Virus record (IMG/VR): IMGVR_UViG_3300014205_000021
Coordinates: 3,207 to 67,206 of that record
Length of the DNA: 64,000 nt
Reading direction: 5' to 3' (one strand)
From: a virus
Lineage: Duplodnaviria; Caudoviricetes
Each line of letters opens with the position of its first letter. The stretch's first letter is position 1. This document shows positions 1 to 64,000 of the stretch, piece after piece. The translations under genes were made by a program, and so were the position numbers. The notes beneath the pieces are model-generated. The model had not been told where the DNA came from. It saw only the letters and a program-made list of their open reading frames with translations, and did no database searches.

Positions 1-616
1 CGGCCGCCTTATTGTCGACCTCGATCTTCAGGCTAGTGATCGTTGCGAGTTCGGAGCCGCTGCCCTCGACGTTGTCATACACCGCCGCGTGGAAGGAATC
101 GAAGGGCTGGCCGCCGTCCGCCGCAATCGGCGTTCCGCCTTGCGACGAGCTCGGCGCAAGAGGCTGCAAACCGATCATATCGCAAGTCAGCATCGTCATG
201 GCTTCGGGCTGGAAATCCCACGAGAGCTTCGAGACAAGCATGTCGTAGAACATCTGATGCTTATCGATATCGGTCGCGCCGTCCTCGATGCTGTAGACTT
301 GCGCGACCTTCCCGATGCCGAGATGCCCGTTCGTGTCGAACGAGTTAAACATCCCGCTCTCGAGCAGCCAGTCGTGCACGCCATAGATCAGCTCCTGCAC
401 GAGCGGGCCGGCGACCGACTTATTGCCGTGCCGGAAAACTTCGACCTGACGATCGTCGCGGATTTCGTTGCTCTCGACCGAGCCGATCTGCGGGATGATG
501 CCGTGGGTATTCCACCGCGTCCGCTTGTAGTCGCCCGTTGCCATCTGGCCGAGCTGAGCCTGCTTTTTGTAAAGCAGGCGCGACTCCGAGCCCTGCGCTG
601 CCGTCACGACCGTCAT
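1..616 (-). CDS. Tail tube (major tail) protein, truncated by the window edge
   Basis: Read manually (absent from the ORF track): ATG at 616 behind an AGGAG RBS; MTVVTAAQGSESRLLYKKQ...ESNEIRDDRQVEVFRHGNKSVAGPL...; open to base 1; follows the tail terminator gene. Confidence 0.8.
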   Translation of the reverse strand, partial: MTVVTAAQGSESRLLYKKQAQLGQMATGDYKRTRWNTHGIIPQIGSVESNEIRDDRQVEVFRHGNKSVAGPLVQELIYGVHDWLLESGMFNSFDTNGHLGIGKVAQVYSIEDGATDIDKHQMFYDMLVSKLSWDFQPEAMTMLTCDMIGLQPLAPSSSQGGTPIAADGGQPFDSFHAAVYDNVEGSGSELATITSLKIEVDNKAA

Positions 617-711
617 GGCGAAACTCTCCTCAGAAAAACCGGGGCTCCCCGTCGGGATTGCCGGCGCCTCTCGGCGTTGGCTTTACCGCAGCGGCCCCGC
701 CGCGCCGCGGT

Positions 712-1137
712 TTACCCATTTTGAGTTGCGTACAGAAACCAGCCAATCGAAACCTGAACTCTGATCCAGCTCGCATCCTCGACCGCCACGCCGACTCGCT
801 CCGCGTAGCGCGTGCGAACCGTGACCGAATCCGCCACTAGCGCGGTGCCGGCCTTGAAAGCTGCCGTGATGGCGTCGGCCATCGCCTCCGCTTTAGCAGT
901 CCCCTCACCGCTCGGATAGACCACACCGACTTGAAGCGTGCCTTCGTGCAGGTAGAGGCCGTCCTCGCCGCAGGATGCCTTTCGGCTGGGATTCGGGATC
1001 AGCGTCGGCTCAATCCACGGCTGGCCGGTTTGAGGCTCGAATGGCTTTCCCTCGTAAGCGACGCGCGTGGGCGCGTTCGGAACTGCGATGAGATGGGCCT
1101 GAAGCGCAGCCCGGATATTCTGCCGAAGAGAGGGCAT
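712..1137 (-). CDS. Tail terminator / tail completion protein (DUF4128-like)
   Basis: 141 aa; GTLQVGVVYPSGEG pattern; canonical position before the tail tube. Confidence 0.7.
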   Translation of the reverse strand: MPSLRQNIRAALQAHLIAVPNAPTRVAYEGKPFEPQTGQPWIEPTLIPNPSRKASCGEDGLYLHEGTLQVGVVYPSGEGTAKAEAMADAITAAFKAGTALVADSVTVRTRYAERVGVAVEDASWIRVQVSIGWFLYATQNG

Positions 1138-1631
1138 CAGACAATCCCTCGCCCGGGCACCGCACCGCCACCACCCGGGTTAGGCCCTCGGGCATTACCG
1201 GCTTTCAATCGCGCGATGGCGGCTTTCGTATAGGCGGACGCCTGGCCGACAACCGTCGTGACGATGTAGCGCCCCCGCTGGTTATATTCGCGGCCGAGCG
1301 AATCCTGCCCCACAAAGCCAAGCTCGAGCCGCAGCGCATACTCGGCCGTGTTCCCCATATAATAGACCTGCCCCATTTGCATCGTCGCGGCGACGAAATT
1401 GCAGCGCGCAAGCGAGTCCTGCCCGACACCGCCTTGACCGCCCGGGCGCTCGCCGATCTGCGCGAACCATGATCCACGGGAAAAGCCCGTCAGCACGGGC
1501 CAGCGGGTGACGATTTCCTCGTTCATCGTCTGGATCGTATCGACGATCACGATCGCCGGCGCGAGCTTTGCTTTCGCGCACCAGCGTTCGACGTCGACGA
1601 TGAATTCTTTCGGTGTTCCCCGGCTCGCCAC
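1137..1631 (-). CDS. HK97 gp10-like neck / tail-completion protein
   Basis: PVLTGFSRGSW and YMGNTAEYALRLELG motifs; synteny. Confidence 0.7.
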   Translation of the reverse strand: MASRGTPKEFIVDVERWCAKAKLAPAIVIVDTIQTMNEEIVTRWPVLTGFSRGSWFAQIGERPGGQGGVGQDSLARCNFVAATMQMGQVYYMGNTAEYALRLELGFVGQDSLGREYNQRGRYIVTTVVGQASAYTKAAIARLKAGNARGPNPGGGGAVPGRGIV

Positions 1632-1993
1632 TATGGCCGCCCCTGAATGATGAATGCGAACGGCTTGTCGTCGACGTCGAGCATTTCGACGTCCATCACG
1701 GAAAACTTATATCGCCCAAATTCGATCCGGTCACCGTTCTGCGGCGTGCACTGAAGCCCGAGCCCTTGCAGGATCAGTTTTTTATCCTGCCGCTGCACCC
1801 GTGTGCCGTCGATTTCTCGGAAGGTGTATGCGGTCACAATCCCGAAGGCGTCGAACTCTTCCTCGGTCACTTCCGCGCTGCCGGTCGCGTTGTCATACGC
1901 TCCGGTGCGGCGCCGAAAGATCAGCATATCGCGGCCGTCCTCCTCGAGCGCAGCCGCGACGGATTCCCGATAGTCGTCGCCCGCGTCGCTCAT
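1631..1993 (-). CDS. Head closure (stopper) protein
   Basis: GAYDNATG...IDGTRVQRQDKKLIL...GDRIEFG pattern; synteny. Confidence 0.65.
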   Translation of the reverse strand: MSDAGDDYRESVAAALEEDGRDMLIFRRRTGAYDNATGSAEVTEEEFDAFGIVTAYTFREIDGTRVQRQDKKLILQGLGLQCTPQNGDRIEFGRYKFSVMDVEMLDVDDKPFAFIIQGRP

Positions 1994-2439
1994 TGGTCGC
2001 GCCGGTTCGGGTCGGGCTGCGGGCCGAGCGCCGACGGGTTGTCGTCCATCCCGATATCGAACTGTGATCGAGGCCGATCCGTGTTTGCCTCGACGCGGTT
2101 CATCTCTCCGATGCTCACGCCGCCGACATACGGCATTCCGAGTCCGCCGGGCCGTTCGGTTTTCTGCGCCCGCAAACGAGTGGCGAGGTCGGCATAAAGC
2201 TGTGCCTGCTCGCCGCCGCTCTTCGAGAAGCTGCCGATCTGCACGCTCGAAACCCGCGAATATTTTGCCGAGAGGCGGTCGGCGCAGACCGCCGCCGCCT
2301 CGAGCGGGTCGCTATAGATACCGAGGATCGCGTTGATCTCCTCGTCGCTCAGCCGCGGCGCGGTGTCGACCGTGTCGCTCAGGTAGAAGCGCACGAGATC
2401 CTGCTTGCGCGAAAGGTCTTCCTTGTAGGTGAAGCTCAC
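1990..2439 (-). CDS. Head-tail adaptor / connector protein
   Basis: VRFYLSDT...LSDEEINAIL...AAAVCAD pattern; synteny. Confidence 0.65.
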   Translation of the reverse strand: MSFTYKEDLSRKQDLVRFYLSDTVDTAPRLSDEEINAILGIYSDPLEAAAVCADRLSAKYSRVSSVQIGSFSKSGGEQAQLYADLATRLRAQKTERPGGLGMPYVGGVSIGEMNRVEANTDRPRSQFDIGMDDNPSALGPQPDPNRRDQ

Positions 2440-2765
2440 GGGATCACGCCTCCCTGCGGGTTCGCGTCATTCGCGCGCAGCACGAGTGTGCCGTCGATGG
2501 CCGCGCGGGTAACGCCGGTCTTTCCCTCGATGTGATAATAGGCCGTCCCGGGATCCGCGACCTTCGAGTCCCACCGCGCGACGTACCCGCACGTGTCGGT
2601 TTCCATCGCAATATCCGCATTCGTTTTCACGCCGTTTACGAGATAGGAAACTCGCACGGTCGCGCTCTCGACCGTCGTCGGGTTGCCGTCCTCATCCTCG
2701 AAGGCTGCGTGAAACGCGACGACGTTATTCCGGGTGATGACGTCCGCGATTGCCTGAGCCTTCAT
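2436..2765 (-). CDS. Small Ig-like virion protein (BppU N-terminal-like), putative fibre adaptor
   Basis: ATG at 2765: MKAQAIADVITRNNVVAFHAAFEDEDGNP...; beta-strand periodicity; lies in the neck module. Confidence 0.45.
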   Translation of the reverse strand: MKAQAIADVITRNNVVAFHAAFEDEDGNPTTVESATVRVSYLVNGVKTNADIAMETDTCGYVARWDSKVADPGTAYYHIEGKTGVTRAAIDGTLVLRANDANPQGGVIP

Positions 2766-3543
2766 CGAGGAGCCCCCAGATATTGCCGCTGAACATTTCT
2801 TCTTCGGTGAACTGGCAATACGCGAGCGAGCGAAGCCAGCGGGTGCGGTCTGGATAGCGCGGGCGCTCAATCTCCACAAGCTCCGTGCGGCCGACGGCAG
2901 CGGCCGCGCAGCTCGGATCAACAAAAACCGGGCAACCAAGCATCACGGCTTCGACCGCGGCGACGCTCCCGTGGGTCACCAGCGCGTGTGCGCCTCGCAG
3001 ATCATCGCCTAGCGGCGTCTGGCTGTTCTTCTCGCGGATGCGAACCGGTCGCCGGGTGAGCTCACGCAAGCGGGCGACCGTGACGGCCGTCCAGTCCGGG
3101 ATCCCGTGGAAAGCCGCATAGGTCTCGCTCGGAGCCGCGACCACGATATGCTCGCCCTCCCGCCGCCAAGGCCCCGGAGGGGCCCGGAGAAGCGATAAAC
3201 GGTCATCCGGGCGGTCAACTACCCTCCGCATCTGAAAATCGTTCAGGTGCCAGCGGTAATAGCCGCCATTCGTGCCCCGGGGGAGCCAGGTCGTGTGGCT
3301 TCGGCGCAAATACCCCCGATCCCAATACAGCCACGGGCGCCCGGAGGCCTGCCAGCGGTCGAGCAAAGGCCTGAGCGGCGGCCAGCCGCCCACGGCCGGT
3401 ATCTGATCCGCCGGCAGGCGCTCCAAGTCCTCGAGAGTTTTCACCGGGCCGCCTGTCGCGCGCGCGAGCCGCTCGAAGAGCTGCATCTTGAAAGGCTTGA
3501 GACCGGGCGTGAAGAAAATCCGAACTTTCCGTGCGGTGATCAT
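2725..3543 (-). CDS. Glycosyltransferase-like protein (capsule-synthesis KpsS/KpsC-like GT-B C-terminus)
   Basis: ATG at 3543; YWDRGY and HALVTHGSVAAVEAVMLGCPVF...WLRSLAYCQFTEEEM motifs. Confidence 0.55.
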   Translation of the reverse strand: MITARKVRIFFTPGLKPFKMQLFERLARATGGPVKTLEDLERLPADQIPAVGGWPPLRPLLDRWQASGRPWLYWDRGYLRRSHTTWLPRGTNGGYYRWHLNDFQMRRVVDRPDDRLSLLRAPPGPWRREGEHIVVAAPSETYAAFHGIPDWTAVTVARLRELTRRPVRIREKNSQTPLGDDLRGAHALVTHGSVAAVEAVMLGCPVFVDPSCAAAAVGRTELVEIERPRYPDRTRWLRSLAYCQFTEEEMFSGNIWGLLDEGSGNRGRHHPE

Positions 3544-4247
3544 GGTCGCCAGTGTTTTTCTACCCACGGGAGCTGCGCGAACCCCGCCGGCTGCCGTCGG
3601 CCATTGAACGTCACGAGACGCGCGCCAGCCGGCAACTCGTTCGTGCTCTCTGGCCACCCGGGCTTTCGGAAAACATAGACACCGGACTCGGAGCCACATT
3701 TCCACCCGGCGGCTCCCGGCAGCTTTGCGGCGAGCCAGCCTTGATCGTCTGGAAACTCGAAAAACGGTGTCTTGGCCACCGCGTCGATCGAGAACTCGCG
3801 CCAGACATGCGGATTGCACCCTCGGCGCAGCATCATGAGCGCGCCGTTATACGGGCATGGGTTTGCCGCATTTCCGCCCTGCATGATCACGAAAGGCTCG
3901 ACGCGCGCGAAAAGTGGATCAAGCTCGCCCGTGATCACGGTGTCGAGATCAACACACACCAGCCGATCGTCGATCTGCACGGCCTGCTGCCAGACAGGAT
4001 CAAACATACGGAGTCGGGCGAGACACCCCGGGCGCTCAAGCAGATATCGATCCTCTGGCGGAATCTCCGCCACGCTGAAAATCATCGAGTCGACATAGCG
4101 ATAGTCCCGCGCGTGCGAGAACGGTCGATCCGCTATCAGCAGAAAGCGAAAAGGCCGGCGGAGGTTTCGCCGCAAGCCGCCGACGAGCTTCGCGACGTCG
4201 TCGGCGCTAAATTTCGTCCCCCATAGCCATGTGGCAATCGTCAGCAT
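3540..4247 (-). CDS. GT-A (GT8-like) glycosyltransferase
   Basis: ATG at 4247; WGTKFSADDV, DxD motif VDLDTVITG, NGALM, DDQGW, LVTFNG. Confidence 0.7.
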   Translation of the reverse strand: MLTIATWLWGTKFSADDVAKLVGGLRRNLRRPFRFLLIADRPFSHARDYRYVDSMIFSVAEIPPEDRYLLERPGCLARLRMFDPVWQQAVQIDDRLVCVDLDTVITGELDPLFARVEPFVIMQGGNAANPCPYNGALMMLRRGCNPHVWREFSIDAVAKTPFFEFPDDQGWLAAKLPGAAGWKCGSESGVYVFRKPGWPESTNELPAGARLVTFNGRRQPAGFAQLPWVEKHWRP

Positions 4248-5047
4248 CGGTTTGCTCCTTTGCGCATCGTCGTGGCGCGCTCCGCCGCCTCGATCACATC
4301 CTCGACGGTAATTTTCGACATAGCCTCGCGGCAATGCGCGCACGGCTTGAGCGCGCCGCACGGTTTTTCGTCGCCGACATAGATATTCTCGTGCAGCGGG
4401 TAGCCGGTCGTCCGGGGATGAATCCACGCGCCAAAAAGAACGACCGCCGGAATACCGAGCGCCGCCGCGGTGTGGTGCATCCCGCCCTCGGGCCCGATCC
4501 ATAACTTGGCGGCGCGAAGAAGCGACGCGGCCGCGCGCCAGTTCACCGTCAGTATCGCGTCCGTGCGGTTCTCGAGATGGTACGGCGCATCCGGTGAAAC
4601 GAACTGAACGACCCGGTGCCCTGCCGCGATGATCATTGCGGCTATCGCCTCGTAACGTTCCCGCGGCCACTGCTTGTTGATCGCCGAATCCTTTTTCGCG
4701 ACATTCGGGTCGATCACGACGAAGCCATGCCGTATATGGTCGAGCATCGCGTCTTCCGTCGCGGAGAAAAACAGCTCGCCGGGCGTTGCGCGGAAGCTAT
4801 CGTTGAATTCCCAATTCTTGCCCCGGATCGGACGGACATAAGTCCGATGCCCTTGATAGAAATGGTTCCACTCGATGTCTGGCGCGCCCTCGTCGCCTGG
4901 CCGCGCGACGTTCGGGTTTCCGCGAAACACCATATCGCCGTAGAGCCCCCAGATGATCCGCGTGCCATCACCGAACGCGATGCGCTTACCCCGGGCAAGC
5001 GCGCCCCGCGCCATGCCGCTCGCCATAACCTCATCGCCAATTCCCAT
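4241..5047 (-). CDS. GT9 (heptosyltransferase-like) glycosyltransferase
   Basis: GAGGAG RBS; MGIGDEVM; GPEGGMHHTAAALGIPAVVLFG; C-terminal CxxC cluster. Confidence 0.8.
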   Translation of the reverse strand: MGIGDEVMASGMARGALARGKRIAFGDGTRIIWGLYGDMVFRGNPNVARPGDEGAPDIEWNHFYQGHRTYVRPIRGKNWEFNDSFRATPGELFFSATEDAMLDHIRHGFVVIDPNVAKKDSAINKQWPRERYEAIAAMIIAAGHRVVQFVSPDAPYHLENRTDAILTVNWRAAASLLRAAKLWIGPEGGMHHTAAALGIPAVVLFGAWIHPRTTGYPLHENIYVGDEKPCGALKPCAHCREAMSKITVEDVIEAAERATTMRKGANRC

Positions 5048-5177
5048 CTTGCGTCTCCTCGGCCGTGACTCGCCAGCCGGGGAAGAACCGGTGGGAGTAT
5101 TCCTGCCACTGATAGTCGAAAGCGAAATGCGTGCAGCTCGGCACCGCGAGCGCGACCCGACGACGAAGCCAGATCAA
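5031..5177 (-). CDS. Small hypothetical protein (48 aa)
   Basis: TTG start overlapping the upstream stop; fills the gap in the operon. Confidence 0.35.
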   Translation of the reverse strand: MIWLRRRVALAVPSCTHFAFDYQWQEYSHRFFPGWRVTAEETQDGNWR

Positions 5178-5866
5178 AACCGGCAAATCGACTCGAGGGC
5201 TTCCTCGCTCGTGACCTTTGGAAAGCATGTGATCGCACTCCCGGGGTTCGCATTCACGACCCGGATGCCGGCGGCTTCTAGCTGAGGCACCGCGGTCGCG
5301 AAATGATTTGCCCAATCGCCCCACCCGGCAGCCTGCCCACGGGAGAACCACGGGTTCAAGCTGCCCGCGTGATGTTTTCCCCCGGGTTTTAAATCGGTCG
5401 TGTAATCGTAGCCGAATAGGAAGATCACCCGAGGGCGCCGATGGTACGCAAAGCCGAGCCCGCTATAACCGGAGCAGAATCCCGAATGGATCACGCACGG
5501 GTCTTCCGAAAGGCCGCCACGCTCGTGTGAGCGCCGAAGATAAAACGCCCCCGGGCAAACGCGCCCCACCCGGTTTGGCCGATCCGGCGGGACGACGAGC
5601 CAGAGCTTTTTTGCCGAGGCCTCGCGGCACATCAAATCCCATGCATGCGGCCGCTGCGGCCAGTTCAAATCCATGCTCACCGTAGCCTCGTGAAAGTCGA
5701 CTAGGCGGCACGCTTCCTTGATCGCCACGACGTGCGCGCGCCCGCGAAGCCGCTCGAGCGCAACCCCGTCGACACTCGGGCCGCTCCCGAGCAGCACGAC
5801 CGGAAGGTCGTCCCACGAGGGTTCGTTCGCCGGCGTGCAAAAAGGCTGATTCACGAGCTGCATCAC
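5174..5866 (-). CDS. Maf/DUF115-like (GT29/GT42-fold) putative nonulosonate or Kdo transferase
   Basis: LLGSGPSVD, VVAIKEA and SGYSGLGFAYHRRPRVIFLFGYDY match the GxGPS ... S-x2-A-x3-A...I-x-L-x-G-x-D signature. Confidence 0.6.
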   Translation of the reverse strand: MMQLVNQPFCTPANEPSWDDLPVVLLGSGPSVDGVALERLRGRAHVVAIKEACRLVDFHEATVSMDLNWPQRPHAWDLMCREASAKKLWLVVPPDRPNRVGRVCPGAFYLRRSHERGGLSEDPCVIHSGFCSGYSGLGFAYHRRPRVIFLFGYDYTTDLKPGGKHHAGSLNPWFSRGQAAGWGDWANHFATAVPQLEAAGIRVVNANPGSAITCFPKVTSEEALESICRF

Positions 5867-6237
5867 GCGGCTGCCGGGGCTTCCCGCTCGGACTTCACTT
5901 TCGCGGCGGCTTTGCGCTTTTTCTTCTTCGGTTTCTTTTTCGCCGGCGTGTTAATTTTTTCGGGAGCCGCCACCGCGGCGGGCGCTGCCTTTGCAGATCC
6001 CGCGAAAGTCCCCGCCGGCACGACCCGCTTGAGAGAGGCCCACCCGCGAATGACCGGCGGCGCGACCTTGTAGTCTATTCTGCGCTGCTCATAGAGCTGG
6101 CGCATTAGCCGCGTGGTCGCTTCGCCTCGAGGAAAATCCTGCCCTGCCTCAAGCGTGAGGTCGGCCCTTAGGCGGACTTGTCGCGTAACGACGTAATCCG
6201 CTGCCGGGTCGAAGGGCGGAAGCCATATTCTTGCCAT
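5863..6237 (-). CDS. Small head-associated protein with a Lys/Ala-rich basic tail
   Basis: ATG at 6237 (MARIWLPPFDP...); C-terminal AKKKPKKKKRKAAAK; directly after the capsid gene. Confidence 0.6.
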   Translation of the reverse strand: MARIWLPPFDPAADYVVTRQVRLRADLTLEAGQDFPRGEATTRLMRQLYEQRRIDYKVAPPVIRGWASLKRVVPAGTFAGSAKAAPAAVAAPEKINTPAKKKPKKKKRKAAAKVKSEREAPAAA

Positions 6238-6314
6238 TGCTTCGCTCCGTCCTGATGTGAAAAGGGCGGCGGTTTTTACCCGCCGCCCCTTTGATTGTAA
6301 TCGCGCGACTGCGC

Positions 6315-7292
6315 TTAGTCGACGATGTTTTCCCAGAACGTGCCCATGTCGGCCGCGACGACCTTCTGATCGAGCGCCATCTGGATTTCGACGCGATCCG
6401 AGTCCTCGCGGTCGAGGCGGATCGTCTTGATCCGCGTGCCGCTCTGCGAGGCTCCGAACCACCCCGCCCAGCTGAACGTGTAGCCGGCCGACGGCGTCAT
6501 GATGCCGGGGTTCGGCGCGACGTAGCAAAGGAGCGCATGCTTGCCGCCGATGAAGGAATGCGAATTCGCAAGCCCCTTCTTCGCGGTGTTGCGGATCGAG
6601 TCCATCACCAGCACGCGCTCGACCTCGAAGAGCTGCGCGAGCGTGTTCTTGTTCACGATCGCGGGCGACCCGGGGCTCGACGAATACTTGATGCGGTCGA
6701 TGATTTCCGGATGGTCGACGAGAGAGTCGAACACGCGGCGCCCCATCACGAGAGTGTTCGGCCGGAAGCCGGTCGATTCCGCCTGCGTGGTTGCGGCCGC
6801 ACGCACGTTCTCGACGGGCGTCGACGACGAGATATTCCAGTGCGGCACCTGGCCGGTGGCTCCGCCGCCGTCGTAGTCGTTCGTCCACACGCCGCCCTGG
6901 AAATACTTGGTCGCCCACAGCACTTCGCGTTTGATCAGCGCCTTCAGCGTAACGATGTAGGTCGTCTCACGGTCGAGGTCGAGCGGCGCATCAGCGTTCG
7001 CACGGATCTCGTCCGGGATATCGTGGTGATAGGCGTAGACCGGCGCGTAATAGGTCGGCGTAGAGTCGACCGTATAGCCACGGCCGGCGCTCTCGGTGCC
7101 GGGCGCACGCAGCTCCATCTCATCGCGGTTCATTTCGCCGCGATCGTAGGTGAAATAACGATCCGACTGCTTCTGCACCGGAACGTTCGGGAAGACCTGA
7201 TCGGCAACGAAGTTTGCGGCGTCCTGCATGAACGCCACGCTGATATTGGTCAGCGGGCGATTAACGTGGACGTCGCCACGGGTGGGTTGCAT
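6315..7292 (-). CDS. Major capsid protein (lambda gpE-like, HK97 fold)
   Basis: 325 aa; PLTNISVAF...FVADQVFPNVPV; AAGGA RBS; synteny. Confidence 0.9.
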   Translation of the reverse strand: MQPTRGDVHVNRPLTNISVAFMQDAANFVADQVFPNVPVQKQSDRYFTYDRGEMNRDEMELRAPGTESAGRGYTVDSTPTYYAPVYAYHHDIPDEIRANADAPLDLDRETTYIVTLKALIKREVLWATKYFQGGVWTNDYDGGGATGQVPHWNISSSTPVENVRAAATTQAESTGFRPNTLVMGRRVFDSLVDHPEIIDRIKYSSSPGSPAIVNKNTLAQLFEVERVLVMDSIRNTAKKGLANSHSFIGGKHALLCYVAPNPGIMTPSAGYTFSWAGWFGASQSGTRIKTIRLDREDSDRVEIQMALDQKVVAADMGTFWENIVD

Positions 7293-7360
7293 GTGGAAGT
7301 TTCCTTCTAAGGGACAAGGCGTCTCACGACGCCGCTATGTTGCGTTTGCTAGGCGGCCGC

Positions 7361-7729
7361 TTACGCGGTGCCGAGCGGCTGCCAGAGAATTCCGATGATC
7401 GCACCCGCGCCACCGGCGTTACCCTCGACCGCAACGCCGAGCGAATTATCGTCGCTGCTGCCGACCGGGACGGCCCGGCCCTGACTATCGGTGGAGACAC
7501 GCGCACCAGCCGTGATGTTCGTGCCGCATTCGACGTCCATGATACCGCCGATCCCGACCGCAACCTCGCGGTTGGAATCCGCCGCCTTTTCCTGAATGAC
7601 GCCCACGGCCTTCTCGCCGTCGACGCTGCAAGGAACGATTTTGCCTTCGGAGTCGAGCTTGCCGAACCGATACTGAGCGGTGATCGCGCTGCCCGACGGG
7701 AAGGTAACTCGCTGGATCTTATTTTCCAC
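7361..7729 (-). CDS. Capsid decoration / cement protein (DUF2190-like)
   Basis: AVGVIQEKA...VECGTNITAGARVSTDSQGRAV; immediately upstream of the capsid gene. Confidence 0.75.
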   Translation of the reverse strand: MENKIQRVTFPSGSAITAQYRFGKLDSEGKIVPCSVDGEKAVGVIQEKAADSNREVAVGIGGIMDVECGTNITAGARVSTDSQGRAVPVGSSDDNSLGVAVEGNAGGAGAIIGILWQPLGTA

Positions 7730-7801
7730 TTTCGCTCTCCCCTGCCGGCGGGCTCTTGGCCCGCCGCGTGAGTTAAGGTTTGGGTTTACCGGACGGCCGC
7801 G

Positions 7802-9049
7802 TTATGCGGCAGTCCGACGCGCTTCGGCCTGCTCTTGCAGCATCCGACCGTACAGTTCGCCGCCCTCGGGGGTTTCGAGCACCTTCGAGTAAGCCTTCGC
7901 GAACGAGAGCTTCGGATCCTGCTTCTGCAAATCCTTCGCCTTCTTATCGAGTTCTTCTTCGGCATCGCCTTTGCTGCCGCCCTTCTCGCCGGCACCGCCC
8001 GCCTCTTTGCCGACCGCCGCGAGCGCGGCATTGCCGGCCTTCAGCATGGCCTCGAGCGTTTTCGCGACCGGCTCGTCGAGCTTGCGAACCGCCGCGATGG
8101 CCGCGGCCTTGTCCGCGTCCGTGCCCGGCAGCTTGTCGTAGGTTTTCGCGACCTCGGCGGTGATCGTGGTGATGAGCGAGGTTTCGCCCATCTTCTCGAG
8201 CCGCGCCTGGCTGGCAACGATCATGTTCTGCTGCTGTTTCAGGATCGCGTAGACGCTCGGGCCGACCTCAGACTTGAGGATCGTGGTCGTACCGATCGTG
8301 AAGCTCTCGTCGCCCGAGGACGTCACGACCGGGTGCGCCTTCATATACGCGACCTTGTCCTCGGCCTTGAGAAACTCGGCCTTCGATTCGTCGCTCTTGA
8401 GCGCGTCGAGATATTCGCGCTGATCGTTCGGCAGGAGCGCCTTCGCGAGCGCGGCAGTCGTGCCATCGAGCTGCTTCTTCAGCGTATCGATGGTCGCGGT
8501 TGCGCCCTCGCTCGACTTTTTGACCGCATCGTCGATCAGCTTCTGGATTTCTTCCTTCGTCATAGCCGTTACCTCGTGACCGGGTGAGAACAGTCCCGCC
8601 GTAGCGGGGTTTTCAGACAAGAGCTTCGTAAGCTCGACTTCGACGTCGGGAAACTGATCCCGGAGAGCCGTCAAAAACTGACCGACTGAAACGCCTATTT
8701 GCGCCATCTTGTCGGCCAACACAAGACCGTCATCGGCCGCGATGGATTTGATGCTTTCCTGCAGCGCGCAAAAAAGCGGCCAGAGGGCTTCGTCGACTTC
8801 CCAGCGGCGCCGCTCTTCTTCGCGCTCGGTGAGAACCTGTTCGAAGGTCTGTGCACCTTCCTCGTCCTTGAAAAGCGAAATCAGCACGCTCGCCAGTTCG
8901 GATTTCTGAACTGCGGCAGCCGGCTTACCGGCGGCGCTTTTCCAAAGCGCCACACGCGCGTGCTGATTGCCCCCTCGCGTTACGCCGGAAACCTCCGAGA
9001 GCTTTAGCTCCGTGAGATAGCCGCGAACCTTCTTTCCCTTGATGATCAT
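7802..9049 (-). CDS. Scaffolding protein with an N-terminal protease-like strand
   Basis: Helical, charged 415 aa; N-terminal LTELKLSEVSGVTRGGNQHARV; C-terminal LSFAKAYSKVL. Confidence 0.65.
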   Translation of the reverse strand: MIIKGKKVRGYLTELKLSEVSGVTRGGNQHARVALWKSAAGKPAAAVQKSELASVLISLFKDEEGAQTFEQVLTEREEERRRWEVDEALWPLFCALQESIKSIAADDGLVLADKMAQIGVSVGQFLTALRDQFPDVEVELTKLLSENPATAGLFSPGHEVTAMTKEEIQKLIDDAVKKSSEGATATIDTLKKQLDGTTAALAKALLPNDQREYLDALKSDESKAEFLKAEDKVAYMKAHPVVTSSGDESFTIGTTTILKSEVGPSVYAILKQQQNMIVASQARLEKMGETSLITTITAEVAKTYDKLPGTDADKAAAIAAVRKLDEPVAKTLEAMLKAGNAALAAVGKEAGGAGEKGGSKGDAEEELDKKAKDLQKQDPKLSFAKAYSKVLETPEGGELYGRMLQEQAEARRTAA

Positions 9050-9975
9050 GATCCCTCGACGGGCTGAAACATTCCATCGCCGGCGATCGAGAACGCGGGA
9101 TATTCGCCGGATTTGTATTTCGCCCAGAGGGCGTCGTCCTTGATGAAGGCCCCGATGATCCAGCCCTCTTGCTGCGAGCTGATGCCGAGCAGCTTCATGA
9201 TGTCGTTCGTGAGCACGAAGCTATGAATGATATCGGCTTTTTGGATCGGCTGGTTTTTCGCATCCCGCTCGTGCATCTCCGCGCCGACGCGGACTTCCTT
9301 CATGAATTGCGTCGCGGCTTTCTCGAGCACTTCCGGCTGGATGATATCGCCGTGCAGATCTTCGACCTCAACGCCATTCTTCGAGACGACCGAGGCCCAG
9401 CCGTAAACCATCCGCTGCTCTTCGTCGATCTTCACGACGCGGCAGAGCTGCTTCTGCGTTGCGGCGGCTTTAGACAAACGCCCCTCCTGGACTGATGCTG
9501 TCCAGCCCTCGGAAATCTCATTGAACTTCTCGGGGCCGAAAATCAAGGGGCCGCGGTATGGCTCGACCGTCGATAGGTCGATCCCCTCGCCGTTGTACGT
9601 GATCGTCACGTGCGGCTGGTAGGACTCGTAATCCCAACTCGCACCTGCGTTTTTGATCTGCTGCCACCGTGCGGCCAGCGCCGCCGAGGAGAAGCCCAGC
9701 ACGACGGCTTCGCCCTCGGGCCCGAGCTGCTTGATCTGCCGGTCGTCACTGGCCGGCACTTCGAGCGGGCGGTCGTCCGGAATGATCGTGTCCCAATCGA
9801 CCGGCTGCTTCGAGAATGCGATTGTCACATGCAACTCGCCCGGGACGAAGGCGCTCTCGAACCCCTGCGCGGCCGCCCATGCGAGGAAGTCCGCCGAATT
9901 TTCAAGATCGCGCGAAACGTAGAGCGTTTTCGGTTCGGCTTTCGCCGCCCGGATGGCGAATCGCGTCCGCTTCAT
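9046..9975 (-). CDS. Fusion: Acb1-like 2H phosphodiesterase plus XkdF-like prohead serine protease
   Basis: ATG at 9975 (ATGA overlap); two HxT motifs (LHVTIAFS, YQPHVTITY) with GASWD; then VYGWAS...DLHGDII...EMH...GWII...FSIAG. Confidence 0.8.
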   Translation of the reverse strand: MKRTRFAIRAAKAEPKTLYVSRDLENSADFLAWAAAQGFESAFVPGELHVTIAFSKQPVDWDTIIPDDRPLEVPASDDRQIKQLGPEGEAVVLGFSSAALAARWQQIKNAGASWDYESYQPHVTITYNGEGIDLSTVEPYRGPLIFGPEKFNEISEGWTASVQEGRLSKAAATQKQLCRVVKIDEEQRMVYGWASVVSKNGVEVEDLHGDIIQPEVLEKAATQFMKEVRVGAEMHERDAKNQPIQKADIIHSFVLTNDIMKLLGISSQQEGWIIGAFIKDDALWAKYKSGEYPAFSIAGDGMFQPVEGS

Positions 9976-10175
9976 TTCCGCACCCAGAGCAGCCGCCGGC
10001 CGCCGGGGTTCGGCTTGTAAATGCGCGAAACCGCATCCCAGCCGGCACGCAGGCTTTCCTCGAAAGAACCGCCGGCGCGCGCCGCGGCATTCGCGGCTGT
10101 GCAAAACTCGCTTTGCGCCGCATCGTTCAACAGCTTTTTGACCGCCCACGGTAAATCATCATTGCTTGGAAACAT
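9972..10175 (-). CDS. chaB: ChaB-family protein
   Basis: FPSNDDLPWAVKKLL..AQSEF..AAN....AGWDAVSRIY...W matches the ChaB pattern. Confidence 0.7.
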   Translation of the reverse strand: MFPSNDDLPWAVKKLLNDAAQSEFCTAANAAARAGGSFEESLRAGWDAVSRIYKPNPGGRRLLWVRK

Positions 10176-10418
10176 CGCCCCACCTAGCTTCCCTTCGCAT
10201 GTCAGGCACCGACTCCCTTTCGCGCTTTCTGAGCGCCACTCAACCGAACCGGACGCTCGCGCCCGAGGAGCTGGGCGACAACGTCGGCTTGCTCTGCATC
10301 GTCGCGGATATCTGGGAACGCCTCGACGTCGAAGCCGCGATGGCGGTCGCGCCCTTCTCGCGCGATATTTTTGGGCATCTTCGCCAGACTTGCGAAATCG
10401 CCGGTCTGCTGATTTTGC

Positions 10419-11507
10419 TCAAGAGCCTCCCCCCACCGAATACCCTCTGCCGGCCAGCGGGACATAACGATAAATCACCGCGCACCGGCAATTGATCGTA
10501 TTCGCGGCCACGCCCGCCGGGTCGCCGGGATACATCAGGGGCCCGAGCGGTGTTTGAAACGGCTCGTTCAACCCCACGCCGTCCGGGTTCATACTCGGGA
10601 TCGCGATATGCGCATCCCGCGCCCTGCCGTCGTGCGTGTAAATCCACGACCGCCGAACTTCCATCGCTTGAAACTGGCCGCTATCGACGGCCTGCTGCCA
10701 GATCTGATGATTGCCGACCTGTGTCGCGCGGATCGCCTCCGTGCGCGCGATCGTCTCGGAGCGATATTTCAGATAGCGATCCGTGTAGCGGTCGACCATT
10801 CGGTCTACCTGCTCGGGTTTGAGATCGAGGTCGCCATCCAGCCAGGCGCGCACCGTCGGGTCGAAACGCTTATCCCGAAGCGCCCGCGCGAGAACATCCC
10901 GATCCTGATTCTCGAGTAGCCGGCGGAAGTTCTGCACCGCCTGCGTTTGCGTATCGGTAAGCCCGATAAAGCGGCGCACATCGCGCGCAACGTCGAGCGG
11001 GTTCCTGCCGGCGGAAACGCCATCGAGAATTGCCCGGCGCACGCTCGAGAGCGAGTCGTCGGCGAGTTGGCGAATAAGCTGCATCTCGTACTGATTGAGA
11101 AAGCCGACCGTTTTCGGGTTCGTCACGCTGAAGACTGTCTCGAGCTGCGTAAACGGAACGTCCGCGACCGCGGTACGCATACCCGTGAGCGCGGCCTCGA
11201 GCGCCCCACGGCTGACCGTATTCGCGAGCTGTTGCCACCCGCCCTGCGTGACCGCCGACTGCACTCTCGCGATAGCTTCCTGCGTGCGCCCCTGCGCGAG
11301 AAGGTCGACCAATTCCTTTAAGTCGATCTTGTCGCGGAGCTGCTCGACCGCCTGCAGAAACGCCGTCGCGATCTCGGGCTTGAGCTGCGTGGCGAGGCGC
11401 CGCAAACGCGCAACGTCGGCCGCGTTGTCGCCGGCGGCTTTCTCGATCGGCTTGCACTCGAAGCGAGGCGCCGTGCTCTTGCGGACGATTACGTTCCCGA
11501 GCGGCAT
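10419..11507 (-). CDS. Head morphogenesis protein (Mu gpF / SPP1 gp7 family)
   Basis: RSETIARTEA...WIYTHDGRARDAH...YPGDP...NCRC. Confidence 0.9.
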   Translation of the reverse strand: MPLGNVIVRKSTAPRFECKPIEKAAGDNAADVARLRRLATQLKPEIATAFLQAVEQLRDKIDLKELVDLLAQGRTQEAIARVQSAVTQGGWQQLANTVSRGALEAALTGMRTAVADVPFTQLETVFSVTNPKTVGFLNQYEMQLIRQLADDSLSSVRRAILDGVSAGRNPLDVARDVRRFIGLTDTQTQAVQNFRRLLENQDRDVLARALRDKRFDPTVRAWLDGDLDLKPEQVDRMVDRYTDRYLKYRSETIARTEAIRATQVGNHQIWQQAVDSGQFQAMEVRRSWIYTHDGRARDAHIAIPSMNPDGVGLNEPFQTPLGPLMYPGDPAGVAANTINCRCAVIYRYVPLAGRGYSVGGGS

Positions 11508-13630
11508 CAGCTTTTCTTAAAGTTTGCGGCCCTGAGCGCTGCAATATAATGCTGCTCGTAAGGCCCGGAGAGATCATAGTTTTGCAAAACTTTATCCGCC
11601 GAGCCCCCCTCGTCTTGTAACATCTCTAGCGACTGGCCGATAATTTGATGCACATGATCTGAATGCAATGCGCCGACATTTCGGATAGCGGATCGCATTT
11701 CGCTCACGTTTGCTCCTCGCGCATTGTCGCGAATTTGCGTTACATGGACTTGTTTCGCTCCCAGCTCGCGCAAAGCGTCAAGACGGTGCTGGCCTTCCAG
11801 CACGTCGCCGTTATCGGCGGTGATCAGGCGGGCGATATACCCATCCGCGCCATTCATTCGAGCTTTTAGCCGATCAACCCGCGCGCGCTCTCCCGGATCG
11901 CTGAGATTTACACCGCCGCGAAGAGATTCGATGGGGACGGTTTTATCACCCTGCACTGTAGAATGCTCAAAATTAGAATCCGCGACCTCATGAACATCTT
12001 CCGGCGCCGGATGCACCGCTCCGCCGCCAGCACCATCGGCCCACTTACCATCTTCATCTCGCGGCTGATCGGGATTGTAATCTTTACGGAAGCGCTGCTT
12101 TTGGAAGGGCGGCACCGCTTCCGAATTGCCCGGATCCGAATTATCCGGACGGGCGTTCGGATCATCCACGTTATTGCCGCGGCCGCGGCGTGCGCTCTCG
12201 CCGGCCGTGCCGACGCTGAGCGGAGGCGGCAAGCCGGCGACGTCACGCGAGAATTCGTCGAGCCCTTCATCCGGCAGCGTAACGCCGCTGACGATCAGGT
12301 TGCGCAGATAGTTGCCGAGCTTGTCCAGATCGACCGGCGCGATCCGGCCAGGCTTCATTTGCGGCATCAGATCGCGGTCAAGGCCGTTGTAATCCCAGAT
12401 GCGCGGCAACAAAAACATATTGATCGGGTTCGCGATCGCGTCGAGCAGCGCCTCGAGTGCGTTCATGAAGAACCCGGACTTGTCAGCCGAAAGCGCAAAG
12501 CTGCCGACCGAGTTCGAGCCGAGCATCAGGAAGTCCGCGAGCATGCTCCGGAGCATGTTTTGCTGGTGCCGAGTCGCGACCTTGTCGGTATCGATCGCCC
12601 GCGTGCCGCCAGACGTCAGCAGCCGCAGGTCGACCTTTTTGATTTCCGTCGGGTTGCCGTCCTTGTCGCGCCACGGGTCGCTCGGCAGCAGGAGCCCGCC
12701 CTGCTTATTGAACTTCACGTCGCGCGCAATTTGTTTGTACGCATTGACGATCGCCAAGTCTTTCGGGTCTTGGCTGTTCATCACGTCGGCCGGCAGCGTG
12801 ACGACCGGCAAGCCCGCGAGTTCACGCTCGATGCCGATCACTTCAATTTCCTCGATGCGCTTCAGGAAATACCAACTGCGATATGCATTGCGCAAAAGCG
12901 ACACGCCTTCGGGCGAGTTCTTCCTCGAGACAGTGCGGAAGAGGAGCGCGCGCTGAATCGGGACATACCGCTGGCCGCCCTGCGGCGGTTGCTGCCGCAT
13001 GCCATTGATGCCGCCGTCGTCCTGCATGTCCCAACTAACGAGCGAGTCCTGCGAACGGATTGGCAGCTTCCGGATGCCGACGCGGCCGTCTGTGTATTTC
13101 GACCGCTTCGCCGGATCCTTCTCGTGCGGGCCCACGCGGTTCTTCAGGACGATCTCGTGATAGCTCCACCCGTAGATCATCATCGAGAGGGCTTCGCTGA
13201 TCAGGTCGTCGAACGGGTGGCTCATATCGCCGAACAGCGAAAGCGCGAACTCGGCTTCCCGCTTCGCCTCCGCAGTATCGTTCGCCGCTTCGGCGTCCCA
13301 CGTGACCTTCCGAAGCGTGAGATCGATTGCCCGCATGAACGCGCCGATGTTCGCGTCGTTGTCGGACATTTCGCGGAAGATCGCGACGCCCCGGGTGCCC
13401 CGGAGCTGCGTGAGAAATTCTTCGTTGATGTAGCCGCTGAAAACCTTGAGGCCGGTATTGCCGACCTCTCGCAGGTCGATGCTCGTATCAATCTCGTTGT
13501 CATCCTCGAGAAGCGGAGCCGCCTGGCTGCCAGCGCGCGTCGGCTGCGGGCCGGGATCAATAGGCGATGGCGGGAGCGACGGACCAGCTTGAGCGGACGG
13601 CGCCGACGCCGTTTCCTTTTTGCTTGCCAC
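11507..13630 (-). CDS. Portal protein (DUF935-like) with a C-terminal ParB/Srx-like domain
   Basis: GTG at 13630; REMSDNDANIG, GWSYHEIV, GVSLLRNAY, ERELAGLPVV; then DYNPDQPRDEDGKW linker and VLEGQHRLDALRELG. Confidence 0.85.
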   Translation of the reverse strand: MASKKETASAPSAQAGPSLPPSPIDPGPQPTRAGSQAAPLLEDDNEIDTSIDLREVGNTGLKVFSGYINEEFLTQLRGTRGVAIFREMSDNDANIGAFMRAIDLTLRKVTWDAEAANDTAEAKREAEFALSLFGDMSHPFDDLISEALSMMIYGWSYHEIVLKNRVGPHEKDPAKRSKYTDGRVGIRKLPIRSQDSLVSWDMQDDGGINGMRQQPPQGGQRYVPIQRALLFRTVSRKNSPEGVSLLRNAYRSWYFLKRIEEIEVIGIERELAGLPVVTLPADVMNSQDPKDLAIVNAYKQIARDVKFNKQGGLLLPSDPWRDKDGNPTEIKKVDLRLLTSGGTRAIDTDKVATRHQQNMLRSMLADFLMLGSNSVGSFALSADKSGFFMNALEALLDAIANPINMFLLPRIWDYNGLDRDLMPQMKPGRIAPVDLDKLGNYLRNLIVSGVTLPDEGLDEFSRDVAGLPPPLSVGTAGESARRGRGNNVDDPNARPDNSDPGNSEAVPPFQKQRFRKDYNPDQPRDEDGKWADGAGGGAVHPAPEDVHEVADSNFEHSTVQGDKTVPIESLRGGVNLSDPGERARVDRLKARMNGADGYIARLITADNGDVLEGQHRLDALRELGAKQVHVTQIRDNARGANVSEMRSAIRNVGALHSDHVHQIIGQSLEMLQDEGGSADKVLQNYDLSGPYEQHYIAALRAANFKKS

Positions 13631-13641
13631 TCGCTCCCCCT

Positions 13642-15051
13642 TTAATCGCGGACTTGGATTGGCATCCCTATCCCGGACTCGGCCAGAACGTCCACCATCA
13701 GATCGGTGAATCCCCAAACGAGGGCGTCCGCCCGGTCGGGCGAGCCTTCGCCCTGATAACCCAGCGTGGAGAAATTGACTAGCTGCTCCTCGAGCGCATC
13801 GAACCTGCCCGCGTGAACGACGAGGCCTTTCTCGTAAAGCGCGCTGATCGGCTCCGCGCGAACTTCCTTGCCGCGGCTCGCCGTCACTTCGCGGAACGCC
13901 ACCGTGGGATCGACCGCCTCGACGACGCCGCGCACCATCCCGCCGCCATAGTTCGTTTCCGCGATGATCCGGTCTGCTTTGTAATCCTGATAGGCCTTCA
14001 CCGCGATAGCGCCCCAGCCGGGCTGCAGCTCGGGCGGCAGCGTCGGGTCGAGCTTCCCGCCCGGGCCCTTGTCGGTCGTAAGATCCCGCAGCAAATACCC
14101 GACGCCCTTTTTGTCGAGGGCCTGCACGGTGATGCCGACCTGATTGCTGCGCTTGTTCTCGTCCTTTCCTTTCGTGCCGCTCGGGTCGATCGCGACGACG
14201 ACCCGTGCGAGATCGGCCGGCACGTCGGCCGGCTCGATCCGGCTCTGCTCGAGCCGCTCGATCGTCCAGAGCGCGTTGTCGATTTCGTTAACGTATAGGC
14301 CCTCGTAAAATCGCTTGCGGTAGCGGCCCGGCAAGTTCTCGTACATGCGCAGCGTCTCGGGCGGGAGCCACGGGTTGTCGACCGGGTTCATAAACATGCG
14401 CTTGTAGTTTTCCGGGTCTTTCAAAAGCGTGCGGCTGAGCGGGTCGCGCAGCTCGCCGAACTCCCGGTTCGTCCAGTGCATCGTGCCGACCGGGTTCAAG
14501 TCGTAGAACGCGCGGAGCTTCAGCCCCGGGACATTCTGCGCAAGACGGGTGCGCAGGATCAGGATCGACGTATAGGGAATCTGCGAGCACTCGTTAGCGA
14601 AGATCGTCGCGTACTCCTGGCCGAGAATTTTGTCCGCGCGCTCTTTGTCATCTAGGCCGCCGAACCATATCTCGGAGCCGTTCGGCAGCACGGCCAAGCC
14701 ATCGGTTTTGTTGAGCGAATAGCCGACGCGCGGAAAACAGAGCTTCATCACCTTCGGGAAGGTGTCGAGCATGATCGACGACTTCACGTGGTTGAAGCGG
14801 AAGCGGACGATCAGATGCCGGCTGCCCGGATGGCGGATCGCGCGGCCGACAAGCATCCGGATGATAAAAAACGTTTTCGTCGACCGGCCACCGCCCACGA
14901 AGAGCGTGTGCATTTGGCCGCCGCCGCAAAGGTCGAGCGCCTCCTCCTGTTTCGGGGAGTAAGCCCCGAGCGGCGGGACGCCCTTAAACTTTGGCTTCGC
15001 GGTCGCTGAACTTGACGATGATCGGGCCACCGCCCGGGCCGCCGATTTCAT
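13642..15051 (-). CDS. terL: Terminase large subunit
   Basis: SPKQ adenine motif, Walker A variant GGGRSTKT, IFANE, DLNP, VVVAIDPS, AETNYGG, PDRADA; GGAAGGA RBS before ATG 15051. Confidence 0.92.
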   Translation of the reverse strand: MKSAARAVARSSSSSATAKPKFKGVPPLGAYSPKQEEALDLCGGGQMHTLFVGGGRSTKTFFIIRMLVGRAIRHPGSRHLIVRFRFNHVKSSIMLDTFPKVMKLCFPRVGYSLNKTDGLAVLPNGSEIWFGGLDDKERADKILGQEYATIFANECSQIPYTSILILRTRLAQNVPGLKLRAFYDLNPVGTMHWTNREFGELRDPLSRTLLKDPENYKRMFMNPVDNPWLPPETLRMYENLPGRYRKRFYEGLYVNEIDNALWTIERLEQSRIEPADVPADLARVVVAIDPSGTKGKDENKRSNQVGITVQALDKKGVGYLLRDLTTDKGPGGKLDPTLPPELQPGWGAIAVKAYQDYKADRIIAETNYGGGMVRGVVEAVDPTVAFREVTASRGKEVRAEPISALYEKGLVVHAGRFDALEEQLVNFSTLGYQGEGSPDRADALVWGFTDLMVDVLAESGIGMPIQVRD

Positions 15052-15370
15052 GTTGTTCCTTCCAGCCGGCGCGGCACTTCAGCCAGAACATCGCGGCTTG
15101 GAAAACGTAAGGCTGGTTGTTCGTCCCGGTCGCGGAGCCGAACAGCTTCGCGATCACCTGACCGTTCGCGCGCGCGCCGCCCGACTCGATTTCTTTTTTG
15201 AAGTGGTTTCGGAAGGTTCGCTCGGAGATTCCCAGCGCGGCCCACAGGAACTTATGCTCGATCCCGCCCGCGATACCGACCGCGACGAGGTTCGATTCCT
15301 CCTCGGTCGGCTTGTATTTGCCCGCCTTGCGGCGGAGCTTCTTCGCTGCGGGGGCTTTGGTTTTTGCCAT
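14984..15370 (-). CDS. terS: Terminase small subunit
   Basis: HTH (LGISERTFRNHF), AAMFWLKCRAGWKE; directly upstream of terL. Confidence 0.85.
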   Translation of the reverse strand: MAKTKAPAAKKLRRKAGKYKPTEEESNLVAVGIAGGIEHKFLWAALGISERTFRNHFKKEIESGGARANGQVIAKLFGSATGTNNQPYVFQAAMFWLKCRAGWKEQHEIGGPGGGPIIVKFSDREAKV

Positions 15371-15412
15371 TGCTTAGCCCTCCGAAGGCCCGAGGCGTAA
15401 CACGCCCGAACG

Positions 15413-15445
15413 CAAAAGCAAAAGCCCCGGCGCGAAGCCGGGGCT
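15413..15445 (-). terminator. Rho-independent terminator
   Basis: AGCCCCGG/CCGGGGCT stem followed by a T-rich tail on the minus strand, after the DUF3489 gene. Confidence 0.7.
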
Positions 15446-15467
15446 CTGTGCTGAAAAGGCCGGGAGT

Positions 15468-16046
15468 TCAGCCCTTGATCGTATAGGTCGTCGTTCCGTC
15501 CTTGCGCGTCGAGACGACCTCGACCTTGCGCTTGACCTTCTGCACCGAGATGAAGGCCCGCAGGCTGTGCGGCTCCCACCCGGTAGCGTCGCAAAGCTCC
15601 GCGACCGTAGCGCCGCCCGAGCGCGCGATCATCTCGAACACGATATCGCCTTTCGGCTTCTCGCCCGTGGGCTTCGCCTTGCGCTCGGCCTTCGGCTTCG
15701 CGCTCGCTTTCGGCTTGCTCGGCTTCGGGGCATTTGCCTTCTTCTCGACCTTGCCCTTTTTCGGTTTCTTCATGGCGTCAATTTCCTTTCGCAGTTTTTT
15801 CGCCTCCCGCCGACGGGATGCCAGCGGCAAAGGCGACATGTGGGTTTCGCGAAGCTGATATTTCAGCTTTGAAACCTTCATCTGATCCTCGTCCGAGAGC
15901 CGCACGGTCGCGGGCTTCGGGCTCGGAGCGACGTTCAGCTTCCGCAGCGCTTCCTCGGCTGCGGCTTGCCGCTCGGCGTTCTTGCCATCGCGGCGGTCGA
16001 GAAACTCCGGAATATCCGGCATCTCGAATTCGGCTCTTTCTTGCAT
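15468..16046 (-). CDS. DUF3489-like winged-HTH protein with a Lys/Pro-rich linker
   Basis: GGATVAELCDATGWEPHSLRAFIS signature; GGAGA RBS before ATG 16046. Confidence 0.75.
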   Translation of the reverse strand: MQERAEFEMPDIPEFLDRRDGKNAERQAAAEEALRKLNVAPSPKPATVRLSDEDQMKVSKLKYQLRETHMSPLPLASRRREAKKLRKEIDAMKKPKKGKVEKKANAPKPSKPKASAKPKAERKAKPTGEKPKGDIVFEMIARSGGATVAELCDATGWEPHSLRAFISVQKVKRKVEVVSTRKDGTTTYTIKG

Positions 16047-16072
16047 CGGATTCTCCATCGGTTGCTGAATCT

Positions 16073-16612
16073 CTAGCCGTGATATCCTTCGGGGCGGCCC
16101 TTGATGTCGAAATAGTTCAGCTCGGTGCGGACATAATAGACAAGCGCTTGCAGTCGCTCGACCGGCGACATGCCCTTCCACTCGTCCTCTTCCTTGCCAG
16201 ACCAGAACTGTGCCGCGACGTCGCCGGACTCAATGCCGAGAACTTCATCGAAACCGATCAGCGCGTTGTCGATATCGTCGTTCTTGATGACTTCCAGCAT
16301 CGCGGGGAGAAGCCCGAGCGGCTTTTTGTTTTCCTCGGGCTTCGGCTCCGAGCGCTCGATGTGCCCCTCGGCCAGCGCCTCCCGCGCGATGCGTAGCCCT
16401 TCGGCGATCATCTCGTCGGTCGTCGCCTTGTTGCAATAGTCTTCCAGCTCCGAGAATTTTCCCGCCGGGATCAGCTTCTCGATGTAATCGAAGAAGCGGT
16501 TCTGCGCGTCGATCTGGCGCTCGCTGCCCCACTCGTTGTCGTTGAGCGGCTTCGCGTCGTTCGCGAGTTCGGCGAGTCGCGCGAGCTTTTCTTCGTTCGG
16601 GTGCGCGCTCAT
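16073..16612 (-). CDS. Hypothetical protein
   Basis: ATG at 16612 overlapping the upstream stop; acidic, helical sequence. Confidence 0.65.
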   Translation of the reverse strand: MSAHPNEEKLARLAELANDAKPLNDNEWGSERQIDAQNRFFDYIEKLIPAGKFSELEDYCNKATTDEMIAEGLRIAREALAEGHIERSEPKPEENKKPLGLLPAMLEVIKNDDIDNALIGFDEVLGIESGDVAAQFWSGKEEDEWKGMSPVERLQALVYYVRTELNYFDIKGRPEGYHG

Positions 16613-16878
16613 TTGCCTGCTCCAAAGTTCCACTCTTTGCGCCAGCCACCGCGCGGGCCAAAGCTAACCAGCCAGCGCTCGTCGTTGCCGCGAAGGACGA
16701 CCATCACTACGCGGCGGGGCTTTACGCTTCCCTCGAAAGATTCGCGCGAGACCCGGCGGGCCTCCGGAAGCGACAAGAGGGCGGCGGCATTCTTCGGGTT
16801 CAGCACTTCGGCAAGGTGCGAAAGATCACCGATCATTTCGCGAGCCGGGTGGTCGGGGGAAGGAAGAGCGAAAGACAT
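16609..16878 (-). CDS. Hypothetical protein
   Basis: AACCGATGGAGA leader, then ATG 16878. Confidence 0.6.
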   Translation of the reverse strand: MSFALPSPDHPAREMIGDLSHLAEVLNPKNAAALLSLPEARRVSRESFEGSVKPRRVVMVVLRGNDERWLVSFGPRGGWRKEWNFGAGK

Positions 16879-16903
16879 GAGAATCTCCATCGGTTCGTTT
16901 GTT

Positions 16904-17101
16904 TTAAGAGCCAACCGCGACGCTATGGGCTCCGCGCTTCTTCGCTTCTTCCTTCGCGGCCTTGCTGGCTTCGGCGAACGTGCCCTGCGCCCAGAAGGCT
17001 TGCTCGACGTTCTTCTTGCCGTCGAAGAAGAAGGCCCAGTGGCCACGGCCCCGGGGCTTCTTCCCGTGGCTGAATTCGTATTCGCGAGTCTCGACTTGCA
17101 T
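16904..17101 (-). CDS. Small phage protein (GKKPRGRGHWAF family)
   Basis: AACCGATGGAGA leader; YEFSHGKKPRGRGHWAF pattern. Confidence 0.65.
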   Translation of the reverse strand: MQVETREYEFSHGKKPRGRGHWAFFFDGKKNVEQAFWAQGTFAEASKAAKEEAKKRGAHSVAVGS

Positions 17102-17320
17102 TTGGCTCTCCATCGGTTCGTTTCTTCAGTACCCGGACACTCGCGTTAATCGCTGCCCGATGCATCAAAAATCGCGATCATTTCATTGCTTTGTTAGGCG
17201 GGTTCCGATCATCCGATGATCGGCGAAATAGCAATTTAATGATCAAGAATTGTGATGCATCGGCTGCCCGATCCACGCCAATGTCCGGGCATCGAAAACG
17301 AACCGATGGAGAAGATCATG
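17099..17320. repeat. Large imperfect inverted repeat: back-to-back duplicated promoter/leader pair
   Basis: Central CCGATCAT-ccg-ATGATCGG (17205-17223); both arms read outward AGCAAT..AATGATC........TGATGCATCGG...TGTCCGGG...AAACGAACCGATGGAGA. Confidence 0.85.
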
Positions 17321-17566
17321 ACCAAGACCCCGCAAGTCCCCGCAATAGCCGGAATGACGCCGCTCGGCCTGCAGCCGAAGGCGCAGAAAGAGCGCCAAGC
17401 GCACGACCTCGGCGAAGGCTGGAATGCGATCTTCAACCGCGATGGATCGCTCACGCTGGTGAACCTTCGCACTCTCGGCGACCGCCTCGACGTTCCTGCG
17501 GCTTCGGTCGAGCGTCTCCGCACGATTCTCGCAAAGACAAAGACCCCGAAAACCGATGACCTTTAA
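17318..17566 (+). CDS. Hypothetical protein
   Basis: GGAGA RBS, ATG 17318. Confidence 0.6.
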   Translation: MTKTPQVPAIAGMTPLGLQPKAQKERQAHDLGEGWNAIFNRDGSLTLVNLRTLGDRLDVPAASVERLRTILAKTKTPKTDDL

Positions 17567-17834
17567 AACCGAATTCCCCGACTTCCCTCCGTATTTCTAT
17601 CCGGAGCTGCCCGAGGGCTTCGAGGACTCGTCGTGGCACAACGACGAGTGTCCCTCGATGCTGAACGAAAAGATGCAGCTCTGCATCTTCATCGCCGACG
17701 AAGCCCCGCTCTACGTCGTGCGGGCGCTCGATGCCGAGGGGCAGCTTACCGACGACGAACTGCTTCAAACCGACAAGTGGGAGCAGGTGCTTGCCTTCAT
17801 CAATCAGAAACGAGGAACCGATGAAAAACTTTAA
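17556..17834 (+). CDS. Hypothetical phage protein (DSSWHNDxCPS family)
   Basis: FEDSSWHNDECPS motif; AACCG-ATG start. Confidence 0.65.
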   Translation: MTFKTEFPDFPPYFYPELPEGFEDSSWHNDECPSMLNEKMQLCIFIADEAPLYVVRALDAEGQLTDDELLQTDKWEQVLAFINQKRGTDEKL

Positions 17835-18159
17835 ACCGCTCGCGACGAAGCGCCAGCGCTATTATGCGTGGCGTCGCCAGAACCGCGTCCATCCGCTCAC
17901 CGCTCCGACGAGCTTCCCGTATCTCAAGGACGGGAAGGCCGAACTCGCGACCACGTGCCGCGACGAGGTTCGCCCGATACGCACCGGGACGTATTTCTCG
18001 GATGCGCGAGCGGGCTTCGCGCAGCTGGCGCTCGTAACCGCGCTCGTGCAGTCGCACCGGGGAGCCGGAGCGAACGAGTGGCTCCGGCATCGGGTGCGCA
18101 ATGCAATCCGGAGCGCGCTTGAACTGGTACGGAAAGCGGCTAAACCGACACTACCGTAA
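17821..18159 (+). CDS. Hypothetical protein
   Basis: GAGG RBS plus AACCG-ATG at 17821. Confidence 0.55.
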   Translation: MKNFKPLATKRQRYYAWRRQNRVHPLTAPTSFPYLKDGKAELATTCRDEVRPIRTGTYFSDARAGFAQLALVTALVQSHRGAGANEWLRHRVRNAIRSALELVRKAAKPTLP

Positions 18160-18200
18160 TCGACCGCTCTAGCGTTTGACCTCCGCGCGAGTAGTCGAGG

Positions 18201-18230
18201 AAGAGCCCGCCACAGATAGGCGGGCTCTTT
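18201..18230. terminator. Bidirectional terminator at a convergence point
   Basis: AAGAGCCCGCC/GGCGGGCTCTT 11-bp stem between the plus and minus operons. Confidence 0.75.
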
Positions 18231-18235
18231 CCGTT

Positions 18236-18718
18236 TCAGCCGACGTCGACAACCCGAATGCCGAGGAACTGCGCGAAGGCCTGCTCGCGCGAAATCACCG
18301 TCGCGGTCGTGCCTTGTCGCTCTTGCTGCGAACCGAAGGGCCGGAAGGTTCGGAATTCAATCGGTAGACCGGCGACGTCCGCGCGCTCAATCCCGAGGCA
18401 CATGCCGTCCGAGATGCCCGAGTCGACATAGCAGGCCATCAGCTCCGCGCAGCCGAGCCACGCATGCCCCGCGTTGATGCCGAGCCGTCGTTCGAGCGGC
18501 ACTTCATCGCGTAGAACCCCGTCCTGCGTGAAGAGCAGATGCGAGGCAATCGGCGCCTCGCCGCGTAAGACAGAATCGCGCACGGCCTTGCGCGCGTAGT
18601 TGATGTTTGAGCGTTGCTCCGCCGGCACTTGGCCGGCAAAACGGCTTTCGAGAATGACGCGGCGAGGCCTGATTTCTCTAACCGCGTTCGCTAGCGATTT
18701 TGGCGTAGTCTGATCCAC
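18236..18718 (-). CDS. Nucleoside deoxyribosyltransferase-like fold protein (DUF4406/DUF7768-like)
   Basis: VILESRFAG...NINYAR...RGEAPIASHLLF...GISDGM..GIERA. Confidence 0.6.
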   Translation of the reverse strand: MDQTTPKSLANAVREIRPRRVILESRFAGQVPAEQRSNINYARKAVRDSVLRGEAPIASHLLFTQDGVLRDEVPLERRLGINAGHAWLGCAELMACYVDSGISDGMCLGIERADVAGLPIEFRTFRPFGSQQERQGTTATVISREQAFAQFLGIRVVDVG

Positions 18719-19973
18719 CTTTGGCTCCCTCGAGCTTTGCTTTCCGGCCTGTAAATTTCTGCCAACGCAGAACTGCGACGTCGACATAGGCTGGATCAAG
18801 CTCGATGGCCAAGACCGATCGGTTCAGTTGTTCACCGGCAATGATCGTCGTGCCGGAGCCGCTGAACGGCTCATAGATGAAATCGCCTGGCTGCGAGTTG
18901 TTTTCAATCGGGCGCTTCATGCACTCGATCGGCTTCTGCGTCCCGTGCCCCTGCCCGTCGTCCTCGCGAGCCGGGATCGTCCAGAGCGTCGACTGCGAGC
19001 GCCCGCCGGCCCAGCGGCCGCGCGCGCCCTTACGCACCGCGTACCAGCAAGGCTCGTGCTGCCAGTGATAATCGCCGCGCGAAAGCGCGAACCGATCTTT
19101 CGCCCACATGATTTGAGATCGAACCGCGAAGTCACACGCTTCGAGCGATTGCTGTACCGTCGCGGCGAACAACCCCGCGTGCCACACATACGCGATATCG
19201 CCCGGGAAGAGCGCCCACGCTTCGCGCCAGTCCGCGCGATCGTCGTTCTGCACCTTCCCCATTTTCTTTTTGTTTTGGTTCACGCCGACAGTTGCTCGCC
19301 ACTCGGGATCGTAGTTCACGCCGTAAGGCGGATCGGTCACCATGAGCGTCGGTTTCTTTCCGGCCAGGAGCCGCGCGACTTCCTCGGCATTCGTCGCGTC
19401 CGCGCACATCAGGCGGTGGTTTCCCAGAATCCAGATATCGCCCCGGCGCGTCACCGGCTTTGCCGGCAGGGCCGGCGTCGCCTCGCCGTCGGTCTTTCCT
19501 TTCGTGCCGCCGAAGCCGAGCCCGATCAGCTCGCCGGTACTGAAACCCGTCAGCTTCAAATCGACGCCGCCCAGCTCGAGGATTCCTTTCATCTCGAGCT
19601 TGAGCATATTCCGATCCCACACGCCGAGGAGCCCGAGCTTATTATCGGCGATGCGATACGCGCGCTTTTGCGCCTCGGTGAGCCCGCGAAGAACGATGCA
19701 CGGGACGTCGAGCATGCCGTTCAGATCGGCCGCTTCGAGGCGGCCGTGGCCGGCAATGATTTCATCCTTTTCGTCGATCAGGATCGGGTTCGTGAAGCCG
19801 ACCTCCCGCATGAGCGCGGCCAGCTCCTTCACTTGAGCGGGCGGGTGCTTCTTCGCGTTCTGCTCGTATTTTTTTAAGTCGGCGACCCGGCGCCGTTCGA
19901 TCTTCTCGTGCAGCGTGACGTTAATTTTTTCCGTGATTCCTGACGCTGCTTTTTGCTTTGGGCTTTTTGCCAC
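18678..19973 (-). CDS. ParB-domain plus N6A/N4C DNA methyltransferase
   Basis: N-terminal IIAGHGRLEAA...AYRIADN; VTDPPY; HGTQKP; EPFSGSGTT; GTG 19973 with GGGAG RBS. Confidence 0.9.
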   Translation of the reverse strand: MAKSPKQKAASGITEKINVTLHEKIERRRVADLKKYEQNAKKHPPAQVKELAALMREVGFTNPILIDEKDEIIAGHGRLEAADLNGMLDVPCIVLRGLTEAQKRAYRIADNKLGLLGVWDRNMLKLEMKGILELGGVDLKLTGFSTGELIGLGFGGTKGKTDGEATPALPAKPVTRRGDIWILGNHRLMCADATNAEEVARLLAGKKPTLMVTDPPYGVNYDPEWRATVGVNQNKKKMGKVQNDDRADWREAWALFPGDIAYVWHAGLFAATVQQSLEACDFAVRSQIMWAKDRFALSRGDYHWQHEPCWYAVRKGARGRWAGGRSQSTLWTIPAREDDGQGHGTQKPIECMKRPIENNSQPGDFIYEPFSGSGTTIIAGEQLNRSVLAIELDPAYVDVAVLRWQKFTGRKAKLEGAKGGSDYAKIASERG

Positions 19974-21268
19974 GGCGCTCTCCCTCGAGTTCGGTGATGA
20001 CCGATTGCACGAGTTCAATACGCACGCCGAGCCAGCGGATGCAATTCGCCGCCATCGTATTCCCCAGCACGTTGTAACGCGGGCGCGTCCGCCGCGTGGT
20101 TCTTGTTCCGGTAAGGGACGTCCGTATAGCCGTCGGGCAAGCCCTGCAGGCGCTCGCACTCGACTGGCATGAGACGGCGCACGCCCCACGCGGCTGCGAC
20201 GCATTGCGCGGAATCGCCTTTGCCGCTCGTCCCGGCTTCGCTCGTGAGCGCGGAAGCCACACTGTCTGGCGCACCGCGGTCGTTGCGGGCAAACCGCGGC
20301 TGGAAGATCACGGGATCCTGATCGCCTTTATCGCCATCCGTTCCTAGCCGACGGCCGCCGCTGCGGCCGCCCTTGCTACCACTCGAGAGCGAAGCCGAAA
20401 CGGTCGGGATCAGATGGCCGTCTTTTGTGTTCGAGTCCGCGCCTTTCGCATCGCGCTCTTGCAGCGCCCATGCGACTCCGGGGATGAGATGGGAGTGCTG
20501 ACCGTCGCCTCCGTCCGGTTGGCCGCCGCCGCCAGCGCGCGCTGCAAGTGCATTGGCAATTCCCGTCCCCGCTTCTCGGCGCGGCGGAGAATCCCCGCGC
20601 AGGCTTTCGGGGTCAAAAAGAACCGCTGCGGCACGTCGCCAGTCTCGAGAATTTGCGACAACGAACACACGCCTTCGTCTTTGAGGAACAGCCCTTCCAA
20701 ACCCGTCCACTCGCACGAATTGAGCGTCAAGCACCCGGTAGCATCCGTGATACCCGAGTTCGGCCAGGCCCCCGAGGAACGCCGAAAAGTCTCGCCCTTC
20801 GCTCGAGGACAAAACCCCGGGGACATTTTCCCAGACCACCCACTCGGGCCGATATCGCTCAGCAATTGCAAGATAGACAAGCGCGAGGTTACCCCGTGGG
20901 TCAGCCAATCCTTTACGAAGTCCCGCGAGCGAGAATGACTGACACGGGGTTCCTCCGATGAGAACATCGAGAGCTGGGACATCAGGCCACTCCTTGAAGC
21001 GTTCGAGATCACCGAAATTCCGAAGCCCGGTTTTTTTCTCGGGCAAATACTGAACCGCCTTTATCGCGGCCGCGCGTTCGCAGCGAACCCGTGGGTCTTT
21101 TGTCCGCGCTGGGTTCGGCATGAAAAGCGGACGGCCGCAGCCGTAATGATGGTGAAGCACCGCCGAGGCGAAAGGCGCAACCTCCGCGTAGCCGGCAGCT
21201 TCCCAGCCGAGCGGCCGCCACGCGACCGTCGGCGACGAGATGCCCGAGCAGACGTCCAGATACCTCAT
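19921..21268 (-). pseudogene. C5-cytosine DNA methyltransferase with a +1 frameshift before motif X (real lesion or assembly error)
   Basis: CSGIS, GGTPCQSFS, ENVPG, PQRRRR and RRLMPVECERLQG in one frame; motif X (PRYNVLGNTMAANCIRWLG) in another frame; extra base at about 20081-20083. Confidence 0.8.
20410..20982 (-). CDS. Nested alternative-frame gene inside the C5 methyltransferase (M.EcoHK31I beta-polypeptide-like)
   Basis: Internal AAGGAG RBS 7 nt before ATG 20982; CSLSQILETGDVPQRFFLTPKACAGILRRAEKRGRELP. Confidence 0.7.
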   Translation of the reverse strand: MSQLSMFSSEEPRVSHSRSRDFVKDWLTHGVTSRLSILQLLSDIGPSGWSGKMSPGFCPRAKGETFRRSSGAWPNSGITDATGCLTLNSCEWTGLEGLFLKDEGVCSLSQILETGDVPQRFFLTPKACAGILRRAEKRGRELPMHLQRALAAAANRTEATVSTPISSPESHGRCKSAMRKARTRTQKTAI

Positions 21269-22728
21269 TCGATTTCACGAACCTCGACCCGGCGGAACAT
21301 ATCGACGATGCGCTTGTACGCAATCTCGACGTAAGCCGGCGAGAGTTCGATCAGCATCGCACGCATACCCAGCCCGTCCGCAACCATCGCGGTCGTGCCA
21401 CTCCCGCCGAACGGATCAAGCACCAGCCCGCCCGGCGGGCAACCGGCCTGCAGGCAACGTTCCACAAGTTCAGGCGGAAAGGTCGCGAAGTGCGCGTCCT
21501 TGAACGCTTCGGTCGCCATCGCCCAGACACCGAGCGGCGCTTCCTCGTAATTCCGCAAATATCGGCGGAGCGGCGTTACCGCGAGCGCGGCATTCATGCT
21601 CGAGTTGTTCTTCACCCGGCGGCCCTGCTCGTCCGCCGCCGCGGCCTTCGGCTGCGCGCGACGCACGACGGCCTTCATGTTGCCGTTCGTTTTCGCGCCC
21701 GCGTTCGCGCGCGCGCTTCCGATTTGCGCCGCGACATTCTGCGAGACCCGCGCGTGTGTGCTGTCACTAACCTCGAGCGAGACCGCCTGCGCGTCGTAAT
21801 AGTATGGCATCCGGATCCAGCGTGGGCCTTCCTTGTCCGGGCGGGTGAGGAACGGAACGCGCTCCTCGAGGTTCGGCCGCGTCGACACTTCGCCGGTATC
21901 CCGCGCGCGCCAGAGTTCGACCGAGTCGCTCTTCGCGAGCAGAAAGATTTTTTCGTGCGCGCTCGACGGCCGCGTGCTGCCGTTCGAGTCCGGCATCGGG
22001 TTTTTCTTCCCCCAGATGATCTCGCTCTTGATCCACCACCCCCACTCCTGAAGCGCAATCGCGAGCCGGTTCGCGACCATGCAGAGATCGCCTGGCTTCA
22101 GCACCCCACCCTTCTGCGCGCGGGCGCGCGTGCGATCGTGCGTATCGCGGCTCGTGCCGAAGTTCACGCCGTGCGAGGCCTTGAGCCGATCCGGGTAAAT
22201 CTCGCCGCTTGTCGCAAACGGCTTGTCGCGGAAAGTGCGGTCATCCTTGCCGCCGCGCTGCTTCGCATCCTTCACGCTCGTGCCGTTCGGCGCGGTCGCG
22301 TAGCAATCGCCATAGTTCAGCCAGACGGTGCCGCTCGGCTTCAACACGCGGTGGATTTCAGCAAAGACCGCGACCATCGCGTCTAGGTGCTCGCCGAGCG
22401 AAGGCTCAAGCCCGAGCTGCTTATCGACCCGAACGGCGCCGCACCGCGGGCACTTGGTTTTATGCGGGCGCTCGCCCGTAAACGTGCGGCTGGCTCGCGC
22501 GCCACCCTTACCTTGCCGGCCGTTGGTCGGTTTGTGCTTGCACTTCGGATCGCCGCCGATCCACTGGCCGGTGTTGTAATCCCGTAATCCCCAATACGGC
22601 GGCGAGGTCACGACGCAATCGACGCTATTCGGTTTCAGGGTGCGCAGCGCGTCGATCACGTCGCCTTGCAGGATTTCGACCACGCGGGGCTGCGAGAGAG
22701 CAGACCGTTTCTTGCCACCGCTTTTCAT
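21265..22728 (-). CDS. N4C/N6A DNA methyltransferase (beta class) with long insertions
   Basis: GDVIDAL, VVTSPPY, HEKIFLL, HFATFPPELV, DPFGGSGTT. Confidence 0.9.
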   Translation of the reverse strand: MKSGGKKRSALSQPRVVEILQGDVIDALRTLKPNSVDCVVTSPPYWGLRDYNTGQWIGGDPKCKHKPTNGRQGKGGARASRTFTGERPHKTKCPRCGAVRVDKQLGLEPSLGEHLDAMVAVFAEIHRVLKPSGTVWLNYGDCYATAPNGTSVKDAKQRGGKDDRTFRDKPFATSGEIYPDRLKASHGVNFGTSRDTHDRTRARAQKGGVLKPGDLCMVANRLAIALQEWGWWIKSEIIWGKKNPMPDSNGSTRPSSAHEKIFLLAKSDSVELWRARDTGEVSTRPNLEERVPFLTRPDKEGPRWIRMPYYYDAQAVSLEVSDSTHARVSQNVAAQIGSARANAGAKTNGNMKAVVRRAQPKAAAADEQGRRVKNNSSMNAALAVTPLRRYLRNYEEAPLGVWAMATEAFKDAHFATFPPELVERCLQAGCPPGGLVLDPFGGSGTTAMVADGLGMRAMLIELSPAYVEIAYKRIVDMFRRVEVREIE

Positions 22729-22898
22729 AGCGGGCGTCTCCATCGGTTCGGGGAGGAATGGCGGGCGGCGGACTGAGTCCCTACGGTCGTGCCGTTCCTA
22801 AAAGGTGCAGGGGGCCTCGCGAGCCGTACCTGACCGCCCTCTGGGTATTCGGTGACGCGGCAATCGGGAGCTATCCCAACCACCAATTGCCGCGCCGA

Positions 22899-23336
22899 TC
22901 AGCCAGTCGAAGCATCGCTCGCCCGAGCGGTGTCCTTCCGGCCGATTTGAATTTCTTCGCTTGTCAGATCCCGCTCGCACTCGATTTTGCGGCTCGTCAT
23001 CACGACGTCCCGGGGCTCCTCGGCTCCGGGCAGCACGAACTGACGGCAGCCTTCTTTTTCGACAACCACCGGCTCGGGCGGCCGCGAGACAATCCTGACC
23101 GTTGTTCGGCCGCCCGCACCGCCGAGCATTTCGTCCATCGCGGCCTGCGCCTGCTCGGCCCACGGGCGGAGCGCGAGCTGTTCGCAAGGCGGGAAGGATA
23201 CGGCACCGTGCCAGTCTTGCGGAATGCGCCAGACGGCACCGGTGTAGAATTTCGGTTTCATCGCCTCGCTGATGATGGCCGGCGCGACCACCGGGGCGGC
23301 CGCGAGTCCGAACAATAAACTACGACGAGAAAGCAT
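22899..23336 (-). CDS. Hypothetical protein with a twin-arginine (Tat)-like leader
   Basis: MLSRRSLLFGLAAAPVVAPA; GAGGAG RBS. Confidence 0.55.
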   Translation of the reverse strand: MLSRRSLLFGLAAAPVVAPAIISEAMKPKFYTGAVWRIPQDWHGAVSFPPCEQLALRPWAEQAQAAMDEMLGGAGGRTTVRIVSRPPEPVVVEKEGCRQFVLPGAEEPRDVVMTSRKIECERDLTSEEIQIGRKDTARASDASTG

Positions 23337-23418
23337 CGGGATAGCTCCTCTGGGTTAACCACGCGCAAGGTGGATCGACGGATGCCCGATGGTCAAGCGG
23401 ACGGATTGTGGAAAACGA

Positions 23419-26400
23419 TCAATCGTCCGGGTCGCCGGGTGATCGCACTTCCGTGACGACCCTCGCGCGCTTGATCGAAACGCTCGGCGCTTCCTCGCGA
23501 ATGACCACCCGACCGCGTAGCGCGCGCCGAACCCGCGCAGTCGCGCGGGCAATCGGGCGCTTCACGAAGATGACGAACGTCGCGGTAAAGCTGAGCGCGT
23601 AACCGCTCGAGATCACGACCACGACGGCAGAGAACGCCTTCATGGCTTTCACCGCCTGGCCGCTCTGTACGCGGATCAGCCGACTCACCGCTCGATAGAG
23701 CCGGAAAGCCGAACCGCTCGTGATCCGGATCGGCTTCGCGGCCGCGCGCAATACCCTGATGCTGCCGGGCGAAACCGTGCTGATCAGTAGCCCGAGCTTC
23801 CGCGAGTGGCCGACCACCAGCGCGTACCCGCTGCCGGCGCGCAGGAGCTTCGCGATCGCGCGGGCCACGCGAATACCGGTTCCACTCGATACCGCGAGCA
23901 GCCGCGCGCTCGAGCGGCGCAAGACCACCGAACTGGGCGTAAAAATCGACATAGGCTTCGCGAGGGCTCGACGGAGCTGCACCGCGTAAGCGGTCTGGAA
24001 AAGCACCCGAATTGCCAAATTGCGCAAAAGCGCAATCTGGCCCCCGGTTTGTGGCGAAAGCGGCTTCGCGATCGCGCGGCGGAGCCGCACAGAGGCCGGG
24101 AGGAGGACGCTGAGGGGCTTAGCGGCAGCCCGGGCTAGCGAAACTGCCCCGGGGGTCTGCAATCTCAACAGGCGTCCCCCTCCGCGAAGAAGGCGCACGC
24201 TCTGCGCGCCGACGACCCCCAGCATTTTACCCGCGCCGCGGTACGGCCGAACAGCCGAGCCGCTCGCCAACAGCAGAATCAGCGCGTCGGCCTTACGCAA
24301 TCGAATAACGGCCGGGGAGGCGACCCGCAGGATGCGTTCGCTCGACCGCGTAAGCGCGAGCGAATAGCCGGTTTGCACCGCAATGCGTACCCGGCGGGCA
24401 AACGTGAAGCTGACCGAAATCGCCGAGCCGAGCCCGAGGGTGAACGTCCGCGCGAAGCTCCGCGTGAGCGATACCGCGGCGCCGGTCACGAGCTGCAGCC
24501 CACGGGTGAGGTTCCGCCGTAGCCGGAGCTCGCTGCTGGTGCCGTAAGCAATCACGCGACCGCGCATGATCGGCAGCTTGATCAGCATCAAGGTCGTGAT
24601 GCGCAATCGTTTCTGCACCGCCCAGAAGGACGCGATCAGATGCCCACTCGCCACCCGGAGGATCGGGCCGGCGGATCGGAACATCGTCACGACGCCACCC
24701 GTCGCGAGACCAATCGAAAGCGTGACCGGCCGTGTGACAAAAACCGCGCTGCCGGTTTGCAACCTCAGTATTCGCGCGCTCGCGCGCACGACCCGGATCA
24801 GGCTTCCGGTCGTCCCGCGCAGGATCTTCTCGAGCGAACGCGCCAACACGATGCTGGCACTCGTCTGCACGGCGAAATATTTCCCGAAGCTGAAGCGCGA
24901 GAAGCTGATCGCCTGGCCGGTCGTCACGCGGAGAAACCGAGCGGAAGCCCGCACGAGCGCGAAAGCCGAGCTGCTGGCGACGCGAAGCAGCTTTCCGCTG
25001 GATCTCGTGACCGAGATCGCGGCGTCGGTCACCACGCGGGCATATTTGCCCGAGCTGCGCGTGACCGTAATCGCGCTGTCCGTCACGACCGGATAGATGC
25101 GGTTTGCCGCATGCGAGGCGAAGAAGAAAAACGACGTCCCGGTCTGCACCGGGAATGCCTTTCGCATCGCGCGCACGATCGAGATCGTATAGCCGATCGC
25201 GGGCTTGATGCTCCGCGCGATCGCTCTCACAATCTGGATCGCATTTCCGTTTTGGATCATGATGCGCTTTATCTCGATCGCGCGCCCGAGCACCACCGAG
25301 TAGCCGGTCGCGGCGAGAAAAACTTTCGGCATCGATCGCACGATCGAAATCGCGCTATCGCTCGTGAAGGAGAGCAGCTTTTGCTCCGCGCCCTCGCGCG
25401 TAACGAAAGTCGTGAATGCGATCAGATAGTCGGAGACGACCTGCACGATCTTCGGGCGGGTAAGGTACATCTTCGTCGAGATGTCATTCACAACCGTGAC
25501 GGCCTTTTGCGTCACCGGCGAGTACGTGATGACGATCAGCCCTTGCGCACCGCTGCCAGACGTTGACGCGCCGGTATTCGAACCGCTGCCACCGCCGCCA
25601 CCGCCGTAGAGGCCACCGCTACCCGCTGCGGTGCCGCTATCGAAATTGCCGCCGCCGCCGCCGCCAGCCCCGTGGGTCGCGTCAAACTCGGTGCCCGCTC
25701 CGCCGTTCGCGTTTTGGCCGCCGCCCGCTCCGCCCAGCCCGGCATCCGCGCTGCCGCCGGCAGTAAAACCGTTGTCGCCCCGATCCGTACCCTGATTGCC
25801 ATCGCCGTTCGGGCCGGCGGCACCACCACCGCCCGTGCCGGCGCGGCCCGACGTAGCGGTGTAATTCCCGCCTCGCCCGCCGGTGAATGCAGCAGCGTTC
25901 CCCTTGCCGGTGCCGCCCGCCCCGCCCGATTGTGTGATGTTCTGATAACCGAGTCCACCATTGCCGCCGAGCGCGCCCGTAACAGCTGCCGCGTAGCTGG
26001 CTGCGTTGAACCAAGTGTTGTCGCCGTTGCCGCCGTTCGCATTACCGTTACCGCTCGGCACGTTCGCATTCGCGCCGCCGAACCCGACGTTGTACGAAGC
26101 CGTGCCGCCTGGCGTAAGCACAAGCCCGGTAGATTTGCCGTACCCGCCGCCACCGCCGCCGGTACCGCCGCGATTACCCGTAGAGCGTCCTACGCCACCG
26201 CCACCGCCGCCGCCGATGCACTCGATGCTATTTGTTGCGGTGAAGTTGGCCGGGATATTCCAAGACTGGACGCTGCCAGTCGTCGTGAGGAAAGCCACCG
26301 TCGCGCATTCGATATAGCGGAACGTGCTGGACTTCTGCCCGGTGGCGATCTGCCGAAATTCAATGAATTTCTTGACCGAGACCTCGCCGGCAGTCGGGCC

Positions 26401-26529
26401 CGGGATCGCCAGCCAGACAAACGCAACACCGGCCGCGATGCCAAGACGTCGAACCCGCGTGGGGTTTCGGAGCTTCGCGAGATAGCTGATTTGCCGCGGC
26501 GTGAAGCCGCCGAACTTCTGCCCGTTCAT
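23419..26529 (-). CDS. Giant putative fibre: Gly-rich head domain plus about 35 imperfect 18-aa beta repeats
   Basis: Gly-rich block (IECIGGGGGGG...GSGAQGLIVITY), then repeats such as TDSAITVTRSSGKYARVV / TDAAISVTRSSGKLLRVA. Confidence 0.75.
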   Translation of the reverse strand: MNGQKFGGFTPRQISYLAKLRNPTRVRRLGIAAGVAFVWLAIPGPTAGEVSVKKFIEFRQIATGQKSSTFRYIECATVAFLTTTGSVQSWNIPANFTATNSIECIGGGGGGGVGRSTGNRGGTGGGGGGYGKSTGLVLTPGGTASYNVGFGGANANVPSGNGNANGGNGDNTWFNAASYAAAVTGALGGNGGLGYQNITQSGGAGGTGKGNAAAFTGGRGGNYTATSGRAGTGGGGAAGPNGDGNQGTDRGDNGFTAGGSADAGLGGAGGGQNANGGAGTEFDATHGAGGGGGGNFDSGTAAGSGGLYGGGGGGSGSNTGASTSGSGAQGLIVITYSPVTQKAVTVVNDISTKMYLTRPKIVQVVSDYLIAFTTFVTREGAEQKLLSFTSDSAISIVRSMPKVFLAATGYSVVLGRAIEIKRIMIQNGNAIQIVRAIARSIKPAIGYTISIVRAMRKAFPVQTGTSFFFFASHAANRIYPVVTDSAITVTRSSGKYARVVTDAAISVTRSSGKLLRVASSSAFALVRASARFLRVTTGQAISFSRFSFGKYFAVQTSASIVLARSLEKILRGTTGSLIRVVRASARILRLQTGSAVFVTRPVTLSIGLATGGVVTMFRSAGPILRVASGHLIASFWAVQKRLRITTLMLIKLPIMRGRVIAYGTSSELRLRRNLTRGLQLVTGAAVSLTRSFARTFTLGLGSAISVSFTFARRVRIAVQTGYSLALTRSSERILRVASPAVIRLRKADALILLLASGSAVRPYRGAGKMLGVVGAQSVRLLRGGGRLLRLQTPGAVSLARAAAKPLSVLLPASVRLRRAIAKPLSPQTGGQIALLRNLAIRVLFQTAYAVQLRRALAKPMSIFTPSSVVLRRSSARLLAVSSGTGIRVARAIAKLLRAGSGYALVVGHSRKLGLLISTVSPGSIRVLRAAAKPIRITSGSAFRLYRAVSRLIRVQSGQAVKAMKAFSAVVVVISSGYALSFTATFVIFVKRPIARATARVRRALRGRVVIREEAPSVSIKRARVVTEVRSPGDPDD

Positions 26530-26549
26530 CGCGTCCCCGCGCACGGGCG

Positions 26550-27197
26550 TTAGCGGTAAACGCCCCAGAAGGTCTTCTGCGAAACCTCGACCGTCACGAC
26601 TTCGGCCTCGAGCGCGCCGCCCGCGCGCTTCTCAAATGTCTTATCGAGCATCGCGGCAATATTCAAACCATCGTCAATCCACGGCGCCGCATCGGTCGGC
26701 ACAAAACGCTTTTGCTCGTTTACGCAGAAGAACGCCCCGCCTTCCGCGAGCGACGCGCGGATGCGCCCGATATCTTCCGCCGGCTTCGCGCAATGCTGCA
26801 GCACCCAGACGCTCAGGGCTGCGTCGAAGCGCAGCCCCTGCTCGGCCACAAGATAGTCGAGCATCGGCGGCGCAACCACGGTGAACCTCGGGCTCTCGAC
26901 GTACTCGATCGCGAGCTTCTGCATCCCGAGGCTGATATCGCAGCCGATGACCCGGCAGCCCGTGCGCGTGATCAGCGCCTCGGCCATCCGGCCGATTCCG
27001 CACCCGTAGTCGAGGACGAGGCTTTCGGGTTTGAGGTCGAAGTGCTGGCCGAACAGGTCGACGAGATAGGGCGTCTCGAGCGCCCAGCGAACGTCCGTTC
27101 CTTGTGATCGGTTCGGCGTCAAAATGATGCCGGCCGCTTCCGCTCGGTTTCGAACGTCGAAAACGCGGGGTGAGAAGCGGCCGGCGACTTGCTGCAT
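26550..27197 (-). CDS. Class I SAM-dependent methyltransferase (small-molecule/sugar type, not a DNA MTase)
   Basis: VLDYGCGIGRMA, GCDIS, FDAALSVWVLQHC; ATG 27197. Confidence 0.85.
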   Translation of the reverse strand: MQQVAGRFSPRVFDVRNRAEAAGIILTPNRSQGTDVRWALETPYLVDLFGQHFDLKPESLVLDYGCGIGRMAEALITRTGCRVIGCDISLGMQKLAIEYVESPRFTVVAPPMLDYLVAEQGLRFDAALSVWVLQHCAKPAEDIGRIRASLAEGGAFFCVNEQKRFVPTDAAPWIDDGLNIAAMLDKTFEKRAGGALEAEVVTVEVSQKTFWGVYR

Positions 27198-27201
27198 CGG
27201 A

Positions 27202-27873
27202 TTAAGCGCCCGTGAGCTGATGCTGCCACGTGAAGTTGATCGAGTCGGACGTCGAGAGCGCGATGCCGTCGAAGTCCGCCTTATCGAACAAACTCCCGCC
27301 CTGCGCGGCCGCCATCGTGGCGGTCTGCTCGGACGTCGCGCCAGACCCCGCCGCGCCGCCGTCGGCGCCCGGAGTAAACGGCACGCCCGAGGCATGCACG
27401 GCCGAAGTCGAGCCGAGCCGCCCACGGGTGATCGTCAGCGTGGTCGAGGCCGCGCCGGCGACGAGCACCGTCTCGTTTTCGATCTGCGCATAGTAGTTGC
27501 CCGTCGTCGGCAACCCGGACGAGGAGCCGAGAGTCATCGCGACGGCCGACGCGGTAAGCGAGGCCGCGAGCGTGGTCGTGGGCGAGAGCGTCGTGGTGTC
27601 GAACAGCCCGGCCTCAGTGATCGTCTTATTGCCCGCAGCGACGATCGACCCGACCACCTGGTAGGTGTCCGCAAGAAACGACGTCGACATAAGCGTCGAA
27701 GTGCCGACCGTGCGGTTCTCGGATTCGGGCTTGAACAAATTGACGTTCGCGTTCGCCGAGCCGGTGACCGACGAGCTGCCCCAGCCGATATTCTTCGGCT
27801 CCGTGCCGTTGCCCTTCAGACGATTCCAGATGATGCCGCGGCCGGGGAAAGAACAGATTTGTGCGTGAGCCAT
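27202..27873 (-). CDS. Putative virion beta-sandwich protein
   Basis: IGWG...TITEAGLFD...FDGIALSTSDSINFTW, a pattern seen in phage fibre-associated proteins; Thr/Ser-rich insert. Confidence 0.55.
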   Translation of the reverse strand: MAHAQICSFPGRGIIWNRLKGNGTEPKNIGWGSSSVTGSANANVNLFKPESENRTVGTSTLMSTSFLADTYQVVGSIVAAGNKTITEAGLFDTTTLSPTTTLAASLTASAVAMTLGSSSGLPTTGNYYAQIENETVLVAGAASTTLTITRGRLGSTSAVHASGVPFTPGADGGAAGSGATSEQTATMAAAQGGSLFDKADFDGIALSTSDSINFTWQHQLTGA

Positions 27874-27935
27874 TTAGAACTCCCTCGAAGGGATGCCGGC
27901 GCCTCACGGCGGCGGAGTGGATCGATGGTTTGTAG

Positions 27936-29300
27936 TTACGCTGCGTTCAGAAACTCGTGTGCGCGCTGCGCCAGTGCCTGCTTTACCTCGTCGACGACCG
28001 GCTGCCAATCGCCCATGCGCTTTTGCCGGAAGAGCCGAACCGATGGATACCAAACAGAATCGCTCCGGTCACGCAGCCAAACCCAATATGGATCCTCGCA
28101 CAAAAGCACCCAGCAGGGCACGCCAAGCGCACCCGCGAGATGCGCCGTCACCGTGCAGGATGTAATCACGAGATCGAGCTTGGTCATCACCGCGCCGGTG
28201 CCGACAAGACCGCGGTTGCCGATACCCGGTACCATATCGTGCAGCAGCTCGGTCGCGCCGAGGCGCTGCAAATCCTTGTAGCCCTCGCCGAACTGCAAAT
28301 TGTAGAGCTGGACGTCCGGGTTTTCCTCGAGCCGAAGCAGCAGCTCGAGCGGAATGCTTCGCTCGGCGTTCCGTGCCATCACGGGGTTACCCGTCCAGCA
28401 GATGCCGACCTTGAGCGCCGGGCTGTAAGGCGTCGGCATGCCGTTCAGTAGCGAGGCCTCCTGCGAGACCCGGCCGAGGATCAGGCCGGGATCTGGCGGC
28501 ACGTTGTGCACCCGGGTGCCGCTCAGCCGCGGCAAGCTCATGAGCATCACCGCGTAGTCGACGTTTTCCGGAAAGGGCACGCCTTCTTCCATGAACTCGA
28601 CGATATGCCGGAAGCCCCAGAACAGATTCCGGACGCTCGGCAGATCACGGCTCGAGTCGAGGAAAAGGATGCGGCACGTCGGGTATTCGTTTTTCAGCCA
28701 GAACAGATAGCGGCTCGCGAGAATGCGATCGCCGACGCCCTGCTCGGCCTGCACGAAAATTGTCTTGCCCGCGAGGTTCTCGCCGTTCCACGTCGGGACG
28801 GGAAAGGTCGGGTAATACTCCGCGCGGTGTTTGATCCGGCTCTCGTACAGTTCGAAGCCCTCCTGCCACTCGCCGGCGGCCAGGAGCATCATCGACTCGT
28901 TCCACGGGTGCGCGAGTTCGTTCGGCTCGAGCTTCTTCGCTTTCGCGAATTCGTCGCGGGACAAATCCCAGCACCCCATCGAGGCGAGCAGCTGCGCGCG
29001 ATTCCCGTAGATCGCTGCGTATTGCGGGCGGAGCTGCTGCGCCCGGTCGAGCGCGTGCGCGGCGGATTGCCACTGACCGAGCAGCCAATAGACGCGGCCG
29101 AGGCCTGCCCATAGGAACCCGCTTTCCGGGCATTGCGCGACCGCGCGCAACATCGCGGTAAGCGCCGCGAGGAAGTGGCCGTGCCGGATCAGTTCGGCCG
29201 CGTGGTTGTTCAGAACTTCGGCCGGCAGCGTGAGCCTGAGCTCACGCAGCCGATCCCGATCTTTTTCCCTCTGGCGTAGCGTTTTGATATCCCTAGACAC
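27936..29300 (-). CDS. TPR-repeat plus GT9/GT-B glycosyltransferase
   Basis: N-terminal TPRs; WNGENLAGKTIFVQAEQGVGD; VGICWTGNP; DLVITSCTVTAHLAGALG; WYPSVRLFRQ. Confidence 0.88.
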   Translation of the reverse strand: MSRDIKTLRQREKDRDRLRELRLTLPAEVLNNHAAELIRHGHFLAALTAMLRAVAQCPESGFLWAGLGRVYWLLGQWQSAAHALDRAQQLRPQYAAIYGNRAQLLASMGCWDLSRDEFAKAKKLEPNELAHPWNESMMLLAAGEWQEGFELYESRIKHRAEYYPTFPVPTWNGENLAGKTIFVQAEQGVGDRILASRYLFWLKNEYPTCRILFLDSSRDLPSVRNLFWGFRHIVEFMEEGVPFPENVDYAVMLMSLPRLSGTRVHNVPPDPGLILGRVSQEASLLNGMPTPYSPALKVGICWTGNPVMARNAERSIPLELLLRLEENPDVQLYNLQFGEGYKDLQRLGATELLHDMVPGIGNRGLVGTGAVMTKLDLVITSCTVTAHLAGALGVPCWVLLCEDPYWVWLRDRSDSVWYPSVRLFRQKRMGDWQPVVDEVKQALAQRAHEFLNAA

Positions 29301-29311
29301 CGTCGGCTCCT

Positions 29312-29578
29312 TTACTCGGCCGACTGGTTGTCATCGACCTCGAGCAGAACCGTAACCTTCGTGTCCTGCTTGAGCGCCTCTTGCGCGGGAACGAGTTCGT
29401 CGCCGGCGAAGCGCAGCGTCAGGGTGCCGTGGCGTTCTTTCACGGTCGTGAGTTCGACCTCGTAACACGGCACCGTCGCCATCGTCGGCTGTTCGCCTTC
29501 CTCGACCTGCACGGGCTTCGAGAACGAGGCCATCGAGGCGCTCGCGACCACGCAGGCGATCGGTTTCAACTGTTTCAC
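29312..29578 (-). CDS. Hypothetical protein
   Basis: GTG 29578 overlapping the upstream stop. Confidence 0.5.
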   Translation of the reverse strand: MKQLKPIACVVASASMASFSKPVQVEEGEQPTMATVPCYEVELTTVKERHGTLTLRFAGDELVPAQEALKQDTKVTVLLEVDDNQSAE

Positions 29579-29919
29579 TGGTTTGCTCCGCTGCTGGTGA
29601 AAAAGCGGCCGAGTGAGCCGACCGCGGCTTTGAGCGAATCCTTGATCGTTCGCCCGAACTTGATTGTACGCTGCCACACGACGCCGTGCGGCTCCATCGT
29701 CTCGCGCTCGGCGCCGCAGTTCGGGCAAACCGGCCCCACGGGATCCTCGCCGAGTTTTGTTACACGCTCGGGCGCGTAGCACCCGACGTTCACGCCAGGC
29801 GTATTGTGCCAGAACCCCGGAGCGCCGCACTTCCCGCATGCGCGGATCACGTTGACGACGAGACGGCTCTTGATGCCGCCGGCCACGACGTCGACTTGCG
29901 TTCTCGGCTGATTGGTCAT
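29575..29919 (-). CDS. Zinc-ribbon protein
   Basis: CGKCG ... CPNCG pairs. Confidence 0.55.
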   Translation of the reverse strand: MTNQPRTQVDVVAGGIKSRLVVNVIRACGKCGAPGFWHNTPGVNVGCYAPERVTKLGEDPVGPVCPNCGAERETMEPHGVVWQRTIKFGRTIKDSLKAAVGSLGRFFTSSGANQ

Positions 29920-29943
29920 TCGGGCTCCCCGGGCACCGGCCCG

Positions 29944-30207
29944 CTATAGCCCACGCGCGCTCGTCGGCACAAGTTCCGGATGGACGGCCGTCCACCGCTC
30001 CTTCCACTGGCCGCTGGCAATAAGCGCCTTCCGGCCGTTCTCGATCACGTGCCACACGTTGTTGTTGTTCGTGCGCATCGCGCGCCAGAAGCTCGCGGAT
30101 AGCTCGAGCGGATCCTCGCGGGTAAGCCAGTTCATGTCGATCAGCACCGCCATCCCGACGGCGCCGAAGTTGTCGACGTCATCCGGGTGCAGTTTGCGGA
30201 AGGCCAT
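29944..30207 (-). CDS. Hypothetical protein
   Basis: Coupled to the upstream ORF; protein-like composition. Confidence 0.55.
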   Translation of the reverse strand: MAFRKLHPDDVDNFGAVGMAVLIDMNWLTREDPLELSASFWRAMRTNNNNVWHVIENGRKALIASGQWKERWTAVHPELVPTSARGL

Positions 30208-30443
30208 TAGGCCGCCTCGCCTGGCCGGCGCTTCTTCGCTTCTCGGCAGAACGGAATGCGCGGGGGCTTTCCCTCACGGCGGAGCGCCCGATCCTGCTCG
30301 CGGGAAAGCATCTCTTTCACGATGGATTTTGCGCGGAGGAGCTGCATCATCCGCTCTTGCGAGAGCGCCTCTCCGCAAAGCTCGCAGCGCCAGCCCTTGC
30401 CGTCGAGCTTGTCCTCATAGGTCTCAAGGTGACGGCAGATCAT
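30207..30443 (-). CDS. Small Cys/His-containing hypothetical protein
   Basis: ICRH...CELCG. Confidence 0.5.
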   Translation of the reverse strand: MICRHLETYEDKLDGKGWRCELCGEALSQERMMQLLRAKSIVKEMLSREQDRALRREGKPPRIPFCREAKKRRPGEAA

Positions 30444-30445
30444 GT

Positions 30446-30635
30446 TCAGATGCTCACGAGGATGTAACCCGTGCCCTTACAGTCGGCGCACGCGAGCGGG
30501 CCGTCAAGACTCTCCGGTTCGGGATGGAAGCGCGTCCAGTCTCCGGTGCCTTCGCACTCCGGGCAGGCCGTCCGCCCGGCACCACAGCCTATCCGTCTCG
30601 CGCGAGAAGCCGAGGAAGAGCGTCATCCGGCTCAC
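30446..30635 (-). pseudogene. DnaJ-type CxxCxGxG zinc-finger gene with a +1 frameshift
   Basis: GTG overlaps the ASCH stop; MSRMTLFLGFSRET then shifted frame IGCGAGRTACPECEGTG...CADCKGTGYILVSI*; span is 190 nt = 3n+1. Confidence 0.65.
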
Positions 30636-31030
30636 GAATTCGCCGCCACGACCGCATCCGGCACTTCGAACAGGCCCTGCGCCCCCTTCCACGGGATCGC
30701 GCGACCGAAAAGCCGGGGTTTGCGGAGCAGCCAGTGATGATGGCGGTCGAACGCCCAACGACTCGGCGAGTTCTCGACAACGTCGTAAATCTCGACCGTG
30801 CCGAGCAGCGCCCCGCGCGCCAGATCATCAAAGCTGATGTTCTCGAGAAGCGCCGGCGCGATGCGCCGCACGGTCTCGCGGTAACGATCAAGGTTGTCCA
30901 TCTTCGCGGACGCGTGGATCAACACCCGCCCGCGATAGCTCGTGCGCCACGTTCGATTCTCGACGTCTTTCGCATTAGCCGGCAGAAAGACCGAGAACGC
31001 CCACGGCTGCCGGATTGAGACAGCCTTCAT
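30632..31030 (-). CDS. ASCH-domain protein
   Basis: MKAVSIRQPWA...KDVENRTW...YRGRVLIHAS...GAQGLF. Confidence 0.9.
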   Translation of the reverse strand: MKAVSIRQPWAFSVFLPANAKDVENRTWRTSYRGRVLIHASAKMDNLDRYRETVRRIAPALLENISFDDLARGALLGTVEIYDVVENSPSRWAFDRHHHWLLRKPRLFGRAIPWKGAQGLFEVPDAVVAANS

Positions 31031-32103
31031 CGGTTTTGCTCTGGCTTTCCGATTGCGTCCAGCGCTTCCTTGGCGGTGACGACCCGGCCATCGATCGTCG
31101 CGTGCGTGCCCTCGAGGCTGAACGAGATGAAGATTTCGCCGCGCTTCGGCTTCGGAGCCTCGACGGGTTCCGGCCCGAGCATTTCCTCTTTCGTCAGCAT
31201 TCCGGGCAGTGGCCACCAGTATTTCGGTGACAAGACCCTCCGATGATCATTGCACGAGACCCACGCTTTAAGGCCTGTGTTGTAGTGCGCGACCTCGTAC
31301 CCGCCGAAGCCGTAGACGATAACTGCGGTATCGAGCGGCGCTTCGCTGATCGGGCGCTTCGCATAGCGCATCTCCGCGTAGCTTTCGAGAAGGCCGCCGA
31401 TCTGGCTCTGGCGCTCGCCATCGTCCGCGCCCGTGAGTTCGTAAAGCTGATCGAGAATCTTTCCGATTTCGATCTTGCCTTCCCAGCCCTCGGGCATCTT
31501 CGGCTTGCCGCCGTCGGGCGCGAAGTGCTTGAAGCGTTCGGGTACACCCTGCGCCGGGGCGGGTGGAACGGCTTCGCGCTTTTCGTATTCTTCGCGCGCT
31601 CGGATCCCGCCGGGAAGCAGTCGGCGGTTCACTAAGTCTGAAAGCGATCCCGGTTGCTGATCTCCTTCCATAACTCTCTCGGCCAGTCCTTCAAAAACGG
31701 CAGCCTCGAAACATTCGGCGATGAACTTGAACGCCTCGGTGGCCGCGTCAGGCTCCGGTGTGCGGGCGGGGAGAAGGGCGAGGATGGCGTCGGCATCGTC
31801 GAAACAAATCGAGCGCAGAGTCCCGGCGTCGCTCTCTAATTCAGCTTCCTCGGCTTCTTCCCACGAGTAAGGCGGCGTTCGCTGCTCGAATAACTTTCGC
31901 GCAAACGCCTCCCGCAAATCACCATCAACCGGCGCGCTGGCGAGGACATACCGGAGGAGCAGCGCATCGATCTCCTCGGTGCTGTAAACGCCGTTCGCAC
32001 AGAGTTCGAGCAGCTCTTCGCGGATAGCTTCTCGCGGATTCGCGAGCTGCTCACCTTCTTGTTTCATCGCCTGCCGATAGGCGTCGTCTGCTCCGTCGCT
32101 CAT
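31027..32103 (-). CDS. Mosaic hypothetical protein (DUF551-like segment near the C-terminus)
   Basis: ATG 32103; RPISEAPLD...WWPLP. Confidence 0.55.
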   Translation of the reverse strand: MSDGADDAYRQAMKQEGEQLANPREAIREELLELCANGVYSTEEIDALLLRYVLASAPVDGDLREAFARKLFEQRTPPYSWEEAEEAELESDAGTLRSICFDDADAILALLPARTPEPDAATEAFKFIAECFEAAVFEGLAERVMEGDQQPGSLSDLVNRRLLPGGIRAREEYEKREAVPPAPAQGVPERFKHFAPDGGKPKMPEGWEGKIEIGKILDQLYELTGADDGERQSQIGGLLESYAEMRYAKRPISEAPLDTAVIVYGFGGYEVAHYNTGLKAWVSCNDHRRVLSPKYWWPLPGMLTKEEMLGPEPVEAPKPKRGEIFISFSLEGTHATIDGRVVTAKEALDAIGKPEQNR

Positions 32104-32489
32104 GGGTTGATCCCCCGGCGCGCGAACTCTTTTGTGATTTCGTTCGCGATGGCGTGCGAATTCTCCGCACCCTCGTGCGTCTGCACGGATCGGCTTGCGC
32201 TTTCGATCAGCGCCGCCCGCGCGCGCACGAGCAGCTTCGCCAACGTGAAGCCCTCGACCGCCGTGACCCGGTCGCGGCGAAAGTTCGGATCGTCGTCGGG
32301 GTAGACCTCTTCGAGGTACACAAGCGCGGTCAGCGCGTCGGGAAAGTGCAGGCACACTTCCGGATTGCCGCCGCCCGGGCCCTGCGCTTGCCAGCCCGCA
32401 ATCTCGGCCTTGTGGCGGTGAAGCCGCAGGAGGAAGTCCTGCAGCGGCTGGTCGTAGGGAATGTCGAGGATTACTTGCGCTTTGCTCAT
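32100..32489 (-). CDS. Hypothetical protein
   Basis: Tandem AACCGATG leader; coupled overlaps. Confidence 0.6.
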   Translation of the reverse strand: MSKAQVILDIPYDQPLQDFLLRLHRHKAEIAGWQAQGPGGGNPEVCLHFPDALTALVYLEEVYPDDDPNFRRDRVTAVEGFTLAKLLVRARAALIESASRSVQTHEGAENSHAIANEITKEFARRGINP

Positions 32490-32707
32490 CGGTTCTCTCC
32501 ATCGGTTGCTTTACGCTTCGCGAGAAATTCGTCGATTAGTCGGCGGTCGCTTTCGCCTATAACTTTAGCCGGGACGCTGAACGCCCCGGCCTGAACTACT
32601 CGCTGCGTCGGCACGTTGCCATTCAATTCCGGGCGTGCCAACGCCCTTAATCTGGCTTCCTGCCGGGCGAGCGCCATCTTGCGCTCCTTCTCCCACCGGT
32701 GGCTCAT
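32486..32707 (-). CDS. Hypothetical protein
   Basis: Coupled ORF. Confidence 0.45.
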   Translation of the reverse strand: MSHRWEKERKMALARQEARLRALARPELNGNVPTQRVVQAGAFSVPAKVIGESDRRLIDEFLAKRKATDGENR

Positions 32708-32737
32708 TCAACGGCTCCTGATTGCCCGGAATCTGGC

Positions 32738-33085
32738 CTAACCTTCGGCCGGCGGCTTCAAATACTTTCCCCACCCGGGCACCGCATTCTTCAGCTCGTC
32801 GACCTGCGATGCTCGCTCGATCTTCTCAGCGGTGTCCATCGCGTTCAGCCAGGTGTCAATCATATCCGTCGGCGCGGGGTATTCGCCGCTATACTCATAG
32901 ACCCGCCCGGCATGCATCACGAGAAAGCCGTGCAGCATCGCGGATAAAAACTCCTCCGGCCTATTGTTGATGGCCTCGAATTGCTTGTCCTCGCGAAACC
33001 GAACAAAAACATCGATCAGCGCGTCATGAAAGCCCTGCGAGAGCCTTACCCATTCGGCAAATTCCCTATCGTCCTGCTCGGACAT
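32738..33085 (-). CDS. Hypothetical protein
   Basis: AAGGA RBS; helical, acidic sequence. Confidence 0.6.
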   Translation of the reverse strand: MSEQDDREFAEWVRLSQGFHDALIDVFVRFREDKQFEAINNRPEEFLSAMLHGFLVMHAGRVYEYSGEYPAPTDMIDTWLNAMDTAEKIERASQVDELKNAVPGWGKYLKPPAEG

Positions 33086-33089
33086 TCCT

Positions 33090-33773
33090 TCAACTCCACA
33101 AGCCGGTTGATACCGTGTCGACTAGGCGCGTGCCCGTTTCGTCCGCATAGGCTGGCTGATCGAGCGAAAGCAGCAGGCCGCCGCCGGGCATGAACTTCGA
33201 GAACGTTCGATTGTGCGCCGTCACGAATTCGGATACGCGCGCGGCCGCTTCCCGCAGGGGCAGCCGCCCTTCCGCGATCGCGAGAAACATCTCGGAACGC
33301 ACGTCGTCGCGCAAATGGTCGGGCAAGCCTTCGGTCGCGCGACGGATCGCCTCATAGCCGCGCTCGCTTACGCGCGCGACTCGGGGGCGCTGCAGCCAGC
33401 GGGCCTTGTGCTGCGCGACGCGGTTCTCCTCCGCGAGCTTTCGGATCAGCCGCCCGGCCGGCGCATTGGTTTGCATCAAGCGCCTCAAGCTATTGCCGTT
33501 CACGATCGCGGTCGCGACCTTTTGGTAATTGCTCCCGCCGGCGTGCACTAAACCGGTCGTGATCACCGAAAGCGTCTTGCCCTCGCGGAGCGCGGAAAAG
33601 ACCGCGCGCAGCTTCTGCTCGGACGGAAGCGCCCGGCATTCCTTGTCGTGCCTTCGTGCGTGCATCCTTCGGCAGGTCTTGCACTGCCGCTCGCCGCGGT
33701 ATCGGTAGAGGTTCTCGCCCGAGAGCGGATGGCCTCGCTTGCAATGCGTCTTTGCCGCCTGCCAGCCCTTCAT
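33090..33773 (-). CDS. KTHC-type zinc finger fused to a sigma-factor-like C-terminal region
   Basis: KTHCKRGHPLSGENL...CKTC; DDVRSEMFLAI; LSLDQPAYADETGTRLVDTV. Confidence 0.55.
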   Translation of the reverse strand: MKGWQAAKTHCKRGHPLSGENLYRYRGERQCKTCRRMHARRHDKECRALPSEQKLRAVFSALREGKTLSVITTGLVHAGGSNYQKVATAIVNGNSLRRLMQTNAPAGRLIRKLAEENRVAQHKARWLQRPRVARVSERGYEAIRRATEGLPDHLRDDVRSEMFLAIAEGRLPLREAAARVSEFVTAHNRTFSKFMPGGGLLLSLDQPAYADETGTRLVDTVSTGLWS

Positions 33774-34024
33774 GCAGCGCGCTCCGATGGCATCGGCGTG
33801 GCGCGGAACGTCTGGACTTTCTCGGTGAGCCAGTAAAGCGCCCCGCCCTTCCGCGCGTACCCGGTGCGCTCGAGCGTCATGAGCGAGCGCCGCACGGTCG
33901 CGCGCGGGAGTCCGGTGACGCTGGCAATCGTCGTGATCGTGAGCGGCACGCCGGTATTCGACATAACGCGTAAAACATCGAGCCCTCTCTCGAGGGCCGT
34001 CACGTGGTCGGGGTGAGTCTTCAT
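33770..34024 (-). CDS. Stand-alone IclR-type (PcaR/PobR-like) HTH domain
   Basis: VTALERGLDVL...LTITTIASVTGLPRATVRRSLMTLERTGY; 84 aa, no effector domain. Confidence 0.8.
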   Translation of the reverse strand: MKTHPDHVTALERGLDVLRVMSNTGVPLTITTIASVTGLPRATVRRSLMTLERTGYARKGGALYWLTEKVQTFRATPMPSERAA

Positions 34025-34049
34025 CGGTTCTTCCCTCACAAAGTTTACC

Positions 34050-34298
34050 TTACAAAGTAACCTTCCGGTGCACCCGCCGACCCGCTTTCGCGGGATCCGG
34101 TCGGCGACCGCCCCGAAGGCAACCACAGCTCAGTTTTGCTCCGCTTTTCAACGCATCCGCACGCGCTTCCGTGCTGCCGCCGCAGTCGCAGCGGCAAAGC
34201 CAGAACATCGAGCGGTTGCCGTTGTGACGCCGGCTCAACGGATCAATCACCGTCAGCTTGCCGAAGCGTTGTCCCGTCAGGTCGATAAACGGTCTCAT
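34050..34298 (-). CDS. Isolated N-terminal domain of an HNH/AP2-type homing endonuclease (remnant)
   Basis: DLTGQRFGKLTVI...WLCRCDCG...SCGCL with no nuclease domain. Confidence 0.7.
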   Translation of the reverse strand: MRPFIDLTGQRFGKLTVIDPLSRRHNGNRSMFWLCRCDCGGSTEARADALKSGAKLSCGCLRGGRRPDPAKAGRRVHRKVTL

Positions 34299-34510
34299 CG
34301 CTTCGCCCCGCCAGCCTTCTCGTTCAGTTCCTCGAGCGCGGCGTCGAGGAAGGCGTTCGCGAACATGAGGCCGAGCAGCGCGAGGGACTCGAGCGGCGAG
34401 TGCGCCTTCGCGATACCGTCGCCGCCTGGCCGAGAGTGGTTAGCGATTGCTTCTTTCGTGAACTTGCTGAGCCCTTCCACGTAGGGACGGCTTTGCATCG
34501 GGTCGCGCAT
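34295..34510 (-). CDS. Hypothetical protein
   Basis: GAGGAG RBS, ATG 34510. Confidence 0.5.
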   Translation of the reverse strand: MRDPMQSRPYVEGLSKFTKEAIANHSRPGGDGIAKAHSPLESLALLGLMFANAFLDAALEELNEKAGGAKR

Positions 34511-34670
34511 TGGCTTTCTCCTCTTTGTAGGGCGGAAGCGCCGCCCACTCGCGTTCAGACAAAACAAAAGGCACGCAGCCAGGCCGGCGCACCATCACGT
34601 AACCCCGCGCTCGGGCAAGCAGCACGATCTTGCCGCCGCAGTAGTTCTTCCCTTCGCTCGACCCGCTCAC
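34440..34670 (-). CDS. Hypothetical protein
   Basis: GTG overlapping the upstream stop; GYVMVRRPGCVPF. Confidence 0.45.
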   Translation of the reverse strand: MSGSSEGKNYCGGKIVLLARARGYVMVRRPGCVPFVLSEREWAALPPYKEEKANARPDAKPSLRGRAQQVHERSNR

Positions 34671-34765
34671 CAGCCGACACGCTTCACGAAATACCAAGCG
34701 ATGAAGCCGGCCAGCAGCAAGGCGAACAGGGTGGTTTGCAAATCGTAATTGCTTAGGTCGATCAC
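34667..34765 (-). CDS. Tiny single-TM membrane protein (32 aa)
   Basis: MIDLSNYDLQTTLFALLLAGFIAWYFVKRVGW; GTG start coupled to the upstream stop. Confidence 0.5.
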   Translation of the reverse strand: MIDLSNYDLQTTLFALLLAGFIAWYFVKRVGW

Positions 34766-35031
34766 GGCATCCTCCGGAGTTCGAGCGTCGCGGCACAGAA
34801 CGGGCATTCGCAGCCGGTCATGAAGCCGTGATACGCCTCGCGCACCGGCTCGGCGTCGAGCAGCTCCTGCAGCACCGCGCGGAGCGTCCGGCCGTTCTCG
34901 CGCTCGATCGCCTTCTCGAGGGCCTCGCGGGGCACCGGGTAGCACTCGACGTGAAAGCGGCCGTGCGCGACTTGGAAGCTCTGCGTCGTTCCGGTGATCA
35001 GCCGACGGCAGGCGAAGCAGACCATGCTCAT
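34762..35031 (-). CDS. Cys/His zinc-binding hypothetical protein
   Basis: CFAC...HVEC ... CECPFC. Confidence 0.5.
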   Translation of the reverse strand: MSMVCFACRRLITGTTQSFQVAHGRFHVECYPVPREALEKAIERENGRTLRAVLQELLDAEPVREAYHGFMTGCECPFCAATLELRRMP

Positions 35032-35408
35032 AGCCACCCCTTTACCCGCGCGTGGATCGTAATCGCGTTCATCACGTTGTGGACGCGCTGCGCGAAGTCG
35101 TCCGGTTTCGCCGGGTCGTATTGCGACCCGGCTTGAAACGAGAACTGCCCGACGTCGATGCGCACGCGCGCCATAGGCACGCCCTCATCCCCAACGGCAG
35201 GCCAAGCCGTCCACTTCGGCACGGGCTTCGGTGGGCTCTTGCCGGACTTCGCGTCGAGCGGATCGATCATATCTTCGAGATACCGCGCGATCTTCGAGTC
35301 CAGATCGGCGTCGACCTTCGAATAGGTCATATGTTCAAGCTGCATCGTGGCCTGATCGAAGTCAGCAATGCGGCGCCGCACCCGGGCGAGCAATTCCTGC
35401 GCGGTCAC
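35028..35408 (-). CDS. Hypothetical protein
   Basis: Coupled ORF. Confidence 0.55.
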   Translation of the reverse strand: MTAQELLARVRRRIADFDQATMQLEHMTYSKVDADLDSKIARYLEDMIDPLDAKSGKSPPKPVPKWTAWPAVGDEGVPMARVRIDVGQFSFQAGSQYDPAKPDDFAQRVHNVMNAITIHARVKGWL

Positions 35409-35686
35409 GACGCACCGCCTTTCGCTTTGGCGATGGCGGCTTCGATCTTGGTCAGCAGCAAGCAGCGGGCACCGTCGCGGTGACTGTCGGCTTGCAATTC
35501 GCCAAGGGCATCGTCGAGCGCATCCAGCAGATCAGGCGCGGCAGCGATCAGGCGCGCGTTGGCCTCTTGATTGTGGTGAGCGTTTACGTTCGCGACGATC
35601 AATCCACCCTTGATAGTAACGATCCACCATTCTGGATCGACGCTCTCTTGAGAGCAGTTCCACGGCCCCGGCGTATGCTCGCTCAC
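35405..35686 (-). CDS. Common phage accessory protein (HTPGPW / ANARLIAAAP family)
   Basis: MSEHTPGPW...EANARLIAAAPDLL. Confidence 0.8.
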   Translation of the reverse strand: MSEHTPGPWNCSQESVDPEWWIVTIKGGLIVANVNAHHNQEANARLIAAAPDLLDALDDALGELQADSHRDGARCLLLTKIEAAIAKAKGGAS

Positions 35687-36015
35687 GACCGGCCTCCGTC
35701 GCGCTTACGCGCGCGGGCGACTTCCGCAGCTGCGCCGAGCTTCCCGCACATCGCGTAGAACTCCCGGCCGTTGTGCACCATCGCGATAGTGCGCTCCGGG
35801 TCATACCCGCGCTCGAGCAGGATCAGCGCGCTTTCGGTGAAGGGCGATGACGACTCGCATAGCGCCTCGGCGGGGCTCTCGGGATTCCCGTCGTCGTTTC
35901 GCAACCGGGCGGCGAACCACCCGACCCGCGAACCCGTTTCCTCGACGTCGATCAGGAGCGTGTCGGCTGGCAGCTCGGAGAAGCTGCCCCGGTATTTGAA
36001 CTGTGTTCCGGCCAT
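35683..36015 (-). CDS. Hypothetical protein
   Basis: AACCG-ATG start with GAGG RBS. Confidence 0.6.
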   Translation of the reverse strand: MAGTQFKYRGSFSELPADTLLIDVEETGSRVGWFAARLRNDDGNPESPAEALCESSSPFTESALILLERGYDPERTIAMVHNGREFYAMCGKLGAAAEVARARKRDGGRS

Positions 36016-36308
36016 CGGTTCCTCTTTCGCAGGCGGATCAGGAAGCTATGAGCGCACAGCCTGCACATCCACCTGTCGCCGGCCGGCGTGTCTGCCTCGA
36101 GCAGAAAGCGCATAGGTCTACCGTGCGTCGGGCAGTTGTTCCACTCTCGTGTCGGGAATTGTGCATAAGCGGCAAACTCACCGATCGTGATGAGCATTCC
36201 ATACTTGTCAGCCGGCAGCGCCGAGTCGTCGAACGGGCTATCCGGCATAGCCTCCCAGCGGGTCGCGGCCTTCGCGAGAAGATCGAAAACCTCGTCGCGC
36301 TGCATCAC
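35952..36308 (-). CDS. Hypothetical protein with a C-x2-H/C zinc motif
   Basis: CPTH...CRLC; coupled start. Confidence 0.45.
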   Translation of the reverse strand: MMQRDEVFDLLAKAATRWEAMPDSPFDDSALPADKYGMLITIGEFAAYAQFPTREWNNCPTHGRPMRFLLEADTPAGDRWMCRLCAHSFLIRLRKRNRWPEHSSNTGAASPSCQPTRS

Positions 36309-36571
36309 GGCCTCTCGCGCACGCGCTCGGCCGCGCCGAGAATGCCGCCCTGCACGATCTCCTGGTTCGCAAGCTCATGTACCGCCCCGACCTTGAGCGC
36401 CCCGTGCCGGCGGACAATCGCTTCGACGAGCCGCAAAAGCTCATCCATGTAAACCGCCCTGCTGAACTTCAGCCGCGTGTAATCGCCGCCACACTCGATG
36501 AACTCCCGAAGCGGCACAGCCCCTTTTTTAAGGGGCGGCATAGCGGGATCGCGGGATAGGCCACGCATCAC
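36305..36571 (-). CDS. Hypothetical protein
   Basis: First gene after the regulatory gap; coupled to the next ORF. Confidence 0.45.
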   Translation of the reverse strand: MMRGLSRDPAMPPLKKGAVPLREFIECGGDYTRLKFSRAVYMDELLRLVEAIVRRHGALKVGAVHELANQEIVQGGILGAAERVRERP

Positions 36572-36619
36572 CGTTTCACCCCTCGGGTGACTTCCGGTTT
36601 TCGACCGATAAAACGGGGC

Positions 36620-36930
36620 CGAAAGCGAAGCATAGAATTTGCATAAAAGCTGCGCGATTTACGAAAAAATGTGGCCCGCCCTTTTGACGGGGCGGGCCCT
36701 TCGGCTGGTACTGGCTGCGACGCGGCGAACCGATGAAGAACTCCGCGTGGCTTTCCCGGGCCGGAAGCTGAACTGAAACGACTCTTATCTGAGTCAGAGT
36801 TTGTGGCTGAGCGCCTCCTCGCGTGGGCCTTCGGCCTCGCTCGGGGGCTTGCGAACAGGCGATTCACGTAGAGAACGGGCTGCGGGGGACTGTCAAGGGA
36901 ACCTGAGGGACATTTCGAGGGACAATTCAC
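36620..36930. promoter_or_regulatory. Non-coding regulatory / ori-like region: AT-rich patch, GC hairpin and GGGAC(A) boxes
   Basis: GGCCCGCCC...GGGCGGGCC (36673-36698); GGGACT 36886, GGGACA 36907 and 36919. Confidence 0.55.
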
Positions 36931-37371
36931 CTACGACCTCCGTGCGGCCTTTGAAAACAAAGAAAAAAACCTGTCCCGCAGTTTTTTGAAACCCGGGTGT
37001 GGATACGGGCCATAAAGGACGTCGAGCACTATCAGCTCGAGCTTGTTCCGGCAGCTCCCGTGGGTGCTCATCGCACCGGTGCGCGCGAGCGGCTCATCAC
37101 CGGGCATGCAGCCGTAGAACGGCGCGTCGCCGCCCTCGTACTGGACGATAAACGCGAGGCATACCCCGCGCCACCACAGCTCGGCGCTGAACGCTTCATC
37201 GGCCCCCCGGGCCCCCGGAGCTACCTCGATCCACTCCCACTCGCTCCGTAGCCGCCTCCGCAGCCATAGCAGGCGGGTTTCCGAAGAGATCGACCGCTCG
37301 AATAAGCGCCAGATCGCCAGACCGAGCAGCCCTACGCCGGCAAACAACAAAACCCACTGTGCGTTCGTCAT
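36931..37371 (-). CDS. Membrane-anchored hypothetical protein
   Basis: N-terminal TM segment WVLLFAGVGLLGLAIW. Confidence 0.6.
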   Translation of the reverse strand: MTNAQWVLLFAGVGLLGLAIWRLFERSISSETRLLWLRRRLRSEWEWIEVAPGARGADEAFSAELWWRGVCLAFIVQYEGGDAPFYGCMPGDEPLARTGAMSTHGSCRNKLELIVLDVLYGPYPHPGFKKLRDRFFSLFSKAARRS

Positions 37372-37724
37372 CAGGCCTCTCCCGCGCGCTGGTTTTCGTA
37401 CTCGTACTCGTCCGTGTGTTCGCTCGGCACGTCGTCGCCCCGCAGGAAGGCCTCGAGCAGCTCCGGATCCGATCCGCCGTACCGCGTCGGCACGCAGATG
37501 ATTTGATTGCGCGGCGCCCCGGTGCGCAGCCGGCGGATGATCGTCCGCTCGAGGCGCAGCACGTGATCATCCGCATGCACGAGCAGCACATGGCCGCGAT
37601 ACCGCGCGCTCGCGATGCTGGGCCGGATTTCCTGCGCACACGAGATCGCGACCGCGGCGGCTTCGCCCGGGCTCGCTTCGTCGGGAATCAGCTTCGGATG
37701 CCCGGGGTCGTATTTACAGCTCAT
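37371..37724 (-). CDS. Hypothetical protein
   Basis: ATG 37724. Confidence 0.5.
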   Translation of the reverse strand: MSCKYDPGHPKLIPDEASPGEAAAVAISCAQEIRPSIASARYRGHVLLVHADDHVLRLERTIIRRLRTGAPRNQIICVPTRYGGSDPELLEAFLRGDDVPSEHTDEYEYENQRAGEA

Positions 37725-37838
37725 CCGCGCACCGCTTCGCCTGCCAGATCGCAGCCAGCCAGAGCACCGAGAAGAACACGCCCCAGCCCCAGCGGCCGAG
37801 CCAAGCTGCTGCCACCAGCATCGTGCCGGCAAACAGGC

Positions 37839-38414
37839 TTACCGCGAGCGCGAGAGCGAGCGCCGCGACAAGCCAGCCTGCTCGTCCCCGGAGGCGCGCA
37901 GCAATGCCCAGAGATCTCGCTCGATCGCGCGGTGCACCGAGGGCTCGCTCGCGATCCCCAAGTGGTCGCGGCTTCGCGAGCGAATATTCAGGACGCTCGT
38001 GAGCCCACCCGAAAGCCCGGCGGGCGGCTTCCTCAGCAGCCCGCGCGTCGGATTGTCTGCGCGCTGATAACCGATACCCAGCAGCACGTTGTTCGGGAGT
38101 TTGTCCATCTCGATCCACATCCAGCTCCACGGTTGGCGACCGTCAATCGCTACCAGTTCCTCAACCGGCCGCGCGTCCGCGTCGAGCGCCCGCGCGGCGT
38201 TGATCGCCGCCCCGGCGCCGAGCGAGTGCCCGACCATTACGATGCGCAAATCCTTCCGCTCGCGCGCGTACTCGACCGCCTGCGGCCAGTCCGTCCACGA
38301 GTAGGTTTTCACGATGACGCCCGGCACCCGCCCGAGCCTGGCCGAGAGATCGTCGAGCCCTCGGGTCGCGACCGACCCGAACAGGCCGGCGAAAAGCAGA
38401 ACGAGAATTTTCAT
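37839..38414 (-). CDS. Alpha/beta-hydrolase (thioesterase/lipase-like)
   Basis: Nucleophile elbow VGHSLGAG; LVAIDG; C-terminal HLGI. Confidence 0.8.
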   Translation of the reverse strand: MKILVLLFAGLFGSVATRGLDDLSARLGRVPGVIVKTYSWTDWPQAVEYARERKDLRIVMVGHSLGAGAAINAARALDADARPVEELVAIDGRQPWSWMWIEMDKLPNNVLLGIGYQRADNPTRGLLRKPPAGLSGGLTSVLNIRSRSRDHLGIASEPSVHRAIERDLWALLRASGDEQAGLSRRSLSRSR

Positions 38415-38423
38415 CCCGGGCCC

Positions 38424-38630
38424 TCACGGAAGTTTGCCCGCGAACTTTTGCATAGCTTCCTGCAAAGGCAAAAGCGCCTCGCTCCGGACTTCGCTCCGGA
38501 TCCCCGCAGCCTCGAGCTTGAGCGCGAGCTGCATCGCCATATTGATCTGCTCGGCCGCGCCGGCGAGCAAGCCGGTAATCGCACCGGTCGCGACGAGCAC
38601 TTTCTCGGTATTGCTGCGGCGGTCATCCAT
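38424..38630 (-). CDS. Hypothetical protein
   Basis: GGAG RBS, ATG 38630. Confidence 0.5.
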   Translation of the reverse strand: MDDRRSNTEKVLVATGAITGLLAGAAEQINMAMQLALKLEAAGIRSEVRSEALLPLQEAMQKFAGKLP

Positions 38631-39018
38631 CGGCCTTCTCCGGGTTCGCCTTCGCGGCCCGCTCGGCCGCGAGACCGAAAACATACATCACATCGGCGGA
38701 GCGCCGCGCGGTGCCTTGCCCGGTCGCGCAGTCGTGACACAGCAGCGTTTTATGCGCGTCACCAATCGGCAGGCCGAGATCCTCGTTCGGGCCCATCGCG
38801 TTTGCGATCCGCGCGGCCAGCGGGCCGCCACCGAATTGCAGCTCGAGCCCGTGCGCGCGCATTACCGCGTGGCTATCGATCCCCATCGTCTCGATTGTCA
38901 CCCGGTAGAAGATCGGCATGCCGGAATGCATCATACCGCGGCCGCAGACGATGCAGTTCTCGAAGTCCTCGTGCTTCATCGCTCGCTTGCGATCATATTC
39001 AAACGGCTTGTCGCTCAT
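38623..39018 (-). CDS. Zinc-binding hypothetical protein
   Basis: CIVCG ... CHDC; AGGAG plus AACCG-ATG. Confidence 0.6.
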   Translation of the reverse strand: MSDKPFEYDRKRAMKHEDFENCIVCGRGMMHSGMPIFYRVTIETMGIDSHAVMRAHGLELQFGGGPLAARIANAMGPNEDLGLPIGDAHKTLLCHDCATGQGTARRSADVMYVFGLAAERAAKANPEKADG

Positions 39019-39241
39019 CGGTTTTCTCCTCGCTGGCGAACAGCGCGGCTTCGCGCCGTTCGATGAATTTACGCGGTACTAAATCGGAAAGGGCCGCCCA
39101 CGCGGTGATCAGCTTCGGCGGCGCGCTTGGCCCGAGCATCCGGACGAGCGGATCAAGCTCTCGGAACGCTCGCAGGGCACGGATTTGAATCGCGCGGTTC
39201 TTGCGCGCGCGGACATAATCAAATGTTTGCGTGATCGGCAT
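38999..39241 (-). CDS. Hypothetical protein
   Basis: Coupled ORF. Confidence 0.45.
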   Translation of the reverse strand: MPITQTFDYVRARKNRAIQIRALRAFRELDPLVRMLGPSAPPKLITAWAALSDLVPRKFIERREAALFASEEKTDERQAV

Positions 39242-39593
39242 ATTCGAGTTCGCCGCGCCAGATGCCGCTCTGCTGGAAATCGCAGTTGCTTACGCGGTAG
39301 AGCACCGGCGTGCCGTCATCGTGCCGAAGCCGCAGGAAATCCCCGGGCTGCACGTTCGTGAGGTTCGAATAGATCAGCGCGGTCGTGCCATCCGTGCTCG
39401 GGACGAAGCTGTATTCGTCCCCGATGACGTCATGCACGACCGGCGTCTTGTGCTTCGGCTTCGCGACCGGCGGCCTCGAGTCGAGGATGACCCACGCGCC
39501 CTTCCCGTTCAGATTTACCCAGCGGATGCGCTTGCGCGCGATCACCGCGTAACCGCGGCCTTCTAGGATGCGCGCCGCCCAGCGTGTCAGCAT
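39219..39593 (-). CDS. Hypothetical protein
   Basis: GAGGAG RBS, ATG 39593. Confidence 0.55.
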   Translation of the reverse strand: MLTRWAARILEGRGYAVIARKRIRWVNLNGKGAWVILDSRPPVAKPKHKTPVVHDVIGDEYSFVPSTDGTTALIYSNLTNVQPGDFLRLRHDDGTPVLYRVSNCDFQQSGIWRGELEYADHANI

Positions 39594-39616
39594 GTTTTGC
39601 TCCTCATCGGTTCGGC

Positions 39617-39731
39617 GCTCGGCCGCCGGGGAAACGGTGGAAACCCGGCGGCCGAGCTTTCCTGAACCGCCCTTCCGAAAGAGCCGCGTTCCACATGGCA
39701 AGAACCCGACGCATCCACGGATCAGGAAAGC
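39617..39731. other. Two adjacent hairpins in the intergenic region after the primase-helicase
   Basis: 14-bp stem GCTCGGCCGCCGGG/CCCGGCGGCCGAGC (39617-39657); 10-bp IR GCTTTCCTGA/TCAGGAAAGC (39656-39731). Confidence 0.6.
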
Positions 39732-39787
39732 CGAGTTACAAGCATGTCGGCCGGCAAAGCAACCGCCATCCGGTCGCAGATTGTGGA

Positions 39788-42169
39788 CTAGAACGGCACC
39801 TCGTCGTCATCACCCGGGGCCGAATCCGCCGCGCTCTCGCGGAGCGGTTTAAGCGGCTCCGCGTCGACGCGCATGATCTTCATCCGCGTGCGCCAGACCC
39901 ACTCGCCGTCTTTCCCGATGATACGGTCGTCGCCCATCCAGTTATCGATCGCCCGCTGGATCGTTTTCTTGTTCGCGGCTTCCATATCCTTGCCGTCGTA
40001 TTCGCCCGCGCGAATGCGATCCAGCTCCTCACGCCAGTCGCCGACCCGAACGCAGATCGCGCCCAGCGGACACCGCACGCCATCAGGCGCGACCACGCCT
40101 TTGCGCTCGAGCGCTTCCTTGAGCGCGACGAAGACTCTGCGCGCGTTTGGTTTCAGATCCCAGTAACCAGGCGGCACCGCGCGTACCTTCGGTGACGTCG
40201 AGGCCGGGTTATGCCCACCGGGCGTGTCGACCACGCAAGTCGTGATCGCATCGCCATCAGCGTCGCGGCCGATCTCGACTTGCCGCAAGACAAAATCCCA
40301 ATGCCACCCGGCTTCGCCCTCGGACTGCTTCTTCACGGTCGCGCGCTTGATCGGCCGACCCTCGGTATCCTTCAGCAGGTTCTTTTCCTTCGAGCCGTCG
40401 TCCATCTTCGAGACGTCGATGCAAGTCTCGATATTGTTGTAGAGAACCTGATTGCCGCGAAGCCCGCCCGACGCATTCTTGTGCTGAATGATCAGCACGG
40501 TCGCGCCGGTCTCGTCGCGGATGCGCTCATAACGCTTCTTCACACGCATGACTTCCTTTTTATCGACCTCCGAGGCATCCGGTGTCGCGGCATCGTGCGT
40601 GTCGATCACGACAAGGCCGAGCGGAATCCCCGCCTCTTCCCACGGGGCCGCGAGTCCCTTGATCTCGGCGATCAGCGCGTCGCATTCCGCTTCCTCGGTG
40701 AACAGATCGAAAGGCTTCGTCGTGACGGCGAACGGCACGCCGGTTTGCGAAACCTGAAAGAACATCCGCCAGCCGCGCATGCGGTTGCGATGCCCCTTGC
40801 CCTTCTCGGCCGCGCAGTAGACGACGCCGCGCTGCACGGTCTTGCGATTCTCGAATGTCCAGCCGAGCGCAACGTGCATCGCGATATGCGAGACGAGGAA
40901 CGATTTGCCCGACTGGCTTTCGCCGATCACCAGCACGACGTCGCCCATCGGCAGCAAATATTTAATCAGCCACTCGGGCGCGAGCGCGGAGCCCTGCGGG
41001 TCGTCGAACCGCACGGCGCCGAATTTCGACTCGAACGGTCGGGGCTTCCAATCCTCGAGCCGATCGACGATCTCGAGCAGCTTTTCCCGGGTGCCGCCGG
41101 CCTGATCGCGCCAGTCCGTGATATCGCCGCCCTTCGGGCAACCGATCCAGAAGCTCGACGGGTCGAGTAGCCGCACCCTGCGCGCAATACCGCGCAGCGA
41201 TGCGCAGACCTTCTCGCCACGGAGCCTGCCGGCTTCGTCGTTGTCGATCGGCACCACGACGTCGAGGCCTCGAAACATTTCCGCGTGATGTGGCTTCCAG
41301 TTCTTCGCGCCGCCGGAATTGCAAAAGCCCGCGAGTTTCCAATCCAAAAACGTATGGACGTCTTTCTCGCCCTCGGGGAGAAAGCAGGTCATATCCTCGT
41401 CGTCTTTGATCGCGGCCAGCTCGCGCATGAGTTCGGGGAGCCGATAGATCGAATGCGCGATCTCGATATCGTCGAATTTCTTCCGTTCCTCGAAGCGCCA
41501 GTTTTTGAAGTTCTCCTCGTCGAAGCGCCGCCAATCGCCCGAGCCTTTGCGCTTGCGCATGAACTCGCCGGAATCGAGCCCCCAGATCCACGTGTCTTTC
41601 TCGCCCGGTGCCGGTTGTCGCTGCGCGAAGCTCTTTTTGCGCTTGCCGTTCTCCTCCCACTGAAACCGGACGACCTGATAGATCAGCATCTCGTCGGCGT
41701 TCAGATAGTCGTAGGTCGCGGTTATTTCTCGCCGCGGCTTTGCCGCGCGCGGCGCGTTCGGGTGCTCGCTTTCCGGCAACGGCTGGGTGGACGAAAATCT
41801 CGGATCGTTTTCGAACTCGTCCGCATCAGGCGATTTAGCCCCGCGTGACGGGGCTTTCCCGGTGGACGAGTTTTTACCCGGAAGCGGCATTCCGGCCAGC
41901 TGCGCGCAGCGCTCGACTGCCGTCGGGAAATCACAACCCGTGATTTCCATCTCAAACTTGAAAATATCGCCGCCCTTTCCGGAGGCGAAATCCTTCCACA
42001 GATGCTTCCCGTCGTTGACCTTGAAGCTCGGAGTTTTTTCGTTCTGGAAGGGCGAAAGCGCGACATATTCCGCGCCTTCCTTCTTCAACTGCAGATGCTT
42101 GCCGACGACTTCGCTCACCGGCAGCCGGGAACGTAATTCGTCAAGAAACTGATCGGAGAAGCGGCTCAC
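39788..42169 (-). CDS. Primase-helicase: DnaG-type zinc-binding-like domain, Toprim, RepA/AAA_25 SF4 helicase
   Basis: LSPFQNEKTPSF...WKDFASGKGGD; PEGEKDV, DNDEAG; GESQSGKS, LVVIDT. Confidence 0.92.
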   Translation of the reverse strand: MSRFSDQFLDELRSRLPVSEVVGKHLQLKKEGAEYVALSPFQNEKTPSFKVNDGKHLWKDFASGKGGDIFKFEMEITGCDFPTAVERCAQLAGMPLPGKNSSTGKAPSRGAKSPDADEFENDPRFSSTQPLPESEHPNAPRAAKPRREITATYDYLNADEMLIYQVVRFQWEENGKRKKSFAQRQPAPGEKDTWIWGLDSGEFMRKRKGSGDWRRFDEENFKNWRFEERKKFDDIEIAHSIYRLPELMRELAAIKDDEDMTCFLPEGEKDVHTFLDWKLAGFCNSGGAKNWKPHHAEMFRGLDVVVPIDNDEAGRLRGEKVCASLRGIARRVRLLDPSSFWIGCPKGGDITDWRDQAGGTREKLLEIVDRLEDWKPRPFESKFGAVRFDDPQGSALAPEWLIKYLLPMGDVVLVIGESQSGKSFLVSHIAMHVALGWTFENRKTVQRGVVYCAAEKGKGHRNRMRGWRMFFQVSQTGVPFAVTTKPFDLFTEEAECDALIAEIKGLAAPWEEAGIPLGLVVIDTHDAATPDASEVDKKEVMRVKKRYERIRDETGATVLIIQHKNASGGLRGNQVLYNNIETCIDVSKMDDGSKEKNLLKDTEGRPIKRATVKKQSEGEAGWHWDFVLRQVEIGRDADGDAITTCVVDTPGGHNPASTSPKVRAVPPGYWDLKPNARRVFVALKEALERKGVVAPDGVRCPLGAICVRVGDWREELDRIRAGEYDGKDMEAANKKTIQRAIDNWMGDDRIIGKDGEWVWRTRMKIMRVDAEPLKPLRESAADSAPGDDDEVPF

Positions 42170-42298
42170 TCGAGCCCCCCGGCATGGCGTTTCATCTGCT
42201 GGACTTCCCCCGACTCAGGCCTTGAACCATTGCGTTTTCGGCTTCACGCCCGCAAGCCATCGCGCGCACGCGCTACGGCATAGTGGGGAAAACTCATC

Positions 42299-42994
42299 CT
42301 ACGACTTGACGTTCGCGCTCGACGCACCCGTGCGTCGGATCGCTGCGCGCTCCTTCGCCTCGGCGGCGCATTTGATCTTATGCCCGTTCCGCGAGAGCGC
42401 CTGCAGATTGCCCGGCATCCAGAAGCTCAAGACGTCGGGCCATCGATATGCCTGCCAGTTATGATGCACTTTCCAAAGCGGGAAGATGTGATCGACCTCG
42501 GCATAAAAATAGGTCTGCTTCGGATCCCAATCGTAAGGCACGTGCAGGCTTTCGCCAGTGATCGCGCAGCGCCAATCCTGCCGCTGCGCGAGCCATCGGG
42601 CCAGGTTCTCGGCCCGCGTCATCGTGATCCACAAATCCGAGCAGCAGGCATGCCATGAATGGTTCGGGTGTCGGTTGCCGACATTCCGCCAGTGCCCGCC
42701 GCGGTAGATAGGCCAGCCGCACAGCGAGCACGTGCCCTCCGGCCGCTTGATCGCGTTCTTGCCGTGGCGGAAAGGGGCCGGCGGAATGCGGATCTGATTT
42801 TCCTGCCACTCCGCAACCGTGAATGACTTGTCGCCTGCCGGCTTCGTAAAATCGTATTTGCGCCGCGTGGCCTGCGAATAAATCCGCCAGTCCGTCGCGA
42901 TATCGAGCTCACGGGCGGAAAGTCCACATAGCGCAAGGGCCGCGCGTTGCCCGAGGAGCTGGTGTTTGTTGAAGAATATCCGGGCGCTTTTCAT
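42299..42994 (-). CDS. HNH endonuclease
   Basis: CAITG...EVDHIFPL...NLQALSRNGHKIK; N-terminal Cys/His motifs. Confidence 0.75.
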   Translation of the reverse strand: MKSARIFFNKHQLLGQRAALALCGLSARELDIATDWRIYSQATRRKYDFTKPAGDKSFTVAEWQENQIRIPPAPFRHGKNAIKRPEGTCSLCGWPIYRGGHWRNVGNRHPNHSWHACCSDLWITMTRAENLARWLAQRQDWRCAITGESLHVPYDWDPKQTYFYAEVDHIFPLWKVHHNWQAYRWPDVLSFWMPGNLQALSRNGHKIKCAAEAKERAAIRRTGASSANVKS

Positions 42995-43362
42995 CGATGC
43001 CGTCTTCGCGCGCGGCCGTTCGGCTTCAGCGGATCGAGAAGCGACCGCACGATCTCGGGCTCGAGCGTGTCTTCAAGATCAATTACTCGTTCGTCGACCA
43101 GGCGATCGACGCAGAACTTCTCGAGAATTTTCACGCCCCGGATATCGAGCGCCTTGTCATTCAGCGGTTTACCCGGGTTCTCGCGGGCAAGCCGACGGGC
43201 CAGCGAAGCGGCAGAAATCGGGAAAGGTAAATTATTGAGCGCCGCGCGGGTTTTCGGCCCGAGCTGATCGACTGCGGTCATCTCGTCCTCGGGCGTGCCG
43301 TGCTCGCGTGCCGCGCCGATAAGGCGCGCCGCGTTACCGATCGCTTGCGGCGGGGGTCGCAT
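42991..43362 (-). CDS. Hypothetical protein
   Basis: Coupled ORF. Confidence 0.5.
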   Translation of the reverse strand: MRPPPQAIGNAARLIGAAREHGTPEDEMTAVDQLGPKTRAALNNLPFPISAASLARRLARENPGKPLNDKALDIRGVKILEKFCVDRLVDERVIDLEDTLEPEIVRSLLDPLKPNGRARRRHR

Positions 43363-43714
43363 CCTCGGTCGGCTCCTGCGCTTTCTCCTCGCTCTCGATC
43401 AGCGCGATCCTCTTTTGCTCTTCGCGCTCAAGCAGCGTCGGGAATTCCGGCAGCGTGATCTTTTCCGCCGTGACCAATTTTCCGAATTTCTTTTCGCCGA
43501 ACAGATCAACGAATTCAACCGTGCGCGCGAGACGCCGCAGCGCGGCCGCACGCCGCAATGCTTCCTCGCTGTAACCTTTCGATAGACCGGATTGAACGAG
43601 CGCAAGCTGCATGCGCTCAAGATCGTCGGCAATCATATACGCGACTGTGACGCACTCGGAGAGCGTCGGTTTCGCGCGTTTAGGCCGCTTCGGTTCTTGC
43701 TGGTTTTGCTTCAT
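43334..43714 (-). CDS. Hypothetical protein
   Basis: Helical ORF in the operon. Confidence 0.55.
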   Translation of the reverse strand: MKQNQQEPKRPKRAKPTLSECVTVAYMIADDLERMQLALVQSGLSKGYSEEALRRAAALRRLARTVEFVDLFGEKKFGKLVTAEKITLPEFPTLLEREEQKRIALIESEEKAQEPTEDATPAASDR

Positions 43715-44198
43715 CGAGACGCCCGAGCAATTTCATGCCGCCATAGTATGCGATCAGAAGCGCCTCGGCCCGCTGGTGATCCTTCGCGCGTTCGAATAGC
43801 GCGGCATCATCCGGAAAAAGCAGAATTGCCCGCTGGCGGGATTCTTCCTTGTTGCGCGAAAGCCCGAGCGCCCGCTTCCACACGACCGGCTGGATGAACG
43901 GCAGCATCGGGATACGGCAACAGCCAACGATCCCCTCGAGCGCGCCAGCCGCCCGTCCGTAACGAAACATGCCCGAGACTCCGCCTTTCGGAAAAGCCTG
44001 CGCGTTTTCGATAATCGCGTGCGTCGGATGCGCGGCGAGAATCCAGTCTTGAGTCGCCGGCGCGTTAATCCGACGACTGGCACCTTCGCCGCTGGTTTTC
44101 GTATCGGTCGCGCACGAGGCAACCGGGCGGTTCGGGTCTGAAAAATCAACAACCCCGAGACCGCCATCGATCCCCGGGTCGATTCCCAGAATGCGCAC
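43680..44198 (-). CDS. RuvC-like Holliday junction resolvase
   Basis: RILGIDPGIDGG, IIEN, QPVVWK, RAEALLIA; GTG 44198. Confidence 0.85.
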   Translation of the reverse strand: MRILGIDPGIDGGLGVVDFSDPNRPVASCATDTKTSGEGASRRINAPATQDWILAAHPTHAIIENAQAFPKGGVSGMFRYGRAAGALEGIVGCCRIPMLPFIQPVVWKRALGLSRNKEESRQRAILLFPDDAALFERAKDHQRAEALLIAYYGGMKLLGRLDEAKPARTEAA

Positions 44199-44202
44199 CG
44201 GA

Positions 44203-44685
44203 TTACTTCCCGGCCTTCGGGCCGGCCTTTTTGTTCTTCGCCCGCGCGGCGGCCAGATCCGTGACATTGCCTTCCATCACGGCAGCGGATTTTTTAACCG
44301 CCTCGGTAGACTTCTTCGCGGCGGCACGCAGCGGCTCAAGGCGACCGCCTTTCGGCGCCGCGTCGGTTTCTTCCTCATCGTCCGCGTCGAGCCCCGGCAG
44401 CTTCTCGGCCTTCATGTCGTCGACTTTGAGCTGCTCGCGATAATGATCGAAGTCCTCGAGGAAAAAAGCGAGCTTGACCGGGTCTTTTTCGCCGATGCGG
44501 CAAAGCTGCATCACCATCTTGAACGCGCCCGGGTTCAGATGTTTGTGCTCGGCCGCATCCTTGATCGCCTGGCCGAGCTGACCGCTGGCGCGCTGCGCGC
44601 GATCCCGGCAGGCCGTCGAGACCTTTACTAAATCCTTGAGAACGGCGAGCGGAGTGAGCCGGCGAATCGAATCTTTCTTTGCCAT
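44203..44685 (-). CDS. GapR/DUF2312 (T4 DsbA)-like DNA-binding protein
   Basis: Long helix, then IKDAAEHKHLNPGAFKMVMQL...FDHYREQL, and an acidic/basic tail. Confidence 0.45.
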   Translation of the reverse strand: MAKKDSIRRLTPLAVLKDLVKVSTACRDRAQRASGQLGQAIKDAAEHKHLNPGAFKMVMQLCRIGEKDPVKLAFFLEDFDHYREQLKVDDMKAEKLPGLDADDEEETDAAPKGGRLEPLRAAAKKSTEAVKKSAAVMEGNVTDLAAARAKNKKAGPKAGK

Positions 44686-44722
44686 CGGTTCTCTCTGGGG
44701 GCTGAGTTGAAGGAAGGTCGGA

Positions 44723-44751
44723 AGCTATTTGTTCCGCCGTCGGATTGTCAA
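44723..44751 (-). promoter_or_regulatory. Sigma70-like promoter for the leftward operon
   Basis: Minus strand TTGACA-N17-ATAGCT. Confidence 0.55.
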
Positions 44752-44772
44752 ACACCATCGTGTCTGCTGTGA

Positions 44773-44960
44773 GGCCCGCCCCCCTGAAAGGGGGCGGGAC
44801 ACACAGACCTATCCGTCTGAGTTTCCGCGCGCGCGCGCGCGTTCATTATAACGGCCGGGCGTTTTTTCGGCACCGAAAGACGATTGTCCCCGGGTGTCCC
44901 TCGGGATTGTCCCCCGATTGTCCCTCCGAATTGTCCCTACTGTCCCCGGGGATTTATCCC
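44773..44960. repeat. Putative replication origin: hairpin, (CG)8 run and iteron-like TGTCCC array
   Basis: CCCGCCCCC-tgaaa-GGGGGCGGG; (CG)8 at 44826-44841; TGTCCC at 44885, 44895, 44908, 44919, 44932, 44941; TATCCC at 44955. Confidence 0.65.
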
Positions 44961-44974
44961 CACTATTATTTTTC

Positions 44975-45009
44975 GGGACTTGCAATTTGTTGCAAGCCCT
45001 TTCTAACGT
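44975..45009 (+). promoter_or_regulatory. Rightward promoter overlapped by a palindromic operator
   Basis: TTGCAA(44980)-N18-TAACGT; IR CTTGCAA-tttg-TTGCAAG (44979-44996). Confidence 0.5.
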
Positions 45010-45057
45010 GACGCGGTGCGTCGCGCGCTGCGTTGTCGCCGAACCGATGGAGCCATC

Positions 45058-45645
45058 ATGAGAATTTACCGCGCGGAGCCGCAAGTCGGCGGCTCGCTTG
45101 TTACCGTAAGGCTTGCCGGGAGCGCGCAGTTTCCAGAAACCGAGCCTCGGCGGCTGAATATGCGCCGTGACCTCGCGGATTACCTGATCCCGAGTCGGCA
45201 AATTGCCCTTGCGATTCTCTGTGATGCGCTCAGCGACGAGCTTCGCGCGCTCAGCTATGCGGCTGACTTCGACCGCCGGGTGATCCGGCGCTTCGACCCT
45301 GCGCGCCCGTGGGAGCTGAACAGCGATGCGGTTCGGCGGGAATGCATCAATATCGATATCGCGCGTCAAACGCCGCTAACGCCGCCCGACAACGAAAACC
45401 TCTCGCACGAGGAGCGCGTCGCGCGCGTCGTCTCGGGCCTCCGGATGCTGCTCGAGACTTACCCGCTCGAGGGCGCGCTTCCGGTCGTCCGATCAGAGCT
45501 TGAGCTGCTGCTCTCCGAATTCGCCAGCCCGCCGACGCCCGCGATGGCGGCGGAACATTCTGGGCTCGAGCGCGAAATCGCCGCCGGGCTCGCGAACCTT
45601 GCGCAAGAGGCTGGCATCACCGAGTCGTCGAAAACAAAAACCTGA
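45058..45645 (+). CDS. DUF6166-like protein
   Basis: QIALAILCDALSDELRAL...RFDPARPWELNSD; AACCGATGGAG leader. Confidence 0.55.
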   Translation: MRIYRAEPQVGGSLVTVRLAGSAQFPETEPRRLNMRRDLADYLIPSRQIALAILCDALSDELRALSYAADFDRRVIRRFDPARPWELNSDAVRRECINIDIARQTPLTPPDNENLSHEERVARVVSGLRMLLETYPLEGALPVVRSELELLLSEFASPPTPAMAAEHSGLEREIAAGLANLAQEAGITESSKTKT

Positions 45646-45657
45646 ATGGAGAAACCG

Positions 45658-46119
45658 ATGGGACTTTTGAATCGCTGGCGGAAGCCCCGCCAGCCAAGGT
45701 TCGAAATCACGACGGACACCGAGCATCGCTTAATTACGCTCGAGAATCTGCGTGCCGCGTGGGAGCTAAAGAAACTGCTCGACGCAACGACCGAGCGCCT
45801 AGTGGAGCTTTATGCTTACGACACCCCGCAGGAAAAGCAGATCATCGCGATCAGCCTCAAGACGAATGAGGTTCTCACGCAGCGTGAACTCGTCGCTGCG
45901 GTCATCGACGCGACGCGCAAATGCTGGGTCGACTATGCGTCTCAATTGCGGAAGCTCGGCATCGATCCCGGGCTAATGCCCGCACCGCTATGCGGCAGCG
46001 GCGGAACCGCGCCGATGTTTAACGGCTGGGGCGGTGCCGGCGGCTCGGGAGGAGCGCAATCGTTCCACAAGTCCCCAGCTACGACCGTTGTGCACGGACA
46101 AGGAGGAAAGCACCCATGA
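45658..46119 (+). CDS. Hypothetical protein
   Basis: GGAGA plus AACCG-ATG. Confidence 0.6.
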   Translation: MGLLNRWRKPRQPRFEITTDTEHRLITLENLRAAWELKKLLDATTERLVELYAYDTPQEKQIIAISLKTNEVLTQRELVAAVIDATRKCWVDYASQLRKLGIDPGLMPAPLCGSGGTAPMFNGWGGAGGSGGAQSFHKSPATTVVHGQGGKHP

Positions 46120-47396
46120 AGGTAATCGCTTTAGTTGCCGAGAATGTAAAAAAGCTGCGCGCGGTCGAGATCCTGCCGACGGACAATCTCGTGAAGATTT
46201 CCGGCGCGAACGGAGCGGGCAAAAGCTCCGTGCTCGACGCGTTGTGGTGGGGCTTCGCAGGCAAGAGCGCGATGGATCCCCAGCCGATCCGCGAGGGCGA
46301 GAAGAAGGCAATAATCCGGATCGAGCTTGACGACTTGATCATCACGCGGACGATCAGCCGCAAAAACGCGCAAGACGTCCATTTTACGACCGGCATCAAG
46401 GTCGAGAAACGCGATGGATCGGAATATCAAAAACCGCAGTTCGTCATCGACGGGCTACTCGGTCGCTTCACTTTCGACCCTATGGAATTTCTTCACCTGA
46501 AGCCCGACGAGCAGTTCGAGGCGCTGAAAGCCCTCGTGCCTGGCTTTGACTTCGCGGCATCCGCAGCAGCCGACAAAACGGATTTCGCGAAGCGAACGGA
46601 CGAGAACCGCGAGGCGAAGCGATACCGGACGCTTGCGGACGGCATCTCGCTGCCGGCGGGTTCGCTCAAGCTCGAGCGCGTTGACGTCAGTGATCTAACG
46701 AGGCGCATCGGTGAAGCCGCGCAAATGAACGACGATATCGCGCACGAGAAAAGGCAAAAGGAAAAGCTATTAACCGATGCCGAAGAAGCCGCCGACGAGA
46801 TCGAGCGCCTCGAAGCCAGAATCGGTCTGCTGCGCAAGCAGGTCGTCGAGGCCGAAGAAGCCGCCGCGGCGATCACCGTGCGGGCACCCATCGACGTCGC
46901 GGAGCTTTCCGCACAGTTGCAGCAGGCCGACGAAACAAATCGGGTCGTCGAATTGCGGGAAACGAAACACAACCACGAGGCGGAGGCGCAAAAGCACGAA
47001 GAAGAAGCCGAGCGGCTCACGCGCGAGATGGAAACCCGCCGGCAGGAACGCGAAGCCGCGATCTCAAAAGCGAAAATGCCGGTGAAAGGGCTCGGCTTCG
47101 GCGACGGCGAGGTATTGCTGAACGGTCACCCGTTCAAGCAAGGAAGCGACGCGGAGAAGCTGCGCGCCAGCATGGGGATCGCGATGGCGCTCAATCCGGA
47201 AATCCGGATCGTGCGCGTGCGAGAGGGATCGTTACTGGACGAGAATTCGCTCGAGCTGGTGCGCTCGATGGCAGCCGAGCGGGACTATCAGGTCTGGCTG
47301 GAGCTGGTCGACACGAGCGGCAAGGTCGGATTCGTGATCGAGGATGGCGAGATCGTCTCGGAAGAAAAGCCCCAGAAAGGAAAATCCAATGGATAA
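46116..47396 (+). CDS. SMC/SbcC-like coiled-coil ATPase
   Basis: GANGAGKSS Walker A, long coiled coil, C-terminal GSLLD. Confidence 0.85.
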   Translation: MKVIALVAENVKKLRAVEILPTDNLVKISGANGAGKSSVLDALWWGFAGKSAMDPQPIREGEKKAIIRIELDDLIITRTISRKNAQDVHFTTGIKVEKRDGSEYQKPQFVIDGLLGRFTFDPMEFLHLKPDEQFEALKALVPGFDFAASAAADKTDFAKRTDENREAKRYRTLADGISLPAGSLKLERVDVSDLTRRIGEAAQMNDDIAHEKRQKEKLLTDAEEAADEIERLEARIGLLRKQVVEAEEAAAAITVRAPIDVAELSAQLQQADETNRVVELRETKHNHEAEAQKHEEEAERLTREMETRRQEREAAISKAKMPVKGLGFGDGEVLLNGHPFKQGSDAEKLRASMGIAMALNPEIRIVRVREGSLLDENSLELVRSMAAERDYQVWLELVDTSGKVGFVIEDGEIVSEEKPQKGKSNG

Positions 47397-47700
47397 ACCG
47401 GAGTTCGACGCGCAAGCGTACATCGAGAAGATCACCCGCGAAGCCCAGCCGGATTCCGCGAGCAAGCGGATCGACCGAAACTTGCAGCTTCTCGCGCGTG
47501 ACCTCGACGCGATCCTGACCCGGATCGCCGGCCGACGGGTTGCCTTCAGCCTCGTCGTGCACACGAATGTTCCGCAGTACGTCTCGAACACAACGGATCG
47601 CGAGGGCGTCTCGAAAACCTTCCTGACCTTCGTCGAGAAGTGGAAGGAGCAGGGCGGCCGAACGATCGCAACCTTCGATAACCTCGGGAGGAAAAACTGA
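47389..47700 (+). CDS. Hypothetical protein
   Basis: ATG 47389; FSLVV...QYVSN..RE. Confidence 0.55.
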   Translation: MDKPEFDAQAYIEKITREAQPDSASKRIDRNLQLLARDLDAILTRIAGRRVAFSLVVHTNVPQYVSNTTDREGVSKTFLTFVEKWKEQGGRTIATFDNLGRKN

Positions 47701-47879
47701 TGCTGACAGACGCTCAAATCGCTCGGCTGACCGAGCTAAAAAAAGATATCGATCTGCACGGATCGCTCGACGGCCAGCAGATGACTTCGCGAGACGGCAT
47801 GATGTGCGCGAAGGTCATCGGCGAACTTATCGGCATCGCGCTCTCGACTGCCCGCCCGACGAAAGCGAAGAAACGCTGA
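47700..47879 (+). CDS. Small hypothetical protein
   Basis: Read manually: MLTDAQIARLTELKKDIDLHG...; TGATG coupling on both sides. Confidence 0.5.
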   Translation: MLTDAQIARLTELKKDIDLHGSLDGQQMTSRDGMMCAKVIGELIGIALSTARPTKAKKR

Positions 47880-48202
47880 TGCCGAAAAAATATGTCTCGA
47901 GAATCGACGCGCACGTCGGCAAGCGATTCAAATTCCGCCGGCGAGAGCTGGGGCTCTCCTGCCAGAATATCGCGGATCGCATCGATACCTCGTGCCAGTT
48001 CGTTCAGCAGATCGAAAAGGGCACAAGCTCGCTTAGCAGCACGCGCATGTATCAGATCGCCGATCTGATGCGCGTGGATGCGAACTATTTTTTTTCCGGG
48101 TTGCCGGCCGGCATCCGGATTGTTTCCACGCGCCGCAGGAAAGGAACGAAAGATGCAAGTCACCAAAACGTCGACGTGGAGCGGCGAAACCCGCACGTAT
48201 GA
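47879..48202 (+). CDS. XRE-family HTH regulator
   Basis: IDAHVGKRFKFRRRELGLS...VQQIEKG...IADLMRVDANYFF. Confidence 0.85.
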   Translation: MPKKYVSRIDAHVGKRFKFRRRELGLSCQNIADRIDTSCQFVQQIEKGTSSLSSTRMYQIADLMRVDANYFFSGLPAGIRIVSTRRRKGTKDASHQNVDVERRNPHV

Positions 48203-48419
48203 AATCCCATGTCTCGACGAGCAAAAGATCGAGCTGATCCGCAAGCGCGGGATCGACCCGCAGAAATTCGGGTGCAATCCCGCGCAGGCGCGTTTCGTTC
48301 TCACGGGCATCACGCCCGAGGAGGCGAGGCAAATGGAGGATGGAATTTCCGGCACCGGACTCGGGCTCGTCCCCCCGAGCCCGAAGCCTAAAAATCAATC
48401 GGACGATGGAGAACTCTGA
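48153..48419 (+). CDS. Hypothetical phage protein
   Basis: AGGA RBS; ARFVLTGITPEE. Confidence 0.55.
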   Translation: MQVTKTSTWSGETRTYEIPCLDEQKIELIRKRGIDPQKFGCNPAQARFVLTGITPEEARQMEDGISGTGLGLVPPSPKPKNQSDDGEL

Positions 48420-49408
48420 TGGCTGAAACGATCAAGAACGCGAAAAAATATTACGCGGGGCGCGAGCCCGGAATTTATTTCAATCTTTCGAACAAGGACT
48501 ATCACCTAGACCCGGCGCTGGGGTCGACCGATCTGCGCGCCGCTGTGCGCGGCGCCGGGGTCTATTGGTGGAATAGCTACATGAACCCGATGCGGCCGCC
48601 GGTCGAAAAGAAAAAAACCGATGCGCTGCTCTACGGCGACGCGACGCACAAGTGCATCCTCGAGGGCGTCGAGGCTTTCAAAAAAGTCTACAAGCGCCGT
48701 CCGGATGACGCGCCCGAGGCCTCGCCGGCAGACAAGGGCGCGGCGACGAAGCGTTTCAAATCGAAGCTCATGAAGGGCGAGGAAATGCTGCACGGTGAGG
48801 ACTTCGACTCCGTGATGCTCACCGGCCAGATGATCCGCGCGAACCCGGAGCTTCAAACGGCATTCGAAGGCGGGGTTTCCGAACTCGCGATCTTCTGGCG
48901 CGAGGGGCCGTTTATGCTCAAGATCAAGATCGACAAGCTGAAGCCGAAAGGCCTTGGCGATCTCAAGACGATCGCCAATCAGATGAAGCGCGATCTCGAG
49001 GAGGCGTGCCGCCTCGAATTCTGCTTCCGCCGGCATGACATGCAAGCGCTCCACTATCTCGACGGTGCTGCCCGTATCCCGGACTTGCTCGCGGCGGGGA
49101 AGATTTTCGGGGAACCGAACGATTCCGATATGGATGTGCTGCACAAATTTTGCAAACACAACCAGCACGCCTTTCAGTTTGTCTATTTCCAGAGCGAGGG
49201 CGTCCCCGAGACTTTCTCGACGTACCTCTCGCCCGACAACCCGATCTTCGAATTCAGCCGCCGGGATCTGGACGACGGAAAGGAACGCTTTCGCATCGCT
49301 ATGGAGCGATGGGGCGAAGAAACGATGTGGCTCACGACCCGGAAAGTTCGCGAGCTGCAGATCGACGACCTGCCGCCGAGCTTCGCTCGCAAATCGATCG
49401 ACGCCTAA
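48419..49408 (+). CDS. RecE/ExoVIII-like PD-(D/E)XK exonuclease (DUF3799-like)
   Basis: YHLDPALGST, GDATH, KIKIDKL...GDLKT, QALHY. Confidence 0.85.
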   Translation: MAETIKNAKKYYAGREPGIYFNLSNKDYHLDPALGSTDLRAAVRGAGVYWWNSYMNPMRPPVEKKKTDALLYGDATHKCILEGVEAFKKVYKRRPDDAPEASPADKGAATKRFKSKLMKGEEMLHGEDFDSVMLTGQMIRANPELQTAFEGGVSELAIFWREGPFMLKIKIDKLKPKGLGDLKTIANQMKRDLEEACRLEFCFRRHDMQALHYLDGAARIPDLLAAGKIFGEPNDSDMDVLHKFCKHNQHAFQFVYFQSEGVPETFSTYLSPDNPIFEFSRRDLDDGKERFRIAMERWGEETMWLTTRKVRELQIDDLPPSFARKSIDA

Positions 49409-49437
49409 CCCCTGACGCCACTCAAAGGAAAAACAAA

Positions 49438-50613
49438 ATGGAAGATCACCCGAATGCACCTGGCAGCGACGATCGCAATCCGTCGCAGCGTTTTGCCGAA
49501 CTCGAGGCACTGGACAATATCCGCAACGAGGGCGGCCAGTCTCTCGTCGCCCCGATGAATTCGCCGGCCGAGCGCATCTTCGGCGCCCAGCCGGTCGCGG
49601 TGAAACGCCGCGTGCCCGAAATTATGTCGACGCTAAAAGCTCTCGCTTCGGCAGCCGGGAGCGAGTGGTATTACCGTTTCCCGGTAAATAAAAAGCAGCG
49701 CGACGGTAGCCGCAAGCAGGAATGGATCGAGGGCCCGAGCATCAAGCTGGCGAATGATCTCGCCCGCAGTTACGGAAATTGCGACGTCGATGTGCGCGTC
49801 GTTCTGCAGGGCAACCGCTGGATTTTTTATGCCCGCTTCCTCGATATCGAGACCGGCTATTCGCTCACCCGGCCGTTCCAGCAGCGGATGGGACAAAGCT
49901 CGATGCGGACGTCGAGCGACCGGCAGGAAGATATCGCGTTTCAGATCGGTGCCTCGAAAGCGATCCGGAACGTGGTGTGCAATGCGCTGCAGACCTTCGC
50001 GGATTATGCCTTTCAGGAAGCGAAGAACTCGCTGGTGAATGAAATCGGTAAAGACCTTCCGAAATGGCGTGACCGCGTAAAGAAAGGGCTCGAGCGCGAT
50101 AAGGTTGATCAGCATCGCGTCGAGAAAGAGTTCGGTCGGGCGATTGCGGATTGGGACGCGGCCGACGTTGCGCGTCTTGTCGCAATCGGAAAAGCGGTCT
50201 CGGACGGCATCACGACGTGGGACGAGAGCTTCCCGCCGGAAGGCGGTCAGCAGGCCAGCGGCGGAAGCCCGCTCTCGGACGACGAGGGTGAGACCGAACC
50301 GAAGGCCGAAACAAAAACCGCCGCGGCGGAGAAGAAAGAACCCGAACCCGCGCGCGATGAAAAGCAAGCCGAGCCTGCGGCCAAGGAAGCGAACACCGCC
50401 CCGGTGGCATCAAGCGGGCCGCCGAAAACGCGCGAGGATTATCTCGTGCATGCAGTAAGCTGGATCGAGGCGTGCACGAGCGCCGCGCAGGTCGATCAGA
50501 AGTGGAAAGAAGAACGAGACATTCGCCCGTCGGTCGGCCTCACGGAAGATGACCTCGATGATCTGAAGGAAGCGCGCGAGAAACGCAAAAAGGCACTGAA
50601 GGCGACCGCGTGA
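49438..50613 (+). CDS. Putative single-strand annealing protein of an unrecognised family
   Basis: Occupies the RecT slot after RecE; IEGPSIKLANDLARSYGN...IGASKAIRN. Confidence 0.45.
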   Translation: MEDHPNAPGSDDRNPSQRFAELEALDNIRNEGGQSLVAPMNSPAERIFGAQPVAVKRRVPEIMSTLKALASAAGSEWYYRFPVNKKQRDGSRKQEWIEGPSIKLANDLARSYGNCDVDVRVVLQGNRWIFYARFLDIETGYSLTRPFQQRMGQSSMRTSSDRQEDIAFQIGASKAIRNVVCNALQTFADYAFQEAKNSLVNEIGKDLPKWRDRVKKGLERDKVDQHRVEKEFGRAIADWDAADVARLVAIGKAVSDGITTWDESFPPEGGQQASGGSPLSDDEGETEPKAETKTAAAEKKEPEPARDEKQAEPAAKEANTAPVASSGPPKTREDYLVHAVSWIEACTSAAQVDQKWKEERDIRPSVGLTEDDLDDLKEAREKRKKALKATA

Positions 50614-51326
50614 TGCTCATTCGGGTCGTCGATTTTGAAACCACCGGTCTCGAGCCGCCCGCCGCGGCGGTCTGCGAGATCGGGTGGTGTGACGTTACGC
50701 GCGAGGGCTTCGACTGGTTTGCCGGGAAGCCCTCGTCGTTTCTTTGCGATCCCCGCCGGCCGATGCCGGCGGAGGTTCGCGCCGTTCACCATATCTCGGA
50801 CGCGGAGCTGCTCGGCCAGGTAACGAGCGAAGAAGGGCTCGCGCGCTTTGCCGGCCAGCAGCCGACGCCCGACTATTACTGCGCATGCAACGCTCCTTTC
50901 GAACAGAAATTTTTCTGCCCGGACGGCAGCAAGTGGCTCGATACATATCGGAGCGCAAAGCACGCCTATCCGGAGAACGAGGCCGGCTTCGGAAATCAGA
51001 CGATGCGCTACTGGCTCGGGCTCGAGCTGGATCCGGTTCTCGCCGACCCGCCGCACCGCGCGGGCCCGGATGCTTACGTCACGGCCGAGGTTCTCGCGCA
51101 CATGCTGAATAACGGATTTGACGTCGAGCAGCTGCACGCATGGTCGACGCAACCCCTCATCCTCAAAATCTGCAATCTCAAAAAATACAAAGGGATGCCT
51201 TGGAGCGAAGTGCCCCGCGATTATCTCGATTGGATTCTTCGACAACCGCCGACCGATTGGGATCCGGATATTCTGCACACGGCGAGACACTATCGGGGCG
51301 GCGGCGCGCAGCCGACGATGCTCTGA
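50610..51326 (+). CDS. DEDDh 3'-5' exonuclease (ExoX/DnaQ-like)
   Basis: VVDFETTG, HRAGPDA; C-terminal KYKGMPWSEVPRDYLDW. Confidence 0.88.
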   Translation: MMLIRVVDFETTGLEPPAAAVCEIGWCDVTREGFDWFAGKPSSFLCDPRRPMPAEVRAVHHISDAELLGQVTSEEGLARFAGQQPTPDYYCACNAPFEQKFFCPDGSKWLDTYRSAKHAYPENEAGFGNQTMRYWLGLELDPVLADPPHRAGPDAYVTAEVLAHMLNNGFDVEQLHAWSTQPLILKICNLKKYKGMPWSEVPRDYLDWILRQPPTDWDPDILHTARHYRGGGAQPTML

Positions 51327-52462
51327 TGGAATTCAGCCCGCAACAGCAGAAGGCGATCGACGCCGTGATGCAGTGGATCGCCGACCCGGGCGACAATCAG
51401 GTATTCCGGCTCTTCGGCTACGCGGGCACCGGTAAGACGACGCTCGCAAAATATATCGCGAGCCGCGTCGAGGAGGAGCATGGGGGCGATGTTCTGTTCG
51501 GGGCTTTCACCGGGAAAGCCGCGCTCGTGCTGCAGCGGAAGGGGTGCGAAGGCGCATCGACGCTGCATTCGCTGATCTACAACGTGAAGGAAGGCGACGA
51601 CGGCCCGGTCTTTGTCCGGAATCGGGAATCGCCGCTTGCCGAAGCGACGCTTTTGATCGTCGACGAATGCAGCATGGTTGCGGAAGAACTCGGCGAGGAC
51701 GTCCTGTCGTTCGAGACGCCCGTGCTTGTGCTCGGGGATCCCGCGCAGTTGCCGCCCGTGAGTGGCGCGGGCTTTTTCACGCACGAGGAGAAAGGCAAAA
51801 ACAATATCGTGGCGATCACGCCCGACGTCATGCTGACGGAAATCCACCGGCAGGCCCGGGACAATCCGATCATCGCGCTTGCGACCGAGGTACGCCTCGG
51901 TCGTCGCTTAAAGCCCGGACGCTACGGTGAGTCCGAGGTACGAGACCGACCGCTTTCGCGTGAGATCGTTCTCCGCGCGGATCAATTAATCGTCGGGAAG
52001 AACGCGACCCGCAACGTATCGAACCGAAAATATCGCAAGCTGCTGAAACGTGAGAGCTGGCATCCGGTCGAGGGTGATCGGCTGGTGTGCCTTCAAAATA
52101 AAAAAGACCTCGGGTTGCTAAACGGCGGTCTTTGGGAATGCGTAGAGCTTGGCGATTATTCGGCAAACGAGACTATCGAGATGGAAATTAAATCGCTCGA
52201 CTTCGATGCGCCGAATATCGAGGTTCAGGCGCTCTCGGGTTATTTCCAGTCGACGAGTTTCAAGCCCGAAGCCTGGCAGTTCCGCCGCTTCTCGCATTTC
52301 GATTTTGGTTACGCGCTGACCTGCCATAAAGCGCAGGGCTCGCAGTGGGACGACGTCGCGATCATCGACGAGTCCGGGGTGTTCCGCGAGGACGCGGAGC
52401 GCTGGCTCTACACCGCGATCACGCGCGCGGCCGTCCGCGTCACAATCGCGAGGGCCTCGTGA
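51326..52462 (+). CDS. RecD/Dda-like SF1B DNA helicase
   Basis: GYAGTGKT, IVDECSM, GDPAQLPP, EIHRQ, YALTCHKAQGS, LYTAITRA. Confidence 0.92.
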   Translation: MEFSPQQQKAIDAVMQWIADPGDNQVFRLFGYAGTGKTTLAKYIASRVEEEHGGDVLFGAFTGKAALVLQRKGCEGASTLHSLIYNVKEGDDGPVFVRNRESPLAEATLLIVDECSMVAEELGEDVLSFETPVLVLGDPAQLPPVSGAGFFTHEEKGKNNIVAITPDVMLTEIHRQARDNPIIALATEVRLGRRLKPGRYGESEVRDRPLSREIVLRADQLIVGKNATRNVSNRKYRKLLKRESWHPVEGDRLVCLQNKKDLGLLNGGLWECVELGDYSANETIEMEIKSLDFDAPNIEVQALSGYFQSTSFKPEAWQFRRFSHFDFGYALTCHKAQGSQWDDVAIIDESGVFREDAERWLYTAITRAAVRVTIARAS

Positions 52463-52695
52463 GCCGCCGCCCGAGGGCGCAAGCCTGCTTTGTGGCGAGC
52501 CAGTGCCCGCCAGACGAGGCGGAGATTTACACAAAATTCCGCGATGTGGTGCTCGGTGCACATTGCGGTGACAAACGACCGAGCCATAAATGCTGCGGCA
52601 AGATCATCCTCGAGCGCTCGACCATCACGCTCTCGTGCCCGCTTTGCGGCGATTGCCGGCAGCTCGTCGAAACCAACACGGGGAAGAAGCCATGA
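52459..52695 (+). CDS. Small Cys-rich zinc-ribbon protein
   Basis: HKCCG...CPLCG; GTG coupled to the upstream stop. Confidence 0.5.
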   Translation: MSRRPRAQACFVASQCPPDEAEIYTKFRDVVLGAHCGDKRPSHKCCGKIILERSTITLSCPLCGDCRQLVETNTGKKP

Positions 52696-53306
52696 ACGAC
52701 GCCTTTCCGCTCCGCTGGCCTGACGGCTGGCCGCGAACTGCCGAAGCCGCACGCGCGAACACCGCACCCTTCAAGGCCGCGGCGGAGAAGACCCGCCGGG
52801 AAATCCTGGCCGAGCTTCGCCGCATGCACGCGACGAACGTAGTTGTGAACAGCAACGTGCCGATCCGAAACGATGGCATGCCTTACGCGGACGCGGCGAA
52901 GCGCCGGATTCACGACCCGGGTGTCGCGCTGTATTTCACGCTCAAGGGACGTCAGCTCGTGATGGCTCGCGACAAATACTGGCGGCCCGAGGACAATCTG
53001 CGCTCGCTCTATCTGACGATCGTCGGCCTGCGGGCGATCGAGCGGCACGGCGGCGCTACGATGATGGAACGCGCGTTCTCCGGTTTCGCTTCGCTCCCGC
53101 CGCCTCCCGGCGGCACGAGCGGACCCGAGAAACGCGACTGGCGGGTCGTGCTCGGTTTCGAGCCGAGCGAACGACCGACTCGGGACGACGTTCAGACGGC
53201 TTTTCGCCGCATGGCTCGCGACGCGCACCCGGACGCCGGCGGCTCGGATGAACGCATGCAAGAATTGAACGTGGCTCGAGACGAGGCGCTTGAAGCGCTC
53301 GCATAG
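52692..53306 (+). CDS. J-domain protein
   Basis: PLRWPDGWPRT; C-terminal WRVVLG...AHPDAGGS J-domain. Confidence 0.85.
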   Translation: MNDAFPLRWPDGWPRTAEAARANTAPFKAAAEKTRREILAELRRMHATNVVVNSNVPIRNDGMPYADAAKRRIHDPGVALYFTLKGRQLVMARDKYWRPEDNLRSLYLTIVGLRAIERHGGATMMERAFSGFASLPPPPGGTSGPEKRDWRVVLGFEPSERPTRDDVQTAFRRMARDAHPDAGGSDERMQELNVARDEALEALA

Positions 53307-53315
53307 GAGGAAACG

Positions 53316-54029
53316 ATGAACAACGGCCCGATCATGACCCCGAGAGGAACGCGCCCGCACCTTCCCTCTCACGATGAGATGCTTCGCCGGCTTAGCCGCC
53401 GGCCACCCGAACCGAACGTCGAAGCGCCTCGGCCGAATACCGTGCCGCCCTCTGCCCGCCCTCGCGAAGCGGCGGCTCCCCGGCCGCGGCCAACGGAGGA
53501 ACGCGAGATCATGGCGCAAAGCATCGCGATCTATGACAAGACCGTCGAGGAACGCGATTTCTATAAACGCGTCTCTCGCGATCAGGAGACCGAACTGCGG
53601 CTGCTCCGCTCGCGTCTCGAAACCCTCGAGGCGGACAAGCGCGAGACCGAGCGCGAGCGCGATCTAGCCCGCGACCAAGCGACGGGTATGATCGAGAACG
53701 TCGGTAGCGCGGCGCTGATTTTGTCCCGGGCTGTCGATGCGTATCAGCGCCCGAGCCCGCCGCAGGGCAATATGCGCCTTAAAGACCTAATGAGTCGGGC
53801 GGAGGAGGATCAGGGAGCCGCCAGAACGGTCGGGCGCTATGTCGCGGGCCAGGAGCCCCCGGCATCGCCTAGCGAGCCCCCTCTGACTGAAACTGGCCCG
53901 ATTCCCGAGCGAGTAGAGGGCAGCATGGACACGATTGCCGCCGACATGGCCGAGCTTTTGAGCGAGCAGCCCGATGTGGCGGAAACGCCACACGCATCGG
54001 CGGATCGGCAGGTGCGCTTCGAACGATAG
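53316..54029 (+). CDS. Coiled-coil hypothetical protein
   Basis: GGAGG RBS; central heptad-rich segment. Confidence 0.55.
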   Translation: MNNGPIMTPRGTRPHLPSHDEMLRRLSRRPPEPNVEAPRPNTVPPSARPREAAAPRPRPTEEREIMAQSIAIYDKTVEERDFYKRVSRDQETELRLLRSRLETLEADKRETERERDLARDQATGMIENVGSAALILSRAVDAYQRPSPPQGNMRLKDLMSRAEEDQGAARTVGRYVAGQEPPASPSEPPLTETGPIPERVEGSMDTIAADMAELLSEQPDVAETPHASADRQVRFER

Positions 54030-54128
54030 GTTGATTTCCCGGCACGCCCGGGGATCATCCCGCCACGGCCGCGTCCGACCGGTCGCTGAGCTCAGCGTCG
54101 GACTATTACTTCCTAGGAGAACTTCAAA

Positions 54129-54776
54129 ATGAAACGATTGTTTTTTATCGGAGGCTTTGCCGCGGTACTCGCGGCGTCGATTACCGCTTCGGCTTTCTCG
54201 GCGCAGGCCGCCGACAAGGCTCCGGTTTACGCTGCGCGCGAAAAGGCGGCTGCGATCTTCAACTGGACGGGTTTCTACGTTGGCGCGCAAGTCGGCTATG
54301 ACCGGGACAAATTCTCGTCCTCGGGCTTGTCCGATCAGCCGGCGGGCTTCACCGCAGGCGTGCATGCGGGCTACCGGTATCAGCTCGAGAACAATCTCGT
54401 GCTTGGTATCGAGGCCGATGTATCGGCTGGCGACGTGAGCAGCAATACGCTCACGGTGGTCAACGATGCGGCAAAGCTCTGGGGCAGCGTGCGCGGCACC
54501 CTCGGCTATTCGTTCCTCGGCTTCATGCCCTACGCGACGGCCGGGTGGGCTTGGCAGCGCGGCGAGATCAGCCTGCTCGGCTTCAAGGACGAACAGATGC
54601 ACAGCGGCTGGGTTTATGGCGCTGGCATCGCGGCACCGATCACGACGCATTTGATCGCGAGCGTCGAGTGGCTGCATTACGACCTCAGCAACGCGACTTA
54701 TACGATCCCGTTCGGGAGCGCGAGCGTCGATAGCCGCAAAGACACCTACATGGCGAAGCTGGCGTATAAGTTCTAA
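54129..54776 (+). CDS. Outer-membrane 8-stranded beta-barrel protein (Omp25/Omp31/RopB family)
   Basis: Signal peptide ending AQA-AD; FNWTGFYVGAQVGY; LVLGIEADV; GWVYGAG; C-terminal YKF. Confidence 0.9.
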   Translation: MKRLFFIGGFAAVLAASITASAFSAQAADKAPVYAAREKAAAIFNWTGFYVGAQVGYDRDKFSSSGLSDQPAGFTAGVHAGYRYQLENNLVLGIEADVSAGDVSSNTLTVVNDAAKLWGSVRGTLGYSFLGFMPYATAGWAWQRGEISLLGFKDEQMHSGWVYGAGIAAPITTHLIASVEWLHYDLSNATYTIPFGSASVDSRKDTYMAKLAYKF

Positions 54777-54798
54777 TCGCCGCTTCACGTGAAACGAG

Positions 54799-54829
54799 AA
54801 AGCCCCGGGTCATCCCCGGGGCTTTTTTT
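54799..54829 (+). terminator. Rho-independent terminator
   Basis: AAAGCCCCGGG/CCCGGGGCTTT stem plus T7. Confidence 0.85.
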
Positions 54830-54839
54830 ATGCCGAGAA

Positions 54840-54869
54840 GAAAAAGGGCCACCGGGAAACCGGTGGCCC
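54840..54869 (-). terminator. Rho-independent terminator for the tail/lysis operon
   Basis: GGGCCACCGG/CCGGTGGCCC stem, T-run on the minus strand. Confidence 0.8.
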
Positions 54870-54959
54870 AAGTCTAGGGAGGAAACGCCCAAGGAGGGCG
54901 GGCACTGACGCCAATCAAGCGCCCGCCTCCGGGTAACACGCCGCGCGGTGATTCGGGAA

Positions 54960-55346
54960 TCAGGATTTCGGCTCGTCGTCTCCGCCGGGAAACTCGCCGA
55001 CAAAACTCCCCTCTACCCGAGGCCTGAACTTCGGCGCGTCCTCGAAAATACCCCGGCGCCGCATATACGCGAACAGCTCCGCGAGGTAATCGCGCAACTC
55101 GCCTAGCTCTTCCTTCATCGTGTCGACGGTGTTTTGCAGCTCGGCCTTTTCCTGCACGTCATCCTCGTGCTGCTTGCGCAGCTCGCGGAGCAACGTGCGA
55201 TTTTCCTCGAGGAGCAGCTTGAGGCTCTCGTTCACAGTCGACGCCATGTCGATGCGGTTTTTGCCTCGGTCTTTCCGGAGCCCAAAAACCCCTGTCACGA
55301 CCGAGATCAGCACCGCGCCGACTGCTGTCCAGAACGCGGGATCCAT
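54960..55346 (-). CDS. Single-TM plus coiled-coil protein (holin-like candidate)
   Basis: MDPAFWTAVGAVLISVVTGVFGL; located in the lysis cassette. Confidence 0.55.
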   Translation of the reverse strand: MDPAFWTAVGAVLISVVTGVFGLRKDRGKNRIDMASTVNESLKLLLEENRTLLRELRKQHEDDVQEKAELQNTVDTMKEELGELRDYLAELFAYMRRRGIFEDAPKFRPRVEGSFVGEFPGGDDEPKS

Positions 55347-55357
55347 ACTCCGGATCC

Positions 55358-55741
55358 TCAGTTCTTTTGCTTGAGCTTGTCGATCTTGCGCCCGAGCCAC
55401 GAGCGCTTCGGTTTTGCCGCCGGCTGGCTGGCCGGCGCTGCGAAAGTAACGCCCGAGAACGAAGTGCCAGCGAAAGCCCCGCGCACGACCTGCTGGCAGC
55501 CACGGGTATCGTAAAGGCGCGCATTCGCCTCTAGAAAAGCCTGCTTGTACCGGCCAGCGATCAGCCACGGGTCGTCCGTATCTGCGAACTTCGGTTCGCC
55601 CACCTGCTCGGCCAAATCCTCGCAGTCGCTCGGGGCTTGCACGGTCGAGGGCGCGAGAGGCTTTTCAACGACCGAGTTCCCGCAATTTACGAGCATCGGC
55701 AGGAGAAGCACAAGCGCCGCCTGGCTTGAAACCCTTTTCAT
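55358..55741 (-). CDS. o-spanin (Rz1-like lipoprotein)
   Basis: Lipobox-like LVNC, Pro-rich, overlaps the i-spanin 3' end. Confidence 0.65.
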   Translation of the reverse strand: MKRVSSQAALVLLLPMLVNCGNSVVEKPLAPSTVQAPSDCEDLAEQVGEPKFADTDDPWLIAGRYKQAFLEANARLYDTRGCQQVVRGAFAGTSFSGVTFAAPASQPAAKPKRSWLGRKIDKLKQKN

Positions 55742-56006
55742 AGTCGTCGACCTTCCGCTGCAGCTCGAGAGATCGATTACGGGCTTGCTCGAGCAATCGT
55801 TGTTTTTCTGCGGACGTCGTCTTCTGCACCTTAAGCTGAAGCTCGAGCCCGTTCACTTTCTGGATTGACGCACGCGCGTTGCACTGTTCGACCTGAAAGT
55901 CTCGGGTTTTAAGAAACACCAGCCCGATGATTCCTACTGCCAGAATCAAAGGTACTGGAATAGTCGCAATCGACCATAGAGCTTTTAGGATGTTGAGCGG
56001 GGTCAT
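55665..56006 (-). CDS. i-spanin (Rz-like)
   Basis: N-terminal TM plus coiled coil; follows the endolysin. Confidence 0.65.
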   Translation of the reverse strand: MTPLNILKALWSIATIPVPLILAVGIIGLVFLKTRDFQVEQCNARASIQKVNGLELQLKVQKTTSAEKQRLLEQARNRSLELQRKVDDYEKGFKPGGACASPADARKLRELGR

Positions 56007-57151
56007 AGCTTTAGGTTCGTCCCGTCCTGATGTTCCTTGAGCCGCTTCCACGCGATGCGAACGCTGTAATAGATGAAGCCCGCGCCGGCGAGAAGAACGA
56101 TCACCCACGCGTAGTTCACGAAGAACTGCACGCCGCGCTGCAGGATATCGATCGTCTCATGCACGCCGCCGAATTTGTCCGTGACCTGCTTCGCCTTATC
56201 GAGCGCACCCGTCTGATCCGCGCCCATAAACAGGCCGCCCCCGAATAGCCACTTACCCCAGCCCTTCAGCTTATCCGTGAACGTGATGGTCTCGCTGCCC
56301 TTTTCGCGCAGATCCTTGACGGTCGCCTCGGCGCGCTTCTCGCTCACGGGTGGCGGCAGCGCGACGTCGAGCGCGCGCTCAGTCGCCTCGTCGACGATAC
56401 CGGTCACCGGCAACCCGGAATCCGCCTGCAACGCCATCGTGGCGTTGCGCGTATTCACCCCGAAGTCGCCGTCCGGATCGCCGACGTAATACGCACCGCC
56501 GATCTCGTTGAGCTTCTGCTGGTACGCTTTCACGCGCCAGCCCTTCGAGCCTATCCCGATGGTTCCAGCCGGGATATGCGGAGCCGGGTTAATCGGCGTG
56601 GTCTTTTTCGATTCCGGCACCTTCGCGTCCGAGGGCTCGGTCGGCGCCGACGCGAGTGGATTGATCTTCTGCACGACGGTCGAGATTACGCCGGCCGGCA
56701 GCGGTTCGATATTGCTCCAGCGCGCGCCCAGCAGGCGCGACCGCGGCATTCGAATGATGGAGATTGAGTTCGCCTGGTTGCCGCCGATCACGAGGAGCGC
56801 ATCGCCCTGATCTTCGACGAGGCACGCGACGTGCCCCTGCGAAGGATCGGAGCCGCGGCTGAACACACATACGGCACCGCGCGGCAGCTTCTTTTTCGTC
56901 TCAAGCGGTATCCCCCACTTGAGCCAAGAGCGCGCCATCAGGCTATCGGTCGGCTCTTCGCCGGCGTCGACCATTTCGGCATTCATCGCGGCGGAGCACC
57001 ACGCGACCGCATCGTCGCGAATTTCCGGATGCCCGGCTTTCGCGTACATCTCGACGATGCGCGGATTGCTGCCCGGGCCAGCAACCTCGCGAACCCCGAG
57101 ATCGGCATAGAAGTTCTTGAGCCAAAGCGGATCGCTTGCGAGTGCCGGCAT
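56003..57151 (-). CDS. Endolysin: TIGR02594-like (CHAP/NlpC) domain, peptidoglycan-binding domain and C-terminal TM segments
   Basis: AWCSAA, ARSW, GHVA, IGGNQ; DGDFGVNTRNA..ALQ...TGIVD; hydrophobic tail. Confidence 0.88.
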   Translation of the reverse strand: MPALASDPLWLKNFYADLGVREVAGPGSNPRIVEMYAKAGHPEIRDDAVAWCSAAMNAEMVDAGEEPTDSLMARSWLKWGIPLETKKKLPRGAVCVFSRGSDPSQGHVACLVEDQGDALLVIGGNQANSISIIRMPRSRLLGARWSNIEPLPAGVISTVVQKINPLASAPTEPSDAKVPESKKTTPINPAPHIPAGTIGIGSKGWRVKAYQQKLNEIGGAYYVGDPDGDFGVNTRNATMALQADSGLPVTGIVDEATERALDVALPPPVSEKRAEATVKDLREKGSETITFTDKLKGWGKWLFGGGLFMGADQTGALDKAKQVTDKFGGVHETIDILQRGVQFFVNYAWVIVLLAGAGFIYYSVRIAWKRLKEHQDGTNLKL

Positions 57152-57214
57152 GTGCTTCCCCCCTGAGCGCTTCGTCCTTTTATGCCGAAGCACGTCAGCC
57201 GCACAAGCAGCCTT

Positions 57215-58279
57215 TTAGATGCCGTCGAAAACCGTCACGATGCACTTGCCGTCCGCACCGCGCGCGCCATCCGCATTCAGGCCAGCGCCGCCGCCGCCGC
57301 CGGGCTGCGTGCCGGCTTGCGGAGAGTTGCCACCATTCCCGCCACGACCGCCGAACTCGGAAGTCCCGCCCTGGCTGCCGCCGGTCGTGGCCGCGCCGCC
57401 CGCGCCGCCGCCGCCGATTGCCCGACCGCCGTTCGCATTCGACGGACAACCCGCGCCGGTAAACACATCCGTTGCGTCGCCCCAAGCGCCACCGCCCACC
57501 GCGTAGAGACCGCCGCCGTTCGAAACGCCCCCGCTATTGCCGCCGCCACCGCCGTAAGCCGTGATCTTATTGCCAAATGTTGAATTCCCGCCGTTGCTGC
57601 CATTCCCGGTGCTGCCGGTTCGCGGCGCACCGCCCTGGCCGATCGTCACGCTCTCGGTCGCGGCGAGATCGGAAAGCGGTATCCAGCGTTCGCGGTAAGC
57701 CCCGCCGGCGCCGCCCGTGGCGAGACCTTGCGTGCCAGTGCCACGGGCACCACCGCCGGCGCCGCCCCAGATCTGAATCAGCACATAGGCTTTCGCGCTG
57801 AAACCGGTCGGCTTCGTCCAAGTGCCGCTCGCGAGAAATACTTGCTGATCTGCCGGCTTGGCTTTCAGGGTGGTCGGCGACGTCACGATTGTTGAAAGGA
57901 TTCGCAGGCTCGTGCCGTCGTGAACCATTTTATAGATGCCGCCGACGACGAATTCACCGCCCGCGAGAGAGACACCTTCGGCGGTTTTGCACTCGAGCGG
58001 TGCCGCGCTGCCAATCGTAAAAAAAACCGGCCCGGGATTCTGCGCTGCCGGCTGATACCAAAACGCCATGCCGCGAATGAGCGCCGACAAAGTCGGCGTT
58101 ACGCCGGCCGCGATATCGCCGTTTGAATCCGCGACCGGGTTTTCCAGCCAGAGAGCCGAGGCGTCATAGAGCCGCGCGACCGAAGCCGAAACCTTGTTCG
58201 TGTAATCGCCTTCACCCTGTTCGTTGGCTGGCGGCCCGGCTTCCGGGCACGGGAGAATGCGCTGAGGAATCGTCGTCAT
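57215..58279 (-). CDS. Tail fibre with a Gly-rich C-terminal domain
   Basis: QVFLASGTWTKP...IWGGAGGG...GADGKCIV; follows the tail tip gene. Confidence 0.8.
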   Translation of the reverse strand: MTTIPQRILPCPEAGPPANEQGEGDYTNKVSASVARLYDASALWLENPVADSNGDIAAGVTPTLSALIRGMAFWYQPAAQNPGPVFFTIGSAAPLECKTAEGVSLAGGEFVVGGIYKMVHDGTSLRILSTIVTSPTTLKAKPADQQVFLASGTWTKPTGFSAKAYVLIQIWGGAGGGARGTGTQGLATGGAGGAYRERWIPLSDLAATESVTIGQGGAPRTGSTGNGSNGGNSTFGNKITAYGGGGGNSGGVSNGGGLYAVGGGAWGDATDVFTGAGCPSNANGGRAIGGGGAGGAATTGGSQGGTSEFGGRGGNGGNSPQAGTQPGGGGGAGLNADGARGADGKCIVTVFDGI

Positions 58280-61200
58280 TACGGGGCCTCATAACCTTCG
58301 GGGAAAGGAGCCCGCGCGAGATAGCCCGCGCGATACGAAAAGAATTCTGCGGTGCCCTGCGAGGTATGGCCCGTGAAGGGGATCCACAAACCGCCGTAAC
58401 CCTGATCGGGCCCGAGACTATCTTGCCGCGCGATCATCCACTCGTCGGGCTCCGGATCACCGAAGGCCCACGCCTTCGCGTATGTCCAGTCGCTAGCATA
58501 TTTCATGCGCAGCCAATAGCGAGAGTTCGCCCGCCAGTTAAACGGCGCGGTCGTCCACAGGCCGCCGTTAAGACCAACGCGGCCGAGGTTCAGCGTGCGC
58601 CCGTATGTGCGCTGCACCGGGCTCGGAGAACCTGCTTGCTCGAGCTGCGGCATGCCGATCCGAAGGACAAAATCGAAGCTCTGGCCATTCGACCAGCTAA
58701 AGCCGAAATCGAGATAGACCGCGGCCGCGCTCGGGTTTGTGATCTGCCCTGCGAACCCATAGCGGGTCAGCTTATCGGTCAGCGCATCATGAAGGCTTAC
58801 GCCCCCGAGACCCTGAAGCCACGCCCCGCTAGAATTGGCAGCTTCGGCCGCGAGATATGAAAAATTAGGAGCGCCGAACCCGCCGGCGACAAGTTTCAAA
58901 TACGCGGAGCCGATCCACGTTTGCCCGTTCGCCGCCGGAATGCTGTTGAATTTTGTAAAGGCAAACGAGGTTCGCTGATCCGATCCGCCTCCGCTCGTCG
59001 TGCCGAAGAAGCGAACATCGATGTAGTCGACGCCGGCTTCCTGCCCGGTGCCGACAATCTCGCGACTGTAGCCGTTATACCCGCTAAGGTCAGTCCAGAA
59101 ATCCGGCAGAACGCCCGGGGCGCCCGCGACGGCGCCGATCATCGAGTTGTTCTCGACCCAATTCGGGTTTCCGAGAAGGAAGCAAAGCGCGGCCGTCGGC
59201 TTGGCGCGATCCGTGGTGCCCCGAAGAATCGCGCCGATATTCTGCACTTGATAGGTTTCGGATGCGCCGGTCTTCATAAGCAGCAGGGCTTCGCCATTCG
59301 TCACGGTGCCGATTTCGTCGAGCGCCAGTCCGCCGTCGTCCGTATTGACGCCGCCGGTGAAAGACAGGCGCTGCCCGCTGAAGGCCGTCGGATCGGCGTC
59401 GATGCTATAGTTCGGAGCGGTGCTTGGCTTTTTCGTCCAGCCGGCCGGCGTGCCTGCCCCGGCAGCGGTCTCGCTGAAATCCCGTGTGATCGCCGCGTCG
59501 CCGAAAAGCCCGTTGCCTTCATCGACCGCCTCGATCGTCGCTTTTAAGTCGCCGCGCGGCGTGATCTTTGTGATGATCACGCGCCGATGCTCCGTCCCGA
59601 GGATGCCAGTGGTCGCGAGAACGTCCCGCGCAATCTTTCGATCCGGGTCGCTTACCGGCGTATTGAACGTAAGCAGAGTCCGGCGCTCACCGGAATTGTT
59701 CGTGTCGGTTTCAGGCGTGACCTCGGTGATCAGATGTGAGCCGCCGCCGCGCAGACGGAGCGAAACGCCCATCCGCCCGGGCGCAAAATATTTGTCGTCG
59801 CTTTCGGAAAAATATCGATCCGTCGCCGCGAAGTAATCGCCGCCGCTCGGGAAAGGAACCTCGGAGTCCAGCATCACGCCGGTCACGAGATTCTCGTCCA
59901 GATTATATCGGAAGACCTCGCGCACCCACGCGAAGCCTCCGAAGCGGGCGAGCATATCGGATTGCAGCCCGACGAGATCGCCTCGGATAGCGATCATCGT
60001 GTCCCAGCCGGCCTGATATTTATACGTCACCGGTCGGTAGTCAGGCTGCGCCTGGTCGAAATCCGCCCGCGCGAGCCCCGCGACTTTGTCGACGGTCGCC
60101 GGATAGGTGTACGCCTCGAATTTAGAGGCGTCGTCCTCCGTGCGGCCGCGCCGCGGCACGATGAGCTCGTCCTCAATGTAGTCATTCGTCCGATCATAAA
60201 ATTTGATCCGGAAGGCATCCGGGCGATCCGGGAAAATTTTATTGATCGTCAGGTTGTCGCTGTTCAGTGGCGTGAAGGTCTGGATCACGCCTTCGCCCGA
60301 GCGGTCGCGGTCGATGACCACGCCCCAGAGATCGGACTGCCGGGGACGGGCAAAGCCGCAACCCGCGAGCAATTCGAGAACCTCCGAACCCGCGCGGCCG
60401 TCGCAAACTAGGTCGGCCTTGTAATTGTTCGCAAGGCATCGCTCACGCCACGCGAGGATGCTCGAAAGCGACACCATATCCGGGCTGAGCCGCCGCCGAT
60501 TCAGGTCGCCGGTCAGCACATCGTAATAATGCGGTGCCGGGCAAGAGGTCGTTTTCCAGTCCGACCACTGTTGCTGCTCGGCATTCCAGTCTCGGACGTA
60601 GCCGCTCGCCTCGATGGAGATTTGACCGAGGCTTCGGTTCTTCGCGCGAATCGCGATCAGCGCATCGCCCCGCCCCGGGATCGGATGGTCGTTCCAGATC
60701 GCGGAGACGCGCTCAAGGTCGCAGCGGTGTCGGACGCCGTTATATTTTCGAACAACGCCATACGAGCCCGAGCTTGTACCGATGTAGCTGAAAAAATCGA
60801 ATTGGTGAGAATCATACAGATGGGTCGAGTCCTCCATCAGCGAGTCCGAATAGATCGTGCCCTTCTTGATCTGTATCTCGTACTTGCCCTTCGGGAAGTT
60901 CGCCTCGTCGAGATAGAACGTGGCCGCGTCGCGGGTGAGCGCGACATTGCGAACGTTCGTCGAGGAGGCATTCGTGTGGTTCAAATAGTCGTTGAATGCG
61001 CCGGCAGAAAAGCGCGGGTGCGCGTCCCAGTTATCGGTCGCGAGCGCGCCATTCGACCCGCCGTAAGAGAACGTGCCCGCAACCTGCCCGGCCACCCACT
61101 TATACGCGAGATAGAAGGAATCGTTTTGGATCGGCGTCGGGATGCTCGCGGGGTCGCCCCAGACAATCTCCACCACCTTCTTGAAGGGCGACGCGTTATT

Positions 61201-62340
61201 CGTCCGAAGGTGAAATTCGGGGAAATTTCGCCAATCCTGATCGGAGCCGCCCTGCGGCCGGATGCGCATCCGGAAGGGAACACAGAGGATCGCGTTCGGG
61301 GAGTTTTGATCAAGCAGCCCCTCTTGAAACGCCAGCACGAGCACGATCTTGTCGCACGCACCGCGGCTCAACACCGTGTGCCAGTCGGTGATCGAGTTTA
61401 GAGGCGTTTCCTGATCCTGAAGCAGAATCCAGTCGCCATCACCAGTTTGATCAATGGTCGGCGGCCCGAGGAGCGCACTCGTGCCGTCGGTAAACGTCTG
61501 GCGGTTGATCAACGTGATCGGCGGGTCGTCTGGCCAGCCTTCCCGCATCTCGACTTGGAAGTCCTCGGACTCTTCCACGAGCACGTTACCAGCGCGCAGC
61601 TTTTCCAGCTTATGCGGGCCCGAAAGCGCGAAGATTGTTTCGATCCACTCATCCTTTCCGTCAAGCTCGATATACGGATAAACCACCGACGGCGGGTAAA
61701 GCCGCCGCGTGCCGAGCACGCGCGGCACCGTCCCGCCCTTCTCGAGAACGTTGTTCTGAAGTGATGACGGCTCCTGGCCGGAATCGGAATTTTGCCCGCT
61801 CGCATTCGACTGGCTCGGCGGTCGCGAAAGGCTGCTAATCAGCAGCGACCCGCCGAGCGCAATGCCGCCGGCCAGCGCAGCCGCGCCGAACGTACCGGCC
61901 GCAAATTGCGCGCCGAGAATGAACTCCGCACCGCCCGCCCCGACGCCGGCGGTCACAACCGTGAGGGCGATCGCCGCGATGATCGCAAGAGTTTGGCTGC
62001 CTTTCCGGAGTGGAGCAGGGTGCAGCGTAACGCTGATCTGGCCGTCGGGCCGCAACTTCGGCCGCGCGATATTCCACACGCTGCGCGGAATTTCGACCCC
62101 GTCGACGCACACCCGGCCGCCGCTGTGAAAGCTGAGCGGTAGCTGGTCGTTCGGAAGCGACGCGACGATCTCATGAATTGTCGGGACGCTCTCTTTCTCC
62201 CCGACGGGAAAGAACTTGTAATTCGGCACCGCGGCGTCGAAGGGCATCCGCGCCCACGCGACCGCGACGCCTCGCTCGCGCGAGATCGCGATATCTTTCA
62301 CGCGCGAAAACACGAGTTCTTTTTCAATCGGAGCATTCAC
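58279..62340 (-). CDS. Central tail tip / host-specificity (J-like) protein with extra C-terminal carbohydrate-binding-like modules
   Basis: VPRVLG, SCPAPHYYDVL, IQTFTPLNS; C-terminal beta-sandwich with an inserted module ending MPQLE. Confidence 0.85.
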   Translation of the reverse strand: MNAPIEKELVFSRVKDIAISRERGVAVAWARMPFDAAVPNYKFFPVGEKESVPTIHEIVASLPNDQLPLSFHSGGRVCVDGVEIPRSVWNIARPKLRPDGQISVTLHPAPLRKGSQTLAIIAAIALTVVTAGVGAGGAEFILGAQFAAGTFGAAALAGGIALGGSLLISSLSRPPSQSNASGQNSDSGQEPSSLQNNVLEKGGTVPRVLGTRRLYPPSVVYPYIELDGKDEWIETIFALSGPHKLEKLRAGNVLVEESEDFQVEMREGWPDDPPITLINRQTFTDGTSALLGPPTIDQTGDGDWILLQDQETPLNSITDWHTVLSRGACDKIVLVLAFQEGLLDQNSPNAILCVPFRMRIRPQGGSDQDWRNFPEFHLRTNNASPFKKVVEIVWGDPASIPTPIQNDSFYLAYKWVAGQVAGTFSYGGSNGALATDNWDAHPRFSAGAFNDYLNHTNASSTNVRNVALTRDAATFYLDEANFPKGKYEIQIKKGTIYSDSLMEDSTHLYDSHQFDFFSYIGTSSGSYGVVRKYNGVRHRCDLERVSAIWNDHPIPGRGDALIAIRAKNRSLGQISIEASGYVRDWNAEQQQWSDWKTTSCPAPHYYDVLTGDLNRRRLSPDMVSLSSILAWRERCLANNYKADLVCDGRAGSEVLELLAGCGFARPRQSDLWGVVIDRDRSGEGVIQTFTPLNSDNLTINKIFPDRPDAFRIKFYDRTNDYIEDELIVPRRGRTEDDASKFEAYTYPATVDKVAGLARADFDQAQPDYRPVTYKYQAGWDTMIAIRGDLVGLQSDMLARFGGFAWVREVFRYNLDENLVTGVMLDSEVPFPSGGDYFAATDRYFSESDDKYFAPGRMGVSLRLRGGGSHLITEVTPETDTNNSGERRTLLTFNTPVSDPDRKIARDVLATTGILGTEHRRVIITKITPRGDLKATIEAVDEGNGLFGDAAITRDFSETAAGAGTPAGWTKKPSTAPNYSIDADPTAFSGQRLSFTGGVNTDDGGLALDEIGTVTNGEALLLMKTGASETYQVQNIGAILRGTTDRAKPTAALCFLLGNPNWVENNSMIGAVAGAPGVLPDFWTDLSGYNGYSREIVGTGQEAGVDYIDVRFFGTTSGGGSDQRTSFAFTKFNSIPAANGQTWIGSAYLKLVAGGFGAPNFSYLAAEAANSSGAWLQGLGGVSLHDALTDKLTRYGFAGQITNPSAAAVYLDFGFSWSNGQSFDFVLRIGMPQLEQAGSPSPVQRTYGRTLNLGRVGLNGGLWTTAPFNWRANSRYWLRMKYASDWTYAKAWAFGDPEPDEWMIARQDSLGPDQGYGGLWIPFTGHTSQGTAEFFSYRAGYLARAPFPEGYEAP

Positions 62341-62834
62341 GGGGTGAGCGCCTTATGCCGGTGAAAGGAAATTACTCGAGCCCAGATATCAGGCTGATCG
62401 ACGCGTACGCAGCAGCTGAGCGACTTCTCCTGCGCGTGCAGCATGAACGCGCTATTTACCATAATGCCGATGTGCGATGGGATTTTGTGCGACCCGCGCT
62501 CGCGCTCGAAATTCCGCATCAACACGAGATCGTAAGCCTTCACGCGCGCGCGCTCCTCGCGGGGTATCTCGATGAAGTCCGAATAGGACTCGCGCCCCTC
62601 CGCGAAAGCTCGGGCGCATGCCATCAGGTTTGCGGCGGAGATTTCGCCATAACGATCAAGGTGAATGCCGAGCTGCTCGTGCAGCACGCGCCGAACGAGC
62701 GCCCAGCAGTTCAGGCCGTCGCTAGACTCGGGCTCTTCGCGGAACGGGATCCCGCAATACGGGTCAACCCATCGTGGCGGCCCTAGCGGTAAATCCCGGG
62801 GTAGCGCCTTTTCGTTGCTCGGCTGCTCGGCCAC
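62337..62834 (-). CDS. NlpC/P60 tail-tip protein
   Basis: YCGIPF...GLNCWALV...HIGI...LHA; start codon uncertain. Confidence 0.8.
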   Translation of the reverse strand: MAEQPSNEKALPRDLPLGPPRWVDPYCGIPFREEPESSDGLNCWALVRRVLHEQLGIHLDRYGEISAANLMACARAFAEGRESYSDFIEIPREERARVKAYDLVLMRNFERERGSHKIPSHIGIMVNSAFMLHAQEKSLSCCVRVDQPDIWARVISFHRHKALTP

Positions 62835-63337
62835 GGTTCCCTCGTGAAGTCGACCGACATGAGATCGCACGTCGTCCAGACCGGATCAATCACCGCGCCG
62901 GCAAGCTGTGCATGCCGGATCGCCATCTCGACGAAAGCCGTTGAGGTTTCTTTCCAGACGTAATCGTCCGGAGCGGCTAGGCGCTCGAAATCCGACCCCT
63001 TGATGCCTTCGATCAGAATGTCCGGCGAGTCCGTGAGCTTTTCGACATATTCGCCGACCCGCCGATCCGCATTGAGAAACTGGATCGACCCCTTGGGCGG
63101 ATTCTCGTCGTCGCTGAAAAGCACGATTTGGAACGGCATGCCGATCCACCGCTCCGCGATCCCGTTAATGGTACGCTCGTACTCGATCGGGCGGCCGCGC
63201 GGCAACGCGGCATCGTTCACGAGCCGGATCGTCTCCGAGGCCTTGTCGGTTCGGGCCGTCAGGAAGATTAGGTCGACCTCGTCGGAAAACTTCGAATTCA
63301 GCGAGTCGACGTAGCCGCTGGAAAGCTCCCGGGGCAT
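62783..63337 (-). CDS. Tail hub / minor tail protein (DUF1833-like)
   Basis: IRLVND...MPFQIVLFSD; synteny between the distal tail and NlpC genes. Confidence 0.7.
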   Translation of the reverse strand: MPRELSSGYVDSLNSKFSDEVDLIFLTARTDKASETIRLVNDAALPRGRPIEYERTINGIAERWIGMPFQIVLFSDDENPPKGSIQFLNADRRVGEYVEKLTDSPDILIEGIKGSDFERLAAPDDYVWKETSTAFVEMAIRHAQLAGAVIDPVWTTCDLMSVDFTREPWPSSRATKRRYPGIYR

Positions 63338-63699
63338 CAGGGCAGCCTTATGATCGAAATCGTGAGGTTGTATTGATCGAAGGCCGTCGGTGCGATCTGC
63401 GGGTCGCCTTGGAAGAGCCAGAGAAACTCCGTGTTCTTCGTCGGGTGATTCCACAGATACGGAAGCGAGCCGTCTTTGACGTCATCGCGAAACCAGTTCT
63501 CGAAAGCCTCGCGCTGCACGGTGTTGATTTTGAACACGGCCTGCGAGGGGACGTGCGAAGCGCTCGAGCGGCGCCTCGCGAGCGCCGCACCGACATCCGG
63601 CTTATACTCGACGACCGTGCGCTGCAGATTTTCCGTCCAGCCGTCATATTGCGGCTTTTGCGGAAACCCCAGCGTGGTCAGCCATACCGGATCGGCCAT
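63337..63699 (-). CDS. Distal tail protein
   Basis: YKPDVG...RRRSS...FENWF...GSLPYLWNHP. Confidence 0.75.
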   Translation of the reverse strand: MADPVWLTTLGFPQKPQYDGWTENLQRTVVEYKPDVGAALARRRSSASHVPSQAVFKINTVQREAFENWFRDDVKDGSLPYLWNHPTKNTEFLWLFQGDPQIAPTAFDQYNLTISIIRLP

Positions 63700-63704
63700 C
63701 GCTT

Positions 63705-64000
63705 TTACCTCGCGACGCGCGCGGGCGACTGCCCGTAACGCTGCATGGCCGCGTCGCCGCGACCGCTAGAGAAATACTTCCCGATGGTCACATAGATCAG
63801 TTCTTCGCCATCCGGGCCCTGTGCGGTTCGCTGGCTGCTCTCCTGGCCGGAATAGTTCTGCACAATGACGGTCGATTTCCTTTCCGAGCGCGATCCACGC
63901 GCAGCCGCGACTTGAGCACGCGAGCTGACGACTTCACCAGTCTGCAAGACCGCGAGCCTCTCGTCCGCCGCGAGCCCGGTGCCGTTATGAAAGCGCGGCA
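63705..64000 (-). CDS. Tape measure protein, C-terminal end (begins outside the window)
   Basis: PRFHNGTGLAADERLAVLQTGEVV...TVIVQNYS; directly upstream of the distal tail gene. Confidence 0.75.
   Translation of the reverse strand, partial: PRFHNGTGLAADERLAVLQTGEVVSSRAQVAAARGSRSERKSTVIVQNYSGQESSQRTAQGPDGEELIYVTIGKYFSSGRGDAAMQRYGQSPARVAR

Follow-up and report, generated by a model that had tools for sequence, protein, structure and literature searches.

A portable four-gene glycosyltransferase cassette between the capsid and neck genes of a tailed phage: a candidate virion glycosylation system

Main finding

Four glycosyltransferase (GT) genes of different folds or families lie between the major capsid protein (MCP) gene and the neck genes of a tailed phage, and we propose that they glycosylate virion proteins. 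This is the best reading of the cassette, to which we give a probability of about one half. Virion glycosylation had already been suggested by a first-pass annotation, and our synteny survey strengthens it, since in essentially all relatives the cassette lies within a virion module. The window (the whole stretch of DNA analysed, 64,000 nt) comes from the IMG/VR record IMGVR_UViG_3300014205_000021, whose source is a landfill metagenome.

We infer the protein acceptor, donor sugars, order of action and biological role as follows. Four soluble cytoplasmic GTs would form the minimal version of a phage-restricted, mobile glycan-assembly cassette. Their transcription would be late, together with that of the head and neck genes, and because a hairpin terminator lies between them and the capsid gene, we propose that they are produced in smaller amounts than the capsid protein. 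Using host nucleotide sugars as donors, they would build a short hetero-oligosaccharide on at least one virion protein before or during assembly, with a distinct sugar or linkage contributed by each enzyme. O-methylation or acetylation of this glycan would follow in most relatives. The product may act as a glycan shield, stabilise the particle or alter adsorption.

Gene organisation of the cassette

The GT genes (2725-5866) are co-oriented on the minus strand and flanked by the MCP gene and a head-tail adaptor gene, which confirms the late-operon location first assigned to them. The features are listed from the capsid gene towards the neck genes.

6315..7292, minus strand: MCP, upstream neighbour (phrog_1005, 5e-87; PF03864)
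6264..6288, minus strand: GC-rich hairpin, 9 bp stem, then TTTT on the transcribed strand (from the sequence)
5863..6237, minus strand: g124, ORF for a small protein whose tail is rich in Lys, Ala and Pro; the stop codon overlaps the start of GTa
5174..5866, minus strand: GTa, 230 aa, GTG start (ATG at 5863 equally possible)
4241..5047, minus strand: GTb, 268 aa, GT9 (Pfam PF01075)
3540..4247, minus strand: GTc, 235 aa, GT-A fold, GT8-like, DLD motif
2725..3543, minus strand: GTd, 272 aa, predicted reduced GT-B, KpsC/WbbB-like architecture
2436..2765, minus strand: g109, ORF for a small protein between GTd and the adaptor
1990..2439, minus strand: head-tail adaptor-like protein, downstream neighbour (phrog_1732, 5e-17)
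1631..1993, minus strand: head closure Hc1 (phrog_161, 7.5e-17)

The coupling of these genes by overlapping start and stop codons, as originally described, was found at the g124/GTa (-4 nt), GTb/GTc (-7 nt) and GTc/GTd (-4 nt) junctions but not between GTa and GTb, which are separated by a 126-nt gap; the GTd/g109 and g109/adaptor junctions are of -41 and -4 nt. No promoter-like site was found within the cassette. The hairpin, just 3' of the MCP gene and upstream of the cassette, is by its sequence a probable attenuating terminator. The true start of g124 may be 6105 instead of 6237; variants at 6164-6205 do not favour third codon positions, and paired indels occur at 6123/6125. Neither g124 nor g109 matched any family in Pfam, PHROG and NCBIfam profile searches. 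The four GT genes are real, since about 80 other loci keep their frames, with 25-60% identity, and 15 of 20 variant sites in a part of GTd (independent freshwater metagenomes) fall at third codon positions (P = 1.7e-4), a sign of purifying selection.

The phage and its hosts

No integrase or resolvase was found in the window genome and the phage is probably virulent; lysogenic conversion does not fit it, given the lack of an integrase. Its designation as a rhizobial phage is unproven: the source is a landfill, near-identical DNA is present in freshwater, and the nearest isolates by MCP are Roseobacter phage RDJL Phi1 and Pseudomonas phage KPP23 (55% identity), versus only 45% for Rhizobium phages. 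The hosts are probably Gram-negative Alphaproteobacteria, to which only the prophage copies of the cassette point. The genome encodes no sugar-nucleotide synthesis genes, so that host donors must be used, in agreement with what had been supposed, and no hydrophobic segments were found in the four GTs, which should therefore be cytoplasmic.

A second glyco-module was found in the same genome, in which a TPR and GT9-like protein adjoins a Ser/Thr-rich protein and a fibre. The domain layout of this protein matches that of FlmG, a flagellin O-GT (PMC7591256), which suggests that the phage invests in protein glycosylation. The C-termini of the MCP and of the major tail protein, however, carry no Ser/Thr/Gly-rich tails, which speaks against a virion acceptor.

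Fold and family of the four glycosyltransferases

Structure and profile searches uphold all four initial family guesses at the level of the fold. GTa is an MptE-like glycosyltransferase of the CstII (GT42)/WaaZ/Maf catalytic-core type. It matches phrog_4603 (2e-17), and its Atlas structure superposes with TM 0.75-0.82 on clusters carrying PF01973, WaaZ_KDO_III and Maf (Maf_flag10_N); the conserved residues comprise GSGPS (the N-terminal GxGPS nucleotide-binding motif), GxD and His166. Profile matches to Cst-II are weak and no Pfam family was obtained at E <= 1, but one homologue (P0128) carries PF01973. GTa was not retained as a full Maf flagellin glycosyltransferase: it consists of the 230-aa core only, as against 450-750 aa in these multi-domain proteins with their flanking domains.

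GTb is a family 9 glycosyltransferase with a heptosyltransferase-like GT-B fold. PF01075 matches residues 108-224 at 46 bits (gathering cut-off 22, E = 5e-12) and the best PDB sequence match is WaaF (1psw). An equivalog of WaaC, WaaF or WaaQ, with ADP-heptose as donor, was rejected, the NCBIfam heptosyltransferase I/II/III models scoring about 28 bits against cut-offs of 135-467. GTc is a GT8-like, retaining-type glycosyltransferase of the GT-A fold. It matches phrog_1962 (3e-12) and, weakly, the PDB profile of the Skp1 alpha-GalT (0.003), with no PF01501 or other Pfam match. Its AF2 model (pLDDT 93.1) retrieved glycogenin, LARGE1, LgtC and GT6 in Foldseek at about 1e-8 (TM 0.55-0.67), and the DLD (DxD) motif, D100-L-D102, is invariant or nearly so among 32 sequences.

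GTd, judged on its AF2 model (pLDDT 90.7), is a predicted reduced GT-B with the modified GT-B architecture of the retaining beta-Kdo transferases. Foldseek returned KpsC/WbbB at 5e-6, and the best full-length structural matches are KpsC (GT107), WbbB (GT99) and KrkA (GT140), with VIA Z of 11.9, 11.0 and 8.6, about 200-230 of the 272 residues aligned and a sequence identity of 10-13%. The retaining beta-Kdo transferases are defined by a QXXXD nucleophile motif and a (K/R)XHP CMP-binding motif (PMC12887879), and it is by missing these that GTd differs. QXXXD is absent from GTd and is not conserved in the sequence columns of 41 family members; (K/R)XHP is absent from the conserved columns of the family, the sole HP of GTd (residue 270) lying in the disordered C-terminal tail. 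The family carries an HGS...E motif instead. The assignment of Kdo transfer to this gene, first described as KpsS/C-like, is consequently not supported. Clustering at 50% identity divides the superfamily into more than 3,700 clusters, and fusions to GT4 or to an FkbM methyltransferase occur in some of them. With no Pfam model and no named function, the GTd family is an uncharacterised glycosyltransferase family that combines a KpsC-like shape with other catalytic motifs.

Distribution of the cassette among phages

The cassette was found in 172 IMG/VR contigs, in six alphaproteobacterial genome contigs and in Caulobacter jumbo phages. Among the IMG/VR matches, about 80 loci were fetched for detailed comparison, in which the gene order is kept. 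Typically, the cassette contains two or three sugar methyltransferases and another conserved gene besides the GTs, and that of the window (four GTs, no methyltransferase) is a rare minimal version. The accessory enzymes of the relatives are of sugar-tailoring types (CmcI/rhamnosyl O-methyltransferase-like, TylF-like, hexapeptide acyltransferase). In 65 of 80 loci, a virion gene annotated by PHROG or Pfam lies no more than three genes away. At least five insertion points, adjoining unrelated MCP and portal families, were distinguished:

Point 1: MCP, f38, cassette, portal
Point 2: portal, collagen-like, connector, cassette, Hc1
Point 3: portal, cassette, scaffold, MCP
Point 4: portal, collagen-like, cassette, adaptor
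Point 5 (window): MCP, cassette, adaptor

In the cassette-free relative RDJL Phi1, one hypothetical gene (gp75) separates the MCP gene from the neck genes and no GT gene intervenes, so that the window cassette is an insertion. The cassette is portable and horizontally mobile. It is also phage-restricted, as judged on the four longer of the six genome loci: only six matches were obtained among the genomes of 185,579 species, and these four (L082, L083, L084 and L087; the others are short contigs) have phage virion genes beside the cassette. Several carriers are proviruses.

The only cultured carrier group found is that of the Caulobacter phages. In the virulent phage CcrColossus, gp126-gp131 (also in CcrPW, CcrBL9, CcrSC and Bertelyvirus) include true homologues of GTd and GTb with 29-36% identity, and their neighbours are annotated piecemeal as 'alpha-2,3-sialyltransferase', 'nucleotide-diphospho-sugar transferase' and 'methyltransferase'. 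The literature searched reports no function for gp126-gp131. This cassette differs in its gene order and in its location between the tail genes and the lysis genes; a place adjoining lysis genes is a typical moron site, an observation that runs against a virion target.

Candidate targets of the glycosyltransferases

A target other than virion protein was considered at three levels. One possibility is that the GTs modify an envelope glycoconjugate of the host on the cytoplasmic side of the inner membrane, for example lipid A-core or an O-antigen or capsule precursor linked to Und-PP; the cell surface would then be remodelled or capped in infection or in lysogens, for instance against superinfection or the loss of progeny on debris. 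We regard this as doubtful, although a part of the evidence leans towards it. LPS cores are built by GT9, GT8-like and WaaZ-like/MptE-like families, and in fold GTd comes closest to enzymes of O-antigen and capsule synthesis. Known ways of capping a chain, moreover, include O-methylation and terminal ulosonic acids; WbbB adds a terminal Kdo (PMC9587256). A common host acceptor would also explain, more simply than a virion one, how the cassette moves among phages whose capsids and other virion proteins are unrelated, and the proviral carriers fit lysogens. However, the window phage lacks an integrase, and CcrColossus is a virulent phage. Translational coupling ties the genes to the late head and neck genes, unlike an autonomous moron under a promoter of its own, and LPS made late would hardly reach the surface before lysis. 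Furthermore, no flippase, ligase or initiating phosphoglycosyltransferase was found in any cassette, and bacterial LPS loci are essentially devoid of the family.

Alternatively, the cassette could glycosylate a non-virion protein in the cytoplasm (flagellin, pilin or another phage protein) and so alter receptor availability or host physiology, which appears improbable. MptE/Maf-type and GT-B enzymes do O-glycosylate flagellins in the cytoplasm (PMC7591256), and the cassette-bearing isolates are Caulobacter phages. Nevertheless, GTa has no extra Maf domains, no TPR or other recognition domain occurs in the cassette, and its constant embedding among head and neck genes would be left unexplained. 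None of the four GTs contains a protein-recognition domain, which counts against virion protein as the target too; the ordered pathway outlined at first, in which a priming transferase and three extenders make an LPS-core-like oligosaccharide, was pure inference in the absence of any substrate-recognition domain.

Finally, the addition of sugars to hydroxymethylated pyrimidines of the phage DNA is unlikely in the extreme. LPS-related phage GTs can decorate 5hmC with hexose, heptose or Kdo-like sugars, and gene clusters of this kind may be situated near structural genes (bioRxiv 10.1101/2023.12.21.572611). Contrary to the initial statement that no nucleotide-modifying enzymes are nearby, one C5 (20015-21268) and two N6/N4 DNA methylases are present at 18.7-22.7 kb; the C5 cytosine methylase, which could favour DNA as the target, lies 15 kb from the cassette. 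That statement does hold for hydroxymethylases, as the 46 window ORFs of at least 110 aa outside the late operon yielded neither a Tet/JBP nor a thymidylate-synthase-like enzyme. In 23 cassette-bearing records checked for DNA-modification genes (5 of them at least 90% complete), there was no ThyS-like gene, the control having worked, and only two had a C5 methylase; Tet_JBP was likewise found in 0 of 23, a weak result because its control was silent.

Comparison with known systems

The proposed virion glycosylation has a close parallel in mycobacteriophages. Corndog gp35-38 (Cluster O) are O-methyltransferase and GT genes between the portal and the protease (PMC4351075), and in Che8-type (Cluster F) phages glycans occur on the capsid, according to Freeman et al. 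(2023) as cited in PMC11256854. In both settings, several soluble GT genes, with or without (often with) an O-methyltransferase, lie within or beside the virion structural operon, and their products are not virion components. The cassette described here differs by its GT families (MptE-like, GT9, GT8-like and KpsC-fold), by the probably Gram-negative alphaproteobacterial hosts and by being a mobile unit common to phages with unrelated capsids; a glycan is attached to capsid proteins in the mycobacteriophages and would be attached to virion proteins here.

The LPS-core GTs (WaaC/F/Q of GT9, WaaO/R/J and LgtC of GT8, and WaaZ) are related to GTb, GTc and GTa by family or fold, but the NCBIfam equivalog scores are far below the cut-offs here, and the cassette genes are phage-restricted and located in virion operons. 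That GT9, GT8-like and WaaZ-like proteins are classic LPS-core enzyme types is a point against a virion target. In chloroviruses such as PBCV-1 (A064R being a multi-domain GT and methyltransferase), cytoplasmic GTs and a sugar methyltransferase encoded by the virus build the capsid-protein glycan independently of the host machinery. These enzyme types are common to both systems, although PBCV-1 is a giant virus of eukaryotes, its enzymes are unrelated and its atypical glycans are N-linked.

Conclusions

The portability of the cassette across virion modules of unrelated phages is new here. We tentatively suggest, at somewhat less than even odds, that cassettes of 4-5 GTs and sugar methyl-/acyl-transferases have been disseminated among virion modules of numerous unrelated alphaproteobacterial tailed phages and decorate the particles with a (methylated) oligosaccharide from host envelope precursors, the window representing the minimal four-enzyme core. 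To our knowledge, phage-encoded virion glycosylation has been established experimentally only in a small number of actinobacteriophages, in which it alters recognition by antibodies. The minimal four-gene version and the cultured Caulobacter jumbo phages with homologues provide tractable test systems. If our proposal is true, the cassette would represent the first virion glycosylation system reported from phages with Gram-negative hosts. The glycosylation of particles would then be a general phage trait, with a bearing on adsorption, particle stability, the way in which the immune system recognises therapeutic phages and how cryo-EM maps are interpreted.

Genome organisation and expression signals

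The window spans positions 3207-67206 of an IMG/VR virus record of 67,206 bp, which carries direct terminal repeats and has a completeness rating of 100%. No tyrosine integrase or serine recombinase (integrase, resolvase) was found in this complete genome, which points to a probably virulent phage. The Pfam matches of the 46 ORFs of at least 110 aa outside the late operon (15.5-58.3 kb) include no DNA polymerase family. Genes were called with a codon-usage caller trained on the window and neighbour families were then clustered; simpler ORF calling was dropped for this DNA of 62% GC because shadow ORFs merged families. The caller reproduced exactly the ORFs of the first-pass annotation. The late operon lies on the minus strand in the order terminase, portal, MuF, protease, scaffold, cement, major capsid protein (MCP), the small gene g124, four candidate glycosyltransferase (GT) genes (GTa-GTb-GTc-GTd, together the cassette), the small gene g109, adaptor-like gene, Hc1, two neck genes and major tail protein.

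Features of the late operon
13642-15051, minus strand, terminase
7361-7729, minus strand, cement protein (PF09956)
6315-7292, minus strand, MCP (phrog_1005, 5e-87)
5863-6237, minus strand, g124
5174-5866, minus strand, GTa
4241-5047, minus strand, GTb
3540-4247, minus strand, GTc
2725-3543, minus strand, GTd
2436-2765, minus strand, g109
1990-2439, minus strand, adaptor-like gene
1631-1993, minus strand, head closure Hc1
306 aa, minus strand, major tail protein

The cassette had been described as coupled by overlapping start and stop codons. This holds at most junctions, with offsets of -4 nt (g124 to GTa), -7 (GTb to GTc), -4 (GTc to GTd), -41 (GTd to g109) and -4 (g109 to adaptor), but not between GTa and GTb, which are separated by +126 nt; the cassette is thus mostly, not wholly, translationally coupled. 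Directly 3' of the MCP stop, a strong GC-rich hairpin of 9 bp precedes TTTT in the transcribed strand (6264-6288), and is probably an attenuator reducing expression of everything downstream, cassette and neck genes included. No sigma-70-like promoter was detected within the cassette. Natural variants in the upstream third of g124 (6106-6237) lack third-codon-position bias, and paired 1-nt indels occur at 6123/6125 in other samples. The true g124 start may be 6105 (80 aa), which would lengthen the untranslated leader that follows the terminator. g124 is not a homologue of f38, the small protein encoded before GTa in other phages, and the idea that they are counterparts was rejected.

Freshwater metagenomes, produced in another study independently of the landfill source, carry DNA at least 99% identical to the window, in contigs that span gene junctions. 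In a diverged strain, 15 of the 20 variants listed in one GTd stretch fall at third codon positions (P = 1.7e-4), as do all those listed in MCP, GTa and g109. Among the data sets listed as containing this DNA, none is of RNA.

The four enzymes

GTb matches Pfam GT9 with 46 bits (gathering score 22), and scores far under all NCBIfam heptosyltransferase equivalog cut-offs. GTa has no Pfam match and matches phrog_4603 (2e-17); clusters that contain PF01973 (MptE-like), WaaZ_KDO_III and Maf domains align with its ESM-Atlas model at TM 0.75-0.82, and GSGPS, GxD and one histidine are conserved across 21 homologues. A multi-domain Maf protein was rejected, the 230 aa of GTa corresponding to the catalytic core only. 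GTc matches phrog_1962 (3e-12) and conserves a DLD motif; its AF2 model (pLDDT 93) gave Foldseek matches (about 1e-8) to glycogenin, LARGE1, LgtC and GT6 enzymes. Single-sequence PDB searches with GTa, GTc and GTd returned nothing useful, and a GTd profile found nothing in the PDB.

GTd belongs to no family in Pfam, NCBIfam or PHROG. Its AF2 model (pLDDT 90.7) has KpsC, WbbB and KrkA as best full-length structural matches (Foldseek 5e-6; VIA Z 11.9, 11.0 and 8.6). In KpsC and WbbB, replacement of the Asp by Cys allows a covalent sugar adduct to be trapped. Retaining Kdo transferases are defined by QXXXD, with its Asp nucleophile, and by (K/R)XHP, which binds CMP (PMC12887879). Neither motif is among the columns conserved across 41 homologues of GTd, and the family conserves an HGS...E segment in their place. 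The earlier description of GTd as KpsS/C-like was therefore right as to fold, but Kdo transfer is not supported. The HGS...E segment resembles the site at which ordinary GT-B enzymes bind the nucleotide sugar.

Transmembrane-like segments and recognition domains are lacking in all four proteins.

Distribution of the cassette

No match was obtained when the cassette was compared by blastn with 50,697 phage records. More than 546 close relatives of GTd, none of them named, belong to a wider superfamily of 3,713 clusters at 50% identity, some of which show fusions to a GT4 or an FkbM methyltransferase domain. Many superfamily members (P0159-P0234) are 550-880 aa long with the GTd-like domain C-terminal; their N-terminal parts are in some cases GT4 or FkbM methyltransferase domains but mostly match nothing in Pfam.

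A GTd relative is encoded on 172 IMG/VR contigs, and the 80 loci retrieved preserve the order GTa-GTb-GTc-GTd. Most loci are longer, comprising GTa, f4 (phrog_28018, a family without assigned function), GTb, a class I methyltransferase, a CmcI/rhamnosyl-O-methyltransferase-like enzyme, GTc and GTd, and some add a hexapeptide acyltransferase or a TylF-type O-methyltransferase between GTc and GTd. A methyltransferase is missing from only 4 of the 51 cassettes bounded on both sides, so that the window carries an unusual minimal form; no copies of the methyltransferases, f4, acyltransferase or related cassette families occur elsewhere in the window.

An annotated virion gene lies at most three genes from the cassette in 65 of the 80 loci. 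PHROG and Pfam annotation of neighbour families distinguishes at least five insertion points.

Insertion points of the cassette
1, between HK97-type MCP and portal
2, after portal, collagen-like protein and gp6-like connector, before Hc1 and tail terminator
3, between a different portal and scaffold/MCP
4, between portal with collagen-like protein and adaptor
5 (the window), between E-type MCP and adaptor

In the cassette-free Roseobacter phage RDJL Phi1 (MCP 55% identical), a single hypothetical gene (gp75) separates MCP from the neck genes and no GT gene is present there, which indicates that the cassette is an insertion.

Among genomes of 185,579 species, only six contigs match (Mesorhizobium, Bradyrhizobium, Pseudorhodoplanes, Phenylobacterium, a Hyphomonadaceae MAG and an unclassified Pseudomonadota MAG); phage virion genes adjoin the cassette in the four longer loci, the other two being short contigs. 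The carriers are probably alphaproteobacterial phages. The serious alternative is that the enzymes remodel the host envelope. The GT families are LPS-core types, and a common host acceptor would account for the portability of the cassette; however, bacterial LPS loci lack it, it forms part of the late operon in a phage without integrase or resolvase, and no flippase, ligase or initiating transferase goes with it, so that we regard envelope remodelling as unlikely, at about half the weight given to virion glycosylation.

Glycosylation of phage DNA, for its part, seems very improbable. 5hmC can serve as a substrate for phage GTs that are related to LPS enzymes (bioRxiv 10.1101/2023.12.21.572611) and the window genome has a C5 methylase, but searches of this genome found neither a TET/JBP nor a ThyS-like enzyme, and among 23 cassette-bearing records a ThyS-like gene occurs in none and a C5 methylase in two. 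A Tet_JBP search of cassette-bearing relatives gave no match, but its control was equally silent, so this negative carries no weight. Three DNA methyltransferases stand in a row at 18678-22743 (ParB_N with N6/N4 MTase, C5 MTase, N6/N4 MTase), without TET or hydroxymethylase.

Proposed function and possible acceptors

We read the cassette as a mobile, phage-specific glycan-assembly module, expressed together with the virion genes; its most likely role, with a probability of about one half, would be to glycosylate virion proteins. The analogy is with the systems of mycobacteriophages Corndog (PMC4351075) and Che8 (PMC11256854), which glycosylate virion proteins. The rhizobial host, the LPS-core-like glycan and the scheme of one priming transferase plus three extenders, all from the earlier description, stand as hypotheses only. 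Ser/Thr/Gly-rich (Gly/Ser-rich) C-terminal tails are absent from MCP and from the 306-aa major tail protein. A non-virion protein as target is a rather remote prospect.

Family f11 (L006, L023, L027, L046, L059 and others; e.g. L046:3133-4092) comprises proteins of about 300-360 aa with several collagen-like (G-X-Y) runs, encoded after portal and one to three genes from the cassette in three of the five contexts. This protein is a possible glycan acceptor in phages carrying it; for the window phage such an acceptor was rejected, no collagen-like protein being encoded beside its cassette.

A second candidate glyco-module was noted on the minus strand at 23419-29300.

Features of the second module
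27936-29300, minus strand, TPR protein, C-terminal 325 aa resembling TPR-GT9 proteins (Atlas score 0.96)
27202-27873, minus strand, 223-aa protein, 26% Ser+Thr, weak 'tail protein' PHROG match
26550-27197, minus strand, class I SAM methyltransferase
23419-26544, minus strand, 1,041-aa Gly-rich fibre (Gly_rich_2 domain)

The TPR protein shares its domain layout with FlmG, an O-GT acting on flagellin (PMC7591256), and the module is a candidate fibre-glycosylation unit. Neither this TPR-GT9-like protein nor the module was found in 23 other cassette-bearing records, many of them incomplete.

The kind of system is already known, namely GT genes with or without a methyltransferase inside a phage structural operon; the searched literature on Caulobacter and other alphaproteobacterial phages yielded no description of this enzyme set, its mobility or its spread. 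In Caulobacter phage CcrColossus and relatives, the cassette homologues gp126-gp131 come after the tail genes. In CcrColossus (L088; NC_019406.1, 98832-103385) they lie between tail and lysis genes, in the order 'sialyltransferase', hypothetical, GTd homologue, NDP-sugar transferase, methyltransferase and GT9. CcrColossus gp126-gp131 is the best cultured system for experiments on the cassette.
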